Source of the DNA: a virus
Taxonomy: Duplodnaviria; Caudoviricetes
DNA length: 64,000 nucleotides
Direction: 5' to 3' (one strand)
Virus record (IMG/VR): IMGVR_UViG_3300026116_000040
Coordinates: 1,149 to 65,148 of that record
Part shown: positions 1 through 64,000 of the stretch, piece by piece
Position numbering within the stretch: position 1 is the stretch's first letter
Layout of the letters: each line of letters begins with the position of its first letter
Made by a program: the position numbers and the translations under genes
Notes under the pieces: generated by a model
What the model saw: the letters and a program-made list of their open reading frames with translations, nothing else
What the model was told of the DNA's origin: nothing
Databases searched by the model: none

Positions 1-171
1 GTCCGTTATCATTTAACTTTTTATAATGTGAGCATTCTCTAAATCCAAAGAGAATTACAATAGCTATTATAGCCGCGATCAATAATTTTTGTAGTGTCAT
101 ATGTCAAATATACAAAAAGTTTATTACAGAATCGAAGTCGGTGGCACCCAAGTATAACATTATTATTGATT

Positions 172-558
172 TCATAGGTATGTAAATTCTAATTGTATTA
201 AATCCCCTGTCGTTAAAGGAGAGCCACTATTAATCCATGTCCAGGTGAAAGCGTCGTTATTTATAGTGTAGTCAACCCCAAAATTTTTACGTATTCCATT
301 TATAAACAAAGAAGGCGATAGAGATGTGTCGACTGTAAAATCAATTAAATCAAAAATAGTTTGCCCGTTAGTAGCTGGAAATTTAAGTACGACTGAATAG
401 TTTATGCTTGTATTTATAACACCTTGATAGTAATACGATCCATTATAATTTATGCCACCGGTAACAACCCAGTTTGGATTATTCGTTAAAAACATATTAA
501 CGTTGGCCGTTAATGTATCACTTGTTGCGCCGTGTAACAGGTGCGTTTTTTGGGCCAT
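172..558 (-). CDS. Hypothetical beta-rich virion protein
   Basis: 128-aa ORF at the distal end of the minus-strand structural operon; LFINGIRKNFGVDYTI-type beta motif. Confidence 0.6.
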   Translation of the reverse strand: MAQKTHLLHGATSDTLTANVNMFLTNNPNWVVTGGINYNGSYYYQGVINTSINYSVVLKFPATNGQTIFDLIDFTVDTSLSPSLFINGIRKNFGVDYTINNDAFTWTWINSGSPLTTGDLIQLEFTYL

Positions 559-1104
559 TTATTTTTTTACCCAATTTACAGGGTTCAACCTTTCCTTTAT
601 CACAATTATAATATCTTTGCTTATCAAACCGAATTCGCTAACATTTTCAATTAAAGACACAAAATAGGTGCCAGAGAATCCGCCATAAACAACGGAAGGA
701 AGGAAATAGTAAACAGCGTTAGACTTAGCCAAGTTCCAGCTAATACTTAAAACGAATAAAGCCAACGGCATGGCTACGAAAATCCGGGGGAACCTAGACG
801 AGGAGAACCTTCTGTTTATAATGCTTTGTAATTTATCCGGCGGAATGGTTGCTTTTTGATATCTTAACAAGCAGGAAGCCTTTACTGCTAAAGTTACCCC
901 TAACACCCAGTCTCCCAACATGAGTATAAGTAAGGTATATATAGCTGCCGACGAGTCCCAAATGTATGATGTAATAAACGAGGTGAATGACAAGAGAAAT
1001 ATTAACCATATATTAATTATTGTGTTTTTTAACCCAAGAAAGGTGGTTAAAAAATCATCAAAACTTATATATCCTAACAATGCCTTTTGTTCGTTTTTCA
1101 ACAT
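559..1104 (-). CDS. Holin-like multi-pass membrane protein
   Basis: 3-4 hydrophobic segments; LxLxDWVLGV...SLIENV pattern resembles phage holin family 4-type proteins. Confidence 0.55.
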   Translation of the reverse strand: MLKNEQKALLGYISFDDFLTTFLGLKNTIINIWLIFLLSFTSFITSYIWDSSAAIYTLLILMLGDWVLGVTLAVKASCLLRYQKATIPPDKLQSIINRRFSSSRFPRIFVAMPLALFVLSISWNLAKSNAVYYFLPSVVYGGFSGTYFVSLIENVSEFGLISKDIIIVIKERLNPVNWVKK

Positions 1105-1116
1105 TGCTACCGTATT

Positions 1117-1356
1117 TTAAATGCCGATTATTGATACCACTCCAGCTGGAAAGCTAATTTCGATAGCGCCAGATAAAATTATAGTGACCGGCACGCCTAC
1201 GGTTAACGAGATAGCAGATGACGGGAAGCCATTTACGTTCATGGTACCTTTTACTGTTGCGCTCCCTGATACTAGATTTAAAGAAACAGCTTTTAACCCT
1301 GAATTTTCATCTAAAGTTAATGTGCTATTTGTTTGTTGGCTTGTAAATACTGACAT
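1117..1356 (-). CDS. Small hypothetical virion protein
   Basis: 79 aa, beta-rich, A-rich translation start, co-oriented with the operon. Confidence 0.6.
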   Translation of the reverse strand: MSVFTSQQTNSTLTLDENSGLKAVSLNLVSGSATVKGTMNVNGFPSSAISLTVGVPVTIILSGAIEISFPAGVVSIIGI

Positions 1357-1371
1357 TTTATTTGGTTTTTA

Positions 1372-2280
1372 TTAGTTTATCATTAAAGTGCAGACTCCGC
1401 CTGAATTTGTGTAATAGAATGTACCTGGTGCGCCTCCTGGTGCGCTTGGTATATTACTACCATAATAGTTATTAGCGTGAAAGGTTTTGTCGGCAACGGT
1501 TGTTATACCGCATCCAGATACCCCTGAATAATCATGTGATACGGTGTTGCTAAAACCACCTACAATAGCAGAATAAATTCCTGTTATTGTGTTAAGTCTA
1601 CCTCCGCCTATGGTTGATAAGAACCCAGTGGATGTTATTGTATTTCTATACCCACCACTTATTGTTCCAGATTGATATATAGTGCCACCGGTAGTTTGAA
1701 TTTGATTTAGATAACCACCTCCAATAACTGAATATGGCCCTGATATAGTATTGGATCTGCCGGCGCCTATAAAACTATTGTTACCTGTTACATGATTTAA
1801 GTACCCACCGCTTATTGTGCTGTACTTAGCACTAGCCGTATTTCTGTTTCCGCCTGAAATTGTTGCACAGGCGCCAGTAGAGGTTATACAGTTTTCTCCT
1901 CCTCCACCAATAAACGAATATACACCGGAAGCGGTATTTTTATATCCACCACTAACGGTAGCATACCCAGCAGTAGTGTTACACTGCCCTCCGCCAATGG
2001 ATGAATAATCTCCAACAGTAGCATTTATATATCCGCCAGTAATAACTGAAGCTGCGCCGGTGGTTGTATTATTTCTTCCCCCACCAATCGTAGAGCACGC
2101 CCCATTGGTCGTATTAATACAACCCCCATTTATCACCGAGTATACTCCCGATGCTGTGTTGGAGCCTAATATAGGCTCTATAGAAGATCCAGCGGAACCA
2201 TAATGATATGGGGAGCACCCAGAACTAGCGGGTGCAGATGAAAAGCCGAAAGCTATTGGTATATTTGTTTCTAAAGGCAT
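1372..2280 (-). CDS. Fibre/adhesin-like protein with xIxGGxxN repeats
   Basis: Many ~14-15 aa S-T-I-G-G-G-x-x-N repeats typical of trimeric adhesin/fibre beta-rolls; paralog of 5040..6050. Confidence 0.75.
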   Translation of the reverse strand: MPLETNIPIAFGFSSAPASSGCSPYHYGSAGSSIEPILGSNTASGVYSVINGGCINTTNGACSTIGGGRNNTTTGAASVITGGYINATVGDYSSIGGGQCNTTAGYATVSGGYKNTASGVYSFIGGGGENCITSTGACATISGGNRNTASAKYSTISGGYLNHVTGNNSFIGAGRSNTISGPYSVIGGGYLNQIQTTGGTIYQSGTISGGYRNTITSTGFLSTIGGGRLNTITGIYSAIVGGFSNTVSHDYSGVSGCGITTVADKTFHANNYYGSNIPSAPGGAPGTFYYTNSGGVCTLMIN

Positions 2281-2327
2281 TTTTTTTGTTTGTTTAGATG
2301 GGAAAAATATTCCTTGTGATAATATCT

Positions 2328-2468
2328 AAGCAAAAATAGTTTACATCTGTGTTATATTTTTTTCTATAATTTGTGCGGTGATTGGACAAACGAGGCTATA
2401 AGTGTTGTTAACAAAGGAAAGTAGTCTGCACAAATTAGTACAAATTGCGAGTTGTAGATATTGGGGGA
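2328..2468 (-). repeat. Copy 1 of a 141-bp duplicated promoter region (copy 2 at 19358..19498)
   Basis: Near-identical AAGCAAAAATAGTTTACATCTGTG...GTAGATATTGGGGGA; contains minus-strand TATTTTTG (-7 element) at 2331-2338. Confidence 0.9.
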
Positions 2469-3059
2469 TTACAGCTTTGTCTTTTCAATAATTAGAGGGA
2501 TAATCTTTTTAAATGATTCTTGTATATCTTCTTTATTTGTGTTTAGTGTGATATCTGGATTAGATGGTGGCTCATAAGGGGAATCTATTCCTGTGAAATT
2601 TTTTAACTGGCCGTTTCTGGTCATATTGTACAATCCTTTTGTGTCCCTTTTTTGGCAGGTATCACTAGGGCAATCTACAAATATTTCCACAAATTTTTGT
2701 TCACCAAATCTAATTTTTAATGCTTCTCTTTGAATTTTAAAAGGAGAGATGAAGGCTGCTATCACAATTATTCCAGCATCCATCATTAGGTTAGCCACTT
2801 CTCCTACTCTTCTAATATTTTCTTGCCTGTCGGAATCTGAAAAGGATAAATCTTTGTTTAACCCTCTCCTTACATTATCAGCATCCAATAGAAAAGCGTT
2901 ATACCCTAAATTAAAAAGATAAGCTTCAAGCATTAAGGCTAATGAGCTTTTACCTGACCCTGACAGGCCGGTAAACCATATTAAACAAGGCTTTTGTTTT
3001 AGCCGACTAGATCTTTTCTCAGTTGAAATACTGGACTGCACAGGAAATAAATTTTCCAC
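2469..3059 (-). CDS. cysC: Adenylyl-sulfate (APS) kinase
   Basis: IWFTGLSGSGKS P-loop, LDADNVRRGLNKDLSFS, RQENIRRVGEVA and FTGIDSPYEPP motifs. Confidence 0.95.
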   Translation of the reverse strand: MENLFPVQSSISTEKRSSRLKQKPCLIWFTGLSGSGKSSLALMLEAYLFNLGYNAFLLDADNVRRGLNKDLSFSDSDRQENIRRVGEVANLMMDAGIIVIAAFISPFKIQREALKIRFGEQKFVEIFVDCPSDTCQKRDTKGLYNMTRNGQLKNFTGIDSPYEPPSNPDITLNTNKEDIQESFKKIIPLIIEKTKL

Positions 3060-3880
3060 TACATTTTGTATTTAAAATAATCGAAATACCATTTATAATT
3101 TTTATAAATCCAATCAGACACGTCGGATCCCAGAATAGTATTGTGGCTAACCTTTACAGGTTCTAATTTAGAACGTATTTTGTGGTCTCCGAAGGCGCCA
3201 TAAACTTCATCATCCTCGATAGTTATTTGTTCTATGTTATTGAAATCGTGTTGAAAATAATCGAGACCCAAATATTCGTAAATCCTTTTTAATTCAAAAT
3301 TAGGATTGTTGCATAAATCTTCAAAACGAACAAATAAAATATTGGCATCTATTTTTTCTCTAATCACTTGATTTAACCTTTCTACCGCCAGTCCTACCGG
3401 CTGAGAATTCATCCATATATCAACACGTTTAGGCGTTGTTGTTCCACTCATTTCAGCGTGATTGACTATGCCATTATGTTGGTGTTGGCTCTTCCTGAAA
3501 TTCTTCTCCATACTGGATACTATTTCACGTAAATCCCTTACCATACATATTATTTTAGGTGATTCATTAGTTATTTCTTTCAACATGTTATAATGTACTC
3601 CCCAACCTCTGCTTTTGTCTATAATAATCGGCCTTTCGGTAATTGAATTATAATAACCCTCTATACCTTGTTTGCAAAAAGAAAGAAAAGCTTTTTTCAT
3701 TACTGCTGCATCTTGGGCCTTAAACTCAGGCGAGGAAGAGTAATTAGCCCTTGCCCCATACACTAATTCTAATACACCTGATGTTGGAGTAACATATACA
3801 TCATGGTTTTGTCCTAGTATATTTTGAATTATTGTGCTACCTGATCGTGGCAGAGAAGAGTTGTAAAATATTTTTTTCAT
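3059..3880 (-). CDS. PAPS-dependent sulfotransferase
   Basis: SLPRSGST PAPS-binding loop, DKSR, KIICMVRD, VRFEDLC...P...LKRIYEYLGL. Confidence 0.85.
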   Translation of the reverse strand: MKKIFYNSSLPRSGSTIIQNILGQNHDVYVTPTSGVLELVYGARANYSSSPEFKAQDAAVMKKAFLSFCKQGIEGYYNSITERPIIIDKSRGWGVHYNMLKEITNESPKIICMVRDLREIVSSMEKNFRKSQHQHNGIVNHAEMSGTTTPKRVDIWMNSQPVGLAVERLNQVIREKIDANILFVRFEDLCNNPNFELKRIYEYLGLDYFQHDFNNIEQITIEDDEVYGAFGDHKIRSKLEPVKVSHNTILGSDVSDWIYKNYKWYFDYFKYKM

Positions 3881-4749
3881 ACCAAAGAATCTAAAATTTT
3901 ATCCACATCTAATATGTTGTTTGTGTCATACGGGTATTCATTTATTGATCCAGTAATATTGAAAGGAGACAGATAACTATATTTAGTTGTTTTGTATCTT
4001 TCTTCTACATCAGATATAATATTATTATGTATGTCATAACCATATACATTTGGAGAGTTTACAATCCAAGTAACAGTAGATGGTAATTCTAATGCTGCTG
4101 CCGCATGTTGACAAAAAGAGTCTATCAATAATCTTTTCCTTGAGAACGTAAGCAAACAAAAGATGTGTCTAATAGGTAATGTGATAGGAGTGGCGCCAAC
4201 TAAAGCTGGTTGATTCTCTCTTTTTATTTGTAAAACAGCATAGTCAAGAGATAGTTTGTCGACTATTTTTTGTGAAACATTAAAAGGAATATCCCTGGCC
4301 CAGCTATACGGTATATCATTATTGTCTCCACCATTTGGTTGAATAATTAATATAGGCTTATTAAATTGGCTAACTAAGGATTTGTTTACGTAATCCAACT
4401 CCCTAGGAGTGAGATATAGTTCCGGTTTTTCACCAGAATAAGGTATGTCGAACAGATTGCACCATGTTTGAATAAGGTGATGTTTATTGTATATGTGTTC
4501 AGTGCAGTGGTAGGGGTTGTGCATCATAACTATGGTATCCCTTCCTTTTACAATATCTTCGTAAAAGTAAGGAGAGTTTCCAAATGTGTAAACACGGAAG
4601 ATGTTTGGATTATTAAACCACACATCTTCCCATGCTGTGACAATTACGATACCTCTTAAGGGATACTTTTTTTTAATAGCTGACACAACCGCTGTGGCAG
4701 CTATATTTTTACCTATACCACCCTCAATGTGAAAAACTATGAAATCCAT
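3877..4749 (-). CDS. GT-B glycosyltransferase (GT9-like)
   Basis: GGIGKNIAAT start and IDSFCQHAAAALELPS, matching the GT9 DSgpmHlAaA motif. Confidence 0.75.
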   Translation of the reverse strand: MDFIVFHIEGGIGKNIAATAVVSAIKKKYPLRGIVIVTAWEDVWFNNPNIFRVYTFGNSPYFYEDIVKGRDTIVMMHNPYHCTEHIYNKHHLIQTWCNLFDIPYSGEKPELYLTPRELDYVNKSLVSQFNKPILIIQPNGGDNNDIPYSWARDIPFNVSQKIVDKLSLDYAVLQIKRENQPALVGATPITLPIRHIFCLLTFSRKRLLIDSFCQHAAAALELPSTVTWIVNSPNVYGYDIHNNIISDVEERYKTTKYSYLSPFNITGSINEYPYDTNNILDVDKILDSLV

Positions 4750-4758
4750 ATATTTATG

Positions 4759-4998
4759 TTACGACACCAACAAAGATAGCAATTTATCTTTAACATCAAC
4801 ATCTGTCCATTGTCCGATTTTATCGTACTCTTCTCCTTCCCATAAAGTGATAGGTTGGCGAAGTTCTTGTATGAAAACCTTCACTTTTTTTTCTGCTGAT
4901 AGATCCACTGTCCTTTCAATAGTTAAAGTAGATAATTTAACCGTTTCTTGAGGAACTACTACTACTTCAATCTCTTTTGGTAATTTTATTGTTTGCAT
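4759..4998 (-). CDS. Hypothetical protein
   Basis: 79-aa ORF with minus-strand TAAATTTG promoter upstream. Confidence 0.6.
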   Translation of the reverse strand: MQTIKLPKEIEVVVVPQETVKLSTLTIERTVDLSAEKKVKVFIQELRQPITLWEGEEYDKIGQWTDVDVKDKLLSLLVS

Positions 4999-5039
4999 GT
5001 GATTTTAATTATTTAATTGATACAAATTTATAAAAAAAA

Positions 5040-6050
5040 TTAAACTATTGTTAATATCCCTAAATTGCTCCAAACTGCACCTGTTGGCAAGCCCGCAGAA
5101 CTTGTTGGCACATTTTGTATAACTAACCTATTAACATGGGCGGCACAAGCTAAAACAGATGTTACGGCGCAACCAAAAGCAGATGAATAATCATGAGTAA
5201 TAACATTGGTTAGGCCCCCTCCTATAAACCCATATAATGCACAAGCACTATTTGATTTTCCGCCGCCTATTGCTGATAAACATCCTGCTGAAGAAACTAG
5301 ATTGGCCCACCCACCACTTATTGTTGCAGATTGACAAACAGTTGTGCCGCTAGTTGCAATATTGTTAACAAATCCTCCACCAATGACCGAGTAAGCTGAT
5401 GATATTGTGTTAGACTTTCCACTACCAATAAAACTGGAGGCTCCGCTAGTATTATTTAAATACCCACCAGAGATAGTGCCATATTTAGCCGACACCGTGT
5501 TTAAATTCCCACCGCCTATGGTTGCGCAAACACCGCCACTCGTAATAGTATTTACTCCACCACCACCTATAAATGAATAATTTGCACTTGCGGTATTGAG
5601 CGCGCCACCTAAAATGGCAGCGTGCCCCCCCGTTGCTAAATTGCAAAAACCTCCCCCTACTGTTGAATAAGTGCCGCAGGCTTGATTTCTTCCGCCGCCT
5701 CCTATAGCCGGAGCTGTTGGGCCATTAGCAATATTAGCAAATCCACCATTAACAGATGCAGCTAGCCCGTTTGCAATATTATTAACCCCTCCAGTTATAG
5801 TCCCATATCCCGCACTGATAGTATTAGTGGCACCCCCACCAATCGTAGAACATGCCCCACTAGCAGTATTGGCGCAACCCCCATTTACCACCGAGTATAC
5901 TCCCGATGCTGTGTTGGAGCCTAAACAGGTTGTTATTGAGGATGCTACACTTCCTGCTTTGTAGGGGGAGCTTCCGCCACCACCGCCACCTGTTGAGGCA
6001 TCTTTTATTCTTAGTGATCCCAATATAGGGTCATATATTACCGTGCCCAT
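5040..6050 (-). CDS. Fibre/adhesin-like protein with xIxGGxxN repeats
   Basis: Same repeat as 1372..2280; C-terminal PTSSAGLPTGAVW fibre-tip motif. Confidence 0.75.
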   Translation of the reverse strand: MGTVIYDPILGSLRIKDASTGGGGGGSSPYKAGSVASSITTCLGSNTASGVYSVVNGGCANTASGACSTIGGGATNTISAGYGTITGGVNNIANGLAASVNGGFANIANGPTAPAIGGGGRNQACGTYSTVGGGFCNLATGGHAAILGGALNTASANYSFIGGGGVNTITSGGVCATIGGGNLNTVSAKYGTISGGYLNNTSGASSFIGSGKSNTISSAYSVIGGGFVNNIATSGTTVCQSATISGGWANLVSSAGCLSAIGGGKSNSACALYGFIGGGLTNVITHDYSSAFGCAVTSVLACAAHVNRLVIQNVPTSSAGLPTGAVWSNLGILTIV

Positions 6051-6053
6051 TTT

Positions 6054-6293
6054 TTAAGAAGTATATGTTAGTCCTGTTCTATTGTCCCATACTGCATTAA
6101 ACACACCTGGCTCTCCGGCCCAAGCGTAAGTTGTGACACCTACGGGTGATGTCCCCGATGTTTGAGTTATTTTTAAAATACACCACAATGCAGCACTTGT
6201 TAGCGTAAAATTGGCTTGTGCAAAACCGAAATAAGTGACGGTGGTAGAGTTTTCGTCTGATATCACTTGTGCATATTGAAAATTTGGGTACAT
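6054..6293 (-). CDS. Small conserved phage structural protein
   Basis: TYFGFA...ALWCILKI...FNAVWDNRTGLTY pattern, adjacent to the fibre gene. Confidence 0.6.
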   Translation of the reverse strand: MYPNFQYAQVISDENSTTVTYFGFAQANFTLTSAALWCILKITQTSGTSPVGVTTYAWAGEPGVFNAVWDNRTGLTYTS

Positions 6294-6307
6294 CTTTTAG
6301 TTTTTAT

Positions 6308-6820
6308 TTATTTACAAATTACACTTGTTGAACTTTTATCGGACGGGGCCAATATCTCTTTTATTGTCGTAGTATACACATAAGGTATATTTACTGTAAA
6401 CATCCATAATTTTACTTTCATCTTTACATCAACTTTTATCGCTGTATTTCCCAATTGCAATGCTGCACTTATTAAATTTTTTCCGCTTTGAGTTGGATTA
6501 AACTTAATATTAACCTTGATCACGTTCATACTGTTAGGCATAATTACCTGCTTGCTTTGATTGGACGCAGTTGTCATTAGCTTTTCGTTTACATACACGT
6601 CGTAGGATTGCCCCAATATTTCAAATTTTAAATCGCTTTGGTTTTTAAAATTTAGAAACAAGTCAATGTCTGCAACAGTTGGTGTTAAAGTGCGGGGGGC
6701 GACTTTATTTATTCCAATGCAATAATTCATTAACCTCTTATATTGTAAATATAATAAAGCCCCTGTTATAGTAATGATGCCTATTCCTCCTGCAATCAAG
6801 TATTTCTTTTCTATTTTCAT
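6308..6820 (-). CDS. Membrane-anchored LEA_2-like protein
   Basis: N-terminal TM, then L-x-F-K-N-x-S...YDVYVN pattern of the LEA type 2 fold. Confidence 0.6.
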   Translation of the reverse strand: MKIEKKYLIAGGIGIITITGALLYLQYKRLMNYCIGINKVAPRTLTPTVADIDLFLNFKNQSDLKFEILGQSYDVYVNEKLMTTASNQSKQVIMPNSMNVIKVNIKFNPTQSGKNLISAALQLGNTAIKVDVKMKVKLWMFTVNIPYVYTTTIKEILAPSDKSSTSVICK

Positions 6821-6954
6821 TTTTTAATCTTTTTACTGATATCACTCAATGTTGCAATTCCAAAAAAGAAAAAAACTAATATTGCCAATGTTTGTAGGCG
6901 GTTTTCAAACTTTAACTCCAGCATATCTCTTTTATATTGCTCGTCGCTGATCAT
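6817..6954 (-). CDS. Small membrane protein (45 aa, not in ORF track)
   Basis: MISDEQYKRDMLELKFENRLQTLAILVFFFFGIATLSDISKKIKK; ATGA overlaps at both ends. Confidence 0.7.
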   Translation of the reverse strand: MISDEQYKRDMLELKFENRLQTLAILVFFFFGIATLSDISKKIKK

Positions 6955-7158
6955 TTCTTTTTCTTTTTAACAACGACATAAATAATGATTCCCACCACAG
7001 CGGCAATACCGACAGCGATACCAACCTTCATGCCCGTGCTCATGGGTGTTTTTGCCGGTGGTGGCGGTGGTAATGGTTGTGTCATTGGTGCTCCCCCTTG
7101 TGGATTCAACGCTGCCAATATTCCCGATACTTTGCCGCTACCCACTAAACCCTTGGCT
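6951..7158 (-). repeat. ~208-bp duplicated segment (partner 13652..13859)
   Basis: Direct nucleotide alignment with mostly synonymous differences. Confidence 0.9.
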
Positions 7159-7409
7159 TTTGTGCCGATTGAGGGGCCTTTCTGAGAAACCTTAGTTCTG
7201 TATTTGTCAACCAACGTGGGACCGCTTTTTGCGTTAACCTTCTTTACCCTTTTTGTTCCTCCCGCATACGATTGAATCTCCATACTATTAGGTTCAGTCC
7301 CGTCCGCGAATGAATATTGCATCAACTCACCCGATCCGGTTAACATTTCTAATTCTTGTACTTCTGACCCTTTTCCGTTTGCTGGATCTAAAATTGTAGC
7401 TATCGTCAT
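6951..7409 (-). CDS. Membrane protein with C-terminal TM and poly-Lys tail
   Basis: YSFADG motif; C-terminal ~68 aa nearly identical to 13652..13993. Confidence 0.75.
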   Translation of the reverse strand: MTIATILDPANGKGSEVQELEMLTGSGELMQYSFADGTEPNSMEIQSYAGGTKRVKKVNAKSGPTLVDKYRTKVSQKGPSIGTKAKGLVGSGKVSGILAALNPQGGAPMTQPLPPPPPAKTPMSTGMKVGIAVGIAAVVGIIIYVVVKKKKK

Positions 7410-8148
7410 CTTTTAAGTTGTTTATATATTATCACTATTGCTGCTATCATCCCTATTGTTATTACCGCTGTCAAGAGGGGTTTTTTTTTACTTCAGCAAC
7501 CGTTGCGATTGCGCCTGACTGAATCATGTTGTATAAAGAATCGACGACGCCGTGTGCTTTATTATAACCCTCTTGGACAACACCATTATTGAAATTCGTT
7601 CCCCTTCCTGCATTTATTTGAACAGCTACTTTAGTTGCTGTGGTTGTGTCTTTTATAGAATTTATATCAGATACTCCAAATTTTTTAAACGAACCAGCTT
7701 TCAAGCCTGCATTTAATTCAGTTGCAAAAAAAGCCGCCGCTGCATCTGCCGCTACATGAGGATCGTTTAATGAATCAGGATTGTTTACTAAATCTCTCCC
7801 TATCAGCTTCCCGAATTTATCATATTCGGACTTGAATGTTATTTGATTAAACCCTCGTCCCCTATATTTGTAGCCCTCATTGCTTGCGTTACCCCCCTTT
7901 CCTCCATATTTGAAGTCTCCCAAAGCAATAGGATTGCTTGCCAACCTTGCACTGTCTGCATCCGACGTTTGCGGCCATACCCTTTTAATGTTGGCAACGG
8001 AATAATTCAAATTTTCCGATTGCGGAACAAAATTCGATTCTTTCGAGATGGTAGCCAATATTCCTGCCTGAACAGCCTTATTAGTCACACCAAACTTGTT
8101 TAACGAGTCTGTTATTAATTGTATATTTTTTAATTGCTCTGAGGTCAT
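7406..8148 (-). CDS. GH19-type lysozyme; 0-frame stop at 7471, -1 frame adds a TM anchor ending at 7406
   Basis: ENLNYS and YKYRGRGFNQIT GH19 motifs; A9 run at 7481-7489; -1 frame reads PLLTAVITIGMIAAIVIIYKQLKR and ends in an ATGA overlap with the next gene. Confidence 0.8.
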
Positions 8149-8149
8149 C

Positions 8150-8347
8150 TTATGTTTTTATTTTTTCTCTAACTCCATACCCTAATGCCGATCCGATTAT
8201 TAGCCCAACAACAGTAAAACTAACTACGCTCACCGTTTTTTCATATCCCAACTTTTTTGCTATCAAGTAGCCAACTATAGCTCCGGCTAACGCCCCCAAA
8301 GGAGCATTAGACACGGACGCTCGTAGTTTTTCCGCTTCTCCCGCCAT
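8150..8347 (-). CDS. Small two-TM membrane protein
   Basis: PLGALAGAIVG glycine-zipper helices; paralog of 8350..8568. Confidence 0.7.
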   Translation of the reverse strand: MAGEAEKLRASVSNAPLGALAGAIVGYLIAKKLGYEKTVSVVSFTVVGLIIGSALGYGVREKIKT

Positions 8348-8349
8348 TC

Positions 8350-8568
8350 TTATTTAGCAGTTGAAATGGCAGGTTTGATAGTAGCTTTTGATTTCATTTT
8401 AGATTGAACCATTGCTCCTGCAATAAGTCCGACTAATGTAAAACCAGCCAAAGCATACTTGTTTTCAACCTTCATGAATTTCTTAGGAAGATAAAAACCG
8501 GCAGCTGCACCGATAATCGCTCCTAATGGATTCATTTTAACCGAACTTGTTACTGTTGTTACTGTCAT
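8350..8568 (-). CDS. Small two-TM membrane protein
   Basis: PLGAIIGAAAG...FTLVGLIAG; paralog of 8150..8347. Confidence 0.7.
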   Translation of the reverse strand: MTVTTVTSSVKMNPLGAIIGAAAGFYLPKKFMKVENKYALAGFTLVGLIAGAMVQSKMKSKATIKPAISTAK

Positions 8569-8621
8569 TTTTTTTGTTGTTTATTGTTTTGTACCTCTTA
8601 CGCCTTTAGTACGATTGGCTT

Positions 8622-9104
8622 TTAAAATCTTTGAGTTATCCCTTTCTTGGCCAACACACCATTTATTGCGTTAACCTGCGTTGTCTCTAATTCATCAATA
8701 AAGGCTTGGCTGAGTGTTCCTTTGAAATTCGGAGCAGGGTTCCCAGCTCCAGAGCTTAATTCCCTTATTCCGTAAACCTTTTTTACAGCCAACACATCGG
8801 CATTATTCTTTAGTTTTGCTATTTCCCTGTAAATAGCAGGGACATCTGTTCCATATCCATCCATTGCTACAAATAGCGCATTAGCTAGTTGACTGATTTG
8901 AGAGTTTGACATAGACGGGGCGCCTGCGTTTTTTAAATCGTTATCAATGTCAGTGCCCTCTTTTTTTGCGCCGGCAAGCCTTTTGTTCTCTTCAATTTTT
9001 TTATAAATTTTGTAACCCACAAAGCCAATTATTACTAATCCTCCTACCGATAAAACTCCTATTGCCCAAGGTGGCAGTTTTTTTACTATTTCTCCGTTTG
9101 CCAT
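8622..9104 (-). CDS. Membrane-anchored annexin-repeat-like protein
   Basis: N-terminal TM; ANALFVAMDGYGTDVPAI...VKKVYG...LSQAFIDEL resembles the annexin GxGTD repeat. Confidence 0.6.
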   Translation of the reverse strand: MANGEIVKKLPPWAIGVLSVGGLVIIGFVGYKIYKKIEENKRLAGAKKEGTDIDNDLKNAGAPSMSNSQISQLANALFVAMDGYGTDVPAIYREIAKLKNNADVLAVKKVYGIRELSSGAGNPAPNFKGTLSQAFIDELETTQVNAINGVLAKKGITQRF

Positions 9105-9105
9105 T

Positions 9106-9564
9106 TTATTTGTTATAATAGTTTGTTTGTGATTTTAATATTAATGATGGTTTATTACCATTTCCTTTATCTCCGAATACTAAGTAGTCCTGCCCTCCTA
9201 TAGAAACGTATCTTACAAAGTATCCAATGTTTTCATTTTGAGTCTTTACTATACGAGATAAGCGGCCCACCCTAGATTCTTTCCCTATATAGGTAATGCT
9301 GTATATGTTTGCATTTTTAGAGGCTTTAACCGGCATTATTATTTTCGGCTTTTCCACTACATCTTTTATAGTAGAATTAACAGTTGGAACTGGGGGGAGG
9401 ACTACAACTGGTGGCGGAGCTTGAGTTGTAGGCAGAGCGTCTACGGACGGCGACTCATCCTCTTTCTTTTTTCTTCCGTAGATATTGTATAAATAAATAC
9501 CTCCACCTATCAAAGCCGCGGCTCCGATTCCTATTATTAACCATTTTTTTGTTTTCGTGTTCAT
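9106..9564 (-). CDS. Membrane-anchored protein with Pro-rich linker
   Basis: N-terminal TM, PPPVVVLPP linker, small C-terminal domain. Confidence 0.65.
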   Translation of the reverse strand: MNTKTKKWLIIGIGAAALIGGGIYLYNIYGRKKKEDESPSVDALPTTQAPPPVVVLPPVPTVNSTIKDVVEKPKIIMPVKASKNANIYSITYIGKESRVGRLSRIVKTQNENIGYFVRYVSIGGQDYLVFGDKGNGNKPSLILKSQTNYYNK

Positions 9565-9566
9565 CT

Positions 9567-11381
9567 TTATATTACATTTACATCTACCAATAAACTAGAT
9601 ACCAATTGTGTTGTGTTTACATCTACAGCCTTATCAGCTCTTCCTGAATACACATAAACATCATTTGCCGAAGGGCAGGTGATACTATTTGTCGTGAGCG
9701 CTGTTCCTATTAAAGTAGCGTCATCTAATATCATTATACCCGTATTCTTTTTAATCACAGAAACATCAAAGGCCCCCGAAGCAACAGCCCTTCCTTTAAA
9801 ATAAAACCGCGATGCAGCGTTTGCGTTTTCCTGCCTTATAACATTATTTGTCGCAGCAATGGCATTCATTTTTGCCTCTTTGCAGTCAACAGTCAGTGTT
9901 GCGGTTGCCGACAAAATTAAAGATCCTGACGCCCCAAAATTTATACATGTAGCAAAATTGTTTATTGTTGGCGAACAAATAATATTATTACATACCACAT
10001 ATCCCACTCCCCCTCCTGCGCCTTGTCCAACACACCATCCTCTAGTTGAGCTGGTAGATGTGGGGGCACAGGTTATATTATTACACAACAAATCCAGATA
10101 TCCGTCCGATTGTATTGCAACAGACCAAACGCCATTAACAGAGTCCCCTCCTTCGCTATGTATATTGTTTGCTTTCATATACAATTTAGAGCCTAATCCC
10201 GCACTGTTCACAGCAAGAAGGACCCCATTTACATTTTTACCTGTTATATTGTTTACGTAAGCATATATTGAGGATAGACTTGGCTGAATACATATAACTA
10301 AACCCGATCCTGTGTTTTCGCAATAAATATCGTTACAATACAAATACAGGTTTCCTGTCGATTGAACACCAACAAGAGTTCCTGTCGTGCCATTCATCGT
10401 TATGTTATTAATGTACACGAAAACATTACTGCTTGCGTGTGTTATATTTATAGAATAAGCTGTACCTGCACCGGTAAACGATGTAGTTAAATTAGCTTTT
10501 CCGTAAACAATAGAATTAGCAGCAACACCACTATCTGTGATCAACGTTCCCGCCGAGCCTTGACTTATAACCCCATCCGAAAGATCGTAATCGATATAAT
10601 TAACTAAAATAATTTGCTCTGCATAATTTCCAGAATAAACCTTTATCAATATCCTATTTATTGCCGAAGGGGTGAAAGCCGCAACAGCTGCCGCCCTAGC
10701 CGCCGCTATAGTCAAAAATGGCTTATCAAATCTTTCCACTAGCCCCGTAGAGTCGTTTCCGTTTTTCATTACAAAAACAGTGTTAGCAACCGTTACTGCT
10801 GTCCCGTTAATTGTTACTGTAGTTTGCCCTGATCCGTTTGCGGCCACAACACCGGTGCCTGTAAAATTCAATATCGGCTGCTGAGCAAGATTAACACCTT
10901 GGTTAGCAATCACGTGTCCGGCTATTCCTCCCCCAGGTATCGTCACAATTGTTCTTCCTGATCCATTTGTTGCCGTCACACCCGCCCCTTGAAAATCTAG
11001 TATAGGTTGTTGCGTCAAGTTAACCCCCTCGTCCGCTATTATGTGCCCAGGTACCGTGCTGTAGTCTGCTATATATTTTGTGTCTGCCGCTATACTTACT
11101 TTAATAGCAACATTGTTCGCGCTTATAACATAAGCTGACATGGTGTTTATAGTATATCCAGAAGGAGCGTTTACTGTAATGTTATTTACCGCCGCGTTGC
11201 CTGAATAATCAACAACATAAAGTGTGTATTGAGTGCTCCAATAATTAGCAGTAAACGTATCTAAATTCACAACAACAGGTGCAGACGATGTATCACAAAG
11301 CAGTATAGTATCTTGGGCTCCCACATTGTGTGTCCCCGTAATAACTAACTGCTGATTTGGATATTTCGTACTAGCTAACAT
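9567..11381 (-). CDS. Spike/receptor-binding protein with beta-helix-like C-terminus
   Basis: Tandem ~43-aa repeat (GHIIADEGVNLTQQPILDFQG / GHVIANQGVNLAQQPILNFTG), then GNDSTG...PFLTIAAA...GNYAE start typical of pectin-lyase-like helices. Confidence 0.7.
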   Translation of the reverse strand: MLASTKYPNQQLVITGTHNVGAQDTILLCDTSSAPVVVNLDTFTANYWSTQYTLYVVDYSGNAAVNNITVNAPSGYTINTMSAYVISANNVAIKVSIAADTKYIADYSTVPGHIIADEGVNLTQQPILDFQGAGVTATNGSGRTIVTIPGGGIAGHVIANQGVNLAQQPILNFTGTGVVAANGSGQTTVTINGTAVTVANTVFVMKNGNDSTGLVERFDKPFLTIAAARAAAVAAFTPSAINRILIKVYSGNYAEQIILVNYIDYDLSDGVISQGSAGTLITDSGVAANSIVYGKANLTTSFTGAGTAYSINITHASSNVFVYINNITMNGTTGTLVGVQSTGNLYLYCNDIYCENTGSGLVICIQPSLSSIYAYVNNITGKNVNGVLLAVNSAGLGSKLYMKANNIHSEGGDSVNGVWSVAIQSDGYLDLLCNNITCAPTSTSSTRGWCVGQGAGGGVGYVVCNNIICSPTINNFATCINFGASGSLILSATATLTVDCKEAKMNAIAATNNVIRQENANAASRFYFKGRAVASGAFDVSVIKKNTGIMILDDATLIGTALTTNSITCPSANDVYVYSGRADKAVDVNTTQLVSSLLVDVNVI

Positions 11382-12356
11382 TTATATAACCTTCTTTTCG
11401 TTGCCCATAACTAATTTTTTCACGCGTGCTTCAGGATAAAAAAACTTCTTTAATGATTTTTGCTTGTAATAAAAACAAAAGGTTACCGTGTTTCCAGCCA
11501 ACACTTTGTATTGTATCACATCCATTCCGTCCGGAATAAATACCCTGTTTAATTGGCTTGTTATGTCGAATAATATAATATCGTTTTGTTGTTGGTATAA
11601 ATCAAAATTTAAATTCAATTGTAGTGGGGCGATTGTAACCTCGCCATCAATACCTTTATTCACAAAAGTCAACCTCTGTGTTTTTTGCTGTGACACATTC
11701 GGTCCCGTTGACGTAAATCTGGCATTTGCAATTAATGTCGGATTTGCTAGTAAATTATAAACCAAATCTGTATAACTTACATTAGTTTGTCCAGCCACAA
11801 CGATCCTGTTATTCAAATTATCGTTTGTGTTAAACAGATAATCTAAAGGCATACTTGGATTAAATAATTCCAAATCAAAATCAACGCCCGACGTATTACT
11901 AATCGACAAGACCAACTCTTTTAGTTTTTTTCCTTTGTAATAACCAATATTTTTTGTTTGGTCGTGATCGTTACTTAAAATAAAATCATCAACTCCTTGT
12001 ATTGAAACATCTCTCCCTTCAGGTATAACTATCTTGCTTATTTGCTTTCTTCCTCCGGCAATAGTCGCCCGACCTTTATCCTTCACCTCGAAATTCTTTG
12101 TTAAAGGCTTTTTTGTTCGCGGTCTTCGTCCTATTTTATGCTTTACCTTATGGAGAGCATGTTTAAACTTCCCCTTAAACTCGCTGTAATCAATGTCCAA
12201 TACAGCTTTATCGAAATCATCTTCGCTATCCAGCTCCAGAGAATTTTGTCTTACCGGCTCCATTAAATCTTTAGACTCAATAGTCGGAGTTTCGTTGTTC
12301 CAGCTATTTTCATCCTCCTCAAAAAAGTTGTCTAATCCGCTTCCGTCGTTCATCAT
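11382..12356 (-). CDS. Putative second/minor capsid protein (paralog of 18328..19080)
   Basis: ARFTSTGPNVSQQKTQRLTF...FDLYQQQNDII aligns with WRFTASGSNITSQLTQTLTL...KDLFQFSTDAI; acidic N-terminus ending at YSEFKG. Confidence 0.55.
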   Translation of the reverse strand: MMNDGSGLDNFFEEDENSWNNETPTIESKDLMEPVRQNSLELDSEDDFDKAVLDIDYSEFKGKFKHALHKVKHKIGRRPRTKKPLTKNFEVKDKGRATIAGGRKQISKIVIPEGRDVSIQGVDDFILSNDHDQTKNIGYYKGKKLKELVLSISNTSGVDFDLELFNPSMPLDYLFNTNDNLNNRIVVAGQTNVSYTDLVYNLLANPTLIANARFTSTGPNVSQQKTQRLTFVNKGIDGEVTIAPLQLNLNFDLYQQQNDIILFDITSQLNRVFIPDGMDVIQYKVLAGNTVTFCFYYKQKSLKKFFYPEARVKKLVMGNEKKVI

Positions 12357-12361
12357 ATCTG

Positions 12362-13153
12362 TTAAGCTAATTGTGCGAACTGTTGGTTCTCAAATTTTTG
12401 TATGTAATCAACAATAGCCCTCATCCTTTTTTTATTCCCCTCTGTTTGTGCTTTTAAAAATACATTAGCAAAAACATTGATAGCGTCTATTTTACTAAAT
12501 CCTAACCCTAAATAAATATACAGTGCATTTATGTCGGCCCCTGTTTCATTACTTATGTCTAACCCCATCTTTGGGTTTTTATATTTATGAGAGAACTCGT
12601 GTAATAATATCACCACTCGTTCAGCAAACGTATATCTGTCAAACTTTGCTTTTGCCACATCAATATTCCCTGTGTTGTGTCCAATTCTAGCTGGAGTGTT
12701 CAACACTTTGCCCGACATGTAATCTACAATTACAGGATAGTATCTAATATTAAACTTGCTATCCGCTGTTTGGTAAAGCGTTCCTTTTGGCGAAGCTGCA
12801 CTGAAACCACAAACCTGGCTAAAGTAAAAGTCTAATGTTAAAAAGTCCTTTGTGTCACTGTCCAACCATATATTATACTTTCTTAACGGCTTCTCCTCGA
12901 ACGTTACCTTAAAGTTATTATCGTTTCTGTCGGCTATATTGTAAATGCCTATCGTCATTTCTTTCGGAGTGAGAGGGAATGAAAAAAATATCGTTCTTTC
13001 CCCTTCTACCTCCATCTCTCTTTTAGCATAATCGCTATTAGGCTTTCCGCTATCTTTTGCCACCAAAAAAAACCTTTTCTTTGTAGGGGTTTTAATGGTT
13101 ACATACAATAATGCTTCTCTGTTGTCGCTTTCCCAAATACTTACTTGCCCCAT
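12362..13153 (-). CDS. Zinc metalloprotease (HExxH), candidate maturation protease
   Basis: VILLHEFSH followed by NETGAD (gluzincin-type third ligand). Confidence 0.75.
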   Translation of the reverse strand: MGQVSIWESDNREALLYVTIKTPTKKRFFLVAKDSGKPNSDYAKREMEVEGERTIFFSFPLTPKEMTIGIYNIADRNDNNFKVTFEEKPLRKYNIWLDSDTKDFLTLDFYFSQVCGFSAASPKGTLYQTADSKFNIRYYPVIVDYMSGKVLNTPARIGHNTGNIDVAKAKFDRYTFAERVVILLHEFSHKYKNPKMGLDISNETGADINALYIYLGLGFSKIDAINVFANVFLKAQTEGNKKRMRAIVDYIQKFENQQFAQLA

Positions 13154-13154
13154 A

Positions 13155-13655
13155 TTATTTTTTGCCTTTTTTAGGTATTATAACCCATATTATACCTGTA
13201 AACAAAACAACACTCCCTAATACTATACCTACTTTTGCCGGAGTCGATAACGCTTTAAATTTATCAGCCAACGATGTTTTAGTGGGTGCCGATGCAGCAG
13301 GAATCCCTGACCCTGTTAATGTTTCTGTTGGTACAGGCGATGCGCTTTTAGGCTTATCCACCTTTGCGGGTTGCTGAATCTTCTCCCATTCGGCACCCCA
13401 TTTAGCGTAAGCGGCACTTGTTAGCGGACCATATTTTCCATCAGCAGAAAGTCTAGCTTGGTGATTAATGTTAGCCCAAACCTGAAACGTCCTAATAGCT
13501 TCCGATCCGCTCGATCCATCCAATGAAGAGTAACCTAAACCGTTCGGTGCAGCATAATCTTTGCTGCCATAACTTGTGTCCAGGTTTCCTTGCTGAGAAT
13601 GCGTGGAAAAATCTTTTGTCTGTATTTCTACTGGGTACGTGGTAAGTACTTTCAT
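13155..13655 (-). CDS. Peptidoglycan-binding membrane protein
   Basis: AIRTFQ...LSADGKYGPLTSAA PG-binding motif; C-terminal TM. Confidence 0.7.
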   Translation of the reverse strand: MKVLTTYPVEIQTKDFSTHSQQGNLDTSYGSKDYAAPNGLGYSSLDGSSGSEAIRTFQVWANINHQARLSADGKYGPLTSAAYAKWGAEWEKIQQPAKVDKPKSASPVPTETLTGSGIPAASAPTKTSLADKFKALSTPAKVGIVLGSVVLFTGIIWVIIPKKGKK

Positions 13656-13993
13656 TTCTTTTTCTTTTTAACAACGACATAAATAATGATTCCCACAACG
13701 GCAGCGATACCGACAGCGATACCTACCTTCATGCCCGTGCTCATAGGTGTTGATGCCGGTGGTGGCGGTGGTAATGGTTGTGTCGTTGGTGCCCCTCCTT
13801 GTGGATTTAACGCTGCCAATATTCCCGATACTTTGCCGCTTCCCACTAAACCCTTGGCTCCTTGTGCACCCTTTTTTACGGCCTTTTTTAATCCACCGGC
13901 TTCCGAGTAATCTCCTTCGGCAGAAGAGTACACTCCTTTTAAAGGCATACCTTCTTTTATTACGACGATAGGGTTTTCTGTTAGTATTTTCAT
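13652..13993 (-). CDS. Membrane protein with C-terminal TM and poly-Lys tail
   Basis: YSSAEG/YSEAGG motifs; shares its C-terminus with 6951..7409. Confidence 0.75.
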   Translation of the reverse strand: MKILTENPIVVIKEGMPLKGVYSSAEGDYSEAGGLKKAVKKGAQGAKGLVGSGKVSGILAALNPQGGAPTTQPLPPPPPASTPMSTGMKVGIAVGIAAVVGIIIYVVVKKKKK

Positions 13994-14187
13994 TTTGATT
14001 TTTTAAGAAATGTTACAAGTAGAATTGTGTTGCCAATAAGAACCATCCCTAGAAAAACTTTTCTTTGGGTATCTGGTTCCATTCCAAATATTTTATCGCT
14101 TCTTTTATTCATCCGGTCAGCAATTAAGCCAACTACTCCTAATACGGCCAACCCTACAGCGAGTTTTTGTGTTTTTTCTGTTGTCAT
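13990..14187 (-). CDS. Small two-TM membrane protein
   Basis: Two hydrophobic helices; ATGA overlaps with neighbours. Confidence 0.7.
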   Translation of the reverse strand: MTTEKTQKLAVGLAVLGVVGLIADRMNKRSDKIFGMEPDTQRKVFLGMVLIGNTILLVTFLKKSK

Positions 14188-14675
14188 TTTTTTGCAACTG
14201 GTTTATTATTAATTTGACGATATACTAAATACAGCCCCAGCACAGCCCCTATACCTGCCCCGTAAGCATAGTTTTTATTGTCTGGAATCTTTATGATCCA
14301 CAGGTTTTTTTGCATTAAATAAACAACCCCCACTCCTAACAATCCGCCCAATATAGCTGCGTCAGCATATTTTACTTTAGGCGTTACCGCCGGCGTTATT
14401 GGATTAGATGCAGCGGGAGGCGTGCTTTTGTCTCCATCAGCCGAACTTATAATTTCTTTTGTCACCACAGCTTTTATGGCACCCAAAGGAATAACAGCAG
14501 CCCCTTCATATAATACAAAAGCTGGCTTCCCGTTAGGTTTTTGTAGTTCCCCTGCTATCAGCTGACCCTTTTTAAAAGCCAACCAGTCAATCTTTGTCGG
14601 GTTGCGCGGATCATTAGAATTCCTTACTAATGGCGTCTTAAAATCCTGCGTTACTACGTATGTTGCTTTTGCCAT
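14184..14675 (-). CDS. Membrane protein
   Basis: ISSADG motif followed by two glycine-zipper TMs. Confidence 0.7.
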   Translation of the reverse strand: MAKATYVVTQDFKTPLVRNSNDPRNPTKIDWLAFKKGQLIAGELQKPNGKPAFVLYEGAAVIPLGAIKAVVTKEIISSADGDKSTPPAASNPITPAVTPKVKYADAAILGGLLGVGVVYLMQKNLWIIKIPDNKNYAYGAGIGAVLGLYLVYRQINNKPVAKK

Positions 14676-15304
14676 TATTTACCTCTTTTTATAAGTATTA
14701 CAACCCCTAATATCACCAATGCTGCACCGCCTATAATTAGTCCAGTTTTCATGTTTTCGCTCAAGCCTTTGTCATCGACATCTTTATCGGGAGCGTCAGC
14801 ATCAACTGTATCATCTGCCTTATAAACCTGCACACTTCCGTCTGGTGCCGTCGCCTGAACAACCTCTCCTGCGCTATACTTTGCAATAGCTGTTGGTGTC
14901 CCATTTACGTTTTCAACAGCAAGTGTTTTTCCGTTAGCATCGTGCACATCATATAATACAGGAGGCTGTCCTATTAATGAAGGCCACTGAGCTATATCAC
15001 TGGGAGGAACAGGCGTTGTTGAACCATCGGGCAAAGTCTTTGTTGCCGACCCGTCAGCGTTCTTTTTTAAATGTGGTAAATGATCGTGAAACCACTGTCC
15101 TGTTTTAGTCAAAGGGCGAGCATTTCTTTTTGCTTTACGTGCCGCCCTAGCTACAACTCTTTTGTCATGACCAGCCACTATTTTATCTTTCTCTTTTTGC
15201 AGAAAGGCTTTAAGTTTACCAGGAGATTTTGTGCTATCTAATGGCGCTTTTATCGCATCAGCGGAAGACTGGACCTCTATTGGTGCCCTTGTTATGATTT
15301 TCAT
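14675..15304 (-). CDS. Membrane protein with C-terminal TM
   Basis: QSSADA motif, basic segment, C-terminal TM. Confidence 0.7.
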   Translation of the reverse strand: MKIITRAPIEVQSSADAIKAPLDSTKSPGKLKAFLQKEKDKIVAGHDKRVVARAARKAKRNARPLTKTGQWFHDHLPHLKKNADGSATKTLPDGSTTPVPPSDIAQWPSLIGQPPVLYDVHDANGKTLAVENVNGTPTAIAKYSAGEVVQATAPDGSVQVYKADDTVDADAPDKDVDDKGLSENMKTGLIIGGAALVILGVVILIKRGK

Positions 15305-15951
15305 TTTTTCAATTTATAAATTAATAATCCTATAATAGCTAGCACTACAACCCCGCCTCCTACTGCAAGCCCAATCATTAAATTTCTATCTTTCTTCGCT
15401 TGAGCTATGTCAGCTTGCATCTTCCTTTGTGCTGCTACGCTCTGCATCACATTAGCCTTAGCTGCACCCGTGTTTTGATTAGCTTTAACATTTTTCAACA
15501 ATTTCGCCCCTTTTATACCGGCTTTTATAATATTGCTTCCTAAAATATTTGAGTGTTGCCAATCATATCTATGTGCTGCAATTTCCTGCGGTGTTATTGG
15601 ACCTACTTGACCCGAAAAGCAACTGCTCATCACTTTGTAAGCCGCTTTTACCCCAACATCATTTATCTCGCTTTCCCCATCTGCCCCTTCTGTCTTGTTA
15701 TGGATATTTACAAGTAAAGCGGTGCCTATAATCAAATCTTTTTTATGGATATTTTCAAAGTACATATTCACTAATTCCCTGTCAGCTAATTCAGCAAAAG
15801 CTGGCGCATCAGAATTAACCAAAAGATCAACAAAGTCCTGCCTATGGTTAACAACAATATTTCCAAGTTCCCCCATAATCACACGGTTAGCTCCGAGAAC
15901 ATTATTCTCTCTAATATTTACAGCTAACTCCTGGTGAAAGGGTGTGTTCAT
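15301..15951 (-). CDS. Membrane protein with C-terminal TM
   Basis: EGADG and HSNILG motifs; C-terminal TM plus basic tail. Confidence 0.7.
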   Translation of the reverse strand: MNTPFHQELAVNIRENNVLGANRVIMGELGNIVVNHRQDFVDLLVNSDAPAFAELADRELVNMYFENIHKKDLIIGTALLVNIHNKTEGADGESEINDVGVKAAYKVMSSCFSGQVGPITPQEIAAHRYDWQHSNILGSNIIKAGIKGAKLLKNVKANQNTGAAKANVMQSVAAQRKMQADIAQAKKDRNLMIGLAVGGGVVVLAIIGLLIYKLKK

Positions 15952-15954
15952 TGA

Positions 15955-16122
15955 TTACTTGTTTTTTAAGTGTAAGGCGTAACCGATAATGCCTAGGCTA
16001 AGTAGCCCCATTGTTATCTTCGCCGTTTTATCAAGAGGTCCATTTATTATACTAAACAAAACTACGGCTCCAGCCCCTACCCCATAACCCAATGTTAAAT
16101 TTGCTTTTTCTTGTGTTGTCAT
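15955..16122 (-). CDS. Small two-TM membrane protein (55 aa, not in ORF track)
   Basis: MTTQEKANLTLGYGVGAGAVVLFSII...MGLLSLGIIGYALHLKNK. Confidence 0.65.
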   Translation of the reverse strand: MTTQEKANLTLGYGVGAGAVVLFSIINGPLDKTAKITMGLLSLGIIGYALHLKNK

Positions 16123-16139
16123 CGTATCTTACTTTTTAG

Positions 16140-16214
16140 TAGCGGAAGCTGGATTTGAACCAGCGATCTACGGATTATGAAACCGTCGGGATAGACCAAC
16201 TTCCCCATTCCGCA
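16140..16214 (-). tRNA. trnM: tRNA-Met(CAT), initiator-like
   Basis: Cloverleaf with TTCATAA loop, GGTTCAAATCC T-arm and unpaired 1:72. Confidence 0.85.
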
Positions 16215-16219
16215 ATAAT

Positions 16220-17323
16220 TTACCTTTTCTCTGGTGACGTGGCCCAAACAAGTAGCGCCGCCGCTGCCAATAACCCTATCGCTCCTATAAATGTTCCTTT
16301 TGGTATGGCTATGCGTTGATCCCCGTCCGCGTTAGACTGTACCTCTATTTCATTTAAAGCCGGATAAGCCGGTATATCAATCCTGTTTTCTCCAAACTGA
16401 GGATCTAACCCTTTTGACACAATAGTATCTTTTATCTTGGCACTATCATCAGATGTCGATTTCACCTCTTTCGCCTTTTGAAGCTCTGTCTCTGCCTTAT
16501 GAAAACCTCTTCCAACATGCGGATGGTCGCCGTAAGTTTTTAATTGACGGTTTAGCTCATCAATACGGTCATCGTGCTTTCCGATTGTCATATCTAAATC
16601 AGCCATTTGAGAAGTGATATGGCTAAGGGCTCTTCCGTTATTTTTATTGGCAGCCCTTTGCTTATCTAAATCGTATTTTTGTTTCTGAACCCGTCTTTTA
16701 GCCTCTTGGTTCCACACTATCTTTTTAGTGATGTCAGCGATGGCTGGATCTACAGATACAGATGTTCCGTCGGCATCATGTGTGAAAGCATTACTGTCAG
16801 CGTCTCCATCAAAAGAATCGGAAGAATCATCTTGCTCGTCCTCTCCATTGTCCGGTGCGAACTGGTCCATCACCGCCGCCTCATCACTTGAATACTCTCC
16901 TTGCCCAGAATCGCTTTGTGGTTGATCAGCGGAATCTTGCGTTGCAACATCTTGTGTTTCCTCTTCTGTTGTAACCTCTTCCTCTGGAGGAGATTCCGGT
17001 TTTTGCCTAGATTCCTGACGTAACGATTTTCTGTCCATACGACGTGTCACCCTAGTATCCTTTCTAGTTTGACGAGCCTCTTGTTGTTGGGCTCTGCGAT
17101 CCTGTTTAGCGGCTTTCTTAGCAGTTTTTACACCTTGTCGGGCCACCTTCCTGTCTGTTTTTTTAGCGATACGGTCCATTTTACGAGACTGACGCCTATC
17201 TCTTCCTCTGCCGTGAAGTTCCGAGTGTTCTCCAAAAGCTTCTTCAAAAGAAACTACAGAAATCTGATTATCCCCGCCAGTTGAAGGGGACAGCCTTACT
17301 ATGGTTGCGTTTTGCGGTTCCAT
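16220..17323 (-). CDS. Virion protein with Arg/Lys-rich, acidic and coiled-coil segments and C-terminal TM
   Basis: Likely start MEPQ at 17323; HSELHG, DSFDG, HDADG and QSNADG motifs separate the segments. Confidence 0.7.
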   Translation of the reverse strand: MEPQNATIVRLSPSTGGDNQISVVSFEEAFGEHSELHGRGRDRRQSRKMDRIAKKTDRKVARQGVKTAKKAAKQDRRAQQQEARQTRKDTRVTRRMDRKSLRQESRQKPESPPEEEVTTEEETQDVATQDSADQPQSDSGQGEYSSDEAAVMDQFAPDNGEDEQDDSSDSFDGDADSNAFTHDADGTSVSVDPAIADITKKIVWNQEAKRRVQKQKYDLDKQRAANKNNGRALSHITSQMADLDMTIGKHDDRIDELNRQLKTYGDHPHVGRGFHKAETELQKAKEVKSTSDDSAKIKDTIVSKGLDPQFGENRIDIPAYPALNEIEVQSNADGDQRIAIPKGTFIGAIGLLAAAALLVWATSPEKR

Positions 17324-17342
17324 TTTTATGGTTTTATAGTTT

Positions 17343-17804
17343 TTATTTACTTGGCTTGATAGTAGCGCGGTGTTCAATTACTTTGCCGATTACATAACCG
17401 GTTACGGCACCTACCAATACAAAAACCCCGATTTTTTTCATATCATGTTTTTTCCATTTAGCATACCCAAACAATACAACGGCACCTCCTACGGCCCCTA
17501 ATATTGAAGGTCTTGCTAATGTATTTTGTTTTAAATTTACTGTTGTTGGGCTCACCGTTGAGTCAGCGCCTAACTTTACTTCTGTTGCATCCATCGTTCT
17601 TAGATTTGTTAAATAGATTAATTTATTGTCGTTAGTTAAAAATAATTTATATTGAAAAGGTTCTCCTCGCCTCAACCCCTCAACCAACTTTGGCTGGCCT
17701 TCGATTATTGTCCCTGCTTGTATTACTTCTCTACCTTCAGTGAAATTCTGATGGCTCTTATTAGGTATCAACACCTTCGTGTCTGCTACTACTTTTACTT
17801 CCAT
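17343..17804 (-). CDS. Membrane protein
   Basis: LGADS motif followed by two TMs. Confidence 0.7.
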   Translation of the reverse strand: MEVKVVADTKVLIPNKSHQNFTEGREVIQAGTIIEGQPKLVEGLRRGEPFQYKLFLTNDNKLIYLTNLRTMDATEVKLGADSTVSPTTVNLKQNTLARPSILGAVGGAVVLFGYAKWKKHDMKKIGVFVLVGAVTGYVIGKVIEHRATIKPSK

Positions 17805-18245
17805 TTATCGTTTGCTGTAAATTACTAATGCTACAATCCCAACTATCGCTACCGATGCTATCAAAAACTCGTGTCTTTTAACAGCTGTTATCGTATCTTC
17901 TACTACCCCTTCCGCACTTGACATCTTTCCTGGGCACCCTTCACATCCTTTACTGTTTTCTCCTGAACATGCTGAAACTGGCTCTGGCAATATCACTTTG
18001 GTTGTCGGAGACAAATACTTTAAAATAAAATCTTTATGGGGGTGTATGTTTGCAAACTCTTTTTCTATAGCTACTTTGTCTTTTGCCTTTTTGTATATAT
18101 CCGATAACTTCGCTTCCAAGTCATCATAGCTGATAGCTTCCGGTTCTCCATATTTTTCCAACAACGCCTTGCTTGAAACGGAAGCGTTGTGAGCTAAAAG
18201 CTCCAACAGTCTAATCGCTTGTGGGTTGGTTTGTTTTTTTGACAT
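17805..18245 (-). CDS. Membrane protein with C-terminal TM
   Basis: HPHKDFIL, SACSG and MSSAEG motifs; C-terminal TM. Confidence 0.7.
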   Translation of the reverse strand: MSKKQTNPQAIRLLELLAHNASVSSKALLEKYGEPEAISYDDLEAKLSDIYKKAKDKVAIEKEFANIHPHKDFILKYLSPTTKVILPEPVSACSGENSKGCEGCPGKMSSAEGVVEDTITAVKRHEFLIASVAIVGIVALVIYSKR

Positions 18246-18270
18246 TAATTTAAAGGAAAGGTTTAATTAT

Positions 18271-18301
18271 AAAAAAGGGTGGGCGATAACCCACCCTTTT
18301 T
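18271..18301. terminator. Intrinsic terminator after the putative major capsid gene
   Basis: AAAAAAGGGTGG-GCGATAA-CCCACCCTTTTT hairpin flanked by A and T tracts. Confidence 0.85.
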
Positions 18302-18327
18302 GTTTGGTATAAAAACGCTGAAAACCG

Positions 18328-19080
18328 TTACCCTTTGGTGATTCCGCGAACGTCTTGTGAAGTTTGTATGATCACGGGCGCTACGTTTTTACCAGATAAT
18401 CTTGGAGCGATTGCTTTGTTTACATTGCTTCCGCCGTTTAGAACAGCTTTACCAGAAAGTACAATAACTGGGTAAGCAGCAATAACAAGTGTACAAGATG
18501 CTTTCAAAGTGAAAGTGATGTATGTGTTACCATCGAAAGTCACACGTTTAGTTACATCAATTGCATCAGTTGAAAATTGGAATAAATCTTTCAACACTGA
18601 CATGTTGATTGGTTTTTGGTAGTTTTGACCGTTGGCATCAACATGGTTCAATGTTAATGTTTGAGTTAACTGAGAAGTGATGTTAGAACCACTTGCAGTG
18701 AAACGCCATTTACCAACAACGAAGTTTTTGTTGTTTGATTGGTTGATCAAACGTCCGTATGTTCCACCTTGTAAGTTGCTTAGTACAACTGCTGTTGGGT
18801 TACCATAATTGGTAGCGCTAGAGTAGTCGTTGAAGCCCATAAATATGGCGGTAACGTCGTTTGCAGTTGTGTTTTGGTATTGGATCACATAAGGATCAGA
18901 GATGCCTTCTGCTTGTCCTGCGCCTTCTGCATAAGACATGCTATCGCCGTCAGCTAATGAAAACCCTGCGTCACCGTCGAAAGAGTTCATATCACCTTCT
19001 GCTGAATCGTAGCTATCAAAGCCACTCATTTGTTCTGTAGCGTTAATATAGCTACGTAATTCTTTTTCTGTTGAGTTCAT
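18328..19080 (-). CDS. Putative major capsid protein (jelly-roll-like) with N-terminal acidic propeptide
   Basis: Likely start MNSTEK at 19080; first large gene of the operon with its own terminator; beta-rich core after tandem SGFDS/DSAEG/NSFDG/SLADG/SYAEG motifs. Confidence 0.55.
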   Translation of the reverse strand: MNSTEKELRSYINATEQMSGFDSYDSAEGDMNSFDGDAGFSLADGDSMSYAEGAGQAEGISDPYVIQYQNTTANDVTAIFMGFNDYSSATNYGNPTAVVLSNLQGGTYGRLINQSNNKNFVVGKWRFTASGSNITSQLTQTLTLNHVDANGQNYQKPINMSVLKDLFQFSTDAIDVTKRVTFDGNTYITFTLKASCTLVIAAYPVIVLSGKAVLNGGSNVNKAIAPRLSGKNVAPVIIQTSQDVRGITKG

Positions 19081-19206
19081 TTTTAGTTTTAGTTTTAAAA
19101 AGTTGTTTGTTTGTTTTGCAGTTTCGGTATCATCCACTTTTAGCTTACTTATATATAACACATCCCACACTTATGGGCAGTTAATGTTCAGCAAACAATA
19201 GATATA

Positions 19207-19326
19207 CTATGCTTTAGCTTTGTGAGGAGCCAACATAGGAGCAACGAATTTTTGATGTGCAGCTAAAGCAACCATTACGACTACAAGCATAAATGCACCT
19301 TTTTTTAGATTTTCGGTTGTGAACAT
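19207..19326 (-). CDS. Small membrane protein (39 aa) heading the structural operon
   Basis: MFTTENLKKGAFMLVVVMVALAAHQKFVAPMLAPHKAKA, A-rich translation start. Confidence 0.65.
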   Translation of the reverse strand: MFTTENLKKGAFMLVVVMVALAAHQKFVAPMLAPHKAKA

Positions 19327-19357
19327 TGTTTTTTGTTTATTTTTGGATTAATACTAG

Positions 19358-19511
19358 AAGCAAAAATAGTTTACATCTGTGTTATATTTTTTTCTATAAT
19401 TTGTGCGGTGCTTGGACAAACGGGGCTACGAGTGTTGCTAACAAAGAAAAGACCTCTGCACAAATTAGTACAAATTGCGAGTTGTAGATATTGGGGGAAT
19501 TTGTATATTTG
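19358..19511. promoter_or_regulatory. Divergent Bacteroidota-type promoter region (includes copy 2 of the 141-bp repeat)
   Basis: Minus-strand TATTTTTG at 19361-19368; plus-strand TATATTTG ending 19511, 4 nt before ATG 19516. Confidence 0.75.
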
Positions 19512-19515
19512 CCGT

Positions 19516-19830
19516 ATGGAAGACTTAACAACACCTCAAATAGGAACTACCTGCCCTGCGTTAACGAACGAAAATTACGAGTATCGCCTTTCGGGTGATT
19601 GTAAACCATTTTGCATCTGTTCATTAAACGATCAACCCTGCACAGGCAGAAGCATAGAAGACCCTGAAGACAGAAGTAGTAATTTTTTTAGTAGAGGAAA
19701 ATGTATGATAAGCCAACGCGGATTAAAAAGGTGCCCTGTTTTTGGCGCTTCAAATGAAACATTCGCGCAAATCATAAAAGATAAAATGCAAAAAGAGTTA
19801 GATGAAAAATTAAAACACATAGGTAAATAA
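19516..19830 (+). CDS. Cys-rich putative metal-binding protein
   Basis: Leaderless ATG at 19516; multiple Cys (CP...C..FCIC...C...C...CP). Confidence 0.65.
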   Translation: MEDLTTPQIGTTCPALTNENYEYRLSGDCKPFCICSLNDQPCTGRSIEDPEDRSSNFFSRGKCMISQRGLKRCPVFGASNETFAQIIKDKMQKELDEKLKHIGK

Positions 19831-19831
19831 A

Positions 19832-20149
19832 ATGAATATAGAAAAACTCATAGATGATAGAGCAAAGTGTAGAAGCGAAAAAAAGTGGGATCTTTGCGAT
19901 GAGATTAGAGATGTGCTAGACAGTCATAATGTTTTTGTTTTTGATACCAAGGCGGATCCAGATATTTATTATTTACCTTCATGGTTTTTTAAGTTCAAAG
20001 ATAAAATGGCAGAAACGGCAGCTATGAGTAAAAGGCGCTTTGTATAATATATTAGGTAACGATATATTATACAAAGCGATATACGGGCAGAAAAGAATTT
20101 TGACGCTTGGCTTGTATCTGTAAGGAATTCAAATAAAAACAAACAATGA
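19832..20149 (+). pseudogene. CysRS C-terminal-domain-like gene interrupted by two in-frame TAA codons
   Basis: LIDDRAKCRSEKKWDLCDEIRDVL resembles the CysRS anticodon-binding C-terminus; frame continues past 20045 and 20057 to an ATGA overlap at 20146-20149. Confidence 0.5.
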
Positions 20150-20886
20150 CCACATTTCCCCGCGTATTAATCGGTTCGCCAACGGCTAAAAATAAATCCT
20201 ATTGCGATTTTGAGTGGATTGATAATACGTTAAAAACGAATTACCCAAATTTTAAAGTTGTTCTTTTCGATAATTCCGATGACAACGGAGAGTATTGCGC
20301 TAGGCTAAACGATTATTATAAACAGAAATACAACGGGAACCAGTTTGAAGCAATAAAGTCTGACACTAGCTTTTGTTCTGGACTTATAGCGAAAGTTTGC
20401 CAGGGACATAACGACATAAGAAGGTATGCTTTGGATAATGGGTTTGATTATTTATATCATTTAGAGAGCGATGTAATGACCCAACCCCACACCTTACAAG
20501 AACTTCTCCTCCACAACAAACAAATTGCTGGCGCCTTATATTATAGAGATTTAGGCCGGTTTAGAAAACTGATGTTGCAAACTAGAGTATATAGATCCCC
20601 TCATAGTGTTTTTCATTATAATGCTGATCAAACAGATGATGCATGGTTCATTGACGGCATATTAAAAGAAGCAAGTCATATCGGACTAGGTGCTATTTTA
20701 ATAAGAAGGGATGTTTTAGAAAAGATACCATTTAGGTATGTAGAAGGGGTACATGTATATCCTGATTCATACTTTCAGGAAGATTGTTTTAGAGCAAAAA
20801 TAAAAATTTTCGCAGATACGCTGCTGATTTGTTCGCATAAAAACCAAGACTGGAATGATGTTTATGAAAAAAGTAGTAAATTCTAA
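20146..20886 (+). CDS. GT-A (GT2-like) glycosyltransferase
   Basis: VVLFDNSD, YLYHLESDV, GLGAILIRRDVLEKIPFR, D.YF motifs. Confidence 0.8.
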   Translation: MTTFPRVLIGSPTAKNKSYCDFEWIDNTLKTNYPNFKVVLFDNSDDNGEYCARLNDYYKQKYNGNQFEAIKSDTSFCSGLIAKVCQGHNDIRRYALDNGFDYLYHLESDVMTQPHTLQELLLHNKQIAGALYYRDLGRFRKLMLQTRVYRSPHSVFHYNADQTDDAWFIDGILKEASHIGLGAILIRRDVLEKIPFRYVEGVHVYPDSYFQEDCFRAKIKIFADTLLICSHKNQDWNDVYEKSSKF

Positions 20887-21635
20887 TGGCGAGAGAGGTT
20901 GTTTGCGGTATTTATAAAATTACTAGTCCGTCGGGGAAAATTTATATAGGCCAAAGTAAAGATGTATTGTTGAGGTTTACTTATTACAGAAGGTTAGCGT
21001 GTAAGAAACAGTTTAAACTATACAATTCTTTTAATAAGCATGGTGTCGAAAATCATATCTTTGAAATTATTGAAACTTGCAATATAGAGGAGTTGAATAA
21101 GCGAGAGGTATATTATATGACTTTATTTAACACCTTCAATACTACACACGGGCTAAACTGTAGAATTGGAGGCGAAGGAAAGATAATTCTCTCTGATGAC
21201 ACAAGGGAAAGGATCAGTTTAGCTCAAAGAGGAGAAAAAAGTGCTTGGTGGGGGAAGAGACATTCCGAAGAAACAATAAAAAAAATGAGAGAAGCATCAT
21301 TAAGAAGGAGTCCTCCAACTAAAGAGACGCGCGAAAAAATGAGTAAATCTAGGATAGGGATAGTTGTTAGTGAAATAACGCGAGAAAAGAGAAGGTTAAA
21401 TCAATTAGGAAAATGGAACATATATTGTGCTAAAGGTATTGTTCAATACGATATATGGCTAAATGAAATAAAAATATGGGAATCGGCAAGATGTGTGCAG
21501 CGTTCATTAGGGATAAATCAATCTTTAATAGGGAAATGTTGTAGGTTTTATTTAAATAAAGGTCAGGTAAAGTCCCAATATAAAATTAAAAGTGCTGGAG
21601 GTTTTGTTTGGAAATTTTTAAACGATAATAACTAA
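20886..21635 (+). CDS. GIY-YIG homing endonuclease with NUMOD3/NUMOD1 repeats
   Basis: [18 protein letters not shown]; [12 protein letters not shown]; SAGGFVWKF. Confidence 0.9.
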   Translation: MAREVVCGIYKITSPSGKIYIGQSKDVLLRFTYYRRLACKKQFKLYNSFNKHGVENHIFEIIETCNIEELNKREVYYMTLFNTFNTTHGLNCRIGGEGKIILSDDTRERISLAQRGEKSAWWGKRHSEETIKKMREASLRRSPPTKETREKMSKSRIGIVVSEITREKRRLNQLGKWNIYCAKGIVQYDIWLNEIKIWESARCVQRSLGINQSLIGKCCRFYLNKGQVKSQYKIKSAGGFVWKFLNDNN

Positions 21636-21967
21636 TATCATGCCAGCAAGCGAACAATACCTTTACCGGTGCATCGAAACCATGAAAGCTGATCCGGCTT
21701 TGTCGGATGAAACTAAAATATTAATGTTTATTGAATACGCTAGGTTGGTGGTAGAGGAGAAGAAATACACTACACAGGCTGGAGCAAATAGATACTAGCC
21801 CTCGCTTTGCCACTTCCTATTAAAATCATCTTCTGCTCTGCACTCTTGCACATAATCCTCCAGCAACTTCACCACATCAACATTCCTCATGGTCTCATCA
21901 ATATAGCTGATAAGCACCGTAGATTCAATGTTTATTCCTTGTTGTTTTAGAAATTCTTTTGCGTTCA

Positions 21968-22225
21968 TCACTCTTCCTCCTGTTCGCCAAGTATTTCTTT
22001 TAAGGTGATCTCACGAACTTTAACCGGTAAATTATTGTCACCCCATTTACAAACAAAGTACTTGTGATCGAAATTATCGTTCACCGGCACAATCATAAAG
22101 AACAAGTCCTTATACGATACGCCTAACTCTTCAGCAACATCTTTTAACGATGATTGCACTATTTCTTTTGTGGCGGCTTCTTTATCAAAAAGATTGCCTA
22201 ATCCTAATCCTGCTAATAGACTCAT
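21968..22225 (-). CDS. Hypothetical protein
   Basis: 85-aa ORF in the minus-strand operon. Confidence 0.6.
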   Translation of the reverse strand: MSLLAGLGLGNLFDKEAATKEIVQSSLKDVAEELGVSYKDLFFMIVPVNDNFDHKYFVCKWGDNNLPVKVREITLKEILGEQEEE

Positions 22226-22668
22226 AGTTGTGATGTTAAAGTTTGTGTATAATATTTTAAACGTTCCATATTCATTTGCGTGTCACCCTTATTCTGACTT
22301 ACAGCTTCAGTAACCCCGACTAATATATCTCTTTTAGATCGGCCAGTAGTTACATAATATTCTAAAACTAATTTGTCGGTGTTTTCATATTGCCCAAACA
22401 TATTACTATGACAATTCAGCCAAAGTACCATGTAAAATATATAGTTTTCAGAAAACGAGTTTAATTTATCCTTTGAGAAAAACATTTTATGTTCTTTATT
22501 TCCTACTGCAAAATTTCTAGGCTCAATAGGAGGGTCTATCTCTCGCAACAAAATTATATATTTTCCGCTAAGGCTTTGGTATTCTCCTTCGGATAATTGA
22601 TTATGCGTTTTGGCGAAGCTATCCGCAAACAATAATATCTCTTCGTCTGGTGTATAACGCACGTCCAT
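22222..22668 (-). CDS. Catalytically degenerate paralog of the HExxH protease
   Basis: Aligns by eye with the C-terminal half of 12362..13153; LHEFSH is replaced by LWLNCH. Confidence 0.5.
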   Translation of the reverse strand: MDVRYTPDEEILLFADSFAKTHNQLSEGEYQSLSGKYIILLREIDPPIEPRNFAVGNKEHKMFFSKDKLNSFSENYIFYMVLWLNCHSNMFGQYENTDKLVLEYYVTTGRSKRDILVGVTEAVSQNKGDTQMNMERLKYYTQTLTSQL

Positions 22669-22983
22669 TTAATTTTTATAATAGATTCCTAATTCAATTA
22701 ACTTCTCTGCACTCCATCCATTTTTTACCGCATTATAACGCAATAATAAAAAATTATCTTCAATAACGCTATCCTTTGTTATAAAAACATATCTTTCAGA
22801 TACCGTCTGACTCAAGAGCCAATCTTTCATTTCTTCCACTGTGTTGCCTTCGCTGTCTATAAAAAAGACTACTTCCACATCATCTTTATCGATGGCGTTG
22901 AGTTGTTTTTGTAATTTATCCATTACAGGATTTAATAATGGTTTTTCAGATTCGGTACCATAAAGTAGGATGGCTAGCTTCAT
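22669..22983 (-). CDS. GT2-like fragment / hypothetical protein
   Basis: MKLAILL...VEVVFFID...ERYVFI resembles a GT-A N-terminus. Confidence 0.45.
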   Translation of the reverse strand: MKLAILLYGTESEKPLLNPVMDKLQKQLNAIDKDDVEVVFFIDSEGNTVEEMKDWLLSQTVSERYVFITKDSVIEDNFLLLRYNAVKNGWSAEKLIELGIYYKN

Positions 22984-22990
22984 AAAATTG

Positions 22991-24250
22991 TAGCAGGAAA
23001 CACACTCATCGCCTTTTGGCGTGGGTGTGAGGAATGCGACCTGCTAATCGCTTTTAAGTTTGTAAATATAATAATTATTTTCTGATATGTGAAATTATTT
23101 TGTATCTTTGTGTTATGAAGTTGACATTGAAAATAAAACTTTTGCCTACTGATGAACAGGCTAACTTGCTTCTCGATACGATGAAGGAAGCTAACGCTGT
23201 TTGTAATGCCATATCCGATGTGGCTTGGGAGAAGCGTATTTTCAATAATTTTAAACTCCATCACGAAGTTTACCATAGCTACAAAGCAACTTTTAAACTT
23301 AGCAGTCAAATATTGGTAAGATGTATTGCAAAAGTTGCTGATGCCTACAAACTTGACAAGAAAACTAAAAGAGAATTTAGACCACTTGGGAGCATTGGTT
23401 ATGATAGCAGGATTATGACCTACAAGCCTAATGATATTGTTTCTCTTTGGGCTATTGGTGGTAGGATTAAAATACCTTTTGTATGCCATAACCGAAACTA
23501 CCTTCCTTACATAAAAGGCGAAGCCGACTTGGTTTACAAGAAAGGTAAGTTTTACCTGTTTCAGACCGTTGATGTACCCGAAGAAGATGTTGTAGATGTG
23601 GAGGAGTTTATCGGAGTTGATATGGGGCTGTTGGAAATAGCAGCACTTAGTAATGGCAAATCTTTTAATTCTAAAAAACTTAACGATTATAGAGAAAAAC
23701 GACAAAAAGTAAGGAGTTCGCTTCAAAGCAAAGGTACGAAAGGCTGTAAAAAAGTCCTGAAACGATTGTCTGGCAAAGAACGAACTACGAGTACAATTAT
23801 CAATCACACAATAAGCAAACAAATTGTTCAGCTTGCAAAATCCGAAGGTAAAGGAATTGCAATTGAGAACTTGAAAGGTATTAGATTTTCTGCTAATAAG
23901 AAAGGCAAAAAATTTAGAAGCAGAGTAGGAAAATGGAACTTCAATCAACTTAGAAGTTTTCTTACTTACAAGTGTTTGCTTAATGGCGTTAAATTGGTAG
24001 ATGTGCCACCTGCTTATACGAGTAAGACTTGCCATAATTGTCTGCATATAGGCAATAGACAAGGCAAAAAATTTACTTGTAACAACTGCAATTCTGTGTT
24101 TGATGCTGATGAAAATGCAGCAAAGAACATAGCATTGTTGGGGATGAATGTAAACCATCCTGAAAAGCCGAGTATGTTGTACTGTCAAGTGCATTCGTTC
24201 TTAGGTTTAAAGCCTATCCCATCGCTTTTTAGCGTGGGTGGGTAGTTTAC
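22991..24250 (+). mobile_element. IS200/IS605-family non-autonomous element (TnpB only)
   Basis: Related subterminal hairpins (CTCATCGCCTTTTGGCGTGGG at left, CCCATCGCTTTTTAGCGTGGG at right), GGGTAGTTTAC right end; inserted antisense in an operon; ends approximate. Confidence 0.8.
23115..24245 (+). CDS. tnpB: TnpB RNA-guided endonuclease
   Basis: RuvC motifs IGVDMG, IAIENL, DADENAAKNI; zinc finger TSKTCHNC...CNNC. Confidence 0.92.
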   Translation: MKLTLKIKLLPTDEQANLLLDTMKEANAVCNAISDVAWEKRIFNNFKLHHEVYHSYKATFKLSSQILVRCIAKVADAYKLDKKTKREFRPLGSIGYDSRIMTYKPNDIVSLWAIGGRIKIPFVCHNRNYLPYIKGEADLVYKKGKFYLFQTVDVPEEDVVDVEEFIGVDMGLLEIAALSNGKSFNSKKLNDYREKRQKVRSSLQSKGTKGCKKVLKRLSGKERTTSTIINHTISKQIVQLAKSEGKGIAIENLKGIRFSANKKGKKFRSRVGKWNFNQLRSFLTYKCLLNGVKLVDVPPAYTSKTCHNCLHIGNRQGKKFTCNNCNSVFDADENAAKNIALLGMNVNHPEKPSMLYCQVHSFLGLKPIPSLFSVGG

Positions 24251-24981
24251 TACAATTCAATTTTATAATTACTGTTTTTTAACTCCTTCAGCCTCTCCGA
24301 ATATATCACTCCCGCTTTCTGCAACGCTAATTCCTTGTTACGCTTATATTCCGAAACATCATTCACCTCGCGGCCTAAATGTACGGAATACTGATCGGGT
24401 ATGTAATAGTTGTTGAAGCCCAATAAATTTAACCTAGTTGCGTACTGCTCGCGTTCGCGCCCGTATGTACCCAATTGCGAATCAAATCCGCCAACGGCAT
24501 CCAGCGCGAGCCGGTTTATCATACTTACACCGGATACCACACTGGGCTTCCATACATGAGTAAATCCGTCATCCTTATTTAGGAAGGCGGTATATTTACC
24601 TTTTTCACCTTCGCAATGGATAGATGTGAAACCTGATTTATCTACTTCCTGATTAAAATGAAGTAAGTCCATCAGCCAGTTGTCTCCTAAAAGAATGTCA
24701 TTGGATAGGAAACAGATATATTCACCCTTTGCTTTTCTTAACAGCTTATTAAATCCGGCCGCTATACCGATATTGGTTTCCAACAGTTCAATTGATCCAG
24801 ACGGCACCAATGGGAACGCTTCTTCATTTGAAAGGGTTGTTGTTCGTTTATCTTGGCTTCCATTATCTAAAATAAGTAGCTCAAAATCGGTTACGCCAGG
24901 TTTGCTTAGTAATCTTTCCAGTACATACTTGGTCATCAAGTACCGGTCATGGGTAAGGAGGAGAAGGGATATTTTTGGCAT
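24250..24981 (-). CDS. GT2 glycosyltransferase
   Basis: LILDNGSQD, NIGIAAGFN, GEYICFLSND, VGGFD. Confidence 0.85.
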   Translation of the reverse strand: MPKISLLLLTHDRYLMTKYVLERLLSKPGVTDFELLILDNGSQDKRTTTLSNEEAFPLVPSGSIELLETNIGIAAGFNKLLRKAKGEYICFLSNDILLGDNWLMDLLHFNQEVDKSGFTSIHCEGEKGKYTAFLNKDDGFTHVWKPSVVSGVSMINRLALDAVGGFDSQLGTYGREREQYATRLNLLGFNNYYIPDQYSVHLGREVNDVSEYKRNKELALQKAGVIYSERLKELKNSNYKIEL

Positions 24982-24982
24982 A

Positions 24983-25261
24983 TTATACTGTTCTTGGTTT
25001 AATTCTTAGTTTTTTTCTTATGCCGTATACTTGAAAAAATGTAGCATATTCTCTGTGTTTTTCACAAACCCTGTTGAAATCCATATCAGTGAACAGCTTT
25101 TTATCAGTATAGGTTAACTCTTTATCACAGATAGCGCAAACGTGCTGACTTACATATATAAAGTATTCGTTGGCAATAGATTTTATCCTATTTGTAAGTT
25201 CGGGAGGGATTCTAATGTCCTCCTTCTGCAAGAACGATTCAAAGCTTTTTAATTTTGCCAC
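24983..25261 (-). CDS. Small zinc-finger-like protein
   Basis: CAIC...CEKH. Confidence 0.55.
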   Translation of the reverse strand: MAKLKSFESFLQKEDIRIPPELTNRIKSIANEYFIYVSQHVCAICDKELTYTDKKLFTDMDFNRVCEKHREYATFFQVYGIRKKLRIKPRTV

Positions 25262-25381
25262 TATCTATACAATTTAAACAATAATGAAGTGTTCTTTTTT
25301 TTCCTTTGACTGTCTTATACTCTCCTTTTTGTAGTATAGTGGTACAGCAGTCGCAAACAATGTTTAGGGATATGCCTTTTA

Positions 25382-25837
25382 TCATTTTAGTAATCTTTTT
25401 ACCGCTTTGTAATTCATTATTTTTAATTCGATATTCGTGGATCCTACTACGTTAAAAGTGAGCCGCGATAACGCATCCTTAATTTCCGGTTCTTGGCGGT
25501 TTTTTGCCTTATTCACAACATCTGAATAGTTTTCTTCCATATCCTCAATATCTTTCAAAAATACGTTATTGAAATAATTGATTGCATAAGCCTCCCTTTC
25601 GGCCACAGCGCGACCCAATGCTTTTATTTCACCTTGTGTTTTTATCTTTTCCAAGGTAACCTCATTGCGCTCGTAATCCGTTTTACCTTCTGGCATTAAC
25701 GCTATCCTCTTTTGCAAGCACTCTAGTTTTAACTTGTGCATCTGCAATGGTGCCTCAATGTACTCTCGCAGGTACGGATGATTTAGTTGTTCTTTTGCCA
25801 TAATATAATAAAGTTTCGTTTTTTTGATCCGTACCAA
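25382..25837 (-). CDS. Hypothetical helical protein
   Basis: ORF; true start is probably MAKEQ. Confidence 0.6.
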   Translation of the reverse strand: MVRIKKTKLYYIMAKEQLNHPYLREYIEAPLQMHKLKLECLQKRIALMPEGKTDYERNEVTLEKIKTQGEIKALGRAVAEREAYAINYFNNVFLKDIEDMEENYSDVVNKAKNRQEPEIKDALSRLTFNVVGSTNIELKIMNYKAVKRLLK

Positions 25838-26083
25838 AGTATTAATAACTTACTGTTGTCTCCTTTGGCCCAGGCTAAACGGGGTTGAATAGCCTTCTCC
25901 ACAAATAAAATAATAAGCAATAAAATTATTGTCTTTATCATAAAAATATTAATTCTTCTTTTTTATAAATCGTTTTCATGTCATCATAATTAACGTAATC
26001 GCCGGTTGATCGTAATAAATAAACTTCTACTATTTTATCCGTTAACTTCACTTTTGCTTTTAATAGGGGGTTGATCATAATTG

Positions 26084-26563
26084 CTATAGTTTTAATCCGT
26101 CTGCTGTTGGTTCAATAGTGGCCCCTGTATTCGGGTCTTTACTTGAAGGATAAGGATTCGGCTCATTCATCTCTTTTAAAATCATACCCATCCACATAAC
26201 ACCTTCTTGCAGCTTAGTTACAACAAGGCTTTGTTCCCGTGATTTTGGCAGAGATTTAACTCGTTGTATAATTTCATCCGTATCTTTACGAAGCTGTTTA
26301 ATTTTTACTACGCCTCTTTCAAAATCTTCAAGTGAATGAACAGTATTCGTGGCTTCGTAATTTTTTAATGTAAATTCTTTTATAAATTCATCAGCCGTTT
26401 TACCTAACTCATCGCATTTTATAGGACGTTGTTCAATCGCGCCACTTTGAAACTCTGCCGTCAAATAGACTATGCTTTCCGATTCCTTTCTTACTCTTAC
26501 TATAAATCCTTTGGGCTGCATTGGTATTGTTTTCCCAAATATATTGAGATCCATTCTTTCCAT
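26084..26563 (-). CDS. Acb2/Tad1-like domain protein (candidate anti-defence nucleotide sponge)
   Basis: C-terminal SREQSLVVTKLQEGVMWMG helical hairpin motif. Confidence 0.6.
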   Translation of the reverse strand: MERMDLNIFGKTIPMQPKGFIVRVRKESESIVYLTAEFQSGAIEQRPIKCDELGKTADEFIKEFTLKNYEATNTVHSLEDFERGVVKIKQLRKDTDEIIQRVKSLPKSREQSLVVTKLQEGVMWMGMILKEMNEPNPYPSSKDPNTGATIEPTADGLKL

Positions 26564-26571
26564 TTTGTTAT

Positions 26572-27450
26572 TTATTTAGTTATTTGTGTTTGTGCGTCCT
26601 TATTACCATAATACAACATAGTGTACCTATCAACCAATTTCTTTCTGCTCTCCTCTTCACTACTTTTGTTTATCAATGCGTGTTCACGGACCTCCTTTTT
26701 ATTAATTAAAAAATACTTATCACAAGCATCTTCCCACTCAGCTTTGGTGAACGCCCCCTCTAATTTCCTTCCTCCGATTCCCATTATAAAAACAAAAAAC
26801 CTTATATCCCCCTTTTCAAAACGCTGAGTAACTATAATTTGAGCTATTTTATATAATGGGAAATTGGGGATCTTTGACTTCGACTCGTCTACATTGTCTC
26901 CTATAAAGTGCATTCGCACCCACCGACTATTCTGGTAAATCCTGGGCTCCGCGGCGCGCGCGCTCTGATAAGAAATGAGTACATCCACCCCATAGTGCCT
27001 TAGTGAAACTAGCTTACCGATAACCGCCTCCATGTGAGACATCTGCAAAACGTATGTGTTAACATCCTCAATCACCAACAAGCAGTCGATCACATTAGAG
27101 GCTAAATATTCTAACACTGTTTTTTTTTCAGAAATACCTAATGCTTTTGCATCTATCCTTCTACACTCAATCGTTTTTGGGTCTCTACACCATGCTCGTA
27201 CATCTTTTACCGCTATACGTCTTGCATTAAAATTTGGTATACCATTTTTAGCAAACTCTTCTGGCGTGTACTCTCCGTTAGTATCATAAATCAAACACCT
27301 TCTTGCACGTACTTTTGCTTCTATATTATCTTTAACATAGTCTACGATAATATACATATTTTGGTAGGTCTTTCCACCTCCCTGTATCGCGAGAGCTGTT
27401 TGCATCCCACACTCCCTTCCGCCTGTATTTTGTTTAGGTGCTGTCTCCAT
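26572..27450 (-). CDS. FtsK-HerA superfamily ATPase, A32/P9-like genome-packaging candidate
   Basis: Walker A IQGGGKT, IYDTNGEY, Walker B LLVIED, arginine finger LRH, hhhhYQ sensor, PRIYQN. Confidence 0.7.
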   Translation of the reverse strand: METAPKQNTGGRECGMQTALAIQGGGKTYQNMYIIVDYVKDNIEAKVRARRCLIYDTNGEYTPEEFAKNGIPNFNARRIAVKDVRAWCRDPKTIECRRIDAKALGISEKKTVLEYLASNVIDCLLVIEDVNTYVLQMSHMEAVIGKLVSLRHYGVDVLISYQSARAAEPRIYQNSRWVRMHFIGDNVDESKSKIPNFPLYKIAQIIVTQRFEKGDIRFFVFIMGIGGRKLEGAFTKAEWEDACDKYFLINKKEVREHALINKSSEEESRKKLVDRYTMLYYGNKDAQTQITK

Positions 27451-28514
27451 TATGCGGCTATCTCAGTTGGTTCTTCTTTAGCGGGCTCTTCTACCGGTTG
27501 CTCTTCATTAGCAGGTGCCGCTGGCGGAGGAACATTTTGCACCCTTTGGTCAATACCGGCAGCGTGTATTTGTTTTAGCTGTACAAGTACAGAGTTTGTT
27601 TCCGCTTTGTTCTGCATTGCTTTAAGTGCACGCTCAAACATCATACCTAAAAACACTACCCCTAATTGTATCGTAGGGTTTATTTTTATGTTTTTAAACT
27701 CCATAAAATCTTCCAACGCTTCCGACAAATCCTCTTTTTCTTCTATCGTGAAGCTGGCTAAATCCTGCGCTTTAACAATGGCTAACTCGAAAAACTGTTT
27801 AACGGTACCTTGTGTGTTAGTGTCCAAGTAAACAAGCATATTTAAACTTGCTTCACTAAGCTCATCATTAACGACAAGTTTTTGTATTTCATCATTGTTG
27901 ATATCTTTTGTGGCCCACCAAACGATACCTCTTCCAGCTAGTGCACAGGCCGCATCAACAGCATACTTAGTGAATTTCTTTTTACTTCTTCTTTTTAATT
28001 TAGCATCAGGGTCAGGCGTGGCATTTTGTTTCGCGCGAGGATTTGCGTTTAACGGCTGTTGTTGTTTCCCGTCTCCCTGTATTGTATCGTCCGGTATTTC
28101 AAAGCTATCTCTGAAATTAGTTGGTTCGCTGTAATTTGATTGTGGCTGTTTCTCTCCCGTATTTTGTTGGAACCCATCTTCTTTCACATAATCCCTGATA
28201 ATTGGCTCATCCCTGTTCAATGGATTGACCACTTTTTCCGGTTCCGGTTCAGGCGCCATACTGTCCCTGAATGACTCATGGCTTTCTACTGTAGGTTCGT
28301 TTTTTGTTTCAGAAACAATCTCTGCTGTTTCAATGCAGTAATGATCATGAAGAGATTTTAACTCCTCCATCGTATCTGCCGGACGGAAGTCGTTTACCTT
28401 ATCGGGATTTGCTGAGAAAAACTCCTGCAATTGCTTTTCTAAAGCCTTTTCTTTAAAGTTTCTTCCGCCGCGTTTATTATAAATCGTTAGCGGCATGTTA
28501 GTAGGTTTTGCCAT
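27450..28514 (-). CDS. Membrane-associated protein upstream of the ATPase
   Basis: Acidic/Pro-rich N-half and hydrophobic IQLGVVFLGMMF segment; translationally coupled to the ATPase. Confidence 0.65.
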   Translation of the reverse strand: MAKPTNMPLTIYNKRGGRNFKEKALEKQLQEFFSANPDKVNDFRPADTMEELKSLHDHYCIETAEIVSETKNEPTVESHESFRDSMAPEPEPEKVVNPLNRDEPIIRDYVKEDGFQQNTGEKQPQSNYSEPTNFRDSFEIPDDTIQGDGKQQQPLNANPRAKQNATPDPDAKLKRRSKKKFTKYAVDAACALAGRGIVWWATKDINNDEIQKLVVNDELSEASLNMLVYLDTNTQGTVKQFFELAIVKAQDLASFTIEEKEDLSEALEDFMEFKNIKINPTIQLGVVFLGMMFERALKAMQNKAETNSVLVQLKQIHAAGIDQRVQNVPPPAAPANEEQPVEEPAKEEPTEIAA

Positions 28515-28515
28515 G

Positions 28516-28935
28516 TTATTGGTTATTTAACTTAGTTTCTAATTTTTTATACATTTCCAAAAAATCTCGTTCTTGTTTTATTTTAGGGTCACACTTATTA
28601 TAATAGCTAATGGCTCTGTTAACACTGTTGTGCCAATTATGAAATATGGTGCGGGCGATGACCCTAATCGATATACCTAAATAAATATGAAGTAGGGAAT
28701 AAACCATAAATTTGGCTTCCCTTGTTTTTGAACTTGACGAACTAGACATAATAGATCTCACCGAAACGGAATATTCATCAGCTACTAACTGGATGACTTT
28801 ATCGACCTCTTCCCTGTTGGGCAACTTATTTTTTTGGAAGTTATTTATGGCCCCGCTAATTTCTATTGGCGAGCTAGTCTTTAATGCTTTTCCTATTGTG
28901 GTGAATAACGTATCGAGGTTGTCGTTGCCAGACAT
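28516..28935 (-). CDS. DnaA C-terminal HTH-like protein
   Basis: VIQLVADEYSVS...AKFMVYSL...IAR...HNSV pattern of DnaA domain IV. Confidence 0.65.
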   Translation of the reverse strand: MSGNDNLDTLFTTIGKALKTSSPIEISGAINNFQKNKLPNREEVDKVIQLVADEYSVSVRSIMSSSSSSKTREAKFMVYSLLHIYLGISIRVIARTIFHNWHNSVNRAISYYNKCDPKIKQERDFLEMYKKLETKLNNQ

Positions 28936-29071
28936 GTAAATAAATTAATGGTTACTCAACATCATGTTGTTTGGCAAATTTCGTTGTGCAATATTAAATA
29001 TAATTGTTGAACAAAAAAAATATTTTTTGATATTAATTTTTTTCTATATTTGCTCCGAACGAAAACTAATT

Positions 29072-29335
29072 ATGACGGATAGCATTATCAACAGAATAAA
29101 AGGAGTGATAACCGAGATGAACGAAAATGGCGACTTCTGCAATGTGACCATGACGTGTGGAAAAGATGCTACCAGACCGGTGAATTTAGTGATGAGAAAG
29201 TTCCAATTTGATGAAGTGGTATCTAAAAACAAAATAGGGGATCATGTAATGTGCCAGTTTTACCTAGTGAGCAACTTTAAAAACAACAGGTGGTACACAT
29301 CGGCAATTATGTTGAATATGAATAATGTTTTATGA
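29072..29335 (+). CDS. OB-fold/SSB-like small protein
   Basis: IKGVI...KIGDHV..F.L.S...NNRWYT resembles DUF3127-type proteins; TATATTTG upstream. Confidence 0.55.
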   Translation: MTDSIINRIKGVITEMNENGDFCNVTMTCGKDATRPVNLVMRKFQFDEVVSKNKIGDHVMCQFYLVSNFKNNRWYTSAIMLNMNNVL

Positions 29336-29650
29336 TTGACATTGCTAAAATATTAGAGAGGTTTTATCACAGCCAACATTTATTAAGAGTAAAGCCGCTA
29401 TTTATTGACATGGGAGTGCGTGGAGGGGTAGCATACCGGATGATCGAAGTTATAAAAATGAAAAAAGCAAAAGTGGAGGTTAGCTTACAATGAACGGAAA
29501 AAGTTTTGAAGATAAAATTAAGGAGGAGGCGAAAAAAAGGTATCCGTATCGAGGGTCAGAATCGGAAAGAGATGCCTTTGTTTCCGGAGTAAAATGGGTA
29601 CAAAATGAAATTGCACAGGTGTTGTTAGATTTCCCTATAATAGTAAAAAA

Positions 29651-30490
29651 ATGAACTACATAACACAAACAAACATAGGGAACGGGGGGCGTTTAGGAAA
29701 CCAACTATTCGGCATTGCGGCAACAGTCGGTATCGGCAAAAAATATAATCTTGCGCCAGTCTTTCCTGAGTGGGAATACAGTAAGTATTTTAAACACCCA
29801 CTAAATGTAGCTAATATACCCGTTACGGACGTTTACCATGAACCATATTTTCACTATACAGACGTTCAAGGTTTCAATGATAGCATTCAGATATTCACTG
29901 GCAGGGATAAGTGTTATGATATTAAAGGCTATTTCCAATCTGCCCGTTATTGGGAACATTGCGAGAATGAAATTAAAAGAATGTTTGAGCCTAGTGAGGA
30001 GTTGGAAAAACAAAAGATTCGCATGAAAAAACAATTAGGAGCGCTATTATGTTCTGTTCATGTTAGAAGAGGTGATTATCTGGGCAACAATTTTTATGCC
30101 CAAATAGGAATAGATTATTACATTTCCGCCATTGAGTATATCATTGAAAACACATCGTGTAAAACCTTTCTCGTTTTTTCAGACGATATGGTTTCTTGTA
30201 AAAAAATGTTTGATGAAATATTTGAAAAATTGTTTAAAGAAGAAGGTAGACGTATTTATCAGCGCGGAAATATTATTTTCGTTTCCGAAACCAACTATGG
30301 CGATATCGGAGAGATGTTTTATCAAAGTTTTTGCGACCATAACATTATCGCAAATAGTTCATACAGTTGGTGGGCAGCTTACTTAAACAAAAATCCAGAT
30401 AAGGTCGTCGTCGCTCCGTCTCATTGGTTTGGAGCCGATTCGGTACTTGACACTAAAGATTTATACACACCTAATATGATAAAGTTATGA
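29651..30490 (+). CDS. GT11 alpha-1,2-fucosyltransferase
   Basis: GRLGNQLF, GYFQS, HVRRGDY, FSDD, IIANSSYSWWAAYL. Confidence 0.92.
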   Translation: MNYITQTNIGNGGRLGNQLFGIAATVGIGKKYNLAPVFPEWEYSKYFKHPLNVANIPVTDVYHEPYFHYTDVQGFNDSIQIFTGRDKCYDIKGYFQSARYWEHCENEIKRMFEPSEELEKQKIRMKKQLGALLCSVHVRRGDYLGNNFYAQIGIDYYISAIEYIIENTSCKTFLVFSDDMVSCKKMFDEIFEKLFKEEGRRIYQRGNIIFVSETNYGDIGEMFYQSFCDHNIIANSSYSWWAAYLNKNPDKVVVAPSHWFGADSVLDTKDLYTPNMIKL

Positions 30491-30810
30491 ACATAAAAGA
30501 TGACAACAAAACAATTACCCTGCCATTAGCAGAATATAATAAGATGCTTGGGGTCGTTAACGAAAAAAAAGATATAAGGGTTCTCTTTTCTGTTCATTTA
30601 GATAATCAACACATCTGCACTATAGAGAGAATATATGAGCTTAATACGGAGAAATTAAACGAAAAAATATTAATTCAGATGAGCGAAACAATATCCCAAA
30701 TAATATCTTGGCAAAAAGGGGAATCGGATAAATACAAAGGGTTACTAAAAAGTGTGTCTAATGAACTATTGGACATCAAAAAGAAATGGTGGTATAAATT
30801 GTTTAATTAA
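30487..30810 (+). CDS. Hypothetical protein
   Basis: 107 aa ending KKWWYKLF. Confidence 0.6.
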   Translation: MNIKDDNKTITLPLAEYNKMLGVVNEKKDIRVLFSVHLDNQHICTIERIYELNTEKLNEKILIQMSETISQIISWQKGESDKYKGLLKSVSNELLDIKKKWWYKLFN

Positions 30811-30820
30811 TTCTAAAGCT

Positions 30821-31414
30821 ATGACAAACACACAATCACACGCAAAAAGAGAATTAGAAATTCTTGTAGCAAATGCAACAGATCCGGATAACAGGCCGAT
30901 TATTGAGGAATTTATACCCGAAATTTTAGCACTATGCGAAAAGTTTGGTAATAGTGGGCAAAGTGGCGGCTCTGCACCTTATACAGCACAAGCGTTATCA
31001 CAGGCAATCAAAAAGCTTTGTTTACAAGAAACGATTGCGCCACTTACAGGAGAAGAGAGCGAATGGACTCATATATCGGAATTGTCAGGTGAGGTACTCT
31101 ATCAAAATAACCGAGAAGGCGGGGTGTTTAAAGATGGGAAGGATGGTAAAGCATATTACATCGATGCTATTGTTATGGAAACAGAGGGAGGAAGCCGATG
31201 GAGTGGAAAGTTTTGGATGAGCAAACAAGATTATCTGGCTGGCAACAGAGATTTAATGGTTTCTGGAAAAGGGTACATTAAATCGTTCCCATTTAAACCT
31301 AAAACTTTTTATATCGATGTAATAGAAGAAGAAGTTGCAAAGGATGATTGGGAGATGTATTTGAAAGACCCAAAACAGCTTCAAGAGGCTTATGAATACT
31401 ACGATAAAAATTAA
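30821..31414 (+). CDS. Conserved phage hypothetical protein
   Basis: HAKRELE...GQSGGSA...PLTGEESEW...YQNNR...VFKD motifs. Confidence 0.7.
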   Translation: MTNTQSHAKRELEILVANATDPDNRPIIEEFIPEILALCEKFGNSGQSGGSAPYTAQALSQAIKKLCLQETIAPLTGEESEWTHISELSGEVLYQNNREGGVFKDGKDGKAYYIDAIVMETEGGSRWSGKFWMSKQDYLAGNRDLMVSGKGYIKSFPFKPKTFYIDVIEEEVAKDDWEMYLKDPKQLQEAYEYYDKN

Positions 31415-31416
31415 TT

Positions 31417-31926
31417 GTGAAAGAAAAAATAACCAACATCCCCGACTGTATCAGCAAAATCAACAACATCAAAAGTTGGATGAAAAACTATGTCATGCCG
31501 GACCATCCTATTATCAAAGATGCGGAAGATATTGTTAAGTTTTTGAGCAGCAACCCCAAACTACCCAATTTAACCGTAATAAGCTTAAACCACAGGATAA
31601 CTTCAGAGTTTAAAAACATTGAACTGGAACAACAAAAATTATCCGATAATGTATTGTCTGCTGTTTCTCATGTTGTTCGCCTGCCAGTAAATGATATTTT
31701 AAAAAAGAGTAGGTATGATGATATTGTTGAAGCCCGATTCATCTACTTTTGGATTGTTAGAAAAAAATATATGTTTAGTTTTCATTTAATAGGGAGATTT
31801 GTAAATAAAGATCACGCAACTGTATTGTACGGCGTGAATAAAGCTGAAGAATGGATGGTGACAAGAAAAGGTTTTAAAGAAAGGGTAGCGAAATGTATTA
31901 ACAAATTAGAAAATGAGCTTCAGTAA
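31417..31926 (+). CDS. DnaA C-terminal HTH-like protein
   Basis: KSRYDDIVEARFI...IGRFVNKDHATVLYG. Confidence 0.75.
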   Translation: MKEKITNIPDCISKINNIKSWMKNYVMPDHPIIKDAEDIVKFLSSNPKLPNLTVISLNHRITSEFKNIELEQQKLSDNVLSAVSHVVRLPVNDILKKSRYDDIVEARFIYFWIVRKKYMFSFHLIGRFVNKDHATVLYGVNKAEEWMVTRKGFKERVAKCINKLENELQ

Positions 31927-32013
31927 AAAACAAGAAAAAACAATATTAATAGTGATCGGTTCGGTGTTTGTTATCATTGCCGTTGCTGTTGCGTATAAAT
32001 TAAGTGAGTTGTT

Positions 32014-32214
32014 ATGACACCAAAAGTTAAAGCGGAAGAGTTGGCAAACAGAATGAAACGATCTATGATGCCTCACCTAATGGACGGTATTGATGCTAAA
32101 AATTGTGCCTTAATATGCGTAGATGCAATACTAGAAACATCCAATGACGTTTATTTTAGTGATTCACAAATTAAATATTGGGAAGATGTTAAACGTGAAA
32201 TAAATTTATTATGA
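32014..32214 (+). CDS. Small phage protein
   Basis: MTPKVKAEEL...AKNCALICVDAIL...YWEDVKREI pattern. Confidence 0.65.
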   Translation: MTPKVKAEELANRMKRSMMPHLMDGIDAKNCALICVDAILETSNDVYFSDSQIKYWEDVKREINLL

Positions 32215-32423
32215 CCCTAAACGAAAAATGGATTAGAAAAGAGCTGGGTATTACTGGCGACAAAGCCGTTGGCAATATAACATTACCAATAGGTGTATTA
32301 GCAATACTGCTGGACAGCTTCTATAAACACAAACAAATGGAAGACACTTGCCCTAATTGTGGACATTGGCCCATGATGAAAATAAATAATGAATATAAAT
32401 GTGATATGTGCCAAGTAAAATGA
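32211..32423 (+). CDS. Small zinc-ribbon protein
   Basis: CPNCG...CDMC. Confidence 0.6.
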   Translation: MTLNEKWIRKELGITGDKAVGNITLPIGVLAILLDSFYKHKQMEDTCPNCGHWPMMKINNEYKCDMCQVK

Positions 32424-32465
32424 AGACAATATTATTGATTGCCGTAACACTTTTTTTATTATTTT

Positions 32466-32762
32466 GTGCCCTGTGCGGAGAAATGCAATACGCACTATAA
32501 AATTATAATGATGGAACCAATGATCATCTTAGTTTCTACTAATAGCGACATACTTGATGCGGTATGTGCTCACTATTCCTGCAACGGGTTTAAGTTTAAA
32601 AGCAAAACCGTTAAAAGGAAGTACAAAATATTTGGAGAGAAGACATACACTATCACAATGGTAGCTGGAAAAGGATATTATCAAACAGCATTAAAAAACG
32701 CTGTTGCCCTAGAAGACTACGAAATGGCGGCTGTTATAAAGAAAAAATTGGAAAACTTATAG
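32466..32762 (+). CDS. UVR (UvrB/C) motif protein
   Basis: LKNAVALEDYEMAAVIKKKL; start probably at MMEP. Confidence 0.6.
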   Translation: MPCAEKCNTHYKIIMMEPMIILVSTNSDILDAVCAHYSCNGFKFKSKTVKRKYKIFGEKTYTITMVAGKGYYQTALKNAVALEDYEMAAVIKKKLENL

Positions 32763-32780
32763 CTATATAAAAATAGATTT

Positions 32781-32978
32781 ATGACCTACTACGAAGACGA
32801 AAAAACGCGTAAAACAATCGATACCCTGCTTCAACAAAACGCTTCTTTACATGCGACGATAGGTATTGATTCAACGAAGGAGGAGAAGAAGGAAATTAGG
32901 GCAAAGCAAAAAGTGTTGATGGATGAAATAAAGACATTAGATATTGAGTTTTATAAAAATGTAACGGCTGATAAATGA
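32781..32978 (+). CDS. Hypothetical protein
   Basis: 65-aa helical ORF. Confidence 0.55.
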   Translation: MTYYEDEKTRKTIDTLLQQNASLHATIGIDSTKEEKKEIRAKQKVLMDEIKTLDIEFYKNVTADK

Positions 32979-32979
32979 T

Positions 32980-33192
32980 ATGCAAAAAGAACTAATTATT
33001 AACGGGAAAAAATATGCTGACTATCAAGTAGAAGGCGAAATCTTGTTTTTAAAAGTACACCCTCCTTCCACCCACAAAAATATAGATTTTCAGTTAAATC
33101 AAAATATTGGCGCAATGGAGGATTGCTTGACTGAAATAATAATAGTTATTGAAGATGTTAAAATAACAGCTAAAGGCTATTTAAACGTATGA
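32980..33192 (+). CDS. Hypothetical protein
   Basis: 70-aa ORF coupled to the next gene. Confidence 0.5.
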   Translation: MQKELIINGKKYADYQVEGEILFLKVHPPSTHKNIDFQLNQNIGAMEDCLTEIIIVIEDVKITAKGYLNV

Positions 33193-34130
33193 TATCAACA
33201 ACAGGAGTAGTTACAGGATTAACTGACAGTAATGGCACAGTAATAAAATCTGGGGACGCAATTCGTTATGAATATGAAATAGGTTTTTCTATTGGTCAAA
33301 ATGGCGAAAAGACATATTCTTTTCCGTTTTCTCAAACAGAAAAAAGATTTCATCAAACAATTATGGCGTATCAAATAAAAAATTCTCAAGCAGGATATTT
33401 TCTTGATCTTCCAGCCAATCTAAACCTTATTCCTGACACACTCCGTTATTATGTTGTATCCATACCTATCCCAACTAAAAAGCCCACATTTGTAAAAAAC
33501 GTTAAGGCCGCAGTGATAATTTTCCATAAAAACATAAAAAATTATCCGCCGACATGGATAACTGAATGTGTGGACTCAATTAAAAATCAAAAATATAAAA
33601 AATTCGATGTCTTTGAAATTGATTATGGCGGCACCGGCACCAAAATTTATGAAGGCAGTGAATTTGACAGCATATTAATGGACAATCACGCATTGGCACA
33701 TAATTATCTACTGGATAAAGTCTTTTCTCTCGGATATGATTGTGCTTTCAATGTAAATGTTGACGACAGATATACTCTTGACAGGTTTGAAAAACAAATC
33801 GTTTTTATAGAAGATGGATATGATGTTGTGTCTTCAAATTATTTTAATATAGACGAGAATGGCAATATTATAAAAGACATGCAAATGAGTGGATTAAACC
33901 CCGACCTTGAGGCAAATAAGGGGCACAACATAATAGCTCACCCTGCCGTGTGTTATTCAAGAAATTTTTGGGAGACTTGCGAAAAACTTAATCCGGCAGA
34001 AATACCTGTTGACGACTTTAATATGTGGAAAAGAAGTTATCAAAGCGGCGCTCATAAATTTGTGATTTTACCAGATTACTTGTTGTATTATAGAATCCAT
34101 GACAAAAAAACATCAAAATCCCAAGAATGA
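33189..34130 (+). CDS. GT2-like glycosyltransferase with YopX-like N-terminal segment
   Basis: TGLTDSNGTVIKSGD start; ECVDSIKNQ, NVDD...RFEKQ, IAHPAV, DDFNMW, LLYYRIH. Confidence 0.75.
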   Translation: MISTTGVVTGLTDSNGTVIKSGDAIRYEYEIGFSIGQNGEKTYSFPFSQTEKRFHQTIMAYQIKNSQAGYFLDLPANLNLIPDTLRYYVVSIPIPTKKPTFVKNVKAAVIIFHKNIKNYPPTWITECVDSIKNQKYKKFDVFEIDYGGTGTKIYEGSEFDSILMDNHALAHNYLLDKVFSLGYDCAFNVNVDDRYTLDRFEKQIVFIEDGYDVVSSNYFNIDENGNIIKDMQMSGLNPDLEANKGHNIIAHPAVCYSRNFWETCEKLNPAEIPVDDFNMWKRSYQSGAHKFVILPDYLLYYRIHDKKTSKSQE

Positions 34131-34858
34131 AAATAAATTTATTGATAATAGCGACAAATAAGTACACCTGTTTTTTAAAGGGTTTGTTAGATTCTGCAAA
34201 TGATTATTTTTTAAAAGGCGAAGAAGTAACATACAATATTTTTACAGACAAAATAGAAGAGTCTAAAAAAATATTATCAAATACGACATATTTTGATAAG
34301 GTAAAGTTTTTTGAAGTAGAGCACAATGTGTTTCCATACACAACTTTACATAGATACCATTTCTTCCAAAGGTTTCGCAAGCAGCTGTCTAATGCCGATT
34401 ATCATTTTTATATTGACGTTGACACCTTAATTAAAAAGCCTATCGATGCTGGAGATATAATAAGTGATATAACTGCTGTCCAGCATTGTGGGTTTGTTGG
34501 TGAGCGGGGGAGTTACGAAACCAATCCTAACTCTACATCTTGCGTTGGGCCGAATGAAGGAACCGTGTACTATGGTGGCGGTTTCTGGGGGCTTTCAAAT
34601 AAAGAATTTTGGAAATTTATAGATACTGCGGTTAAAATGATTAACACGGATAAGCTTAATGATGTTTCAATTTTGTGGCACGATGAATCAGTTTTAAATC
34701 GCTACTTGATAGATAACCAGCCAGCTAAAATACTAACACCGTCATATCATTATCCAGAGGGGTGCGAACATATTAAGCAAAAATGGGAAGATAAGAACCT
34801 AAATTATGAATGTGTAATATTGCTGTTAGATAAAAATCACCAGGAACTAAGAAGTTAA
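34127..34858 (+). CDS. GT6 (ABO-type) alpha-1,3-Gal/GalNAc transferase
   Basis: IATNKY..FL, IFTD, DVD, YYGGGFWG, WHDESVLNRY. Confidence 0.9.
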   Translation: MKINLLIIATNKYTCFLKGLLDSANDYFLKGEEVTYNIFTDKIEESKKILSNTTYFDKVKFFEVEHNVFPYTTLHRYHFFQRFRKQLSNADYHFYIDVDTLIKKPIDAGDIISDITAVQHCGFVGERGSYETNPNSTSCVGPNEGTVYYGGGFWGLSNKEFWKFIDTAVKMINTDKLNDVSILWHDESVLNRYLIDNQPAKILTPSYHYPEGCEHIKQKWEDKNLNYECVILLLDKNHQELRS

Positions 34859-34869
34859 AATAAAAATAT

Positions 34870-35760
34870 ATGAAATATAAAAAAATAATTATTTGGGGTC
34901 ATCCGCTGCACAGCCATACGCATTCGTATATCCATCAAGCCTTCTTCAGAGCATTTAAGAGCCTAGGTTACGATACGTGTTGGTTTGATGATTCTACCGA
35001 TGTGTCCAGTTTTGATTTTTCTGATGCGCTGTTTTTAACCGAAGGGCAGGCGTGTAGTAAAATGCCTATCATTAAAGGTTGTTCGTACATTTTACATAAT
35101 TGCTATGATGAGCAGATGTGGAGCAAAATTAACGCTGAAGATGTAAACTACTTGAAATTGCAGGTGTATACGGATGATGTGTTGAACTATGAAGATGCAA
35201 AGTTAATCGAACCTTGTATTTATTACGATAAACCAGGAAAAATACTGTATATGCCTTGGTCCACGGATCTGCTTCCCCACGAGATTAATCCCGATATATA
35301 CCAAGAACGGGTTAATAAATCATATTGGGTTGGCAGCATGGGCGACGGGATTTTTGGTAATAATCCAGAGCTATCCGGCTTTATTCGTGCCTGCAATGAA
35401 AACGGAATAGAGTTTAAACACGCAAACAACTTGTCAATAGAGGATAATCGAAGAGTTGTTGCTGAGTCTTACCTATCGCCAGCGATAGTAGGTTCATGGC
35501 AAAAACGCCATGGATATATACCTTGCAGGATTTTCAAAAACATTTCATATAACCAATTCGGAATAACGAACAGCGCAAGGGTTAACGAACTATTTGAAGG
35601 AAAACTTGTATATTCCGAAAACGAATATGACCTTTTTGGATTAATGCAGGAAAAGATGAAATCGCCTACGTATGAACAAGAACTTGTAGATTTGATTACT
35701 TTTGTGAAAGAGAAACATACGTATTTAAATAGAATAAATACTTTGCTTTCTTGCTTATGA
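34870..35760 (+). CDS. GT-B glycosyltransferase-like protein
   Basis: HTHSYIH start; YIPCRIFKNISY...EKHTYLNRI CgeB-like C-terminus. Confidence 0.65.
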   Translation: MKYKKIIIWGHPLHSHTHSYIHQAFFRAFKSLGYDTCWFDDSTDVSSFDFSDALFLTEGQACSKMPIIKGCSYILHNCYDEQMWSKINAEDVNYLKLQVYTDDVLNYEDAKLIEPCIYYDKPGKILYMPWSTDLLPHEINPDIYQERVNKSYWVGSMGDGIFGNNPELSGFIRACNENGIEFKHANNLSIEDNRRVVAESYLSPAIVGSWQKRHGYIPCRIFKNISYNQFGITNSARVNELFEGKLVYSENEYDLFGLMQEKMKSPTYEQELVDLITFVKEKHTYLNRINTLLSCL

Positions 35761-36503
35761 TAAATATCTACACCTTCGCGTTTAACAGCGCTCAATTTTT
35801 GGAGTGGCAATATATTACGTTCAAGAAGTTCTTGAAAGAAGAACATCAAATTCACTGTATCAACAACTCTTTCGATAAGCTAAACGAAAAGGAGGCTATA
35901 CAGGCTAAAGCAGAACAATTAGGAATACCGCATTATTTTCCTGAAGGAGTAAATCATAATGCCGGTGCAGGTCGAAGTCACCAGACTGCAATAAATTGGG
36001 CGTGGAGAAACATAATTGACCACAATAACATTGTTATTATCTTGGACCATGACATGTTTTTGATACGGGAAATGAAATTATACCCTGAATACGATGTGAT
36101 TTCGGTTATGCAGGGACGCGGACCTAGCATAAAATATTTCCATCCAGGCATAATGATAATACATCCTACGTTAAAAGATAGGGATCAGGTGGATTTTATA
36201 GGAACGAAAATAGATAATTATGATTGCGATAGCGGTGGAAATTGGCACCACTATATCCAAAACCATCCTGACCTGAAAATTAAAGGTCTTTCGATGGTAA
36301 ATGTGTGCGAAGAGCACGAAAACATGGCGGTGCTGCCCGTTGAAGCGCGGGATAGGTATTACGAAGGAGACTGTATGCAGATTTGCGAAGATTTTCTGCT
36401 TCACGGGCGGGGCGGGTCGAATTGGCAGCAAACACCGGCAGAGTTGTTTAATCGCAAAAACCAGCAAATTGAGCAAACTCTAAATCATTATTTGAGCTTA
36501 TGA
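35757..36503 (+). CDS. GT-A glycosyltransferase-like protein
   Basis: IILDHDMFL DxD motif; located in the glycosylation cluster. Confidence 0.6.
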
Positions 36504-37405
36504 AAAAAGAGAAGATATGCGGTATCTACAAAATAACTTCTCCAACGGGGAAAATTTATGTTGGGCAAAGCGTAGATATACATAATAAAAGATTCAGATA
36601 TTATAGGACTCTTCATTGTAAAGGTCAAACAAAATTATATAACTCGTTTTTAAAACACGGCGTTGAAAACCATAAATTTGAAATCATACACACTATACCT
36701 GTTTATAATATCGAAGAGTTAAACAAACTAGAAAAACACTATGTGGATTTGTTTCAGACATTTAATACTGAGCATGGATTAAATTTGAGGGATGGGGGTG
36801 GTAATAAGGGTAAAGCCTCCGAGGAAACAATAAAGAAAATGTCGGAGGTAAATAAAGGAGATAAAAACTATGGATTTGGTAAGCCGCGTTCTGAAGAGGT
36901 AAAGAAAAAGATTTCTGAGTCAAACATGGGCAAAAAACATTCAGAAGAATCGAAACGAAAAATGTCTTTATCCCAAAAAGGCAAAAAACACACAGAAGAA
37001 ACAAAGCTAAAGCTATCAGAAGCGCTAAAAGGAGAAAAAAGCCCTCTGTTTGGAAAACCTCGTTCAGAAGAAACAAAAAGAAAATTATCCAAAGCGAACA
37101 AAGGCAAGCGCCTTTCCGAAGAAACTAAACGGAAAATGTCGGAATCAACCAAAGGTGAAAAAAGTTACATGTTTGGCAAGTCCCTTTCAGAAGAAACAAA
37201 AAGAAAATTGTCGGAATCTAAAAAAGGAGAGAAACACCCTTTTTTTGGAAAAAGACATTCCGATGAAACAAAACAAAAAATGTTAGAAGCGCATAAAGGA
37301 GAAAAAAACCCGTTCTTTGGTAAAAAACATTCCGATGAAGCACGAAGAAGAATGTCGGAAACTCGTGCCAGAATCCGCCAAGAAAAATTAACAATGATAT
37401 TTTAA
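36500..37405 (+). CDS. GIY-YIG homing endonuclease with NUMOD3 repeats
   Basis: [18 protein letters not shown]; repeated GKxxSEETKxKxS. Confidence 0.92.
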
Positions 37406-37417
37406 AAAATAAACTAT

Positions 37418-38197
37418 ATGAAAATATTTATAATGACCTGGAATATTTTGGAGCATACTCGCAACATGGCAGAGTTTTTTGTTTCGTGTGGTCACGAACC
37501 GATAATCGTTGACAATTGCTCCACGTACCCTCCATTGCTTTCTTGGTACAATGAGTGTCCTTATAGGGTGGTTTCTACTGAAGGCGCGAAACTTTCAACA
37601 TATAATAGATTTTGTTGGGAAATGGGATTGCCAGAAAAGTACGCCCCAGGAGAAAATTATTACGCCGTAACTGATTGTGATTTGGTTTTTGAGGGTGTTC
37701 CAAGAGATTTTTGCGAAGTATTAATTGCAGATATTGAGCGCAGTGAGGGTATAATTAAATCAGGGTTATCCATACGGATTTCTGATCTTCCCGATAATGA
37801 ATACGCTCGTCGCTATCGTGAAGCAGAGGGTAATAATTGGGGCCACCAAAATCATCACGGTTTCTATGATATACCCGTAGACACAACATTTGCTGTGTAT
37901 TCCAAGGATCGTTGTAATAATTTAGATAGAATGTGGCGCGCTTCAGGGAGCGAGGTTCCGGAGACCTTTCTTGATAATTCATTTTTTTACAGGAGTCACC
38001 GTTCGCCCGAACCTTATACCGTGAAGCATATTCAGTGGTATGCAGACATAAATAATCTTAATGAAGAGCAAATATACAATCTGCTCGTTACTAGACATGG
38101 ATCGGTGCTCTACTTCAAACAGGTTTACGCAGCGGAATTATTAGAAAAATACAACATCGGTCCGGAGTGGCAGGATCCTAAAAATATAAAACTATAA
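37418..38197 (+). CDS. GT2-like glycosyltransferase
   Basis: IIVDNCSTYPPLL, YAVTDCDL, PVDTTFA. Confidence 0.7.
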   Translation: MKIFIMTWNILEHTRNMAEFFVSCGHEPIIVDNCSTYPPLLSWYNECPYRVVSTEGAKLSTYNRFCWEMGLPEKYAPGENYYAVTDCDLVFEGVPRDFCEVLIADIERSEGIIKSGLSIRISDLPDNEYARRYREAEGNNWGHQNHHGFYDIPVDTTFAVYSKDRCNNLDRMWRASGSEVPETFLDNSFFYRSHRSPEPYTVKHIQWYADINNLNEEQIYNLLVTRHGSVLYFKQVYAAELLEKYNIGPEWQDPKNIKL

Positions 38198-38199
38198 AT

Positions 38200-38802
38200 A
38201 TGAATCTACCGTATCAAAGCCAAGCGTGCCAAGACAAATTTGTCGCTAAGTTATTAAATTTTAAAAGAGATGGATATTATCTCGATATAGGGTCTTGTGA
38301 CGCTGTTTCTACAAATAATACTTATGCTTTTGAAAGTTTAGGATGGCGCGGGATATGTATCGAAATGGATCCGCAGCATAACGATAGCTACAAAGTAAGA
38401 AGTTGCAAACATCTTAATGATGATGCTACCAAAATTGATTATTTGAGATTGTTGGAAGAAAGTAATGCTCCGAAAGCGATTGATTACCTTTCTTTAGATA
38501 TTGATGCGTTAAGTACTTCCGTATTAAAATTGATTCCCTTTGATAAATACATATTCGGAATTATTACAATTGAGCATGATCACTATATCCATAGTGGACA
38601 ATACAGGGATGAGCAACGTAGAATACTAACAGACGCAGGGTATGTGCTTTTGTGTGCGGATGTGTTGGTTCCACTACAAAATGACACGTCTGCTGACAGC
38701 TCGTTTGAGGACTGGTGGGTACATCAATCTATTGCACCTACGATTGAAATCCCTGTGAATAAAAGAATGTATCCAAAAGATATTATAGAAGCACTAGGAT
38801 GA
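38200..38802 (+). CDS. FkbM-family methyltransferase
   Basis: SQACQD, YLDIGS...NNTY...GWRGICIE, IDYLSLDID, ITIEHD. Confidence 0.85.
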   Translation: MNLPYQSQACQDKFVAKLLNFKRDGYYLDIGSCDAVSTNNTYAFESLGWRGICIEMDPQHNDSYKVRSCKHLNDDATKIDYLRLLEESNAPKAIDYLSLDIDALSTSVLKLIPFDKYIFGIITIEHDHYIHSGQYRDEQRRILTDAGYVLLCADVLVPLQNDTSADSSFEDWWVHQSIAPTIEIPVNKRMYPKDIIEALG

Positions 38803-39500
38803 GACATGCAATTTTTCTTCACGTATTTTACCGACACCTCTGGCGCGAAATAGTTGAAAGGCTAGAATCTGTACCGTTTGAATATAATCTGTACGTGAAT
38901 CTTGTGGATGGGTTTACATCTGATATAAACGTACACGAGCATTTCCCTGAAGCTGTGGTGAGAATATCTCCTAATCAGGGAATGGATATAGGTGGCCAAC
39001 TCAGGATGTTTGATTACTGGTGTAAGTACGGACAAGATGAACAACTAATCGTATTTCTTCACAGCAAGGGAAAGCCGCTAACGGAAAAACCAGAAAAAGT
39101 TGCGGAAACAGCGGAATTACGAAACCTTTTATGGAGCATCGTAACTCCTGAAAAATATCCTTTAGTGGAGCAATCGTTTTTAGATGAAACAGTGGGGATG
39201 GTAGGTGTCGAAGAATGGCATAGATTCCCTGGCCGCGATCACGGGGATCCAATTCCGGAATGCAAAAAATATGTTGATTTGCTAAATTTAAACAATTATG
39301 AAACAAACTCCTTCGGTTTCATTGGCGGCACCTGTTTTTTTGTTAGATCAGAAATATTTAAAAAAGTTTTTGAATCAGTAGATATCCTTAAATTAGTGGA
39401 AGAATTACCGGCAAGTAGTAATGGTGGAAATATTCACGCGCTTGAAAGGATTTTTGGGTATATTGTGCTCAGTGAAAATTTTAAAATAAAAGGAGTGTGA
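38799..39500 (+). CDS. RgpF/rhamnan-synthesis-like protein
   Basis: HVFY, NQGMDIG, LHSKG, GGTCFF.R, HALERIFG. Confidence 0.75.
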   Translation: MRHAIFLHVFYRHLWREIVERLESVPFEYNLYVNLVDGFTSDINVHEHFPEAVVRISPNQGMDIGGQLRMFDYWCKYGQDEQLIVFLHSKGKPLTEKPEKVAETAELRNLLWSIVTPEKYPLVEQSFLDETVGMVGVEEWHRFPGRDHGDPIPECKKYVDLLNLNNYETNSFGFIGGTCFFVRSEIFKKVFESVDILKLVEELPASSNGGNIHALERIFGYIVLSENFKIKGV

Positions 39501-39709
39501 AAGAACAAATTAAAAGAGAATACGAAGCTGACCTAAAAGCTATTGAAATATACTTAAAAATGGGCTACTCAAAGACGGACGCTATATCCGTGTTTGAAAT
39601 AGCATTCGCTAATTGTAAAAATTACAATTGCAGGTATGAATTAATAAAAAAACACATTGAAGGTTTTGCCGCAGCTGGTAATAAATTATCAACTAATAAT
39701 AAAACATGA
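39497..39709 (+). CDS. Hypothetical protein
   Basis: 70-aa ORF with overlapping start and stop. Confidence 0.45.
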   Translation: MKEQIKREYEADLKAIEIYLKMGYSKTDAISVFEIAFANCKNYNCRYELIKKHIEGFAAAGNKLSTNNKT

Positions 39710-40599
39710 AAATAGCATTATTAATGACCGGCCAGTGCCGACAGTTATGGCTAACAGCACCGAGCTTATACAAAAACGTAATAGAGCCTAATTCCGCGGA
39801 CGTGTTTCTATATCTGAACAAAAACTCTATGGAGCCGGATTGCGGAAATGAAACTGAAGAAATTGTCAATGCTGCATTCCCTAAAAACGTGAAGAGCCTT
39901 ATATTTACGGATGACAACTACAATAAGGAGGTTGAGGAACTTTATAAAAGCAATTACGATAAAATTGATGGTCAGTACAAGAAGTTAGGCAGGGATAAGT
40001 GGGACAAAAATCTCAACTTACACAATAGCGACCAATATTTTAAGCTAAAAAAATGCGCCGAAGCAGCTGTAGAGTACGCGAATAAAAATAATTTTACGTA
40101 CGATATTATGCTGAGGTGCCGTCCCGACATCGGATGGTTGAACGTTTGTGATTTGCAGCGGCCCGCTTCGCCTAACACCCTTTACGTAAACCATTCCAAA
40201 CATATTATAACAGGGGAAGTTTTCGACTGGGTGGAAGACACGTGCTTTTTCGGCGATCAGGATTCGATGTTAAAATTCTGTTCGGACTTCTCCGATAGTA
40301 TGGTGGACCAACTGGATATATGCGACGAAAGCTATGATTTAACCTGCGCAACGGAAAAGCTGTTGGCTAAAGTTTTAATAAATACAGGCATCCCCTATAC
40401 AGGAATAAATGATTACTTCGGATATACCGGTGAAGGGTGGGTCAGAAAAAAACTGGACAAATATTTCACCGATTGGCCGGCATCAAAAAACTACCATTTA
40501 ATCGAAAAACATGCTAAAGGTGCTACAGGAGGATTGGCCGTGTATTTTGATCGCATCGGAGATGAAAATTTAGTTTATGATCCAGCAATAATACTTTAA
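39706..40599 (+). CDS. Putative glycosyltransferase
   Basis: MKIALLMTGQCR...DVFLY...YDIMLRCRPD pattern. Confidence 0.65.
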   Translation: MKIALLMTGQCRQLWLTAPSLYKNVIEPNSADVFLYLNKNSMEPDCGNETEEIVNAAFPKNVKSLIFTDDNYNKEVEELYKSNYDKIDGQYKKLGRDKWDKNLNLHNSDQYFKLKKCAEAAVEYANKNNFTYDIMLRCRPDIGWLNVCDLQRPASPNTLYVNHSKHIITGEVFDWVEDTCFFGDQDSMLKFCSDFSDSMVDQLDICDESYDLTCATEKLLAKVLINTGIPYTGINDYFGYTGEGWVRKKLDKYFTDWPASKNYHLIEKHAKGATGGLAVYFDRIGDENLVYDPAIIL

Positions 40600-40602
40600 A
40601 AA

Positions 40603-41163
40603 ATGGAATGGTCAGAAGAATTAAGATACGATTACCTCTTAACTAAGGACTCTGTTGTTTTTGATGTAGGGGGTTTTGATGGCACATGGGCGTATAATAT
40701 ACATTCAAAATATGGCTGTAAAATATATGTATTTGAACCGGTAAAAGAATTTTACGATAACATAAAAGATAAATTTAATGACCAAAGCAATGTATCTGTA
40801 TTCAATTTCGGACTCGGTACAGAAAATAAAACATTGAGCATAGGTGTGATAGGAATGTCCACTTCTGTTTTAAATAAAGGAGAGAATAAGGTTGTAATAA
40901 TAGACACATTAGATGTGATCGCTGAATTTAAAAAGATAAACCTTTTAAAAATGAATATAGAAGGTGCCGAATATGATTTACTGGATTACATTATAGAACA
41001 TGGGTTGCAAACCAAATTGGAAAATATTCAAATACAATTCCACTCTAACGTTGAAGATTATGAAAACAGGCGAAATAAAATAAGAGAAGAATTATCTAAA
41101 ACTCATCACCTGACTTACGATTTCCCAGTTGGGCTACATGAAAATTGGGAGATAAATAAATAA
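40603..41163 (+). CDS. FkbM-family methyltransferase
   Basis: VFDVGGFDG, YVFEPV, LLKMNIEGAEY, QIQFH. Confidence 0.88.
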   Translation: MEWSEELRYDYLLTKDSVVFDVGGFDGTWAYNIHSKYGCKIYVFEPVKEFYDNIKDKFNDQSNVSVFNFGLGTENKTLSIGVIGMSTSVLNKGENKVVIIDTLDVIAEFKKINLLKMNIEGAEYDLLDYIIEHGLQTKLENIQIQFHSNVEDYENRRNKIREELSKTHHLTYDFPVGLHENWEINK

Positions 41164-41169
41164 AACAAA

Positions 41170-41910
41170 ATGGTAACAGCAGACTTTATAGGCCGCCTCG
41201 GCAATAATTTATTCCAGTTAGCTACTTCCGTTGGGTACTCAGCAAAATATAACGTGGATTACGAAATACCGTCATGGGAATATTCTGGTTGTTTTAATAT
41301 TAAGGAGAAACCGTGTGTTGGAGACGTTAAAGTAAACTATGGTGAAAAAGGGTGGCACTACGAAGAATTGCCCTTCATCGAAGACGTTAAGCTGTTCGGC
41401 TTTTTTCAGTCATATAAATATTTTGAACACTGTGAGGGGAAGATAAGAGACTTGTTTCAGTTTAGTGATGAGATAAAAAACAGGATAAACGAAAGATACA
41501 AATTGCCGGAAAACAGCTGTTCTGTACATGTTAGGAGAGGGGATTATATCGGGAACCATTTTCATGAAGTTTGTCATTTAGAATATTACAATGATGCGAT
41601 TGAGGAAATGAAAAGAAGGACGACAATTGATAAGATTGTTGTGTTTTCGGATGATATTGAGTGGTGCCGCGATAATTTAAAGGGGGAGCATTTTTTATTT
41701 ATAGAGGGCAACTCGAATATTGAAGATTTGTTTTTGATGACGCAGTGCACGCACAATATAATAGCAAATTCGAGCTTCTCGTGGTGGGGGGCGTGGTTAA
41801 ATGCTAATACTGATAAGATCGTCGTTGCACCTGGGACATGGTTTGGGGATGCCAGCAAAACCACAAGAGATTTATTACCCGAGGAATGGATACAAATAAA
41901 AATTAAATAA
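41170..41910 (+). CDS. GT11 alpha-1,2-fucosyltransferase (second copy)
   Basis: GRLGNNLFQ, GFFQS, HVRRGDY, FSDDIEWC, IIANSSFSWWGAWL. Confidence 0.92.
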   Translation: MVTADFIGRLGNNLFQLATSVGYSAKYNVDYEIPSWEYSGCFNIKEKPCVGDVKVNYGEKGWHYEELPFIEDVKLFGFFQSYKYFEHCEGKIRDLFQFSDEIKNRINERYKLPENSCSVHVRRGDYIGNHFHEVCHLEYYNDAIEEMKRRTTIDKIVVFSDDIEWCRDNLKGEHFLFIEGNSNIEDLFLMTQCTHNIIANSSFSWWGAWLNANTDKIVVAPGTWFGDASKTTRDLLPEEWIQIKIK

Positions 41911-41938
41911 GTATATTTGTAGCGCTTTAACTTTACTC

Positions 41939-43300
41939 ATGAAAATATTAAATAACACTGCCACTGAAAACAATGATATTCTCTCCTATGGAGTAGGGTT
42001 AAAGCACGTTGTCGTAGGTGGCGACTTATTTAATATCAGGAAAAAAACAAAAATCTGTGGCATCTACAAAATAACGTCTCCGACTGGTAAAATTTATATA
42101 GGACAATCTAGAGATTTCAGAGTTAGAAAGATGTACTATGAAAGACTTGCTTGTGAAGGGCAAACCAAGTTATATCACTCTTTGAAAAAACACGGGGTCG
42201 ATAAACATAAAATTGAAATCATTCATATTTGCAACCCTGAAGAGTTAGATAAACTTGAAATTGATTACATAAACACTTTTCAAACATTTAATTCTAAAAA
42301 TGGCTTAAATTTACGTGGCGGAGGTTCTAACGGAATAGCTTCGGAAGAAACTCGAAAAAAAATAAGTAATGCAAAAAAGAATCAATCTGAAGAAACGCGT
42401 AAAAAAATTAGTGAATCAAAGAAAGGAACAAAAAATTACTGGCATCGTGATAATAACAGATTTTCTGAGAGCCACTTAAAAAAAATGAGTGAGGCTCAGA
42501 AAGGTCGAATATTTTCAGAAGAAAGCAAAAAGAAAATGTCTGAAAGTAGAAAAGGGATTGTTTTTTCAGAACAACACAAAGAAAATTTAAGGCTATCTCA
42601 TTTGGGGCATAAGCCAACTGAAGAAACAAGAAAAAAACTATCGGAGACGCACAAAGGAGAAAAAAACCATTGGTTTGGGAAAGGCCTTCCGGAAGAAGCA
42701 TTAAAAAAATTGCGTGGAAGAAAACGCAGTGAAGAACAAAGAAAAAAAATGTCGGAAGCGCAAAAAAGTAGACCAATCATAACAGAAGAAACGAGGCGAA
42801 AAATTTCGGAATCTCAAAAGGGAAGAATATTTTCTGAAGAACATAAGAAGCATTTGTCAGAATCGCTAAAAGGGGATAAAAGTCCAAATTTTGGAAAAAA
42901 ACTTCCAGAGGAGACAAGAAGAAAAATGTCCGAATATAGAAAGTTAAATCCTGCATGGAATAAAGGAAAAGTCCTTTCAGAAGAACATAAAAGAAAGTTG
43001 TCTGAAGCGCATAAAGGAGAAAAGAATCATAATTTTAGGAAAAAACAATCTAATGAAACAATCGCAAAAAGAGTAGCAACTAGAGCCGCGACAGAATTAC
43101 GTAGAAACATCACCCCAAAAAAGTCCAAGCCGCCTAGGAAAAAGACTATAGTGCAAAAAGATAAAAATGGGGTTGTAGTAAATATATTTAAAAGCGTTTC
43201 GGAAGCCTCCATGCAAACGGGTATAATACGTACGGGAATTTCTATGGCGCTACTTAAATGCAATAAAACATCAGGCGGATATATATGGGATTATCTTTAA
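41939..43300 (+). CDS. GIY-YIG homing endonuclease with expanded NUMOD3 repeats
   Basis: [18 protein letters not shown]; many SEE(T/H)xxKxSE repeats; NUMOD1-like end. Confidence 0.9.
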   Translation: MKILNNTATENNDILSYGVGLKHVVVGGDLFNIRKKTKICGIYKITSPTGKIYIGQSRDFRVRKMYYERLACEGQTKLYHSLKKHGVDKHKIEIIHICNPEELDKLEIDYINTFQTFNSKNGLNLRGGGSNGIASEETRKKISNAKKNQSEETRKKISESKKGTKNYWHRDNNRFSESHLKKMSEAQKGRIFSEESKKKMSESRKGIVFSEQHKENLRLSHLGHKPTEETRKKLSETHKGEKNHWFGKGLPEEALKKLRGRKRSEEQRKKMSEAQKSRPIITEETRRKISESQKGRIFSEEHKKHLSESLKGDKSPNFGKKLPEETRRKMSEYRKLNPAWNKGKVLSEEHKRKLSEAHKGEKNHNFRKKQSNETIAKRVATRAATELRRNITPKKSKPPRKKTIVQKDKNGVVVNIFKSVSEASMQTGIIRTGISMALLKCNKTSGGYIWDYL

Positions 43301-43316
43301 ATTTAAAATAAAAAAC

Positions 43317-43835
43317 ATGGACATTAAAGAATTATTTTTGAGCAAGGGGTACTCGTATTATCCTACGGACAAGCAAACGCACCACAATTTTTTGCAAACT
43401 TATAGCGAAATGTTTTCTAAATGGAAAAACGAACCAATATCTGTGCTCGAAGTGGGCTGCTACAAGAACGGTTCCCTAAAATTATTTGAGGAATATTTTG
43501 TGAATGCAAACATCGTAGGCTACGACGTACAAACCTACGAAGGCGCGGTAGAATTAAATCGTGCCAAAGTAATTATATCTGATTTTTATACAGGCCCCGT
43601 TGATCTTCCTCAATTACATATCGCCATCGACGATGGACCGCATGATGTAAATTCTCAACTCGAATTTGTACGCAGAGTTTGGCCTTATATGGTGCCTGGA
43701 GGAATATTAGTAGTAGAAGACATTATGCCAGGGTTTAAGCCGCATTTCGACTCGTTAGGCATTCCATATACTGCAATAGCGTTTTACCCGCCCACCGATC
43801 AGGAGGATGACCGGATTCTGGTTTTTAGGAAGTAA
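43317..43835 (+). CDS. Class I SAM-dependent (sugar O-)methyltransferase
   Basis: TDK...H, VLEVG...GSL, IDDGPH, PGGILVVED. Confidence 0.85.
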   Translation: MDIKELFLSKGYSYYPTDKQTHHNFLQTYSEMFSKWKNEPISVLEVGCYKNGSLKLFEEYFVNANIVGYDVQTYEGAVELNRAKVIISDFYTGPVDLPQLHIAIDDGPHDVNSQLEFVRRVWPYMVPGGILVVEDIMPGFKPHFDSLGIPYTAIAFYPPTDQEDDRILVFRK

Positions 43836-43855
43836 GGCTGCACCCATTGCAATGA

Positions 43856-44086
43856 CTACTTATCGCCGGTTGTTGATTGGGGATGGCTTGAATAAATTAG
43901 CGTAAAAGTTATTGTCTGTTTCCCATTCACAATAGGCTGTTCTCTATATGATTTAGCCACTTTGCTTAATATTATCCTATTTAAATCGTGCGGCTTTCTG
44001 TCGCTTTTCTCGGCCATCTCTTCATTTGTCTTCTTTGTTTCCTCATCAACCCTGAATTGAGATATAACGTGTGTTAATTTCTGCAT
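43856..44086 (-). CDS. Ribbon-helix-helix-like regulator
   Basis: ISQFRVDEETKK..EEMAEKSDRK...LNRIIL; divergent from 44282. Confidence 0.55.
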   Translation of the reverse strand: MQKLTHVISQFRVDEETKKTNEEMAEKSDRKPHDLNRIILSKVAKSYREQPIVNGKQTITFTLIYSSHPQSTTGDK

Positions 44087-44281
44087 CTATCTATTTAATA
44101 GGTGATTGTAGAACAAAATTAGAAAATAAAAATTGATTTGCGCTGCAAATACAAAAATTACAAGAAATACGATACATTACTATAGTTACATCCAATGACG
44201 ATAGTTATATTATATACCTAGTTTTGTAATTACCTCCATTTTACATTTGTTCCATATTAACCAATAAAAACATAAAAAAAT

Positions 44282-44983
44282 ATGGAAACAGTAAATTCAT
44301 CAACAGGTTACGTTGGGGCCTATTCCTCAAGTAATGATGCCTTAACAGGCGTAGCAGCGTATGGTATTTGTGATCTTCGCAGAGATATTGCTAAAGCAGA
44401 ATCTGATCTTAGAGAAACAATACACAACCAAAGTCTTGTGCAAGGCACAGAATTTTGTGCAGTAAACAAAAGCATCCACGAAGCGGAATGTAATGTTATT
44501 AAAAATGATAATGACATTGCTCACCGAAACACTATTCACCTAAATTCTGTGGAGCGTGACTTGCAAAATCGCATTCTTGAAAATCGTCAAGTGTTAACAT
44601 CTATCATCGGAGACAAAACTGACAGAGTTCTTGACCGTATTGATCGTGAAGCTATTGACCTAAAAAATCAGTTGCGTGCGTTTGAAATGTCTAATGCAGA
44701 AAAATTCTGTGAACTTAAAACTGAAGGATTTAAAAACACTCAAAAGATCCTTGATGAATTAGCTAAAAATAAATATGATGCTATTAAAGATGAGTTGGAT
44801 GAAACTCGTTTATCTAAGTATCATGATAAAAGCGGCTATCAATTTGCTTTGCAAAACCAAGAGATTGCTTCCTTGAAACAAATGATCAACTCAGTAGAGC
44901 AAAATCAAAAATTCAGCTCAAAGACTGTACAATTTGGAACCGGAAATTTAGCCGGTACAGCACAAACTGCTAATCAAGGTTAA
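44282..44983 (+). CDS. Coiled-coil protein
   Basis: Long heptad-like helix; TACATTTG promoter upstream and A-rich translation start. Confidence 0.75.
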   Translation: METVNSSTGYVGAYSSSNDALTGVAAYGICDLRRDIAKAESDLRETIHNQSLVQGTEFCAVNKSIHEAECNVIKNDNDIAHRNTIHLNSVERDLQNRILENRQVLTSIIGDKTDRVLDRIDREAIDLKNQLRAFEMSNAEKFCELKTEGFKNTQKILDELAKNKYDAIKDELDETRLSKYHDKSGYQFALQNQEIASLKQMINSVEQNQKFSSKTVQFGTGNLAGTAQTANQG

Positions 44984-44993
44984 CTAACTAGCA

Positions 44994-45161
44994 ATGGCAA
45001 AAAGACCTGTTAAACAAGAAATTTACAATGAATACAGAAAAGAAACTTGTGACGAAAAAGGATTTCATAAGCCTAATCATTGTAATGCCGCGATCCTTTC
45101 CAAGTTAGACGAGATACTTGAAAAGTTGGAAAAATGGGAATCGCAAAACAAAAAGAAATAA
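44994..45161 (+). CDS. Small protein (55 aa, not in ORF track)
   Basis: MAKRPVKQEIY...ILSKLDEILEKLEKW. Confidence 0.55.
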   Translation: MAKRPVKQEIYNEYRKETCDEKGFHKPNHCNAAILSKLDEILEKLEKWESQNKKK

Positions 45162-45211
45162 TATTTACATATCGTTCGGTTCCGACATGTGCAGTGATAC
45201 GTAAGTATTTT

Positions 45212-45246
45212 AAACCCTGGAGAGCAATCTTCGGGGTTTTTTATTT
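45212..45246 (+). terminator. Intrinsic terminator insulating the tRNA array
   Basis: AAACCCTGGAGA-GCAA-TCTTCGGGGTTTTTT. Confidence 0.85.
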
Positions 45247-45283
45247 TATAAAAAAATAAATTTGTAATTAATAAAATTAGGTG

Positions 45284-45291
45284 TATATTTG
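45284..45291 (+). promoter_or_regulatory. Bacteroidota -7 promoter element, tRNA operon 1
   Basis: TATATTTG 4 nt before the leader ATG. Confidence 0.8.
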
Positions 45292-45295
45292 CATC

Positions 45296-45370
45296 ATGAA
45301 AACAATAACTCTACATCAACAACCGCAGCAACGTCGCCCGAAAAGCGATAAATGGGGTTATTGTGTTTAG
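45296..45370 (+). CDS. Attenuator leader peptide 1 (His/Gln/Pro/Arg)
   Basis: MKTITLHQQPQQRRPKSDKWGYCV, upstream of tRNA-Pro, Gln, His and Arg(ACG). Confidence 0.85.
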   Translation: MKTITLHQQPQQRRPKSDKWGYCV

Positions 45371-45393
45371 GGTATTTAAACATATAAGTAAGG

Positions 45394-45435
45394 AAACTAA
45401 CCCCGACATTGATTTGTTCGGGGTTTTTAGTTTTT
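45394..45435 (+). terminator. Attenuator terminator 1
   Basis: AACCCCGA...TCGGGGTT plus T-tract; GGGGTTA at 45354-45360 is an alternative partner of TAACCCC. Confidence 0.85.
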
Positions 45436-45439
45436 ATAT

Positions 45440-45515
45440 CTTGCGGTATAGGAGTCTGGTTTATCTAACCTCACTTGGAATGAGGAGTACGTGGGTTCAA
45501 ATCCCACTCGCAAGA
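45440..45515 (+). tRNA. trnP: tRNA-Pro(TGG)
   Basis: CCTCA-CTTGGAA-TGAGG anticodon arm, GGTTCAAATCC. Confidence 0.88.
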
Positions 45516-45596
45516 CGAGAGAGGAGACATTGGTTCGAGTCCAATCTGCGGGGCCAAGCCCTGCGGTAGTAACATATAGGAAATACGCCTCTCGTG
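45516..45596 (+). ncRNA. Circularly permuted tRNA-like RNA (YrlA/Y RNA-like architecture)
   Basis: Order: GAGAGG, T-arm ATTGG-TTCGAGT-CCAAT, CTGCGGG-G-CCA, linker, CCTGCGG, D-arm, CCTCTC. Confidence 0.65.
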
Positions 45597-45602
45597 TTTT
45601 AC

Positions 45603-45675
45603 TTTCGGGTCGTCTAGCGGCAGGATTTTGTGCTTTGAACACAAAGACGGTTTGGTTCGAATCCACCCCCGAAAA
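45603..45675 (+). tRNA. trnQ: tRNA-Gln(TTG)
   Basis: TTGTG-CTTTGAA-CACAA; acceptor TTTCGGG/CCCGAAA. Confidence 0.85.
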
Positions 45676-45677
45676 CT

Positions 45678-45747
45678 GTGTTATTAGCATATTGGTAATG
45701 TATTCGCCTGTGAAGCGAGTGAACAGGGTTCGATTCCCGATAACGTG
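45678..45747 (+). tRNA. trnH: tRNA-His(GTG), 3' acceptor strand interrupted by an insertion
   Basis: TTCGC-CTGTGAA-GCGAG; the perfect 3' strand ATAAC|ACC is split, with the remainder at 46219-46221. Confidence 0.75.
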
Positions 45748-46218
45748 GTGCAGCTACCAGAAGGGCGGGATTTTAATCACATAATAAACTTAGAAAGATG
45801 AATAACCAATTAACGCTACAACTGTCAGAAGAGGTACAAAGCCCCGCCTTTTTGGTAGGTGCTGTTACCACCAGTGCTTCTGTCTATGATGAATTCGAGT
45901 GGATAAACAATAATAACTTTGCAAAGGATGCACACAAGCATACTTCATGTGATTGGCAATTATCAAAGAATGAAATTTGGCTTGGCAATACGAGCGGAAA
46001 CAAGCCCTGGGAAAAGGGAGTAGATATTCCAAAAGACTATGATCATTTTAAGACTATTCGATTGGGCCATCAGGCATATTGCATTAAAGGTAAGCCGTTG
46101 AGTAGAGATTACTGTCTGCCTTTGATAATTGACAAATCAGAAGAGCAAGAGTATGATAGAATTTATATGAAGAAAATGTCCGCCTATGCAAGGTAGCGTC
46201 CTTAGCATTGGTGGTAAC
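45745..46218 (-). mobile_element. attC-like gene cassette inserted in tRNA-His
   Basis: GTTACCACCAGTGCT (45864-45878) is inversely repeated at 46204-46218 (14/15); long imperfect palindrome 45741-45866; TAAC at both junctions. Confidence 0.65.
45798..46196 (+). CDS. Cassette-borne hypothetical protein
   Basis: 132-aa ORF starting inside the palindrome loop. Confidence 0.6.
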   Translation: MNNQLTLQLSEEVQSPAFLVGAVTTSASVYDEFEWINNNNFAKDAHKHTSCDWQLSKNEIWLGNTSGNKPWEKGVDIPKDYDHFKTIRLGHQAYCIKGKPLSRDYCLPLIIDKSEEQEYDRIYMKKMSAYAR

Positions 46219-46226
46219 ACCCTTAT

Positions 46227-46298
46227 GTTTCATTAGGCTAAGGGACAAACCATTTGGCTACGAACCAAATATTACACGTTCGAATCGTGTATGAAACA
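46227..46298 (+). tRNA. trnR: tRNA-Arg(ACG)
   Basis: TTTGG-CTACGAA-CCAAA; acceptor GTTTCAT/ATGAAAC. Confidence 0.88.
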
Positions 46299-46309
46299 CT
46301 TAATATTTG

Positions 46310-46382
46310 TGCGAAAGAGTGGTACCGAGCCACTATCTTCGGATTTTCAGTCCGCTGCATAGACCATCTTTGCTACTTCCGC
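46310..46382 (-). tRNA. trnF: tRNA-Phe(GAA)
   Basis: CGGA-CTGAAAA-TCCG; atypical T-loop CTCGGTA. Confidence 0.8.
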
Positions 46383-46387
46383 TTTTG

Positions 46388-46458
46388 CGTTCTCGAATGG
46401 AATCGAACCATTATTAGCTGATTAACAGTCAGTCGTACTACCGTTGTACTACAAGAAC
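46388..46458 (-). tRNA. trnN: tRNA-Asn(GTT)
   Basis: CTGA-CTGTTAA-TCAG; GGTTCGATTCC. Confidence 0.88.
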
Positions 46459-46907
46459 TTTTTTATATACTCTTTATAGTACCCTAATTGGATAACAGTT
46501 TTAATTGCATGGCAATTAGCGCATAAAATTTCACATTTTCTTATTTCTGTTTTTACTGATTCAATAGAATTTCTATCTGCAATTAATGCTGCTACACTTG
46601 ATATTTTACCACTATTATCCTTGTGGTCGAATTGTAAAACAAATGGATTTTTATTTCCGCACTCTTTACAGCCACATAGTCTTTTATATCTTAAAGAAAG
46701 TTCTATTAAATATAGTCTATGATTTTTATCACATTCCTTTTTCTTGTTAACCCTTTTAAATGCCCTAGCATTACTTTTATCTTTTTGTCCTGTCCCACAA
46801 TGAAAGGCTACAGTTCCTTTGGAACATTTTAATTTCCCCGAAATTTTGTTATAAGAAAGTCCCCCCTTTCTTAATTTCAATATTTTTGCTCCAAGTCCTT
46901 TATTCAT
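46449..46907 (-). CDS. HNH endonuclease with N-terminal HTH
   Basis: CKECG...LQFDH...KCEILCANCH; own TATATTTG promoter at 46912-46919. Confidence 0.85.
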   Translation of the reverse strand: MNKGLGAKILKLRKGGLSYNKISGKLKCSKGTVAFHCGTGQKDKSNARAFKRVNKKKECDKNHRLYLIELSLRYKRLCGCKECGNKNPFVLQFDHKDNSGKISSVAALIADRNSIESVKTEIRKCEILCANCHAIKTVIQLGYYKEYIKKFL

Positions 46908-46972
46908 ACTGCAAATATATAAATAAAGGTTCAAATAAAAAAATGTTTTTTAAATCAATTGAACTATATTTG

Positions 46973-47046
46973 CGGGGTTAACGGAAATCGAATCCGTAAT
47001 CTCTTCCGTGACAGGGAAGCGTCATGCGCCAATATGCTGTAACCCC
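46973..47046 (-). tRNA. trnD: tRNA-Asp(GTC)
   Basis: CTTCC-CTGTCAC-GGAAG; acceptor GGGGTTA/TAACCCC. Confidence 0.85.
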
Positions 47047-47048
47047 GT

Positions 47049-47086
47049 AAAACAAAAAACCCTCAAGCTTTTAGCTCAAGGGTTTT
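47049..47086 (-). terminator. Attenuator terminator 2
   Basis: Minus strand AAACCCTTGAGC-TAAAA-GCTTGAGGGTTTTTT; CAAGG/GCTCA just after the leader stop can pair with the 5' arm. Confidence 0.85.
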
Positions 47087-47110
47087 GACAATATCATTCC
47101 ATGAGCCTTG

Positions 47111-47155
47111 TTAGGTTCTATTATCAAAATCGAAATTAAAATTTATTGTTTTCAT
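47111..47155 (-). CDS. Attenuator leader peptide 2 (Asn/Phe/Asp)
   Basis: MKTINFNFDFDNRT; TATATTTG-CACC-ATG leaderless start; upstream of tRNA-Asp, Asn and Phe. Confidence 0.85.
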   Translation of the reverse strand: MKTINFNFDFDNRT

Positions 47156-47179
47156 GGTGCAAATATAACTATTTTTTTG

Positions 47180-47251
47180 TCTCTGTGAAAAGAATCGAAC
47201 TTTTATTTATTGTTTAGAAGACAACTGTACTATCCATTGTACGACACAGAG
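47180..47251 (-). tRNA. trnR: tRNA-Arg(TCT)
   Basis: GTTGT-CTTCTAA-ACAAT; acceptor CTCTGTG/CACAGAG. Confidence 0.85.
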
Positions 47252-47259
47252 TTTATTTG

Positions 47260-47330
47260 TGTCCCTGAACAGAATCGAACTGTTGTCTTCCGGTTAAAAG
47301 CCGGAAGCTCTACCATTGAGCTACAAGGAC
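47260..47330 (-). tRNA. trnK: tRNA-Lys(TTT)
   Basis: TCCGG-CTTTTAA-CCGGA. Confidence 0.9.
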
Positions 47331-47400
47331 AAAACTTTATCTTCTCTTTCTCTTATGAGAAAAAGCAGGTTTTCGTTTTATTTTCCTTGTAGCATTCATG

Positions 47401-47471
47401 TTTCGCAAGATGGAATCGAACCACCGTAAACTGGATGTAAACCAATCACTCTACCATTGAGATATTGCGAA
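47401..47471 (-). tRNA. trnV: tRNA-Val(TAC)
   Basis: ATTGG-TTTACAT-CCAGT. Confidence 0.85.
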
Positions 47472-47477
47472 ATAAAG

Positions 47478-47547
47478 TGGACAGCGTGGGAATCGAACCC
47501 ATACAATCTGATTGCAAATCAGTTGGACTGCCGTTGTCATCGCGCCC
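47478..47547 (-). tRNA. trnA: tRNA-Ala(TGC)
   Basis: CTGA-TTTGCAA-TCAG; G3:U70; irregular acceptor/D region. Confidence 0.75.
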
Positions 47548-47553
47548 ATAATG

Positions 47554-47626
47554 TGTACCCTAAAGGGGTCGAACCTTTATCCCCTTTCTTATGAGGAAAG
47601 TGCTTTACCAATTAAGCTAAAGGAAC
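47554..47626 (-). tRNA. tRNA(CAT), probably Ile2 (lysidine), otherwise Met
   Basis: CTTTC-CTCATAA-GAAAG; third CAT tRNA of the window. Confidence 0.8.
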
Positions 47627-47630
47627 ATAG

Positions 47631-47701
47631 AGTACACAGAAAGAATCGAACTTTCTACTTTTGTTTTGCAGACAAATCTCAATCCATTTGAGTTTATGTA
47701 C
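47631..47701 (-). tRNA. trnC: tRNA-Cys(GCA)
   Basis: TTTGT-CTGCAAA-ACAAA; U73. Confidence 0.85.
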
Positions 47702-47706
47702 TTGTG

Positions 47707-47780
47707 AGCAGATAGCGAGAATCGAACTCGCTCTATTCCAGTTTGGAAGACTGGCGCACCACCAACTATGCGTTATCTGC
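47707..47780 (-). tRNA. trnG: tRNA-Gly(TCC)
   Basis: CCAGT-CTTCCAA-ACTGG; U73. Confidence 0.87.
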
Positions 47781-47789
47781 TTATTATCG

Positions 47790-47862
47790 TATTCGGTACG
47801 GGCATCGAACCCGTATCTGCAAAGTGAAAGTTTGCTATCCTGACCATTTAGAAGAACCGAAC
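47790..47862 (-). tRNA. trnE: tRNA-Glu(TTC)
   Basis: GCAAA-CTTTCAC-TTTGC. Confidence 0.87.
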
Positions 47863-47911
47863 ATTTCGTCGGTCTCCTCACTTAATCTGTTTTTCATTTT
47901 CATTTTTTAAG

Positions 47912-47983
47912 TTGGAATAAAAGGACTTGAACCTTTAGCCTTCGACGTATCAGGTCGCTGCTCCACCATTGAGCTATACTCCA
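47912..47983 (-). tRNA. trnI: tRNA-Ile(GAT)
   Basis: CGAC-CTGATAC-GTCG. Confidence 0.87.
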
Positions 47984-47989
47984 ATATTG

Positions 47990-48060
47990 TTGCGGAGAAG
48001 AGAATCGAACTCTTATCTGAGGCTTATGAGGCCCCCGTGCTACCGTTACACCACCACGCA
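47990..48060 (-). tRNA. trnM: tRNA-Met(CAT)
   Basis: GGGGC-CTCATAA-GCCTC. Confidence 0.82.
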
Positions 48061-48066
48061 ATTTTG

Positions 48067-48138
48067 AGCTTAGATTCGGAACTGACCCGAAAATTGATGC
48101 TTACAAGGCAACTGTTTTTCCCGTTAAACTATCCAAGC
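48067..48138 (-). tRNA. trnT: tRNA-Thr(TGT)
   Basis: TGC-CTTGTAA-GCA; atypical T-loop GTCAGTT. Confidence 0.78.
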
Positions 48139-48143
48139 TTAAG

Positions 48144-48215
48144 CACACCCTCTTTGAATCGAACAAAGTCCTTCGGTTTTGGAGACCGATTGGCTACCAT
48201 TAGCCCAAGATGCGT
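48144..48215 (-). tRNA. trnW: tRNA-Trp(CCA)
   Basis: TCGGT-CTCCAAA-ACCGA; G73. Confidence 0.83.
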
Positions 48216-48217
48216 AT

Positions 48218-48250
48218 AAAATAAAAAACCCCGATTTTTGGTCGAGGCTT
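48218..48250 (-). terminator. Attenuator terminator 4
   Basis: Minus strand GCCTCGA-CCAAAAA-TCGGGGT-TTTTT; CGGGGT at the leader end duplicates the 3' arm. Confidence 0.82.
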
Positions 48251-48276
48251 ACAATTTATATTTTTATAAATTTACT

Positions 48277-48369
48277 TCACCCCGTTATTTTAAATTTCTC
48301 AAACATGGCAATCCCAACACACCATTTTGTTGCGTTTGTTCTCGTGCCTATATTTGTAATTAGTTTCAT
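48277..48369 (-). CDS. Attenuator leader peptide 4 (Trp/Thr/Met/Ile/Glu/Gly/Cys/Ala/Val/Lys/Arg)
   Basis: MKLITNIGTRTNATKWCVGIAMFEKFKITG; contains all 11 amino acids of the downstream 12-tRNA operon. Confidence 0.8.
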   Translation of the reverse strand: MKLITNIGTRTNATKWCVGIAMFEKFKITG

Positions 48370-48398
48370 TGAAAATAGTATTGTTTTAAATATTTCGA

Positions 48399-48447
48399 CA
48401 AATATATGAATAATTGTTTTATATATCCAAATTTATTTTTACATTTG
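48399..48447. promoter_or_regulatory. Back-to-back Bacteroidota promoters for tRNA operons 3 and 4
   Basis: CAAATATA at 48399-48406 (minus) and TACATTTG at 48440-48447 (plus). Confidence 0.8.
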
Positions 48448-48451
48448 TACC

Positions 48452-48520
48452 ATGAAAACACAAAAATCATATAGCCTGTCTTTAAGTTATTCGTTGAGTA
48501 AACAAGAGGCATTCTATTGA
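48452..48520 (+). CDS. Attenuator leader peptide 3 (Ser/Tyr/Leu)
   Basis: MKTQKSYSLSLSYSLSKQEAFY, upstream of tRNA-Leu, Tyr, Ser, Ser and Leu. Confidence 0.87.
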   Translation: MKTQKSYSLSLSYSLSKQEAFY

Positions 48521-48538
48521 TTATACTGAAATAGATAC

Positions 48539-48579
48539 AAAAAAGCCTCTCGAATTTAATTGGGAGGCTTTTTTTATTT
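48539..48579 (+). terminator. Attenuator terminator 3
   Basis: AAAAGCCTCTCGA...TTGGGAGGCTTTTTTT; AGAGGC at 48505-48510 is an alternative partner of GCCTCT. Confidence 0.87.
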
Positions 48580-48653
48580 GCAGCAATGGTGAAACTGGTA
48601 AACACACAGGACTTAAAATCCTGACGCTTTGGGTTCGATTCCCAATTGCTGCA
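48580..48653 (+). tRNA. trnL: tRNA-Leu(TAA), short variable loop
   Basis: CAGGA-CTTAAAA-TCCTG; 5-nt variable region. Confidence 0.88.
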
Positions 48654-48659
48654 CTAAAT

Positions 48660-48733
48660 GGGTTGTTCATTGCTAACAGGTAAGCATTCGGTCTGTAACA
48701 CCGCTAATAGAGGTTCGATTCCTTTACACCCCA
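48660..48733 (+). tRNA. trnY: tRNA-Tyr(GTA), short variable loop
   Basis: CGGT-CTGTAAC-ACCG; ~4-nt variable region. Confidence 0.82.
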
Positions 48734-48738
48734 CATAC

Positions 48739-48824
48739 GGAAGATTAAACAGAAAGGCTCTGTAACCGCCTGCTAAGCGAGTTGTCCTGTAAAAAGGGAT
48801 GGATTTCGAATATTCAGTCTTCCG
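48739..48824 (+). tRNA. trnS: tRNA-Ser(GCT)
   Basis: CGC-CTGCTAA-GCG; long variable arm; G73. Confidence 0.8.
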
Positions 48825-48827
48825 TTT

Positions 48828-48921
48828 GGAAAGTAAAGCAGCTACATTGGAGTGGCGACTAGTCTTGAAAACTAGGTATCGGCGTAAAAAACTGATTGGA
48901 GGTCGGGTCTTCTGCTTTCCG
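48828..48921 (+). tRNA. trnS: tRNA-Ser(TGA)
   Basis: CTAGT-CTTGAAA-ACTAG; long variable arm; G73; atypical T-loop. Confidence 0.8.
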
Positions 48922-48926
48922 CAAAT

Positions 48927-49000
48927 GCCCAATTGGCGAAATTGGTAAACGCGCTACTCTTAGAAAGTAGATTTTACAGGTTCGACTCCTGTATTGGGCA
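48927..49000 (+). tRNA. trnL: tRNA-Leu(TAG), short variable loop
   Basis: CTACT-CTTAGAA-AGTAG; 5-nt variable region. Confidence 0.88.
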
Positions 49001-49664
49001 CAATTATAGCGTTCTTGTCCAACCCTTTAAATTTGTCATTTATCGTCTTCCTTTGGACATCAACATACTCTACACCCCATTGGTATGTCTTGTTTATTTT
49101 GCTCAGTCTTTTTTCATACATCTTATGCCGGCTGTAAACATAGTCGGGAGAAATGTACTTATAATGTAGTAATGGAACGGTGAATGGACTGTAAATAATA
49201 TTACCAATAGGATTTGCGGTATGGCAACCTGGCAAATAATTTATTTCTTGGATTTGATTGGGTCTAAAAAAACAAAGTTTGCTATACATTGAGTTAGGAA
49301 CGCCCAAACGCGAAGGTGGCGGACCAATCATATCGTAGCCTTTCGTTTTTACGATGGATGTATTTTTTAAGTCGGCGTTTACCGGCAACTCTAAAAATTC
49401 ATCAATGTCAACTACGCACACCCAGTCCGCTTTGCTTTTCTTCCAACAGCTGTTTTTTATTTTAAGATACAAATCATCCCGTATTTCATCTTGTGAATTA
49501 TAATCGATCAGCGTGCATCCAGCAGCATTTATTATTTCACGGGAATTGTCGATAGACCGGTTATCGAAAATGGTGATGTTGGCCCCCATAGATTGATAAT
49601 GCTTTATGAAGTGGGGCAGTAAGAACGCTTCATTGTAACAGATACTAAATACGTCGATGTTCAT
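48960..49664 (-). CDS. GT2-like glycosyltransferase
   Basis: YNEAFLLPHFIKHY, FDNRSID, DWVCVVDIDEFL; 3' end overlaps tRNA-Leu antisense. Confidence 0.85.
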   Translation of the reverse strand: MNIDVFSICYNEAFLLPHFIKHYQSMGANITIFDNRSIDNSREIINAAGCTLIDYNSQDEIRDDLYLKIKNSCWKKSKADWVCVVDIDEFLELPVNADLKNTSIVKTKGYDMIGPPPSRLGVPNSMYSKLCFFRPNQIQEINYLPGCHTANPIGNIIYSPFTVPLLHYKYISPDYVYSRHKMYEKRLSKINKTYQWGVEYVDVQRKTINDKFKGLDKNAIIVPNTGVEPVKSTF

Positions 49665-49756
49665 GTTGTAGTTATTTAAGACACCAAAGCCGCCTACGTG
49701 AACGTAAGCGGCTTGTTTTACAGATAAACCTTACGGGGTTTGGCTGTCGGTTGGAA

Positions 49757-49915
49757 TTACTTTTTCTCTGCCGCTTTTTTAGCGTCTTGTTCGGGTTTAT
49801 AGACTAAGAAATAATAAAGTCCAGCTGTTGCTACAATTAATGCGGCAACCACTAGACCTGTATTACTTTTTTCTCCTCCAGGTAAAGCGGGAGTATTGAA
49901 TGATGTGATTGACAT
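49757..49915 (-). CDS. Small membrane protein (52 aa, not in ORF track)
   Basis: MSITSFNTPALPGGEKSNTGLVVAALIVATAGLYYFLVYKP...; hairpin at 49688-49714 downstream. Confidence 0.6.
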   Translation of the reverse strand: MSITSFNTPALPGGEKSNTGLVVAALIVATAGLYYFLVYKPEQDAKKAAEKK

Positions 49916-49919
49916 GGTT

Positions 49920-50531
49920 TTATTTTTTAGTTAAAATGAATTTTTGATTAGTTTCTTTTAAAAGGAAATGTGTGGTAGCAATACCATTATCTCCATCCTT
50001 CTCATAGGTTTCAAAGATAACAGAATAAGCAACAGGAGCCAAAGTTTTTAATTCGGCCAGGTCAACTTCGATTTTGCCAGCTCTGAACATAGACAAAAGC
50101 TCTTTATCTATTTCAACTCCTTTCGGGTCGTCCGTTTTCGCAGGCTCATCAACTTTTGCAGGCGGTTCAACTTTTACAGGTGGCGAGGCTGGTTCAACTG
50201 TTTTGGACGGCGCTGCCGGTTCATCTTTTTTTATGTCCGCAATGATAGTAGCGGCGGCGGCCGGAGGTGCTGAAGCGTTACTATTCTTATCCTCCATGTA
50301 ATCTAAAATCTCTCTAACTATCCACCTGTCAAAGGCTTTTATCTTATTTTCAGTAGAAGCAGAAGGGGTGTATTTTTTACCATTCTTCACTGCTTTCTTT
50401 TCTTGAAGGACAATAGCTTTTTCTATTTCTTTAATTTGCTGAATGCCGAGCTGGGCTTCTGGTGTAAGATCGGTGGCGGCAAGGCTATGCTCTACCAGCA
50501 GGTCTTCGTAAGCGTATTTTGATTTTGACAT
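49920..50531 (-). CDS. Hypothetical protein with Pro/Ala-rich linker
   Basis: 203-aa ORF. Confidence 0.65.
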   Translation of the reverse strand: MSKSKYAYEDLLVEHSLAATDLTPEAQLGIQQIKEIEKAIVLQEKKAVKNGKKYTPSASTENKIKAFDRWIVREILDYMEDKNSNASAPPAAAATIIADIKKDEPAAPSKTVEPASPPVKVEPPAKVDEPAKTDDPKGVEIDKELLSMFRAGKIEVDLAELKTLAPVAYSVIFETYEKDGDNGIATTHFLLKETNQKFILTKK

Positions 50532-50538
50532 ATTTTGT

Positions 50539-51867
50539 TTATTTTAGTTTTTTTCTTTTAGCTATTTTCGCCTTCTCCCTTTCGATCAACTCTTTATTTT
50601 CTTTCGATATGCCTGCCGCTAACGCCTTAACGCCTTTGCCTGTTTTTTCTTCTGCGCGTTGTTCCGATAGAGCTATAGCAACGGCTTGTTTTGGGTTTTT
50701 CACTTTTTGTCCAGATGAAGTTTTTAACTCCCCCTTTTTAAATTCCTTCATCACCTTTTTTATTTTATCAGTGCCTTTAGGAGAGGACAGAGTTCCGCCG
50801 GTGGCGAGTTTTTCAATAGTAATAATTCGCGGATTAACAATCTCTGCAAGTTTTTTAAAATTTTCTTTACTTAAAACAATCTCCCCTAATTTCATGTTAC
50901 CAACGCCTATTGCCGATACTGTATACCAACTTAATTTGTTTTTTTGATTGTAAGTGACGTCATCTATTGGCATTCCAGCATAATACGCTTTCTTGCCCTT
51001 TATTTGGATGGAATTGGCCGAATACTTTTCGCCTCTTTCGTCTATAAGACTTTCTTCCTTTGATGTTGCTTTTTTCTCCTTAATCCTCCCCTCCATCAAC
51101 TCAACATACTTTTTCTTCAGGTTTTCCGGCAATAGCGGATTTTTTTTAGCTGCCGCTATTTCTTTTTCCATCTGCTCGATGGTTTGTTCTGATTTTTTGA
51201 TTATTGGCATTACGGTTCCTCCTTGGTTGTATGTTTTTGGTTTGTCAATAAAAAATATGGTATCTATGAAATATAAAGTGTCATCTTTTGTTAGCACATT
51301 TTCATCATGTAGGTCTTCTAATATTATCCCTAATTCAGGATTACGGTAATCATTATTTCTTATGTTTGTAAATCCGTTTTCCAACATAAACGCTTTTACT
51401 TTTGCTATATCTGTTATACTTGTAGCTTTTATTAATGGTTGCTCTACAATAGAATATAATTTGTTTTCTGTTTCTGTGAAGCCTATTAATTCATAAGCGG
51501 TAATGGGGAAGAAAAAATTATGCAACAATAGGCTATAGAGATAGTCTTCCCAAGATAAATAACAAATCGCATCATTTAATTTAATTACAGTGTTTTCATC
51601 TTTCAGGTAAACCTTTTGCTCCATCCCTTGAGCTGCGCTAGGCTTAGATATTATTTCACCTACACTTGGAGAAGCCCACAACTTTTTATCTGTAATATAA
51701 CTTTTTAATAATTCTATTTCTTCTTGTTCGTGTTGCTTGCTTCCTTTAGCCAACGCACTTGTGCCTTGAACTCTTTTAAGGTGACTGGACGCTGCTTCGA
51801 TAGCTGCCCCTTTTGCAACTTTGCTAATTCCTGAAATGACATCTCGTATGGTTTTATTGGTTATCAT
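50539..51867 (-). CDS. Polyvalent-protein-type kinase fused to further modules (C-terminal DUF6496-like)
   Basis: GMEQKVY...VIKLN...LHNFFFP..AYELIGF...DLHDENVL...FID; C-terminal VMKEFKKGELKTSSGQKVKNPKQAVAIALSE. Confidence 0.75.
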   Translation of the reverse strand: MITNKTIRDVISGISKVAKGAAIEAASSHLKRVQGTSALAKGSKQHEQEEIELLKSYITDKKLWASPSVGEIISKPSAAQGMEQKVYLKDENTVIKLNDAICYLSWEDYLYSLLLHNFFFPITAYELIGFTETENKLYSIVEQPLIKATSITDIAKVKAFMLENGFTNIRNNDYRNPELGIILEDLHDENVLTKDDTLYFIDTIFFIDKPKTYNQGGTVMPIIKKSEQTIEQMEKEIAAAKKNPLLPENLKKKYVELMEGRIKEKKATSKEESLIDERGEKYSANSIQIKGKKAYYAGMPIDDVTYNQKNKLSWYTVSAIGVGNMKLGEIVLSKENFKKLAEIVNPRIITIEKLATGGTLSSPKGTDKIKKVMKEFKKGELKTSSGQKVKNPKQAVAIALSEQRAEEKTGKGVKALAAGISKENKELIEREKAKIAKRKKLK

Positions 51868-51882
51868 GCACAAATATAGTAA

Positions 51883-53808
51883 TTATTCCTTCTCCAACTC
51901 CTTAATCTTCTCTTGACACGCTTTCTTTTCTTTGCCTTTTAAAGTTGGCACCAAAGATCTTAAAATAGATATGGTGCTTTGTTTATCTTCTGTTGTTGTA
52001 TCAGCTTCCGTAGGGACATTCCCACCCTCCCCATACTGCCCTTCTTTAATATGTTCATCCAAAGCGTTTTTTATTTCGGACGCCAAAAATTCATACTTTG
52101 CATTGTGGGCCAACGAAAATTGTGATAATTTGTGATCAGATAAGAAATGTTTTCTTTGCTTTTTGTTAAAAGACCCCCAAACTACCTCCGCCGTTTTACC
52201 GGCATAGTTGTTAGGAATGGTGCCGCCTTTTTCATAAGAGTAAAATTTAGGAGCAACAAAATTTTTATCAATTAATTTAGCTTCATTTGTAGCAACTTTT
52301 ATAGCATCATTATATCCAGATGGGAACGATATTATAAATTTTGGATTCTTGGGGTCTTTTAATCCGCCAAATTTCCACGTCTCCATTATTTCATTAAATT
52401 TATCTTTAGCAGATTCAATGGTGCCGCCATCACCAAATTCTTTTTTATCGCTTTTCATTATTTCAACAAACTCTTCAACTTCTTTTTTTGATTTAACACC
52501 TAAATAAGAATCTTTTAAGCGGTCATCAATACTTGTATTTTCGTTAACTATTTCGTTAGCAATTTCCGCTATTTTAATTAAAGAACCCTCACGCATTGAG
52601 CCTGAATGGAATTTTGCTAACTCCCATTTTCCTTCGCTTATAGCCTTTTTTACCATTTCAGAATCATAAACAGCTATATGATAATTTTCTCCTCCTCCAT
52701 CGATGAAAAACGCAAGATAATCATTGCCTCTATTTCGTATTAAAATTACGCGTTTATTGTAATTGCTTTTGTTTATGTAAGGTTTAAATAATCGAGGTGT
52801 GGCCAATACCGTTCCGCCTTCGCCCATTTCTTCTGCGTCCGCTAGCCCCATCAACTCCTCTCTTGCTCTTTTTGTTTCTTCTAGTGCGTCCTCAACGCGT
52901 CGGTTTAAATCCGCTATTTCTTGATCCAATTCTAGTTTTTTAATAGATAATTCAACCAGCATTTTCTCTGCTTCAAAGTTTTCCAAATTAAGCTCTTTAA
53001 TGGAGGGGAGACTAATTATGCGATCATTAAAAAGCACTAAAAAGTTAGCAAAAGGTAATATCAGATTGTCTTTCGGATTAACAAATTTAGGGCTATGAGA
53101 TAAAATAAGTTCCCCGTTTTTAATGTCGTTTATTATCCACGTCTTTTCATCATTTGACGCTTCATTGTTAATTATTGTTGTGCCTACTTTTATTGGTTCC
53201 ATTTTGTTTATTGTTTGTGTATTTATATTACCACCTTCACTCATTTTTTTAGGATTATGACCCCAGATGAGTAAAGCTAAATGTTTCCTGGTTTTGTTTC
53301 CCTTTTCATCATAAAGTGGTCCGTCAACACCTTTCATTCTGCTAATGAATGACACCTGCCTTTTGGCCCACTCCTGCATTTCCGCAGTCCAACCGCTTTT
53401 AGGGGTTGATTTCATTTTGATGGTCCACCTCGCCGATTCTCTTCCTGATTTAATGCCTTGTTCTTTTGCTTCCTCAGAGCTTAATCCAGCCTCTTTACCT
53501 TCTTCCGAATCGTAAAACTTTTGAAGTTCGGAAGCGGACATGTTTACAAGTGAATCCCAATTTGCGGGGATGGTGCCGCCATCATGGAAGGTTTGTTTAT
53601 TTGGATCTAAGATGGGAACGCCGCCCCCATCTTGATTTATTTCGGAAAGTAATTCGTGATGCTTTTCTACGGCCTTTGATGTGATAATAGCTTCTCCAGA
53701 CTCTAGCTCGACAGGCTTTTTGGTATCAACAACGATGGCCGCAATTCCACCTTCGCTGTGCTTTTTACCGTCTAATATTCCGCCTTTTGTTCCGTCGTTA
53801 GTTTCCAT
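51883..53808 (-). CDS. Modular polyprotein-like protein with repeated [FYM]xxGG linkers and a DUF3140-like domain
   Basis: FHDGG, MSEGG, MGEGG, FGDGG, YEKGG, YGEGG; LVNMSASEL...LLIWGHNP. Confidence 0.7.
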   Translation of the reverse strand: METNDGTKGGILDGKKHSEGGIAAIVVDTKKPVELESGEAIITSKAVEKHHELLSEINQDGGGVPILDPNKQTFHDGGTIPANWDSLVNMSASELQKFYDSEEGKEAGLSSEEAKEQGIKSGRESARWTIKMKSTPKSGWTAEMQEWAKRQVSFISRMKGVDGPLYDEKGNKTRKHLALLIWGHNPKKMSEGGNINTQTINKMEPIKVGTTIINNEASNDEKTWIINDIKNGELILSHSPKFVNPKDNLILPFANFLVLFNDRIISLPSIKELNLENFEAEKMLVELSIKKLELDQEIADLNRRVEDALEETKRAREELMGLADAEEMGEGGTVLATPRLFKPYINKSNYNKRVILIRNRGNDYLAFFIDGGGENYHIAVYDSEMVKKAISEGKWELAKFHSGSMREGSLIKIAEIANEIVNENTSIDDRLKDSYLGVKSKKEVEEFVEIMKSDKKEFGDGGTIESAKDKFNEIMETWKFGGLKDPKNPKFIISFPSGYNDAIKVATNEAKLIDKNFVAPKFYSYEKGGTIPNNYAGKTAEVVWGSFNKKQRKHFLSDHKLSQFSLAHNAKYEFLASEIKNALDEHIKEGQYGEGGNVPTEADTTTEDKQSTISILRSLVPTLKGKEKKACQEKIKELEKE

Positions 53809-53854
53809 TACGGCAAATATACTAAAAAAGATTTGTATAAAACAAAATTTTTGT

Positions 53855-54091
53855 TTATGGTAGTAACTTATGCAGCTTTGCCGCATCTTCATATCTTTCC
53901 TCTGCGACAGCTAGTTTAATTCTTTGATGGATGTCAACAGGATACAGCTTTCGTATGTCATTTATATGTTCCCCGTTGATCCTAAAATCTACTTCACAGC
54001 CACCGGCTTCAAGACAAGCTTTAGAAAACAATCCGGCAAGGAAGCCCATGAAGCGCATCGCCTGTTGTTGTTCATTGGTTAGTTCGGTCAT
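53855..54091 (-). CDS. UVR (UvrB/C) motif protein
   Basis: IKLAVAEERYEDAAKL. Confidence 0.6.
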   Translation of the reverse strand: MTELTNEQQQAMRFMGFLAGLFSKACLEAGGCEVDFRINGEHINDIRKLYPVDIHQRIKLAVAEERYEDAAKLHKLLP

Positions 54092-54333
54092 ATTTTGTCT
54101 ATTAATTTATCTATACTAATTATTTGCTGGTAACCCTTAAACATACCGTTAGTGGGTTTTGCGACTAAATGGTGCGTTGTGATATTAAAAGTTTCCGACC
54201 CTTTCCGTTTCCTGCCCTTAGCATATATTCCAGTCTTTATATTATCAGAAGAAATATCTATAAACGCTTGCAATAAAGCGGCATTTATATTTTCCTTCGT
54301 ATCGTTTAAGGTTGCATTCTTACTTTCTCCCAT
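54088..54333 (-). CDS. Hypothetical protein
   Basis: ORF in an overlapping gene string. Confidence 0.5.
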   Translation of the reverse strand: MGESKNATLNDTKENINAALLQAFIDISSDNIKTGIYAKGRKRKGSETFNITTHHLVAKPTNGMFKGYQQIISIDKLIDKI

Positions 54334-54538
54334 CCTGCCACTCTTTATAAGATATTAGCACCGCTTCATCATTTGTGCACAAGATAAACGGCTCATTTAC
54401 AGGCGTCAACTTATCAATCAACACTTGCTCTTTTGTCGGCTCCACAAATGTATCAATTATTTTCTTCCACTTTCTGTATTCCTTTTTGTGGTAGAAGTAC
54501 TTCTGTTTGGCTTCAGCCAATGTGCTCCCGTGTTTCAA
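54320..54538 (-). CDS. Hypothetical protein
   Basis: ORF in an overlapping gene string. Confidence 0.45.
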   Translation of the reverse strand: MKHGSTLAEAKQKYFYHKKEYRKWKKIIDTFVEPTKEQVLIDKLTPVNEPFILCTNDEAVLISYKEWQDGRK

Positions 54539-54969
54539 TTTGCTAATTTAAAAATTATTGACATACAAAAACAAACTCCCAAAACGATGAAAAGTGTAGA
54601 AAAACTTATCATTCCGACTATTCTCAATATCTTACTCCACCATTTTTTAGCGGTGAACAGGAAACATTTTACCGCTAAGATTGCACTCCAAAAGAAAGCG
54701 AATGCAAGGGAGTAGTATTTAAGGACCGCCCAATTATGTTCTTCCCACGAAGGTCTCCAACTGTTATATTTTGCAGACAACAAAGCTATTACAGCTAACA
54801 GAATTACGGACAAGACTTGTACCGCCGGCAAATAATCGTATGGGGTATCTTTGTAAAATTCAGCATGGTCTTGCGGGTCTTCAGTTGATCCATTATAGGT
54901 TGTTGACCGGTCGAAATGGGGCGTGTTTTTCTTTGCCATTTTTGCGTAAAATTCTTGATGGTGGTTCAT
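54535..54969 (-). CDS. Membrane protein (3 TM)
   Basis: Three hydrophobic helices. Confidence 0.6.
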   Translation of the reverse strand: MNHHQEFYAKMAKKNTPHFDRSTTYNGSTEDPQDHAEFYKDTPYDYLPAVQVLSVILLAVIALLSAKYNSWRPSWEEHNWAVLKYYSLAFAFFWSAILAVKCFLFTAKKWWSKILRIVGMISFSTLFIVLGVCFCMSIIFKLAN

Positions 54970-54980
54970 GTTAGTAAAGG

Positions 54981-55361
54981 TTAAATTAATTTTAATGCTT
55001 CTATTATTGCTTTGGTGAGGGCTAAGTAATAATCCGGCAATTCAGACGTGTTAAATGTTTTTAGTTCTTTATTCACCACGTTTACCGTTCCCATAAATTT
55101 AACAACTGGAAAAGATGAATGCTTTACGATTGTTTTGTGATTTACGGAAATAATTATTCTGTGTTTTTCTCTGAACCAATCAATTACTTGTTGGTATAAT
55201 GGGGTAAGCCAAATATCATCTGTCTTTACCTGAAAAGGGCTATTGACAATATTAAATTCTATTTTATTATTTGATTTTTCGTAGGAAGCTAAACACGGCT
55301 CATTAAATCCTTTTTCTTTTAATTGCAAAGCAATCTCGTAAGAAACAAATAGTTTTTCCAT
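54981..55361 (-). CDS. Conserved Bacteroidota-phage protein
   Basis: FVSYEIALQLKEKGFNEPC...PLYQQVIDWFREKH motif. Confidence 0.75.
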   Translation of the reverse strand: MEKLFVSYEIALQLKEKGFNEPCLASYEKSNNKIEFNIVNSPFQVKTDDIWLTPLYQQVIDWFREKHRIIISVNHKTIVKHSSFPVVKFMGTVNVVNKELKTFNTSELPDYYLALTKAIIEALKLI

Positions 55362-55552
55362 GTTAGTTTATTATTATCTACTTATCGTTATTTTAATACA
55401 TTTGTACCCATATTTTTTGCGTAATTTTTCCCATCCGCAGGTATAGTTGTCAATAAAGTATTCGATACAACACTTTCTCTCTTTCCGAATTGTGGAAATC
55501 CTTAACGTTTTCCCGTTTGGCTCCAAAATGCACCATGCTGTTTGTTGTGCGA

Positions 55553-56083
55553 TCATTTCAATAAAAAATAAGTAATTAATGTATCTCCGTTATTAACAGT
55601 GGTCAATATATGATATCTGTTTTTGTGTGTGTAAAAAGTATCCTTTATTATGCAATTAGTTCCGGCCGGCAAATACACTTTTTCTTTTTGCATCAGGAAC
55701 CAATTGAGCCTTTTAGGGTAATGTGCTTTGATCCAAAACGCGTTTAACTCATTTGATCCATCATCTTTAATGGTTCGCATTGTTCCGTCTGGTTTTTCCT
55801 GACAATGATAAGTGTCAAGGGTGCGGCAGGAGCTAAGTAACAAAGCAATTAGTAATATAGGCACATAAGTAGTCGTCCCGCGTCCACCTCTCCCATATTG
55901 TATGATATAGCGAGGTTTTTGTTTGGGCCGCGTAATCCTTTTCTTTAAAACATCCATATAACAATTATCGGGGTTAGTTTCATACTTTTCCTTGGCAGCA
56001 AGCACCCTTTCAAAATGCGCCATATTAAACGATCCTTTTTTGTTCCACCAGTTTTCGATGGATTGAAGTTGTGCGTTGTTCAT
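55553..56083 (-). CDS. Hypothetical protein with internal lipobox-like segment
   Basis: ILLIALLLSSC. Confidence 0.55.
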   Translation of the reverse strand: MNNAQLQSIENWWNKKGSFNMAHFERVLAAKEKYETNPDNCYMDVLKKRITRPKQKPRYIIQYGRGGRGTTTYVPILLIALLLSSCRTLDTYHCQEKPDGTMRTIKDDGSNELNAFWIKAHYPKRLNWFLMQKEKVYLPAGTNCIIKDTFYTHKNRYHILTTVNNGDTLITYFLLK

Positions 56084-56095
56084 GGTTGTTTATTT

Positions 56096-57268
56096 TTAAT
56101 TATTAAAATACTTTTTACTAGTCCCATTATCATAAAAATAAATTAAGATACCTTTATCTGTAGTTTGGGCATCCTGTCCAAACATGTTTATGATTTTAAT
56201 AACTGATGGTTCTTTTGTGTCTAAAATAGCGACACTAACCACGTTGAACGTTTCGTTTTTACCATCATAATCAGTTTGTTTCAATCTATAATAGTAAATT
56301 CCTGGTTTAATATTGTCATCATTGAATGTATAAGCAAGTTTCACTACACTATTTCCATTTACAGCTTTAGAACCAATTTGACTTACTGTATTAAAATCAA
56401 CACCATCAGTTGATCGCTCAATCGTAAAATAGTTGTTGTTTATTTCGGAGGCCGTTGACCAGATTACATTAACACTGCCATTGTTGTGTACTGCATCAAA
56501 ACTTAATAGCTCTATTGGTAATGGCGGCTGTAATACATAGGTTATTTTAACTTGACCGTTTGCTCCACTACCACCACCCCTACATTGTCCACCATTCCAA
56601 TAACCTCCAGCCCCTCCGCCACCTATTACAATTCCACTACCAGCTGACCCAAAAGTGTTACCGTTTCCACCATTGCCTCCCGCACCACCGCCAGTTCCTA
56701 TAATACCGCCAGTACCGCCTCCGGTAGAAAGACCATTCCCTCCATTCCCTCCGCTTCCGGCACCACCACCACCACTACCCGCTCTTGAGGCGGTTGGTGT
56801 AAATCCACTGCCACCATTAAAGAATGTAGTTCCTATATTTGAAGCGGTAGAAGAAACACCTGCTGCTGCAAAGATTGCTGATGTAGAAGAGGTTCCTGCT
56901 TGCCCGCCAGTCGCCATTACTAATGTAGTTGATGGTGATTTGAATAAAGAGGCCCCGCCATTAACTGCTAACGAAGTTGCAACACAAGCAGCTTGCTGCC
57001 CGCCTGTCCCTCCGGCACCTACAACTATAGTATATGTTATTCCGGCTGCTAAGGTAATAACCGACTTGGAGTAAGTCCCACCGCTACCTCCGCCAGCTCC
57101 TCCGCCCGACACTGTTGAGTAGCCGCCACCTCCGCCTGCGCCCCAACATTCTATTGTTGCCGTTGCCGTACCTGATACTGTGAATGTACCTGTCGATGTA
57201 TATGTTACTGTTTGAGCTAAAAGTATATTTGATATAAGAATAGCTATTATGACCGTTATTTTTTTCAT
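56096..57268 (-). CDS. Secreted Gly-rich protein with T9SS-type C-terminal domains
   Basis: Signal peptide ending LLA|Q; ECWGAGGGGG Gly-rich domain; PLPIELLSF...WSTASEINNNYFTIERS...YYRLKQTDYDG; IINMFGQ...GILI...KK tail. Confidence 0.8.
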   Translation of the reverse strand: MKKITVIIAILISNILLAQTVTYTSTGTFTVSGTATATIECWGAGGGGGYSTVSGGGAGGGSGGTYSKSVITLAAGITYTIVVGAGGTGGQQAACVATSLAVNGGASLFKSPSTTLVMATGGQAGTSSTSAIFAAAGVSSTASNIGTTFFNGGSGFTPTASRAGSGGGGAGSGGNGGNGLSTGGGTGGIIGTGGGAGGNGGNGNTFGSAGSGIVIGGGGAGGYWNGGQCRGGGSGANGQVKITYVLQPPLPIELLSFDAVHNNGSVNVIWSTASEINNNYFTIERSTDGVDFNTVSQIGSKAVNGNSVVKLAYTFNDDNIKPGIYYYRLKQTDYDGKNETFNVVSVAILDTKEPSVIKIINMFGQDAQTTDKGILIYFYDNGTSKKYFNN

Positions 57269-57621
57269 GATATTTATTATTTAGTTATCTCTTTGTCATT
57301 CATATCGTAAACCTTATACCCTAAATCTAAGTACTTTTTTATTTTCGTTTTCTTATTAAAGGTCTCCCCTTCTTTTGAAAGAACGGTTATCTTACCCTTG
57401 GTGACACCTTTTTTAGATATTTGAAATTCTTTTTTCATAATTGTGCGGTTTTAAATTGTTTTGCTTATTCTAACGAGACAAACTTACACAAAGTTTCAAT
57501 GTGTAAACTATTTTTTACAAAATCTTTTTCAACAGTCAATTGTTAATAACTTTTATTGTAAATTATTGTTTACGGTAAATAAATAATGCGTAGGTTTGCC
57601 TCAGATAATAATAAAGCGGAT

Positions 57622-58008
57622 ATGGATTACAGTATACTAATAAAAGAAGGACTTAAAAAGAACAAGATAAGCATTGTTAAGGCTTCATCTTGGCTCAATA
57701 TAACAAGGCAAGGATTCTACAAAAAATTAACCTCTGGCAATTTCTTCGTTCACGAGATGGATATTTTAATTGAGAAGGGAGTTTTATCAAAAAGGACTAA
57801 ACAGAAAAAGGGGTTCGCAGTTGGTCAGCAGGTAGAATGCACTTTGAAAGATGCGGTATGGACAGATAATAATAATGTCGCTATCAGCGGTCCGGCATAT
57901 AAAGAAGTGTGTACCATTACAGATGTTGATAAAAACGGCGATATTTTATTGAAAGAGTACCCTATAAACGAAGGTTTTTGGGCTGGAGCATTTAAACTTA
58001 AAAAATAA
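57622..58008 (+). CDS. Cro/CI-like HTH protein
   Basis: ISIVKASSWLNITRQGFYKKL; divergent promoter region upstream. Confidence 0.6.
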   Translation: MDYSILIKEGLKKNKISIVKASSWLNITRQGFYKKLTSGNFFVHEMDILIEKGVLSKRTKQKKGFAVGQQVECTLKDAVWTDNNNVAISGPAYKEVCTITDVDKNGDILLKEYPINEGFWAGAFKLKK

Positions 58009-58010
58009 TT

Positions 58011-58364
58011 ATGGAAAAACAAAATATTGCACCATTTTACATCGGTCAAAAGGTTGTGTATATTACTGGAAACAATATGCCAAAAGGGACAATAGATGTC
58101 GTTGCCGATATAAAACAAGATCTTTGTGGGTGCTGGTTCATATCGCTCAGCAAAAATAAATCAAGCTTAGTTAGAGAGACAAACCCTTTGGCGTCTATTA
58201 TTCAATGTGGCACGTGTCACAAAATGTTCGGTCGTGAAGGGTGGGTGAAGCTTGATTATTACTGGCTAGCTTCCTCCTTCCGCCCCGTTCAAGAACAAAC
58301 CTTTCCATTAATAACCTATGAAAAGGTGATGGAGAAAGAAAAACAATTGATAAGTGCTAACTAA
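58011..58364 (+). CDS. Hypothetical Cys-containing protein
   Basis: PFYIGQKVV...CGC...CGTC. Confidence 0.6.
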   Translation: MEKQNIAPFYIGQKVVYITGNNMPKGTIDVVADIKQDLCGCWFISLSKNKSSLVRETNPLASIIQCGTCHKMFGREGWVKLDYYWLASSFRPVQEQTFPLITYEKVMEKEKQLISAN

Positions 58365-58378
58365 AAAATAATTTATAC

Positions 58379-59218
58379 ATGTCAACAGAAAACACAACAA
58401 TCACTCTTTTAAAGCAGCAGCAGTCAACTTTAGAGGCAATAATCAGGATTAATGTTCCGCAAAAAGATGATGCGGCAGCAATAGCTATTCAGGAGTTAGA
58501 GTTCCTTTCCATGCACATGATAGCAAAGCCTTTCATTGCAGAGTGTATTCAAGAAACGGTTATTCATGCTGTTAAATATTCCTTAAAGAATAATCTTTCT
58601 TTGGACCCGAACGCAGGATTGGTTTACTTGACTCCCGTGTCTGTAAAAACAGGGAAAGATGCCAATGGAAGAGATATTTACAAAACAGCTTTGGAAATAA
58701 AACCTACAGCAGATGGAAAATTAAGTATTGCTTATCAGTGTGGAACTATCTTGGATCACGAACGTCCGGTTGTAAAAAAGGATGGATCAGGAAAAGTTGT
58801 TAGTGTATCGGTTAAGATACTACTACCATCCGTACCGTCACCAAGGTGGGAAATGGTGGAGATAGACCAGTCTGATTTTGACCGGCTGCGTAAATATTCT
58901 CACCTTAAAAATGCTCGCGGGAAAAACGATGCGAATATAGAAAAGTTAAATTATGCTAATCCGCTATACACTAGCTTCAACGGAGGTGTAGATCCTGAAT
59001 TTGCACGTAGCAAGGTGGTTTCTACTGCATTAAAGAAAAGGGGAACCAATATGGCTTCGCGTTTGTCGGAAAGGATTGTGACGGCGCAGACTAAAGAGGT
59101 AATGCCAGACATACAGGAAAATAAAAAACAGGAAACTGAATACGCCGAGGTAATTGAGAGCAAAACGAATGAGCCAACGGCGAATACGGTAGAAATGCCT
59201 AATGTGGAGGATTTGTAA
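58379..59218 (+). CDS. recT: RecT/Redbeta-like single-strand annealing protein
   Basis: LSLDPNAGLVYLTP...DGKLSIA; RecE-like nuclease and SSB in the same operon. Confidence 0.65.
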   Translation: MSTENTTITLLKQQQSTLEAIIRINVPQKDDAAAIAIQELEFLSMHMIAKPFIAECIQETVIHAVKYSLKNNLSLDPNAGLVYLTPVSVKTGKDANGRDIYKTALEIKPTADGKLSIAYQCGTILDHERPVVKKDGSGKVVSVSVKILLPSVPSPRWEMVEIDQSDFDRLRKYSHLKNARGKNDANIEKLNYANPLYTSFNGGVDPEFARSKVVSTALKKRGTNMASRLSERIVTAQTKEVMPDIQENKKQETEYAEVIESKTNEPTANTVEMPNVEDL

Positions 59219-59688
59219 TGGACACAACAAAACTTAGTCAAATCGCAAACGAAATACTGGAGGCTAATCCCGAAGGAATACTTTCTGGCTCTTTAGCTTT
59301 ACACAAACAAGGCTTTAAAATTCGTCGTGAGCCTCAAGATATTGATATTTTTATGCCTTACGGATCTAAATTTATTCCAATAGAAGGGATGGTTAAATAC
59401 AATAGAGGTAACGATGGGGGATATGATGATGAAGATTACGAAAGGGTTACTTATAAGTGGACAGAAAAAGCGCAAGATGTGCCCGCCTTCCTTTTGGATG
59501 AAACACTTATAGATATTTTAACTTCCGTAAATGAAGATTTCCCAACATTAAAAATAAGCGAAAAAGGCAATTATGTTTCTTTTGAAGAGATATTAAAGTT
59601 TAAAATAGCTCATTCGTTTGGAGAAAGGCTAACAGGACAATTAAAGCATAAACACGATATTATACATATGTTAATTAACAATTATTAA
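59218..59688 (+). CDS. Nucleotidyltransferase-like protein
   Basis: LSGSLAL...RREPQDIDI...KHKHD. Confidence 0.65.
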   Translation: MDTTKLSQIANEILEANPEGILSGSLALHKQGFKIRREPQDIDIFMPYGSKFIPIEGMVKYNRGNDGGYDDEDYERVTYKWTEKAQDVPAFLLDETLIDILTSVNEDFPTLKISEKGNYVSFEEILKFKIAHSFGERLTGQLKHKHDIIHMLINNY

Positions 59689-59695
59689 AAACAAC

Positions 59696-60187
59696 ATGAC
59701 TAGAATAACAAAAGAAATCGCCCAAGAGGTCGCCACAAGGATGACTGAAAAGAAAAAAATGGAAATAGACGTTTTAGATAAAAAACTGAAAGATTGTGTC
59801 CACAAATACGTCCTGAAACAGATACCAAAGTCTGTTTTGGCATGCTTTAAAAATAATAAAGGCTACTTTAATACGCGTAGTAGTTTTCAGTTTGTGGGGA
59901 ACGGATTTAATTTTGAGTCTTACTATGTTAATAGCGATTTACCGTACAATAAATACCAATTATCGCCAGATGTTGAAACAGCCAAAGCTATATTGCAGAT
60001 AAAACACGAGAAGGATAAAAAGAATGTTGAGCGAAATAGTTTAAGGAGTGAAATCGAAATCGCTCTTTATAATTTAAAAACCTATAATGCCGTTGAAAAA
60101 GAGTTTCCTGAAGCTTTTAAGTTATTACCAAAAAGAATAACGCAAGCCCTCACAATAAATATAAAATCAATTAGAGAAAAACTTTAA
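59696..60187 (+). CDS. Nmad5-like protein
   Basis: RITKEI...LYNLKTY..VEKEFPEA...LP pattern. Confidence 0.55.
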   Translation: MTRITKEIAQEVATRMTEKKKMEIDVLDKKLKDCVHKYVLKQIPKSVLACFKNNKGYFNTRSSFQFVGNGFNFESYYVNSDLPYNKYQLSPDVETAKAILQIKHEKDKKNVERNSLRSEIEIALYNLKTYNAVEKEFPEAFKLLPKRITQALTINIKSIREKL

Positions 60188-60190
60188 TTT

Positions 60191-61294
60191 ATGGAAACAC
60201 AACTAACAACAACCCCCGCCAGCACAAACAATGACGTTGTACAAAAAAAGCGCAAATCTTGGGCTGATTTAGGCGAAGCAACGCACAATCTGGATTTAAA
60301 ATTACAGGCGATGGCGCAGTCGGCTTTAAACGATATTGCCGTATTGCCAACAACCATAACCGACATTCCACTAGCAGAACAAAAGTTGAAGGATGTAAAG
60401 CGAAAGTTTGTGGAAATAAAAACGGAACGAATGACAGTAACCAGCAAATTGGAAATTATCAAAGACCGGTTAATGCTTTCCGAAGAATCCGGCTCTGCTC
60501 CTGTCGCTGCTTACGAAAAAACAATCATTGCTATTAAAAAGGCGGACGAGGAAGTGAAAAAACAGGATAAGTTAAAAGCTGATAATGTTAAAGCATGCAG
60601 GGAATATTTGGCAAAATACAAAGCAGATAAAATAGCAGTGTTTAACAAAAGCATATTAGATGCTGTTGGTGCTAAATACACTTTTGCGCTAGGAGACGGT
60701 AACATAACAACAGAGGGGCTCGAACAATACATTACCCAACAGTTGTCTAAAGCCACTTTAGCTCATTTTACCATACTTGCTCCCATAAGATCGTTCGAGC
60801 ACATTAGTAATATTGAATTTAAAGCACTATGCGATGAGCTGATAACCAACGACCCTACATCTTTTTTAAAAGAATACGAGCGTTTATTGCGCCATAAATT
60901 CTCCGACTACGAAATAGCCCTAAACAATAAAGTGCAGGCTTTGGAAAACGATAGGATAGAAAAAGAGTTGGCGGATAAGAAGGCTGCCGAGGAGAAACAG
61001 AACGCCGAAATTGCTGCCCAATTAGCCTCTGTTGCTGTTACGCCGGTTGTCGATTCGGGTATTAGAAAGTTGAAATCCGAATACAAAATAGACATGGAAG
61101 AAACATTGGAGAATAGTGTTATTGTAATGACCGCTTTTGTTGCTAATATTGCGGCGATAAGACCAATGTTGAAAGTTAACAAATTCGATTCCTTTAATAT
61201 CGGCCAAATGAAAACTTATCTGTGCAAGATCAAAACAATGGACGAAGAGTTTAGCTATACCGGTATTGTATTTAAAACAATTGATAAATTATAA
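60191..61294 (+). CDS. Coiled-coil phage protein
   Basis: Long helical ORF in the recombination operon. Confidence 0.7.
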   Translation: METQLTTTPASTNNDVVQKKRKSWADLGEATHNLDLKLQAMAQSALNDIAVLPTTITDIPLAEQKLKDVKRKFVEIKTERMTVTSKLEIIKDRLMLSEESGSAPVAAYEKTIIAIKKADEEVKKQDKLKADNVKACREYLAKYKADKIAVFNKSILDAVGAKYTFALGDGNITTEGLEQYITQQLSKATLAHFTILAPIRSFEHISNIEFKALCDELITNDPTSFLKEYERLLRHKFSDYEIALNNKVQALENDRIEKELADKKAAEEKQNAEIAAQLASVAVTPVVDSGIRKLKSEYKIDMEETLENSVIVMTAFVANIAAIRPMLKVNKFDSFNIGQMKTYLCKIKTMDEEFSYTGIVFKTIDKL

Positions 61295-61310
61295 AATAAA
61301 TAAAAACAAC

Positions 61311-61805
61311 ATGAAAAAGAGACAGCCAATTACAAGCCAAACGCTAAGAAAACGAGCGCAAAAAAAGAAAACACCAAAAACGTCTTACGAAAAGTTAAAG
61401 GCAGAAATAGAAAAGTTGATTAAGGAGAAGTCTTTAACAGCCACAAAAATTGATAACTTAAAGGCTGAAAACACTGCCCTGAAAAAAGACTGTAATCATT
61501 TGGTAGATGAAAGCGTTGAGTTGAAATCAGCTTTGGACATCTCTCTGGAGGAAGCTGACAAATTAAAATATCAACTATCGGTTTATGAAGAGCGTGAAAA
61601 AGCGCAGGCAGAAGAGTTGATGGTAAAAGAAGAAGAGTCTTTTGGTATAGCTGACGCCAAATCCTTAAAAGGTAAGCTAACCAAGCTGCAACAAGAAAAA
61701 GAATCCGCTATCCGTAAATTTGATGACGAAATAGAGGTTGCCAACTTGCAGATTAAAGAATACATCGTAAATTTGGACAATGAAAAAAATATCTTAACTA
61801 ATTAA
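61311..61805 (+). CDS. Coiled-coil protein
   Basis: Likely start MKKRQ at 61311. Confidence 0.65.
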   Translation: MKKRQPITSQTLRKRAQKKKTPKTSYEKLKAEIEKLIKEKSLTATKIDNLKAENTALKKDCNHLVDESVELKSALDISLEEADKLKYQLSVYEEREKAQAEELMVKEEESFGIADAKSLKGKLTKLQQEKESAIRKFDDEIEVANLQIKEYIVNLDNEKNILTN

Positions 61806-61812
61806 TAAAAAA

Positions 61813-62166
61813 ATGTCAGACGTACAAGGAACAATAAAGGTAATCGGAGAAACACAGGTTGTTTCCGAGAAGTTTTCAAAAAGAGAATTTGTGTTAACAA
61901 CCGGAGAGCAATATCCACAACATTTGCCAATGCAATTAACTCAGGCGAAGTGTGATTTATTGGATGGGTTTAAAATTGGAGACGAAATAAAGGTTTACTA
62001 TAACCTTCGTGGTAGAGAGTGGACAAATAAAGAAGGAAAGGTTCAGTATTTTGGGACTACAGAGGTTTGGAAAATTGAAAAGATTGGATCGCATACGGAA
62101 ACGAATGTGAGTGATGGAGCGCAAGCTCCCACAACAGGAGTAGAGGAAGATTCGCTCCCATTTTAA
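61813..62166 (+). CDS. DUF3127 family SSB-like protein
   Basis: FSKREFVL...YPQ...NLRGREW...WKIE; acidic DSLPF tail. Confidence 0.85.
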   Translation: MSDVQGTIKVIGETQVVSEKFSKREFVLTTGEQYPQHLPMQLTQAKCDLLDGFKIGDEIKVYYNLRGREWTNKEGKVQYFGTTEVWKIEKIGSHTETNVSDGAQAPTTGVEEDSLPF

Positions 62167-62294
62167 CCTATAAAACCGCCAAAGTTGTGGTAGTGAGGCG
62201 GACTGATAAATATACCAACGAAAGGAGGGAGATGTTGATTCAGTTATGGCATAAGGGGCACAACATAGTCGACTATCCTTTATGCTTACTTTAC

Positions 62295-62851
62295 AAAAAC
62301 AGTTCTTTGAAATAACATACCAAGGCTCATAACACTTTAAGGTGGTAACTCTGGAGTAAAAAATTAGATTTGAAATACTAGTTAAAGTCAAATTTTAAAA
62401 GTATTACGAGATAGAGAAAAATAAACTTTACAACTTTGAGCCGAGGTGCCATATTACAGGCTAAACATTGATCCTGATGTAAAAGAAATAGGTATTGCGT
62501 CTATGCAAGTTAGTAGGAGATTCCAGTAAAGGGTGGAATAGAATTGAGCACAGTATCAACCTATAATACGGAATTTACATAAAGATACTAATCCTGAATT
62601 TATGGGGTGTTAAGTAACGTCCGCCCTTACAGGCATAAATGTAAGACTTAACGGAGAAATCCTAGATGTGTTGTTCCCTTGAGAAAGGAATGAATAATAA
62701 GAGGATATTATTTCCTACAACACAAATGAGTTCTCAGCAAGTGGTTAAGTTTGAAAGTAAAACCTGAAATAGCAGGTTACTTCTTAATCATGTGACCCTA
62801 CAAGTTAACCATAAGCAAATCAAAGTTAAAGATTTGGCTGATAAGGGTGCT
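62295..62851 (+). ncRNA. Candidate large structured non-coding RNA
   Basis: ORF-free; boxA-like GTTCTTTGAA at the 5' end; many nested stems and a possible pseudoknot. Confidence 0.55.
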
Positions 62852-62868
62852 AAAAAAATAAATTAGAA

Positions 62869-63132
62869 ATGAAAATAACTTACATTGTAATTCTACTTGC
62901 GTTTATATCGTGCAGAGACTCGCAAGAGAACGAAAAAACTATAAAAATAGGCGACACGTATTTGCACTCATACCAATGGGATGTAGAGAACCCTTTTGAT
63001 CGCCTAGAGATAGACACGGTTGAGGTTATTGATATAAAGGGCAAATATGTTCAGTTTAAGTTAAATTCTGGACAGGTAGTATCCCGTAAATTATGTTATT
63101 TCAAAGAAGATATTAGACCTTTTAATAATTAA
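62869..63132 (+). CDS. Putative lipoprotein
   Basis: MKITYIVILLAFISC lipobox. Confidence 0.65.
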   Translation: MKITYIVILLAFISCRDSQENEKTIKIGDTYLHSYQWDVENPFDRLEIDTVEVIDIKGKYVQFKLNSGQVVSRKLCYFKEDIRPFNN

Positions 63133-63134
63133 GC

Positions 63135-63431
63135 ATGAAAACCCGAATAAAAATTATCGAGAAGAACAATGGCGAAAAGACGTTTGTGGCTCAGGCAAAG
63201 AGTCAGTGGAACGATTTTGACATTGAAATGAAAATGCGCATAATGTTAATTCCCTTTTTTGGTTGGCTCTTAGGCTTAACTGTGCTTTCATATTATGACG
63301 ACTTGAGCACACACAACTCTCTTTTAGATGCCCAAAAAGAAATCGACGATATGTTGCAAGAACAAAAGCGTAATAGAGAGAAAGAGCTCGGCGATAAAAC
63401 AAAATCAACAACATATTTGAAATACCCGTGA
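63135..63431 (+). CDS. Small membrane protein
   Basis: LIPFFGWLLGL TM. Confidence 0.6.
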   Translation: MKTRIKIIEKNNGEKTFVAQAKSQWNDFDIEMKMRIMLIPFFGWLLGLTVLSYYDDLSTHNSLLDAQKEIDDMLQEQKRNREKELGDKTKSTTYLKYP

Positions 63432-64000
63432 ACATCACCTACACCAACATACAACGCTACGACAATCTAGAGTTTGAGGAATATTTAAAATTACCAGGCT
63501 TTAGCCATTCATTTTTAAAGCACGCAAAAAACGGCATTAAATCCGACATTACAGTAACCGACAAAATGCGAGTAGGCAGTATGGTTGACGCTATATTAAC
63601 GGAGCCGCATAAAGCAAATATGGCTAATCCGATTTATCCATACTGTAAAGACATTGCGTTTAATGTAAAAGAAAAGTTCGGTACACTTATACAACATTTT
63701 CAAAAGCAGATCAGCTATACGGCGACGGTTCAATACAATGTCTTTGAAATGCCAACGACCGGCAGATTGGATTTCCTTTTACCTGGTCACGCAGTAATTG
63801 ATTTGAAGATAACCGATAGCAAAGATATTCCGGCGTTGATAGAGTTTATGGGGTATAAAAATCAAGGCTGGCATTATTGTAAATTGGCTGGGGTAAATAA
63901 ATTTTATTTGATGGTTTATTGTATTCCGAAAAAGAAAACGTTTCTTTACGAATTTGATTGTAGCGATGGATACAATACATTTTGGGCCAACAAGGTGATG
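63428..64000 (+). CDS. PD-(D/E)XK exonuclease, RecE/DUF3799-like (runs off the window end)
   Basis: EEYLKLPGFSHSFLK...MRVGSMVDAILTEP...GRLDF...VIDLKIT...YKNQGWHY. Confidence 0.75.
   Translation, partial: MNITYTNIQRYDNLEFEEYLKLPGFSHSFLKHAKNGIKSDITVTDKMRVGSMVDAILTEPHKANMANPIYPYCKDIAFNVKEKFGTLIQHFQKQISYTATVQYNVFEMPTTGRLDFLLPGHAVIDLKITDSKDIPALIEFMGYKNQGWHYCKLAGVNKFYLMVYCIPKKKTFLYEFDCSDGYNTFWANKVM

What the first reader, a model, noticed from the sequence alone, without database searches (positions are those of the whole stretch)
45284..49000. tRNA array controlled by four codon-matched leader-peptide attenuators (candidate new system)
Seen: 24 tRNAs in four transcription units, each with a TAnnTTTG promoter, an MK(T/L)-starting short ORF, an intrinsic terminator and then the tRNAs. 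Each leader is made of the amino acids of its own tRNAs, down to isoacceptor: CGT/CGC precede Arg-ACG and AGA precedes Arg-TCT. Each has a segment at or near its stop that can pair with the terminator 5' arm. Known: this is the trp/his-type attenuation architecture, classically described for amino-acid biosynthesis and synthetase operons. I do not know of it controlling tRNA genes. Inference: stalling on codons whose tRNA is missing allows read-through and resupplies that tRNA group. Extra tRNA would not fix amino-acid starvation, so the likely signal is tRNA destruction by host anticodon nucleases (PrrC, PARIS, retron or toxin types), making this an inducible counter-defence.
Basis: partly seen in the sequence, partly recalled or inferred. 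Interest (0 to 1): 0.97.

Follow-up and report, generated by a model that had tools for sequence, protein, structure and literature searches.

The report
Leader-peptide attenuators gating phage tRNAs
A soil phage places each of its four blocks of tRNA genes behind a tiny test gene written in the codons those tRNAs read, followed by a switchable transcription stop, so it probably makes a tRNA block only when ribosomes decode those codons slowly.

Summary
The window carries 24 tRNA genes (45440-49001) in four units. Each unit has a Bacteroidota-type TAnnTTTG promoter, a short ORF (14-30 codons), a hairpin plus T-run, then the tRNAs. Every tRNA of every unit has at least one cognate codon in its own leader (23 of 23 amino-acid/codon-box classes). 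Only the true pairing among all 24 leader-unit permutations reaches that. Cognate codons form runs of 9, 8, 10 and 11. Each leader also holds a segment complementary to its own terminator's 5' arm.

The same design, with leaders that change as tRNAs change units, occurs in five other viral contigs. Across all 14 units, 99 of 100 classes are covered (0 of 20,000 permutations reach this), and own-leader/own-terminator pairing beats mismatched pairs (0 of 100,000).

I read these as ribosome-mediated attenuators that raise tRNA transcription when cognate codons are decoded slowly.

No RNA data exist.

Eight literature searches found no description of such control of tRNA genes. This scan has noted the same design before on other DNA.

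It is a new variant of a known kind, and of high interest.

The parts
45284..45291 (+). U1 promoter -7 box (TAnnTTTG), 4 nt before the ATG, which implies a leaderless mRNA
   Evidence: The sigma-A box spans -12 to -5 in Flavobacterium psychrophilum (passage in PMC9723704).
45296..45370 (+). U1 leader ORF: 24 codons plus TAG. The regulatory run is codons 7-15 (45314-45340) and is made only of His, Gln, Pro and Arg(CGY) codons.
   Evidence: A run of 9 occurred in 0 of 200,000 random ORFs.
45353..45360 (+). U1 antiterminator segment, complementary to the terminator 5' arm
   Evidence: duplex -10.6 kcal/mol; best of 14 arms for this leader; 3.3% of shuffles do as well.
45399..45433 (+). U1 intrinsic terminator: 5' arm 45399-45408, 3' arm 45415-45425, then a T tail
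   Evidence: -13.6 kcal/mol; the whole leader folds with z = -3.08.
45440..46299 (+). U1 cargo: tRNA-Pro(TGG), an 86-nt tRNA relic (45517-45602), tRNA-Gln(TTG), tRNA-His(GTG), a 132-aa ORF of unknown function (45798-46196) and tRNA-Arg(ACG)
47160..47167 (-). U2 promoter -7 box, 4 nt before the ATG
47111..47155 (-). U2 leader ORF: 14 codons plus TAA. The regulatory run is codons 5-12 (47143-47120) and is made only of Asn, Phe and Asp codons.
   Evidence: A run of 8 occurred in 0 of 200,000 random ORFs.
47098..47108 (-). U2 antiterminator segment, 5-15 nt after the stop codon
   Evidence: -11.8 kcal/mol; best of 14 arms; 0.3% of shuffles do as well.
47049..47085 (-). U2 intrinsic terminator: 5' arm 47085-47073, 3' arm 47069-47057, then a T tail
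   Evidence: -16.2 kcal/mol; z = -3.25.
46309..47046 (-). U2 cargo: tRNA-Asp(GTC), an HNH homing-endonuclease ORF with its own TAnnTTTG-N4-ATG start (46907-46449), tRNA-Asn(GTT) and tRNA-Phe(GAA)
48399..48406 (-). U3 promoter -7 box, 29 nt before the ATG, giving a 5' UTR of about 25 nt
48277..48369 (-). U3 leader ORF: 30 codons plus TGA. It holds at least one codon for each of the 11 tRNA classes of the unit, including Trp, Cys, Met and Arg-AGA. The longest in-unit run is codons 13-22.
   Evidence: 23 of 28 in-unit codons. P(all 11 classes covered by chance) = 0.0037.
48278..48285 (-). U3 antiterminator segment, overlapping the stop codon
   Evidence: -8.8 kcal/mol; 7.3% of shuffles do as well. 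It is part of the minimum-energy fold.
48218..48250 (-). U3 intrinsic terminator, the weakest of the four: 5' arm 48250-48242, 3' arm 48234-48226, then a T tail
   Evidence: -9.3 kcal/mol.
47179..48213 (-). U3 cargo: 12 tRNAs, namely Trp, Thr, Met(CAT), Ile(GAT), Glu, Gly, Cys, Met(CAT), Ala, Val, Lys and Arg(TCT)
48440..48447 (+). U4 promoter -7 box, 4 nt before the ATG
48452..48520 (+). U4 leader ORF: 22 codons plus TGA. The regulatory run is codons 6-16 (48467-48499) and is made only of Ser, Tyr and Leu codons. It samples both Ser boxes and both Leu boxes.
   Evidence: A run of 11 occurred in 0 of 200,000 random ORFs.
48504..48511 (+). U4 antiterminator segment. In the free RNA it pairs with the regulatory codons (the 1:2 hairpin).
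   Evidence: -10.9 kcal/mol; 2.7% of shuffles do as well.
48542..48579 (+). U4 intrinsic terminator: 5' arm 48542-48553, 3' arm 48560-48571, then a T tail
   Evidence: -15.8 kcal/mol; the whole leader folds with z = -6.14.
48580..49001 (+). U4 cargo: tRNA-Leu(TAA), Tyr(GTA), Ser(GCT), Ser(TGA) and Leu(TAG)

Best explanation
These are four ribosome-mediated (leader-peptide) transcription attenuators, each controlling one block of phage tRNA genes.

Anatomy. Transcription starts at a host sigma-A-type promoter. In three units the transcript begins at the ATG itself, so it is a leaderless mRNA. A ribosome translates a short ORF whose first and middle parts are a roster of codons read by the tRNAs encoded downstream.

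Supply adequate. If all rostered codons are decoded quickly, the ribosome runs on to the stop codon. There it covers the antiterminator segment or separates it from the terminator's 5' arm. The terminator hairpin forms and RNA polymerase stops before the tRNAs.

Supply short. If any rostered codon is decoded slowly because its charged tRNA is scarce, the ribosome stalls upstream. The antiterminator pairs with the terminator's 5' arm and transcription reads through into that tRNA block. The new tRNAs relieve the stall, which makes this negative feedback.

Each leader thus acts as a multi-input OR gate for its own block.

Shown by computation: the anatomy, the codon/tRNA match, the alternative pairings, and covariation across phages.

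Inferred: translation of the leaders, coupling of translation to transcription, the direction of the response, and the physiological trigger.
For: 1. Anatomy is present in all four units.

2. Codon roster in the window. All 23 of 23 tRNA classes (amino acid plus codon box) are represented in their own leader. Only 1 of the 24 leader-unit permutations reaches 23, and the next best reaches 18. In-unit runs of 9, 8 and 11 codons occurred in 0 of 200,000 random ORFs drawn with the phage's codon usage; the U3 run of 10 has P = 0.024.

3. The match is frame-specific. In frame, 188 of 316 codons are in-unit, against 76 of 302 and 90 of 302 in the other two frames.

4. Covariation elsewhere. The promoter-plus-start motif found 99 viral stretches. 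Nine have same-strand tRNAs within 1.5 kb, and eight of those show the design, with 5 distinct leaders. Leu, Asn, Glu and His sit in different units in different contigs, and the leader follows them.
 - Across all 14 units, 99 of 100 classes are covered (permutation mean 61.9, maximum 84, 0 of 20,000 reach it).
 - Across the 8 units found purely by the motif, 43 of 44 are covered (maximum 42, 0 of 20,000).
 - For Arg, Leu and Ser codons, 38 fall in the right codon box and 6 in the wrong one.

5. Switch. Own-leader/own-terminator-arm duplexes average -10.9 kcal/mol, against -7.3 for mismatched pairs (0 of 100,000 permutations reach the observed sum). With a modelled ribosome on the rostered codons, the 5' arm pairs upstream. 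With the ribosome in the last 8-10 codons, that pairing is lost in most units. Free leaders of U1, U2 and U4 fold as a 1:2 hairpin plus terminator, with z = -3.1, -3.3 and -6.1.

6. Host machinery.
 - TAnnTTTG spans -12 to -5 in Flavobacterium, and leader-peptide attenuation is reported there for amino-acid operons (passages in PMC9723704).
 - TAnnTTTG-N4-ATG occurs 9 times in the window, against 0-3 times for other spacings.
 - By my count, about 64 of the 80 listed genome contigs holding the motif carry Bacteroidota names.
Against: - There are no expression data. No RNA run is listed for this DNA, so translation of the leaders and termination at the hairpins are unproven.
- U1 discriminates poorly in the ribosome-position model: the paired fraction stays at 0.4-0.7 throughout.
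- The U3 terminator is weak (-9.3 kcal/mol), and its minimum-energy fold is the antiterminator form.
- In truncated free RNA, U2 and U3 already show the antiterminator pairing. The 'no translation gives termination' state of the trp model is therefore not evident for them.
- Large parts of the leaders are not cognate, for example 13 of 22 codons in U1.
- In other contigs, whole-leader enrichment is weak for L014 unit A (13 of 27, P = 0.12) and L087 unit C (5 of 21, P = 0.25). Six split-box codons lie in the wrong box.
- Five of the 24 tRNAs need relaxed thresholds. Ala-TGC has an imperfect acceptor stem.
- In 6 of the 14 units I picked the leader ORF by eye.
- Not every Bacteroidota-phage array has the design: none was seen in the five gaps of the crAss001 array that I read.
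Confidence: 0.85

Rival explanations
1. Same hardware, but the selected function is an inducible counter-defence. Host anticodon nucleases such as PrrC, PARIS or retron effectors destroy particular tRNAs. The stall this causes switches on exactly the phage tRNA block that replaces them.
For: Phage tRNAs are reported to rescue infection from tRNA-cleaving defences (titles and abstracts of PMC10264068, PMC11464382 and PMC12409363 in the listing). The per-block sensors would give a targeted response. The phage carries other counter-defence-type genes: a Tad3-like Thoeris inhibitor (PF25185, E = 1.6e-25) and a Kinase-PolyVal protein.
Against: Nothing here links the units to nuclease targets. The array covers all 20 amino acids. 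Known co-targets such as Lys, Glu and Gln are split between U3 and U1. No tRNA ligase, kinase or repair genes were found among the 40 ORFs scanned. The host and its defences are unknown.
Confidence: 0.3
2. Same hardware, but the function is plain supply-and-demand homeostasis or timing. The phage makes its tRNAs only as the host pool becomes limiting, either through host shut-off and RNA decay or through heavy late translation with phage codon usage. No host defence is involved.
For: A near-complete set of 24 tRNAs covering all 20 amino acids suggests general translational autonomy. Negative feedback on the product is the simplest use of an attenuator. The design recurs in several unrelated contigs whatever the block composition.
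Against: There are no data on host tRNA levels or on infection timing. Constitutive expression would be simpler if shortage were always present.
Confidence: 0.45
3. The codon runs are sensed as RNA without translation. Uncharged tRNAs would pair directly with the codon-like triplets, as in T-box leaders, and stabilise the antiterminator.
For: Codon-anticodon complementarity would also produce a leader-tRNA match.
Against: In all 14 units the runs are in frame with an ATG placed at a fixed distance from the promoter, and they end in a stop near the antiterminator. The match is lost in the other two frames. No T-box or other riboswitch model matched at E up to 1. T-box leaders use one specifier, not runs for up to 13 tRNAs.
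Confidence: 0.04
4. There is no regulation. The hairpins are ordinary unit boundaries or insulators, and the short ORFs are chance reading frames.
For: Short ORFs abound in AT-rich DNA. The motif TAnnTTTG alone is not enriched in the window (102 found against 91 +/- 8 expected).
Against: The permutation and simulation results argue against chance. So does recurrence with covarying leaders in other contigs. A terminator placed between a promoter and its only cargo makes no sense unless it can be overridden.
Confidence: 0.02

Closest known systems
Multivalent leader-peptide attenuators of enterobacterial amino-acid operons (ilvGMEDA leader with Ile/Leu/Val codons, thr leader with Thr/Ile; also trpL, hisL, pheL, leuL). 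Recalled from textbook knowledge. The general principle was seen in the abstract of PMC1183508 in the listing.
   Same: A short translated ORF with clustered regulatory codons. Mutually exclusive 1:2, 2:3 and 3:4 pairings. An intrinsic terminator before the cargo. Read-through when the ribosome stalls at hungry codons. Several amino acids sensed by one leader.
   Different: The cargo is tRNA genes, not biosynthetic enzymes, so the loop closes on the sensed molecule itself. The rosters cover up to 11-13 tRNA classes, including isoacceptor boxes. Three of the four mRNAs are leaderless. The element is phage-borne. Rfam leader models score below threshold (Phe_leader 28 bits against 55; Trp_leader 21.4 against 41).
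Attenuation control of aminoacyl-tRNA synthetase genes: the pheM leader of pheST in E. coli, and T-box leaders in Firmicutes (recalled)
   Same: Expression of a translation-supply component is set by the decoding or charging state of the cognate tRNA, through a terminator/antiterminator switch.
   Different: Those systems control the synthetase and sense one amino acid. T-box leaders need no translation. No T-box match was found here.
The Anabaena sp. PCC 7120 trn operon, a normally silent array of 26 tRNA genes that is induced under translational stress (PMC8421152, PMC10272220; abstracts and term searches)
   Same: An accessory tRNA array that is off by default and switched on when translation is impaired. 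Homing endonuclease genes lie within such arrays.
   Different: Control there is by the protein repressor TrcR (title and abstract). Neither paper contains the words leader peptide, attenuat- or terminator. That array is on a bacterial megaplasmid, not a phage.
Phage tRNAs as counter-measures to tRNA-cleaving defences, such as anticodon-loop variants and the T5 tRNA that neutralises PARIS (PMC10264068, PMC11464382; abstracts, term search)
   Same: Phage-encoded tRNAs that replace a host pool under attack.
   Different: No regulated expression is described. PMC10264068 has no occurrence of attenuat-, leader or terminator.

Membership tests
Ribosome-mediated (leader-peptide) transcription attenuators | A short ORF with start and stop codons at the 5' end of the transcript, ahead of the regulated genes | tested here: met
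   Present in 4 of 4 units. The start lies at a fixed 4 nt from the -7 box in 3 units. Whether the ORFs are translated could not be tested.
Ribosome-mediated (leader-peptide) transcription attenuators | Clustered regulatory codons cognate to what the regulated genes supply | tested here: met
   Runs of 9, 8, 10 and 11 in-unit codons; 23 of 23 classes covered.
Ribosome-mediated (leader-peptide) transcription attenuators | An intrinsic terminator between the leader ORF and the regulated genes | tested here: met
   Hairpins of -9.3 to -16.2 kcal/mol, each followed by a T-run, ending 6-8 nt before the first tRNA in U1 and U3 and 1-3 nt before it in U2 and U4.
Ribosome-mediated (leader-peptide) transcription attenuators | An antiterminator that competes for the terminator's 5' arm and whose availability depends on ribosome position | tested here: met
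   Own-versus-mismatched duplex test: 0 of 100,000 permutations reach the observed sum. The ribosome-position scan is clear for U2, U3 and U4 and weak for U1. This is a thermodynamic model only.
Ribosome-mediated (leader-peptide) transcription attenuators | Translation-dependent and codon-dependent read-through shown by experiment | not testable with these tools
   No RNA run is listed for this DNA.
Classical amino-acid operon leaders (Rfam Phe_leader, Trp_leader and similar) | The cargo is amino-acid biosynthesis genes, and the sequence matches the family model | tested here: not met
   The cargo is tRNA genes. Phe_leader scores 28 bits against a gathering score of 55, and Trp_leader 21.4 against 41.
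T-box leaders | The T-box covariance model matches; a single specifier codon; no ORF is needed | tested here: not met
   No T-box hit at E up to 1. The codon runs are in frame with an ATG and a stop.
Repressor-controlled accessory tRNA arrays (Anabaena trn/TrcR) | A dedicated transcriptional repressor acting at the array promoter | not tested
   No search for a TrcR homologue was run. The Pfam scan of 40 ORFs showed only one weak sub-threshold GerE match, inside the HNH ORF.

The most novel reading that the evidence does not exclude
The phage carries per-codon-family decoding-speed sensors that act as an inducible 'sense-and-replace' counter-defence. When a host anticodon nuclease or other tRNA-depleting immunity removes particular tRNAs, the stall in the matching leader switches on exactly the tRNA block that restores them. 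If so, the leaders are a readable record of which tRNA losses the phage expects. They would also be ready-made reporters of the supply of single tRNAs in living cells.
Probability: 0.3. Interest if true: 0.95.

Novelty: new variant of a known kind. Interest (0 to 1): 0.88.

Why it matters
Leader-peptide attenuation is textbook for amino-acid operons. Eight full-text searches found no account of it governing tRNA genes.

Here the sensor, a ribosome reading test codons, measures the very molecule that the controlled genes produce. Single leaders list up to 11 tRNA classes, down to the isoacceptor box.

[quoted passage not shown] Regulated, shortage-triggered expression implies that the tRNAs answer a conditional decoding deficit during infection.

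It also offers compact natural parts for reporting tRNA availability. And it shows that tiny ORFs in tRNA arrays, which annotation pipelines ignore, can be functional.

Tried and rejected
Searches for relatives
- A flanking protein (44282-44983) found no relatives in viral contigs.
- blastn of the array against cultured-phage records matched only single tRNAs at about 69% identity among the 30 of 82 matching records that were listed.
- blastn with L087 found only a weak match to a structural gene of Flavobacterium Elemovirus phages. The record I opened has one annotated tRNA and no array.
- I found no cultured phage with the design.
- crAss001: the five gaps of its tRNA array that I read have no leader-plus-terminator. 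There is only a 4-codon ORF abutting the first tRNA.

Wider scans with the motif
One has the design, and it is the same contig as L056.

Expression
- No RNA holder is listed.
- The reads laid were DNA contigs only. They showed the same phage in fragments, plus one variant contig.

Smaller checks
- The motif TAnnTTTG alone is not enriched in the window (102 found against 91 +/- 8 expected).
- ARAGORN finds no tRNA in the 45517-45602 spacer, even at very relaxed settings.
- The 132-aa ORF inside U1 has no Pfam, PHROG or Atlas lead.
- I tried to confirm tRNAs that the leaders 'predict' in uncalled gaps of other contigs. The result was inconclusive.
- A Lys/Arg-rich 20-codon ORF lies before the last two tRNAs of U3. 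It is not conserved in L056, so I dropped it as a fifth attenuator.
- L092 is a chance motif hit inside an HNH gene. I kept it out of the 14 units.
- The four identical leaders L028, L029, L065 and L066 were counted once.

Full report
WHAT IS THERE

The window is 64,000 of the 65,148 bases of a single contig with 37% G+C. ARAGORN at default settings tRNA genes between 45440 and 49001, plus one tRNA-Met far away at 16139-16214. At relaxed thresholds it adds Cys-GCA, Ala-TGC, Tyr-GTA, Ser-GCT and Ser-TGA, all with plausible cloverleaves. Rfam backs Cys (53 bits). It backs Tyr (29.7), Ala (25.4, below the cut-off) and Ser-TGA (29.4, as tRNA-Sec) more weakly. It has no hit for Ser-GCT. They cover all 20 amino acids.

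The tRNAs fall into four units:
- U1 (+): Pro, Gln, His, Arg-ACG.
- U2 (-): Asp, Asn, Phe.
- U3 (-): Trp, Thr, Met, Ile, Glu, Gly, Cys, Met, Ala, Val, Lys, Arg-TCT.
- U4 (+): Leu-TAA, Tyr, Ser-GCT, Ser-TGA, Leu-TAG.

Each unit opens with a TAnnTTTG box, an ATG-started ORF of 24, 14, 30 or 22 codons, a G+C-rich hairpin with a T-run, and then the first tRNA within a few bases. A separate terminator at 45212-45239 closes the upstream genes, so U1 has its own start.

PROMOTERS AND STARTS

In U1, U2 and U4 the box lies exactly 4 nt before the ATG. The combined 20-nt motif occurs three times in the window, at exactly these places, and in none of 100 shuffles. In Flavobacterium psychrophilum the sigma-A box TAnnTTTG spans -12 to -5 (passage in PMC9723704). 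These three transcripts should therefore begin at the A of the ATG, as leaderless mRNAs.

The arrangement TAnnTTTG-N4-ATG occurs 9 times in the window, against 0-3 times for spacers of 0-11 nt. One of the nine starts the HNH endonuclease ORF inside U2. It therefore looks like a regular start signal of this phage.

U3 has its box 29 nt upstream of the ATG. The 8-nt motif by itself is not enriched in the window (102 found against 91 +/- 8 expected).

The same 20-nt motif in 120 stretches of prokaryotic genomes lies mostly in contigs named as Bacteroidota. By my count that is about 64 of the 80 listed. This fits a Bacteroidota host. The DNA is held by rhizosphere and soil metagenome runs.

THE CODON MATCH IN THE WINDOW

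I scored a codon as in-unit if the unit encodes a tRNA for the same amino acid and the same codon box (first two letters). I skipped the first two codons of each leader.

| Unit | In-unit codons | Expected fraction | Longest run |
|---|---|---|---|
| U1 | 9 of 22 | 0.10 | 9 |
| U2 | 8 of 12 | 0.16 | 8 |
| U3 | 23 of 28 | 0.55 | 10 |
| U4 | 12 of 20 | 0.19 | 11 |

(All.)

Random ORFs of the same lengths, drawn with the phage's codon usage, reached those runs in 0 of 200,000 trials for U1, U2 and U4, and with P = 0.024 for U3.

The sharper rule is coverage. Every tRNA class of every unit has at least one codon in its own leader, 23 of 23. Of all 24 ways to pair the four leaders with the four units, only the true one reaches 23, and the next best reaches 18. 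U3's leader contains all 11 of its classes, including Trp, Cys and an internal Met. The chance of that is 0.0037.

The isoacceptor claim holds. The CGY codons are in U1 and an AGA is in U3. U4's run samples both Ser boxes and both Leu boxes.

'Made of' its own amino acids is too strong. The last third of each leader is not cognate. That is where the antiterminator lies.

The 20-nt motif, which says nothing about leader composition or tRNAs, matched 99 stretches of viral contigs.
- Nine have same-strand tRNAs within 1.5 kb.
- One of these, L092, is a chance hit inside an HNH gene with no hairpin.
- The other eight show the design, with five distinct leaders: L014, L028 (identical in L029, L065 and L066), L038, L056 and L087.
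- Reading their arrays gave ten further units.

tRNAs sit in different blocks in different contigs, and the leader follows them:
- Leu is with Ser and Tyr in the window. It is with Pro/Glu/Gln/His/Arg in L056, and with Tyr/Ser/Trp/Phe/Cys in L087.
- Asn is with Asp and Phe in the window. It is in the large block in L087, and with Tyr/Ser/Cys/Trp/Phe in L056 and L038.
- His and Glu move likewise.
- L014 unit B holds both Arg-ACG and Arg-TCT, and its leader has one CGC and one AGA.
- L014 unit A has a relaxed-threshold Arg-CCT call, and its leader has an AGG.

Statistics over all 14 units:
- 188 of 316 codons are in-unit (permutation mean 100.7, maximum 163, 0 of 20,000 reach it).
- 99 of 100 classes are covered (permutation mean 61.9, maximum 84, 0 of 20,000 reach it).

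For the eight units found purely by the motif, with no choice on my part, coverage is 43 of 44 (maximum 42 in 20,000 permutations). Read in the other two frames, the match falls to 76 of 302 and 90 of 302. Among Arg, Leu and Ser codons of amino acids present in the unit, 38 are in the right box and 6 in the wrong one.

The design was not seen in the 120 genome stretches. It was seen once in 120 metagenome stretches, on the same contig as L056.

THE SWITCH

The 14 terminators differ in sequence. For each unit I computed the best duplex between the leader RNA and the terminator's 5' arm.
- Own pairs average -10.9 kcal/mol.
- The 182 mismatched leader/arm pairs average -7.3 (sd 2.4).
- No permutation of 100,000 reaches the observed sum.

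In the window the complementary segments lie at 45353-45360, 47108-47098, 48285-48278 and 48504-48511. That is just before, over, or just after the stop codon.

I then folded each transcript up to the terminator loop, with a 30-nt ribosome footprint moved codon by codon.
- The 5' arm is paired upstream while the A site is on the rostered codons. That pairing is lost when the ribosome occupies the last 8-10 codons.
- This is clear in U2, U3, U4 and most of the other units, and weak in U1.

The free leaders of U1, U2 and U4 fold with the rostered codons paired to the antiterminator segment, and with the terminator formed (z = -3.1, -3.3 and -6.1). U3 folds in the antiterminator form (z = -2.1). 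This is the 1:2 / 2:3 / 3:4 logic of the trp leader. Rfam's Phe and Trp leader models give weak sub-threshold hits on U4 and U3.

MECHANISM

I conclude that these are leader-peptide attenuators.
- Quick decoding of the roster lets the ribosome reach the stop. The terminator then forms, and few tRNA transcripts are made.
- A stall at any rostered codon frees the antiterminator and opens that block.

The product relieves the stall, so the loop is negative feedback on tRNA supply. Leader-peptide attenuation is reported in flavobacteria for amino-acid operons (passage in PMC9723704).

Steps that are inferred and not shown: translation of the leaders, coupling of translation to transcription, and the direction and size of the response.

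Weak points are listed in full in the Against line. They include the lack of RNA data, the weak model for U1, and the weak terminator of U3.

THE TRIGGER

The phage does carry a Tad3-like Thoeris inhibitor and a Kinase-PolyVal protein. Against this, no tRNA-repair genes were found among 40 ORFs scanned. The full 20-amino-acid set fits general replacement of a failing host pool as well as it fits defence evasion.

COMPARISON WITH WHAT IS KNOWN

Eight full-text searches found no paper describing leader-peptide or attenuator control of tRNA genes.
- The nearest functional analogue is the Anabaena trn array, induced under translational stress. It is run by the repressor TrcR. Neither paper on it mentions leader peptides, attenuation or terminators.
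- Papers on phage tRNAs and tRNA-cleaving defences do not discuss regulation.

By mechanism this works like the multivalent ilv and thr leaders. By membership it fails their defining cargo and their sequence models. I therefore file it as a new variant of a known kind.

Earlier notes of this scan describe the same design on other DNA. I formed my reading before seeing them, and I did not check their DNA.

Noticed in passing
window 45517-45602 (+), inside U1 between tRNA-Pro and tRNA-Gln: An 86-nt spacer holds a T-arm, an acceptor 3' strand and CCA, followed by a complementary 5'-acceptor-like stretch. No tRNA is called there. Its first 42 nt match best the tRNA-Glu of L087 unit C (score 33, next best 26, among all tRNA calls of the 14 units). 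That tRNA sits at the same place, between Pro and Gln. The window's U1 leader has no Glu codon, while the L087 and L056 counterparts do. This may be a decayed tRNA-Glu whose codon was lost from the roster.
   Followed up: partly
window 45798-46196 (+) and 46907-46449 (-): Two protein ORFs lie inside tRNA units. The first is a 132-aa ORF with no family match and no promoter box of its own, so it would be under the U1 attenuator. The second is an HNH homing endonuclease in U2 with its own TAnnTTTG-N4-ATG start.
   Followed up: partly
window, 9 sites: TAnnTTTG followed by exactly 4 nt and an ATG occurs 9 times, against 0-3 times for other spacings. This suggests the phage makes regular use of leaderless mRNAs. 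In F. psychrophilum leaderless mRNAs are only 5.5% of mRNAs (passage in PMC9723704).
   Followed up: partly
window 30752-31414 (+), 50539-51873 (-), 24250-41910: A Tad3-like Thoeris inhibitor domain (PF25185, E = 1.6e-25). A Kinase-PolyVal protein (PF18762, E = 4e-55). An unusual concentration of glycosyltransferases (GT2, GT6, two GT11, RgpF), an FkbM methyltransferase and, at 3059-3880, a sulfotransferase. Several GIY-YIG/NUMOD3 and HNH homing endonucleases.
   Followed up: no
window 47399-47337 (-), gap between tRNA-Val and tRNA-Lys in U3: A 20-codon ORF, more than half Lys and Arg codons, overlaps a 9-bp hairpin and lies directly before tRNA-Lys and tRNA-Arg(TCT). It is not conserved in the equivalent gap of L056. 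It is probably a by-product of a purine-rich spacer.
   Followed up: partly
L087 2083-2164 (-): A tRNA (Rfam 38.9 bits) with a perfect acceptor stem, an encoded CCA, a long variable arm and A73, which is Leu-like architecture. ARAGORN assigns it the anticodon GGC (Ala). It sits where L056 has its Leu tRNAs, and the leader of that unit holds Leu codons.
   Followed up: partly
window 48328-48377 (U3 leader and its 5' UTR): One contig of run X2 differs from the window at 9 positions within 50 nt here, while other laid pieces are identical. A related strain seems to carry a different U3 leader.
   Followed up: no
L220 (Bacteroides phage crAss001) 1640-1690: A TAnnTTTG box, 4 nt, an ATG and a 4-codon ORF abut the first tRNA of the 23-tRNA array, with no hairpin. 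This is a leaderless start without an attenuator.
   Followed up: partly
L022/L070/L073/L079; L031/L050/L062; L032/L063/L090; L033/L061/L069: Among the 99 viral motif hits, several identical or near-identical ORFs of 8-14 codons recur in different contigs without tRNAs downstream. They may be leaders of other regulated genes.
   Followed up: no
window U1-U4 and units of L056, L087, L038: The tRNA blocks are sorted roughly by the first codon letter: C-starting codons in U1-type units, T-starting in the Tyr/Ser/Leu/Trp/Phe/Cys units, and A- and G-starting in the large units. The window's U2 (Asp, Asn, Phe) breaks the pattern.
   Followed up: no
window 16139-16214 (-): A 25th tRNA (CAT anticodon, mismatched first acceptor pair) lies alone, 29 kb from the array, directly after a 385-aa ORF and without a leader.
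   Followed up: no

What the first reader, a model, noticed from the sequence alone, without database searches (positions are those of the whole stretch)
45296..46298. Attenuator 1: HQQPQQRRP leader before tRNA-Pro, Gln, His and Arg(ACG)
Seen: nine consecutive cognate codons (CAT CAA CAA CCG CAG CAA CGT CGC CCG). GGGGTTA (45354-45360) complements TAACCCC (45398-45404) in the terminator. The ATG is 4 nt after TATATTTG, implying a leaderless mRNA.
Basis: seen in the sequence. Interest (0 to 1): 0.8.

Follow-up and report, generated by a model that had tools for sequence, protein, structure and literature searches.

The report
Leader-peptide switch gating phage tRNA genes
A virus of Bacteroidota bacteria puts a 24-codon test gene, whose middle nine codons are exactly those read by the four tRNA genes behind it, in front of a switchable transcription stop, so it probably makes these tRNAs only when ribosomes run short of them.

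Summary
Observation confirmed to the base: box TATATTTG 45284-45291, ATG 45296, ORF MKTITLHQQPQQRRPKSDKWGYCV, nine cognate codons 45314-45340, GGGGTTA 45354-60 against TAACCCC 45398-404, terminator plus T-run to 45428, then tRNA-Pro(tgg), Gln(ttg), His(gtg), a 132-aa ORF and Arg(acg). The run of nine is the longest in all six frames of the window (next: 6). Folding gives a trp-type layout: 1:2 hairpin, 2:3 antiterminator, 3:4 terminator.

It belongs to a family. A pattern blind to leader content fetched 55 IMG/VR loci. In 35 of 49 unique leaders, at least 6 consecutive residues match the downstream tRNAs, against 0 of 49 in either other frame. Leaders carry Glu codons where tRNA-Glu is present (14 of 14, against 1 of 13). 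The antiterminator covaries. A model built without this window hits 45296-45433 at 60.9 bits. Cultured Cellulophaga phages phi4:1 and phi38:1 carry the same element, unannotated as such.

Best reading, at 0.8: a ribosome-mediated attenuator that feeds back on tRNA supply. No expression data exist. Nine literature searches found no published account. This scan noted the same kind earlier on other phage DNA.

The parts
45212..45242 (+). Intrinsic terminator of the upstream gene. It insulates the attenuator unit.
   Evidence: Terminator scan: 12-pair stem plus T-run. Weak hit of model R1's terminator half at 45197-45246.
45261..45264 (+). TTTG, a candidate -33 promoter element, at -35 to -32 relative to the ATG.
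   Evidence: The motif is as described for Bacteroides sigma-A promoters (PMC7366714, passage read).
45284..45291 (+). TATATTTG, the Bacteroidota sigma-A -7 box (TAnnTTTG). It predicts +1 at 45296.
   Evidence: The box lies at -12 to -5 in PMC9723704 (passage read). The start site itself is not mapped.
45296..45370 (+). Leader ORF of 24 codons plus TAG: MKTITLHQQPQQRRPKSDKWGYCV. Probably translated from a leaderless mRNA.
   Evidence: Full-length match to model R1, which was built from relatives only (60.9 bits, E 2.6e-9).
45314..45340 (+). Nine control codons HQQPQQRRP, each cognate to a downstream tRNA.
45308..45327 (+). Segment 1: the 5' arm of the 1:2 hairpin. It overlaps the first control codons.
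   Evidence: Folds. The 1:2 hairpin (45308-45373) has -19.8 kcal/mol.
45353..45373 (+). Segment 2: the 3' arm of the 1:2 hairpin. Its GGGGTTA (45354-45360) is also the 5' strand of the antiterminator. It includes the stop codon at 45368-45370.
45362..45384 (+). Small hairpin nested inside the antiterminator.
   Evidence: The antiterminator plus this hairpin has -13.7 kcal/mol, or -14.5 with four outer pairs.
45395..45408 (+). Segment 3: the 5' arm of the terminator. Its TAACCCC (45398-45404) pairs either with segment 2 or with segment 4.
   Evidence: own duplex -12.0 kcal/mol, against a cross-locus mean of -7.1.
45415..45435 (+). Segment 4 (GTTCGGGG, 45416-45423) and the T-runs at 45424-45428 and 45431-45435. 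This is the 3' arm and tail of the terminator.
   Evidence: (terminator -15.0 kcal/mol).
45440..45516 (+). tRNA-Pro(tgg)
45603..45676 (+). tRNA-Gln(ttg)
45676..45749 (+). tRNA-His(gtg)
45798..46196 (+). 132-aa ORF of unknown function, inserted in the operon between tRNA-His and tRNA-Arg.
   Evidence: No Pfam family. No relative found in IMG/VR.
46227..46299 (+). tRNA-Arg(acg). It reads the CGT and CGC codons of the leader. Co-transcription with the other tRNAs is inferred.
   Evidence: The only terminator-like site listed on the + strand between 45430 and 46299 (45609-45621) lies inside tRNA-Gln. In relatives, Arg(acg) sits directly in the Pro operon.

Best explanation
This is a ribosome-mediated (leader-peptide) transcription attenuator in front of a phage tRNA operon.

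Host RNA polymerase starts at the A of the ATG, giving a leaderless mRNA (inferred). A ribosome translates the 24-codon leader close behind the polymerase, and three outcomes follow.

- Plentiful supply. If charged tRNA-His, Gln, Pro and Arg(ICG) are abundant, the ribosome runs to the TAG at 45368 and covers segment 2. The 3:4 terminator then forms and transcription stops at about 45428.
- Scarce supply. If any of these tRNAs is short, the ribosome stalls on the nine control codons. Segment 1 is then held and segment 2 is free, so GGGGUUA pairs with UAACCCC. The terminator cannot form, and polymerase reads on into tRNA-Pro, Gln, His and, by inference, Arg.
- No translation. The 1:2 hairpin sequesters segment 2 and termination follows.

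Because the products are the very tRNAs that are sensed, the circuit is a negative feedback on tRNA supply.

Shown by computation: the sequence anatomy, the alternative folds, their covariation, and the match between leaders and tRNA sets across phages. Inferred: the start site, translation of the leader, and conditional termination.
For: (1) Codon match. Nine consecutive codons are cognate to the four downstream anticodons. This is the longest such run in six frames of 64 kb. Both Arg codons are CGY although AGA and AGG make up 63% of Arg codons in the window. In relatives, 15 of 15 Arg control codons are CGN where only Arg(acg) is in the operon.

(2) Structure. The 1:2 hairpin has -19.8 kcal/mol. 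With a ribosome on the control codons and the RNA ending at 45405-45412, the minimum-energy fold is the 2:3 antiterminator (-13.7 to -14.5). The terminator has -15.0.

(3) Geometry. Segment 2 starts 13 nt after the last control codon and ends 7 nt before the stop. The medians over 36 leaders are 9 and 10 nt.

(4) Family. A pattern that constrains only TTTG-N4-ATGAAA, a T-run and a tRNA T-loop fetched 55 IMG/VR loci.
- 35 of 49 unique leaders have an in-frame run of at least 6 residues whose tRNAs lie downstream, against 0 of 49 in frame +1 and 0 of 49 in frame +2.
- The mean longest run is 6.59, against 2.86 (sd 0.32) when leaders and tRNA sets are re-paired.
- The same pattern in cellular genomes gave 1 of 38.
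- 274 of 314 control codons are cognate under strict wobble, and 302 if U34 reads whole four-codon boxes.

(5) Covariation of content. Among 27 Pro-type leaders, Glu codons sit in the core in 14 of 14 where tRNA-Glu is present and in 1 of 13 where it is absent (Fisher 7.5e-7). L037 has tRNA-Phe and the leader run HQFPFQFRP.

(6) Covariation of structure.
- Segment 2 pairs better with its own terminator arm than with those of other loci: -9.22 against -6.19 kcal/mol, Wilcoxon 1.2e-7, n=46.
- On alignment A1 the antiterminator has 19 cells changed on both sides, against 9.3 in shuffles (0 of 500 reach it). The score is 0.421, against 0.05-0.24 for slid partners.
- The terminator has 92.6% of cells paired and 30 double changes.
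- A 1:2-type hairpin folds in all 20 relatives tested and in the window, with z from -1.2 to -4.6.

(7) Homology. Model R1, built from 22 relatives without this window, hits 45296-45433 at 60.9 bits. Its next three hits are the window's three other leader and terminator units.
Against: - There is no RNA or ribosome data for this phage, so the start site, the translation of the leader and regulated termination are all unproven.
- Whenever segment 4 is present, the equilibrium fold keeps the terminator even with the ribosome mask. The switch must therefore be kinetic. The 2:3 helix alone is only 7 pairs (-8.2 kcal/mol).
- Leaderless mRNAs are rare in the phylum: 5.5% in F. psychrophilum, and about 3.7% of 5' UTRs shorter than 10 nt in B. 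thetaiotaomicron (PMC9723704 and PMC7366714, passages read).
- Only 9 of 24 codons match. T, I, T and L before the run, and KSDKWGYCV after it, do not. The Leu CTA codon at 45311 has no Leu tRNA in this operon, and 7 of 27 Pro-type leaders carry Leu codons without a detected Leu tRNA.
- tRNA-Arg lies 478 nt beyond tRNA-His, behind an ORF, so its co-transcription is inferred.
- Host tRNAs read the same codons, so when the switch would ever open is unknown.
- The loci are related to each other, so the shuffle and Fisher figures overstate independence.
- My pattern fixed the 4-nt spacing and the MK start, so neither feature can be called conserved from that set.
Confidence: 0.8

Rival explanations
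1. The switch is the same, but it responds to a different signal. It reports amino-acid starvation or a general slowing of translation (uncharged tRNA), and not a shortage of the tRNA molecules themselves. The output tRNAs would then not close a feedback loop.
For: Classical attenuators respond to charged-tRNA levels (established knowledge, recalled). The sequence alone cannot tell tRNA abundance from charging. The Anabaena accessory tRNA array is induced by general translational stress (PMC8421152 passages).
Against: Each leader samples the isoacceptors of its own operon down to codon family: CGY with Arg(acg) here, and 15 of 15 in relatives. The window has four separate units with four separate codon sets. 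Such partitioning is needless for a general stress signal.
Confidence: 0.1
2. The ORF is not translated. The hairpins would be a constitutive terminator, an RNA-processing signal, or a target of a protein or RNA factor, and the codon match would be a by-product.
For: There is no expression evidence. Leaderless translation is uncommon in Bacteroidota (PMC9723704, PMC7366714).
Against: The match exists only in the ORF's frame: 35 of 49 leaders, against 0 of 49 in each other frame. It follows the genetic code across different tRNA sets. Only translation connects codons with tRNA identity.
Confidence: 0.05
3. The ORF encodes a functional micro-protein, for example a regulator, and the terminator is incidental.
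For: C-terminal residues recur in relatives (GGTSV, GGIGV, GSTWYG).
Against: Those residues are encoded by the G-rich segment 2 and by the outer helix around the stop codon, which are under RNA pairing constraint. The middle of the peptide changes with the tRNA set rather than being conserved.
Confidence: 0.02
4. The leader is a T-box-like riboswitch that binds uncharged tRNA directly.
For: The logic is the same: tRNA status controls a terminator-antiterminator choice.
Against: There is no match to any T-box or other riboswitch family at gathering score in the window, or at E up to 10 in 45240-45445. Four amino acids are sampled by in-frame codons after an ATG, which a single specifier loop cannot do.
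Confidence: 0.01

Closest known systems
Multivalent leader-peptide attenuators of enterobacterial amino-acid operons (thrL, ilvL), and hisL, trpL and pheL (recalled textbook systems; Rfam Trp_leader RF00513 and relatives)
   Same: A short ORF carries a run of regulatory codons. Segments 1:2, 2:3 and 3:4 fold alternatively. An intrinsic terminator sits before the regulated genes. The stop codon is placed so that a terminating ribosome covers segment 2. Several amino acids are sampled by one leader.
   Different: The regulated genes are tRNAs, not enzymes. The element is phage-borne in a Bacteroidota setting. The start is probably leaderless, at a TAnnTTTG promoter. There is no sequence or structure match to the Rfam leader families (Trp_leader 14.4 bits against a gathering score of 41).
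pheST (pheM) leader attenuator of E. coli (recalled)
   Same: Cognate codons in a leader gate a component of the decoding machinery for the same amino acid.
   Different: The target there is an aminoacyl-tRNA synthetase mRNA for one amino acid. Here the targets are four tRNA genes.
T-box riboswitches
   Same: They sense tRNA status and choose between a terminator and an antiterminator.
   Different: A T-box binds tRNA directly and has no ORF. No Rfam match was found here.
Anabaena sp. PCC 7120 trn L-array, repressed by TrcR (PMC8421152, passages read; PMC10272220, abstract read)
   Same: An accessory, horizontally mobile tRNA array is kept silent and is induced when translation is impaired.
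   Different: Control there works through a protein repressor that binds direct repeats at the promoter. The words attenuat-, leader peptide and terminator occur 0 times in PMC8421152.
   Same: These are homologous: 60.9 bits to R1. They share the promoter, leader, 1:2/2:3/3:4 layout and tRNA-Pro-first arrangement.
   Different: The relatives usually also carry tRNA-Glu, tRNA-Leu(tag) or both, with the matching codons. The window's unit lacks both tRNAs, has an 87-nt non-tRNA element in the Glu slot, and has an ORF before tRNA-Arg. In the GenBank records the leader is unannotated (phi4:1) or lies inside a longer hypothetical ORF, gp070 (phi38:1).

Membership tests
Ribosome-mediated leader-peptide transcription attenuators | A short ORF with a run of regulatory codons lies just upstream of the regulated genes. 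| tested here: met
   A 24-codon ORF with nine consecutive cognate codons lies 100 nt before tRNA-Pro.
Ribosome-mediated leader-peptide transcription attenuators | An intrinsic terminator lies between the leader ORF and the regulated genes. | tested here: met
   Hairpin 45395-45424 (-15.0 kcal/mol) followed by T5. It covaries in relatives.
Ribosome-mediated leader-peptide transcription attenuators | An antiterminator (2:3) excludes the terminator. | tested here: met
   It is the minimum-energy fold of 45346-45405 and of 45346-45412. Own pairing beats cross pairing. Covariation is seen on A1.
Ribosome-mediated leader-peptide transcription attenuators | A 1:2 pairing overlaps the regulatory codons. 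| tested here: met
   Hairpin 45308-45373, -19.8 kcal/mol. An analogous hairpin folds in all 20 relatives tested.
Ribosome-mediated leader-peptide transcription attenuators | A ribosome at the stop codon covers segment 2, and a ribosome on the control codons leaves it free. | tested here: met
   The distances are 7 nt and 13 nt. This was modelled with an assumed footprint of -12 to +15 around the P site (the footprint size is recalled).
Ribosome-mediated leader-peptide transcription attenuators | The regulated genes make or charge the sensed amino acid. | tested here: not met
   The downstream genes are tRNAs plus one ORF of unknown function. This is the point of novelty.
Ribosome-mediated leader-peptide transcription attenuators | The leader is translated, and read-through depends on stalling. 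| not testable with these tools
   No RNA holder was listed.
Rfam leader families (Trp, His, Thr, Leu, Phe leaders) | A covariance-model match at gathering score. | tested here: not met
   Only tRNA hits reach gathering score. Trp_leader scores 14.4 bits against 41, with E 1.8.
T-box riboswitch | A match to the T-box model, with a specifier loop and the T-box sequence. | tested here: not met
   It is absent from both Rfam searches.
Pro-type phage tRNA-operon leaders (model R1, defined here) | A full-length match to a model built from 22 relatives without the window. | tested here: met
   45296-45433, 60.9 bits, E 2.6e-9, model positions 1-132. It is the best hit in the window.
Pro-type phage tRNA-operon leaders (model R1, defined here) | tRNA-Pro(tgg) comes first, followed by Gln, His and Arg(acg). 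| tested here: met
   compared.

The most novel reading that the evidence does not exclude
These leaders are demand sensors, resolved to the level of the isoacceptor. The phage would detect the loss of particular host tRNAs during infection, through host shut-off or through tRNA-cleaving defence nucleases, and answer by transcribing exactly the replacement tRNAs. That would make them an inducible, closed-loop counter-measure, shared by many Bacteroidota phages and testable in cultured Cellulophaga phages.
Probability: 0.35. Interest if true: 0.9.

Novelty: new variant of a known kind. Interest (0 to 1): 0.8.

Why it matters
Why phages carry tRNA genes, and when they use them, has been argued for decades. 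The two main ideas in papers I saw only as search listings are codon compensation and escape from tRNA-targeting defences (PMC10264068, PMC11555353).

A leader that samples the very codons its operon's tRNAs read says that expression is conditional on decoding trouble, operon by operon. It also turns that question into an experiment.

The finding extends leader-peptide attenuation from biosynthetic enzymes to the tRNAs themselves. It gives a compact natural sensor of tRNA supply. It is also present in cultured phage-host pairs (Cellulophaga baltica with phi4:1 or phi38:1), where it has gone unannotated.

Tried and rejected
- Neighbour proteins. The search for related loci with the 132-aa and 233-aa neighbours found no relatives in IMG/VR.
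- DNA similarity. Megablast of 44000-50000 against phages gave one 38-base hit. Blastn of 45284-45760 gave only short tRNA pieces in enterobacterial phages.
- Pfam. Ten large ORFs and four neighbours gave nothing informative, apart from a sub-threshold GerE hit on ORF 46449-46934.
- Expression. No RNA holder was listed. Read laying returned contigs only. One 253-base contig of run X6 covers 45321-45570, across the terminator. Its library is labelled RNA-Seq but the tool flags it as probably DNA, so I draw nothing from it.
- Rfam at E up to 10 on the leader gave only sub-threshold noise.
- The 87-nt element at 45517-45602 scored no better against tRNA-Glu of relatives than against other tRNAs, so a decayed tRNA-Glu is neither shown nor excluded.
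- The two tRNA-sized gaps in L011 gave no Rfam tRNA hit.
- The first exact-motif scan gave 19 loci, of which 5 (L008, L011, L012, L015, L016) had a tRNA array behind a matching leader. The other 14 were ordinary genes.
- Rows dropped before counts:
  - Identical leaders or identical DNA were collapsed.
  - One search kept leaders of 12-30 aa with a tRNA within 260 nt.
  - One search kept loci with a run of at least 5 (36 loci).
  - One of the 43 genome loci was not re-found by my regular expression.
- Supplementary files of PMC5335546 (phi38:1 RNA-seq tables) may bear on expression of the phage tRNA region.
- Literature searches that found no account of leader-peptide control of tRNA genes.
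Full report
**What is in the sequence**

The window is 64,000 of the 65,148 bases of an IMG/VR virus record that CheckV rates about 32% complete. Its GC content is 37.3%.

- An upstream gene ends in its own terminator at 45212-45242.
- TTTG lies at 45261-45264 and TATATTTG at 45284-45291.
- Four bases later comes the ATG at 45296.
- The ORF reads MKTITLHQQPQQRRPKSDKWGYCV and stops at TAG 45368-45370.
- A hairpin with GTTCGGGG at 45416-45423 is followed by T5 at 45424-45428.
- The downstream genes are tRNA-Pro(tgg) 45440, an 87-nt stretch that no tRNA finder calls, tRNA-Gln(ttg) 45603, tRNA-His(gtg) 45676, a 132-aa ORF at 45798-46196, and tRNA-Arg(acg) 46227-46299.

**Is the codon run chance?**

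It is not. The nine codons CAT CAA CAA CCG CAG CAA CGT CGC CCG are all readable by the four anticodons under standard wobble. Such codons are 10.1% of the codons in the window's 40 long ORFs, so p^9 is about 1e-9. In all six frames of the window there is one run of 9, two runs of 6 and twelve of 5.

Both Arg codons are CGY, the family read by anticodon ACG. In the window's ORFs, AGA and AGG make up 63% of Arg codons.

**Structure**

The leader RNA folds better than all of 200 shuffles (z -4.11), and it has four segments:
- Segment 1 (45308-45327) covers the first control codons. It pairs with segment 2 (45353-45373) at -19.8 kcal/mol.
GGGGUUA 45354-60 pairs with UAACCCC 45398-404 around a small nested hairpin, at -13.7 to -14.5 kcal/mol.
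- The terminator (segments 3 and 4) has -15.0 kcal/mol.
- A ribosome with the stop codon in its A site would cover 45353-45380, which is segment 2. The footprint size used here is recalled.

Once segment 4 exists, the equilibrium fold always keeps the terminator. Like other attenuators, the switch must therefore be decided during transcription.

**Promoter**

In Flavobacterium psychrophilum the sigma-A box TAnnTTTG lies at -12 to -5 (PMC9723704, passage read). That places +1 on the A of the ATG, so the mRNA would be leaderless. Such mRNAs are a minority in the phylum: 5.5% there, and about 3.7% of 5' UTRs under 10 nt in B. thetaiotaomicron (PMC7366714, passage read).

**The same design elsewhere in the window**

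The start motif recurs three times in the record:
- On the minus strand, MKTINFNFDFDNRT precedes a terminator and tRNA-Asp, Asn and Phe.
- At 48452, MKTQKSYSLSLSYSLSKQEAFY precedes tRNA-Leu(taa), Tyr(gta) and Leu(tag). Between them are two stretches that I read by eye as Ser tRNAs: anticodon GCT by eye only, and UGA from a sub-threshold tRNA-Sec match.
- A 30-codon ORF at 48369-48277 precedes a twelve-tRNA block.

These three were other readers' findings, and I did not work them up further.

**Relatives**

Neighbouring proteins found none. A DNA pattern that demands only TTTG-N4-ATGAAA, a T-run 100-130 nt later and a tRNA T-loop 40-70 nt after that, and so nothing about leader content, fetched 55 IMG/VR loci.

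Counts on these loci:
- Of 49 unique leaders, 35 have an in-frame run of at least 6 residues whose tRNAs lie within 1.5 kb downstream. None of 49 does in frame +1 or in frame +2.
- The mean longest run is 6.59. With leaders and tRNA sets re-paired it is 2.86 (sd 0.32, maximum 3.92 in 2000 trials).
- The same pattern in 185,579 cellular genomes gave 43 loci, almost all chance matches. Only 1 of 38 unique leaders has a run of at least 6.
- The genome hits that by eye do carry matching leaders (L078, L093, L096, L097, L101, L117) are from contigs titled as Bacteroidota.
- In 36 loci with a run of at least 5, 274 of 314 control codons are cognate by strict wobble. The figure is 302 if U34 reads whole four-codon boxes.

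**Orthologues of this unit**

Twenty-three of the fetched loci (21 viral and 2 genome contigs) have distinct leader DNA followed by tRNA-Pro, 22 of them in the usual Pro, (Glu), Gln, His, (Leu-tag), Arg-acg order. Leader content follows tRNA content:
- Glu codons sit in the leader core in 14 of 14 units with tRNA-Glu, and in 1 of 13 without it (Fisher 7.5e-7, n=27, not phylogenetically independent).
- L037 carries tRNA-Phe, and its leader run reads HQFPFQFRP.
- L024's second unit carries two Ile tRNAs, and its leader reads MIRIQHIEQP....

Against this, Leu codons occur in 7 of 27 leaders with no Leu tRNA detected. The window's CTA is one of them. The N-terminal T, I, K and N residues are never matched.

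**Structural covariation**

- Segment 2 changes together with the terminator arm: GGGGTTA with TAACCCC here, GGGTGG with CCATCC in L027, and GAACAGGTT with AGCCTGTTC in L030.
- Own-locus duplexes average -9.22 kcal/mol, against -6.19 for cross-locus pairs (Wilcoxon 1.2e-7, n=46, non-members included).
- On the 23-row alignment A1 the antiterminator helix has 78.6% of cells paired and 19 double-sided changes, against 9.3 in shuffles (0 of 500 reach it). Its score is 0.421, against 0.05-0.24 with slid partners. The window's own row is misaligned by three columns there, so this count is conservative for it.
- The terminator has 92.6% of cells paired and 30 double changes.
- A long 1:2-type hairpin folds in all 20 relatives tested.

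**Homology test**

A covariance model built from the 22 relatives alone finds 45296-45433 as its best hit in the window (60.9 bits, E 2.6e-9, full length). Its next three hits are the three other units (39.1, 28.5 and 26.6 bits).

**Cultured carriers**

L058 is 100% identical over 3,001 bases to Cellulophaga phage phi4:1. Its leader MKIQRLHLQELEQPIISGGTGV (ATG 87065) is not annotated.

Phage phi38:1 has MNVTLLHQEPLEQLRLPSRVPYYGIDELS (ATG 37987) before Pro, Glu, Gln, His, Leu and Arg. That leader is hidden in the longer hypothetical gp070. The transcriptome paper on phi38:1 mentions only host tRNA genes in the passages I read (PMC5335546).

**Comparison with what is known**

The mechanism is the classical leader-peptide attenuator (recalled: trp, his, thr, ilv). 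It differs in three ways. It regulates tRNA genes, it samples four amino acids from a probably leaderless start, and it is a phage module.

It matches no Rfam family. The nearest case in print that I could find is the Anabaena accessory tRNA array, which is induced by translational stress. That array is controlled by the repressor TrcR at the promoter, not by a leader (PMC8421152 passages; PMC10272220 abstract).

Nine full-text searches found no account of leader-peptide control of tRNA genes. Subscription journals are not covered by these searches. Earlier notes of this scan describe the same kind on other phage DNA.

**Verdict**

This is a new variant of a known kind of switch. It is well supported by comparison across phages and untested at the bench.

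Noticed in passing
window 45517-45602: An 87-nt stretch between tRNA-Pro and tRNA-Gln has a T-arm-like GGTTCGAGTCC but is called by neither ARAGORN nor Rfam. In many relatives this slot holds tRNA-Glu. It aligns no better to tRNA-Glu than to other tRNAs. Another note of this scan reads it as a permuted tRNA-like element.
   Followed up: partly
window 45798-46196 (+) and 46449-46934 (-): Protein ORFs sit inside two tRNA operons. One is a 132-aa ORF with no Pfam family and no IMG/VR relative. The other is a 161-aa ORF with a sub-threshold GerE/LuxR-type hit (E 0.0032). By eye and from recall, its C-terminal Cys/His pattern resembles HNH endonucleases.
   Followed up: partly
window 48580-48654 and 48927-49001: Both tRNA-Leu genes are 74-75 nt and align to the short-variable-arm tRNA model. 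Bacterial Leu tRNAs normally have a long variable arm (recalled).
   Followed up: no
window tRNA array 45440-49001, and loci L008, L024, L029, L042, L058: The operons tend to group tRNAs by the first codon base. One group reads C-first codons: Pro, His, Gln, Arg-CGN and Leu-CUN. A second reads U-first codons: Phe, Leu-UUR, Ser-UCN, Tyr, Cys and Trp. A third holds the A- and G-first remainder. Each group has its own matched leader. Glu in the first group and Ser(gct) in the second are exceptions. The reason is unknown.
   Followed up: no
loci L008, L024, L029, L049, L070 (second units): Leaders of the large mixed operons, for example MKSMNNIKTIARVGDNFPSKRFMV before 11 tRNAs, start 18-36 nt after a TAnnTTTG box. 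They are therefore not leaderless, like the window's 30-codon leader at 48369.
   Followed up: partly
Pro codons of the Pro-type leaders (alignment A1): Proline is nearly always CCG, although CCG is only 21% of Pro codons in this window. In the folds, the CCG lies in segment 1 and pairs with the G-rich segment 2. This suggests an RNA constraint on codon choice.
   Followed up: partly
L121 (NC_021788.1) 87989-88108 and 90117-90218: Two small 'hypothetical proteins' (gp075, gp076) are annotated inside the phi4:1 tRNA array, just before further tRNA blocks. They may be leader ORFs or overlap them. My script's best leader for the Tyr/Ser/Asn block starts at 89771.
   Followed up: partly
window 45200-46300 in coded runs X2 and X3: Contigs of two further runs cover parts of this stretch. 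X2 is identical wherever it covers, including the whole leader. X3 differs at several places in 45571-45651, which spans the 87-nt element and tRNA-Gln.
   Followed up: no

What the first reader, a model, noticed from the sequence alone, without database searches (positions are those of the whole stretch)
46310..47167. Attenuator 2: NFNFDFDN leader before tRNA-Asp, Asn and Phe
Seen: a 14-aa leaderless ORF with eight consecutive Asn/Phe/Asp codons. CAAGG/GCTCA right after the stop complements CCTTG/TGAGC in the terminator. The only tRNAs downstream are Asp, Asn and Phe.
Basis: seen in the sequence. Interest (0 to 1): 0.8.

Follow-up and report, generated by a model that had tools for sequence, protein, structure and literature searches.

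The report
Leader-peptide attenuator gating phage tRNA genes
A virus of Bacteroidota places a tiny translated test gene, written in Asn, Phe and Asp codons and wired to a switchable transcription stop, in front of its own tRNA-Asp, tRNA-Asn and tRNA-Phe genes, so it probably makes these tRNAs only when ribosomes read those codons slowly.

Summary
On the minus strand lie a promoter-like TATATTTG, a 14-codon ORF (47155..47111, MKTINFNFDFDNRT), a strong intrinsic terminator (47086..47056), then tRNA-Asp, an HNH endonuclease gene, tRNA-Asn and tRNA-Phe.

- **Chance is excluded.** Of 958 short ORFs in the window, only this one has a run of 8 Asn/Phe/Asp residues; the next longest is 5.
- **The RNA can switch.** A modelled ribosome stalled in the run leaves a -11.2 kcal/mol antiterminator; a ribosome at the stop codon masks it.
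- **The design recurs in the window.** Three more units of the same build cover the other tRNA blocks.
- **It recurs elsewhere.** I found 11 further leaders in seven other phage sequences. Two are cultured phages: Tenacibaculum phage Gundel_1 and Cellulophaga phage Calle_2. In all but the L198 leader (10/23) the residues clearly follow whichever tRNAs lie downstream.
- **A control fits.** A trpE leader from Bacteroidota uses the same promoter and start module.

There are no RNA or bench data. Seven of eight literature searches looked for this control of tRNA genes and found none. Earlier AI notes of this scan report the same design on other phage DNA. I read it as a new variant of ribosome-mediated attenuation.

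The parts
47160..47167 (-). Promoter-like -7 box TATATTTG, 4 nt before the ATG. It implies a leaderless or nearly leaderless mRNA.
   Evidence: TANNTTTGNNNNATG occurs 9 times in the window against 1.65 +/- 1.27 expected; 0 of 100 shuffles reach 9, and 4 of the 9 lie in the tRNA region. A sigma-70-like TTCACA-16-TATATT also lies at 47189..47162. The Bacteroidota consensus TAnnTTTG is recalled, not taken from a call. The same 25-nt promoter/start module, 96% identical, precedes leader A.
47111..47155 (-). Leader ORF MKTINFNFDFDNRT, 14 codons plus TAA. The regulatory run is codons 5-12 at 47143..47120 (AAT TTT AAT TTC GAT TTT GAT AAT).
   Evidence: It is the only one of 958 short ORFs with a {D,N,F} run of 8 or more. 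8 of 11 residues after MKT are in the set, against 0.15 expected from the other leaders; binomial P = 3.5e-5.
47099..47110 (-). Antiterminator 5' strand (CAAGGCTCATGG), directly after the stop codon and inside the footprint of a terminating ribosome.
   Evidence: with a ribosome stalled in the run, the nascent RNA pairs GGCUCA..GG with CC..UGAGCU of the terminator 5' arm (-11.2 kcal/mol). With the ribosome at the stop the energy is -0.5; 1 of 500 linker shuffles gives as large a difference.
47045..47086 (-). Intrinsic terminator: stem 47086..47056, 14 pairs, loop of 3, then a T-run.
   Evidence: best-scoring terminator-like site of the region. (MFE -29.8 kcal/mol, z -3.56, 1 of 200 shuffles folds as well).
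46972..47046 (-). tRNA-Asp (gtc)
   Evidence: ARAGORN; Rfam RF00005, 43.7 bits.
46449..46919 (-). HNH endonuclease ORF (ATG 46907, 152 aa) with its own TATATTTG box at 46919..46912. It is inserted between tRNA-Asp and tRNA-Asn.
   Evidence: PHROG 2255 HNH endonuclease, E 2.1e-19; motif. Related HNH genes sit inside the tRNA blocks of L198 and Gundel_1.
46387..46458 (-). tRNA-Asn (gtt)
   Evidence: Rfam 65.7 bits.
46309..46382 (-). tRNA-Phe (gaa), last gene of the unit. It converges on tRNA-Arg(acg) of unit A.
   Evidence: Rfam 51.9 bits.
45284..46299 (+). Sister unit A. Box 45284-45291; leader 45296-45370 (MKTITLHQQPQQRRPKSDKWGYCV); GGGGTTA at 45354-45360; terminator about 45399-45435. Then tRNA Pro, Gln, His, a 132-aa ORF, and Arg(acg).
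   Evidence: run of 9 in {P,Q,H,R}, unique among 958 ORFs; next 5; antiterminator -13.7 to -18.6 kcal/mol when stalled, -2.0 at the stop.
47179..48406 (-). Sister unit C, directly upstream on the same strand. Box 48406..48399; 30-aa leader 48369..48277; terminator 48250..48226. Then 12 tRNAs: Trp, Thr, Met, Ile, Glu, Gly, Cys, Met, Ala, Val, Lys, Arg(tct).
   Evidence: 23 of 27 residues in the set; P = 8.5e-7. Four of its five out-of-set residues after Met1 (N, N, F, F) are read by the tRNAs of unit B, as the sequence shows.
48440..49001 (+). Sister unit D. Box 48440-48447; leader 48452-48520 (MKTQKSYSLSLSYSLSKQEAFY); terminator about 48539-48579. Then tRNA Leu(taa), Tyr, Ser(gct), Ser(tga), Leu(tag).
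   Evidence: (run of 11 in {L,Y,S}, unique; next 6).

Best explanation
This is a ribosome-mediated (leader-peptide) transcription attenuator that gates a three-tRNA unit of a Bacteroidota virus.

Proposed mechanism:
1. Transcription starts at or just before the AUG of a 14-codon leader.
2. A ribosome reads eight Asn/Phe/Asp codons while RNA polymerase transcribes the next 60-90 nt.
3. If Asn-, Phe- and Asp-tRNAs are plentiful, the ribosome reaches the UAA. Its footprint covers the CAAGGCUCAUGG segment, the 14-bp terminator forms, and transcription stops before tRNA-Asp.
4. If any of these tRNAs is scarce, the ribosome stalls in the run. The segment after the stop then pairs with the terminator's 5' arm, the terminator cannot form, and tRNA-Asp, the HNH gene, tRNA-Asn and tRNA-Phe are transcribed.
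5. The products relieve the stall, which makes a negative-feedback loop for this codon set.

Plausible causes of scarcity are the virus's own codon demand, host shut-off, or host tRNA-cleaving defences.

It is one of four such units that together cover the virus's whole tRNA set.

Shown: the sequence anatomy, the statistics, the modelled RNA switch, and the covariation between leader and tRNA set across phages.

Inferred: the transcription start, translation of the leader, coupling of ribosome and polymerase, and the physiological signal.
For: 1. Anatomy is in the right order and spacing.

2. The run is a unique outlier: 1 of 958 short ORFs.

3. The switch models as expected.
- Antiterminator -11.2 kcal/mol with a stalled ribosome, -0.5 with the ribosome at the stop.
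- 1 of 500 linker shuffles gives as large a difference.

4. The window holds three more units of the same build.
- Leaders A and D are equally unique outliers for their own tRNA sets.
- All four show stalled-only antiterminators.

5. Leader residues predicted tRNAs that ARAGORN had missed. Tyr, two Ser, Cys and Ala were then found with Rfam or relaxed ARAGORN.

6. Covariation appears in other phages found through the promoter/start motif alone.
- Of 120 metagenome matches, 4 are followed by a same-strand tRNA within 1.5 kb. All 4 are short leaders of 21-26 aa.
- Of 19 viral-contig matches, 5 are followed by tRNAs. These make 2 distinct leaders, plus a second leader in L251.
- Examples: MKTNQSYQFNFNHESNLKEDDLV precedes Tyr, Asn, Gln, Glu, Phe. 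L251 splits 22 tRNAs into two blocks with two complementary leaders.
- Per-leader binomial P ranges from 4e-5 to 0.16. L198 scored 6/23 and P = 0.075 there, before its tRNA-Ser was found (10/23 with it).

7. Two cultured phages carry the design.
- Gundel_1 has 2 leaders.
- Calle_2 has 3 leaders. Its runs YNNFSWYSNCSFSSYN (16 of 16 residues) and RLLHQEPLEQLRLP (14 of 14) match their blocks once the unannotated Tyr, Cys and Glu tRNAs found by Rfam and/or relaxed ARAGORN are counted (Tyr by relaxed ARAGORN only).

8. Eight of these eleven external leaders, and a trp control, were modelled; the three Calle_2 leaders were not folded. All eight show an antiterminator of -15 to -24 kcal/mol when the ribosome is stalled (control -11.1) and about 0 when it sits at the stop.

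9. Positive control: the same promoter/MKT module followed by MKTITNNTWWWNNLRQ and a terminator precedes trpE in a Bacteroidota contig (Anth_synt_I_N, E 5.6e-25).

10. The leader uses 7 of 8 T-ending codons, as the virus's own genes prefer (62-73%).
Against: - There are no RNA, ribosome or reporter data. The transcription start and translation of the leader are inferred.
- Unit B has the weakest switch of the four. Its antiterminator is -11.2 kcal/mol against a terminator fold of -17.7 (ribosome-at-stop fold).
- In the model the antiterminator also forms with no ribosome at all, because there is no protecting 1:2 pairing. Untranslated transcripts would therefore read through.
- The HNH gene carries its own promoter-like box (46919..46912). 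tRNA-Asn and tRNA-Phe may therefore be made independently of the attenuator.
- The unit begins 12 nt after the last tRNA of unit C. Part of its RNA may come from upstream read-through, with a different 5' end.
- The external leaders were found through a shared promoter/start motif. They may be one evolutionary lineage of tRNA cassettes rather than independent inventions.
- No close relative carrying a homologue of leader B itself was found.
- Coupling of transcription and translation has not been shown in Bacteroidota (my knowledge, not from a call).
Confidence: 0.8

Rival explanations
1. The mechanism is the same, but the signal that matters is amino-acid starvation. The unit would read uncharged tRNA as classical attenuators do, not the amount of tRNA. 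It would be a starvation or growth-state sensor that happens to drive tRNA genes.
For: Attenuators cannot tell a missing tRNA from an uncharged one (established knowledge of trp/his/phe attenuation; abstract of PMC1183508 seen in the listing). The anatomy is identical to that of the trpE leader found in L226.
Against: Making more tRNA does not relieve a lack of amino acid, so there is no obvious benefit. In 15 leaders the residues follow the tRNA genes behind them, including codon families such as AGY versus TCN for the two Ser tRNAs and CGY for Arg(acg). That pattern fits product feedback.
Confidence: 0.1
2. The terminator at 47086..47056 is simply the end of the upstream 12-tRNA operon (unit C). 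The 14-codon ORF would then be a chance frame in AT-rich spacer DNA.
For: The hairpin lies about 95 nt after tRNA-Arg(tct) on the same strand. Asn, Phe and Asp codons are AT-rich and common, making up 0.161 of codons.
Against: Only 1 of 958 short ORFs has such a run. The run matches exactly the three tRNAs that follow. The promoter/start module is 96% identical to that of leader A. Only 1 of 500 shuffles gives as large a linker switch. The same design occurs 14 more times.
Confidence: 0.03
3. The short ORF acts after transcription. Its translation or its peptide would control processing or stability of the tRNA precursor, or the peptide would have a role of its own. There would be no terminator/antiterminator choice.
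For: In unit B the antiterminator is weaker than the terminator. tRNA precursors are processed next to the leader.
Against: The peptides share only MKT and otherwise differ completely in sequence. Twelve leaders were modelled and all twelve keep a segment at the ORF end that copies the terminator's 3' arm and is masked by a terminating ribosome. That feature is specific to attenuation.
Confidence: 0.05

Closest known systems
Phenylalanine leader attenuators of Proteobacteria (pheL before pheA, and the pheST leader; Rfam RF01859 Phe_leader)
   Same: A short ORF with a run of Phe codons, an intrinsic terminator, and an antiterminator that is masked when the ribosome reaches the stop codon. The pheST leader controls a translation component (Phe-tRNA synthetase). 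That statement about pheST is recalled. The abstract of PMC3082878 on pheL was seen in the listings.
   Different: The regulated genes here are tRNA genes, not enzymes. The run mixes three amino acids. The mRNA appears leaderless, with a Bacteroidota-type promoter. There is no Rfam match at unit B. The only Phe_leader matches are 28 bits at unit D and 27.9 bits in Gundel_1, both below the 55-bit gathering score.
Multivalent leader attenuators (thr leader with Thr/Ile codons; ilvGMEDA leader with Ile/Val/Leu codons)
   Same: One leader samples several amino acids at once, and stalling at any of them gives read-through (recalled textbook knowledge).
   Different: In those systems the sampled amino acids share a biosynthetic pathway. 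Here they share nothing except that their tRNA genes lie downstream. The set changes from phage to phage along with the tRNA block.
T-box riboswitches
   Same: They control translation-related genes by sensing a specific tRNA, also by choosing between a terminator and an antiterminator (recalled).
   Different: A T-box binds uncharged tRNA directly through a specifier codon and has no ORF. No T-box match was found in 44900-49700 at E up to 1. Here the ribosome is the sensor.
Bacteroidota trp operon leader, found here in metagenome contigs L140 and L226
   Same: It shares the promoter box, the 4-nt spacing, the ATG AAA ACA start, a short ORF, a terminator, and an antiterminator that forms only when the ribosome is stalled.
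   Different: Its run is WWW and it regulates trpE, which is the classical logic. The viral units use the same module in front of tRNA genes.

Membership tests
Ribosome-mediated (leader-peptide) transcription attenuators | A short translatable ORF with a run of regulatory codons upstream of the regulated genes | tested here: met
   14-codon ORF with 8 consecutive Asn/Phe/Asp codons. It is unique among 958 short ORFs.
Ribosome-mediated (leader-peptide) transcription attenuators | An intrinsic terminator between the leader ORF and the regulated genes | tested here: met
   Stem 47086..47056, 14 pairs, followed by a T-run, 9 nt before tRNA-Asp.
Ribosome-mediated (leader-peptide) transcription attenuators | An alternative pairing that sequesters the terminator 5' arm. 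It is available when the ribosome stalls in the run and masked when the ribosome is at the stop codon. | tested here: met
   In silico only. Energies are -11.2 against -0.5 kcal/mol; 1 of 500 shuffles gives as large a difference. The assumed footprint of 12 nt past the A site is general knowledge.
Ribosome-mediated (leader-peptide) transcription attenuators | A protecting 1:2 hairpin, so that untranslated RNA terminates (trp-type superattenuation) | tested here: not met
   For unit B the antiterminator also forms with no ribosome. Units A and D do have a 1:2 pairing.
Ribosome-mediated (leader-peptide) transcription attenuators | The regulated genes make or charge the sensed amino acid (biosynthesis operon or aminoacyl-tRNA synthetase) | tested here: not met
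   Downstream lie tRNA-Asp, an HNH endonuclease gene, tRNA-Asn and tRNA-Phe. This is the point of novelty.
Ribosome-mediated (leader-peptide) transcription attenuators | Codon-specific read-through in vivo or in vitro | not testable with these tools
   No RNA run holds the stretch. A bench test is needed.
Rfam leader families (Phe_leader RF01859, Trp_leader RF00513 and others) | A match at or above the gathering score | tested here: not met
   No match at unit B. Sub-threshold matches occur only at unit D (28 of 55 bits) and unit C (21.4 of 41 bits).
T-box riboswitch | Specifier loop and T-box motif (Rfam T-box model) | tested here: not met
   No T-box match in 44900-49700 at E up to 1.

The most novel reading that the evidence does not exclude
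Viruses of Bacteroidota run their tRNA genes as a set of codon-family homeostats. Each tRNA block is autoregulated by its own products through a codon-matched leader peptide. The virus thereby measures, codon family by codon family, how well the infected cell decodes, and supplies only the tRNAs that are short. Shortage could come from codon-usage mismatch, host shut-off, or anticodon-nuclease defences. The module was borrowed from the host's amino-acid attenuators. It travels with tRNA cassettes between unrelated virus families: this possibly tailless virus, Pachyviridae and Pervagoviridae.
Probability: 0.6. Interest if true: 0.85.

Novelty: new variant of a known kind. Interest (0 to 1): 0.82.

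Why it matters
How phage tRNA genes are controlled is essentially undescribed. A 2024 opinion piece on phage tRNAs holds none of the words attenuat-, leader, promoter or terminator. The genome papers for Gundel/Calle and phi38:1 mention only tRNA counts.

If the reading holds, three things follow.
- **Feedback on tRNA genes.** It would be the first case I could find of tRNA genes under feedback control by a translational sensor of their own products.
- **Layout of tRNA arrays.** It would explain why phage tRNA arrays are cut into blocks with odd amino-acid groupings.
- **An annotation tool.** Leader residues predicted seven or more tRNAs that ARAGORN's default run (in the window) or the deposited GenBank annotation (in the two cultured phages) had missed.

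It also bears on phage tRNAs as counter-defence against tRNA-cleaving systems (abstracts of PMC11464382 and PMC11555353, seen in the listing). An attenuator would switch the counter-measure on only when the attack occurs.

Two cultured phage-host pairs make it directly testable. They are deposited in a public collection according to the data-availability passage of PMC8776804.

Tried and rejected
**Relatives of this virus**
- The flanking 233-aa protein found no relative.
- The flanking glycosyltransferase found 3 loci at 33% identity, none with tRNAs.
- The putative ATPase found one 53%-identical fragment, with one weak tRNA-like match and no cluster.
- No homologue of leader B itself was found.

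**Motif and similarity searches**
- TTTGNNNNATGAAAACAATAA in viral contigs gave 120 matches, none before a tRNA block.
- blastn of the cluster against cultured phages matched only tRNA pieces.
- tblastn with the HNH protein found a widespread family that did not help.

**Other negatives**
- Whole-record search of the metagenome loci was not possible, because the records are not held.
- Sequencing runs: no RNA holder is listed. Nine DNA runs hold the stretch, and one may be the source.
- Laid contigs of 4 runs are mostly identical low-depth pieces. One variant contig lies over leader C, and I could not retrieve it.
- A tandem-repeat origin of the run: TRF finds none.
- T-box and known Rfam leader families: no match for unit B.

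**Literature**
- Seven of the eight searches that ran looked for leader-peptide control of tRNA genes or for the cultured-phage papers, and found no account of it. The eighth sought background on phage tRNAs.
- Passages were searched in PMC8776804, PMC11025619 and PMC5335546.
- Supplements were not opened. SI file 7 of PMC8776804 and Dataset S1 of PMC5335546 may bear on tRNA annotation and expression.

**Not used:** structure prediction, complex prediction, the protein atlas and the large protein searches. No protein question was open.
Full report
**What is there**

The window is a 64-kb piece of a 65-kb IMG/VR virus record, estimated 32% complete and about 37% G+C. Between 45440 and 49001 it holds a dense tRNA cluster.

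On the minus strand, directly after tRNA-Arg(tct) (ends 47179), the sequence reads as follows:
- TATATTTG at 47167..47160, then CACC.
- ATG at 47155, then ATG AAA ACA ATA AAT TTT AAT TTC GAT TTT GAT AAT AGA ACC TAA, giving MKTINFNFDFDNRT. The stop is at 47113..47111.
- CAAGGCTCATGG directly after the stop.
- A 14-pair hairpin with a T-run at 47086..47056. It is the best-scoring terminator-like site in 44900-49700. The fold has z = -3.56.
- tRNA-Asp at 47046..46972.
- A 152-aa HNH endonuclease gene at 46907..46449 (PHROG 2255, E 2e-19).
- tRNA-Asn and tRNA-Phe, ending at 46309. There the strand meets the convergent tRNA-Arg(acg).

**Chance**

I listed all 958 ATG ORFs of 8-45 aa in the six frames of the window.
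- The longest run of residues from {D,N,F} is 8 in exactly one ORF, this one. The next longest is 5, in 3 ORFs.
- Asn+Phe+Asp make up 0.161 of codons in 57 long ORFs.
- Tandem Repeats Finder sees no repeat at the leader.

**The unit is one of four**

Reading the other gaps of the cluster gave three more units of the same build.
- **Unit A (+ strand).** TATATTTGCATC-ATG at 45296, MKTITLHQQPQQRRPKSDKWGYCV, terminator, then tRNA-Pro, Gln, His, a 132-aa ORF and Arg(acg).
- **Unit D (+ strand).** TACATTTGTACC-ATG at 48452, MKTQKSYSLSLSYSLSKQEAFY, terminator, then tRNA-Leu(taa).
- **Unit C (- strand).** A 30-aa leader at 48369..48277, terminator at 48250..48226, then a long tRNA row.

Leader D predicted Tyr and Ser tRNAs that ARAGORN had not reported. 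Rfam and relaxed ARAGORN then found them:
- Tyr(gta) at 48660-48734, Ser(gct) at 48739-48824 and Ser(tga) at 48833-48922.
- In unit C, Cys(gca) at 47630-47701 (Rfam 53 bits) and a weaker Ala(tgc) at 47479-47547 (25 bits, below threshold).

The statistics match those of unit B.
- The {P,Q,H,R} run of 9 and the {L,Y,S} run of 11 are each unique among the 958 ORFs. The next longest runs are 5 and 6.
- Leader C is not exceptional by run length, because its set holds 11 amino acids. It has 23 of 27 residues in the set, against 0.39 expected.
- Four of leader C's five out-of-set residues after Met1 are N, N, F, F. These are read by unit B's tRNAs further down the same strand. This suggests that read-through from C into B matters (inference).

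The promoter/start module of B and A is 96% identical over 25 nt. TANNTTTGNNNNATG occurs 9 times in the window against 1.65 expected. That this is the Bacteroidota -7 box is recalled knowledge.

**RNA switch**

I folded the nascent RNA up to the terminator loop while masking what a ribosome would cover. I assumed the footprint reaches 12 nt past the A-site codon.
- In unit B, a ribosome stalled anywhere in the run leaves GGCUCA..GG free to pair with CC..UGAGCU of the terminator 5' arm. The energy is -11.2 kcal/mol and the mean pairing probability of the arm is 0.63.
- A ribosome at the stop codon masks that segment. The energy is -0.5 kcal/mol and the probability 0.27.
- Shuffling the 24-nt linker 500 times gave a mean difference of -2.5 +/- 2.2 kcal/mol, against -10.7 for the native sequence. 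One shuffle reached it.
- Units A, C and D behave alike. A and D also have the classical 1:2 pairing between the regulatory codons and the antiterminator strand.

Unit B lacks the 1:2 pairing, so in the model untranslated RNA reads through.

They cannot pair together, because their order is permuted.

**Related sequences**

Searches with flanking or core proteins found no informative relatives.

Most are ordinary gene starts. Every match that is followed by a same-strand tRNA is a short leader. That is 4 of 120 in the metagenome set and 5 of 19 in the viral set:

| Locus | Leader | Downstream tRNAs |
|---|---|---|
| L187 (= L254, L255, L258, L259) | MKTNQSYQFNFNHESNLKEDDLV | Tyr, Asn, Gln, Glu, Phe |
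| L198 | MKTQNLYCLSFSLSYSIVTDRRAYIF | Leu, Leu, Ser, an HNH gene, Tyr |
| L221 | MKTINVHQQPVQLRQKSVVMGHCV | Pro, Gln, His, Arg |
| L242 | MKTTSLYLSLSYSLTSDRDLI | Tyr, Leu, Ser, Ser, Leu |
| L251, leader 1 | MKTTNLFSQSYLFCQEPLRNLGFITHDII | Pro, Glu, Tyr, Gln, Ser, Leu, Phe, Ser |
| L251, leader 2 (found by reading the gap) | MKTIRTHKNNAVIIDWRTGGSTEGFVYM | Ile, Met, Asn, Arg, Trp, Asp, Ala, Gly, Arg, Lys, Thr, Val, Met, His |

The motif says nothing about residues beyond MKT, so the match between leader and block is an independent observation. Per-leader binomial tests against the composition of the other leaders give P from 4e-5 to 0.16. The weakest are L251 leader 1 and L198, which was scored at 6/23 (P = 0.075) before its tRNA-Ser was found and has 10/23 with it.

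Two matches, L140 and L226, are MKTITNNTWWWNNLRQ plus a terminator in front of trpE (Pfam Anth_synt_I_N, E 5.6e-25). This is a classical Bacteroidota trp attenuator built on the same module, and it serves as a positive control.

**Cultured phages**

blastn of the L258 leader region hit an unannotated stretch of Tenacibaculum phage Gundel_1 (MT732474.1, Pachyviridae) at 71% identity.
- **Gundel_1, leader 1.** MKTKLYSYSCFSSWFKNRAG at L266:3038-3100 precedes these tRNAs, in order:
  - a tRNA at 3162-3230 (Rfam 27.8 bits, aligned to the L258 tRNA-Tyr);
  - Trp;
  - Phe;
  - Ser;
  - a tRNA annotated 'Undet' whose loop I read as GCA, i.e. Cys (Rfam 42 bits);
  - Ser.
- **Gundel_1, leader 2.** MKTNNLHIQQNNLPVFLEGFLYM at 3688-3759 precedes an HNH gene and then Pro, Gln, Met, Asn, Leu.

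A tRNA hit led to Cellulophaga phage Calle_2 (MT732433.1, Pervagoviridae), which has three leaders.
- **Calle_2, leader 1.** MKTIMNIATDIRTKGVKLLGRSRVL precedes Lys, Ile, Gly, Met, Asp, Thr, Val, Arg.
- **Calle_2, leader 2.** MKTNMTYNNFSWYSNCSFSSYNVERLYLS precedes Tyr, Ser, Ser, Asn, Trp, Phe, Cys.
- **Calle_2, leader 3.** MNARLLHQEPLEQLRLPSRVSYHGIDELS precedes Pro, Glu, Gln, His, an undetermined tRNA, Leu, Arg.

The Tyr, Cys and Glu genes of Calle_2 are not in the GenBank annotation. Relaxed ARAGORN found all three, and Rfam confirmed Cys (36 bits) and Glu (40.9 bits). With them, the run in leader 2 matches at 16 of 16 residues and the run in leader 3 at 14 of 14.

The six metagenomic or viral-contig leaders, the trp control and both Gundel_1 leaders show the same folding behaviour. 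An antiterminator of -15 to -24 kcal/mol forms when the ribosome is stalled (-11.1 for the trp control), and about 0 when it sits at the stop. The three Calle_2 leaders were not folded.

**How unit B compares across phages**

Asn and Phe share a block in the window, in L187 and in Calle_2. They are split between blocks in L251 and Gundel_1. Each time the leaders follow the split.

**Mechanism and rivals**

The best reading is classical ribosome-mediated attenuation in which the sensed molecules are the products of the operon. That gives negative feedback per codon family.

I cannot separate tRNA scarcity from lack of charging; this is rival 1. Chance (rival 2) is excluded by the statistics. 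A purely post-transcriptional role (rival 3) does not explain the conserved copy of the terminator's 3' arm at the end of each leader.

The weak points specific to unit B are these:
- the modest antiterminator;
- the HNH gene's own promoter box in front of tRNA-Asn and tRNA-Phe;
- possible entry of transcripts from unit C.

**Literature and earlier notes**

Seven of the eight full-text searches that ran looked for leader peptides or attenuators in front of tRNA genes, or for the papers on the cultured phages, and found no account of such control. The eighth sought background on phage tRNAs. In the papers I opened, I searched passages only.
- PMC8776804 has 3 hits for tRNA and none for attenuat- or leader.
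- PMC11025619 has none of five terms.
- PMC5335546 mentions host tRNA genes only.
- Supplements were not seen.

Earlier AI notes of this scan describe the same design in at least seven other phage genomes and also report no publication. I did not examine those genomes. My own external cases are independent of them.

**Verdict**

The feature is real. It is a new variant of a known mechanism, and two cultured phage-host pairs allow a direct test.

Noticed in passing
window 47630-47701 (-), 47479-47547 (-), 48660-48734 (+), 48739-48824 (+), 48833-48922 (+): Five tRNA genes that default ARAGORN missed: Cys(gca), a weak Ala(tgc) (Rfam 25 bits, below threshold), Tyr(gta), Ser(gct) and Ser(tga). With them the cluster covers all 20 amino acids.
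   Followed up: yes
window 46449-46919 (-); L198:5770-6291; L266:3893-4399: HNH endonuclease genes sit inside the tRNA blocks of three different phages. The window and L198 copies share a 38%-identical N-terminal 47-residue stretch (E 6e-9), and the Gundel_1 copy shows a similar N-terminus by eye (not compared with a tool). The window copy has its own promoter-like box. These look like homing elements that target tRNA arrays.
   Followed up: partly
window 45798-46196 (+): A 132-aa ORF with no Pfam or PHROG match lies between tRNA-His and tRNA-Arg(acg). The related contig L221 has His and Arg 3 nt apart without it. A variant contig in run X2 stops matching after 45744. The ORF is therefore a recent insertion.
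   Followed up: partly
L140:1724 (+) and L226:2683 (-): A Bacteroidota trp attenuator. A leaderless MKTITNNTWWWNNLRQ plus terminator precedes trpE and uses the same promoter/start module as the viral leaders.
   Followed up: yes
window 48297-48408: Run X2 holds a variant contig (depth 8.5) over leader C with 9 substitutions. By my reading these include Thr to Lys and Thr to Ile changes that stay inside the tRNA set, and one triple change that does not. The contig itself could not be fetched.
   Followed up: partly
window 45296-46299: Unit A groups Pro, Gln, His and Arg(acg), all read from codons that begin with C. Unit D groups the three long-variable-arm tRNAs (Leu, Ser, Tyr). The reason for these groupings is unknown.
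   Followed up: no
window 41939-43300 (+) and 50539-51873 (-): A protein with five NUMOD3 motifs (E 7.8e-48), probably a homing endonuclease, and a polyvalent-protein kinase (PF18762, E 4.4e-55) flank the tRNA region. Most large ORFs of the window have no Pfam match: 8 of the 10 tested.
   Followed up: no
L267:4224-4295, 4928-5002, 3640-3722; L266:3162-3230, 3238-3305, 3483-3556: The GenBank records of Calle_2 and Gundel_1 lack or leave undetermined several tRNA genes. These read as Cys, Glu and Tyr in Calle_2, and as Tyr-like, Trp and Cys-like in Gundel_1. The leader peptides predicted them.
   Followed up: yes
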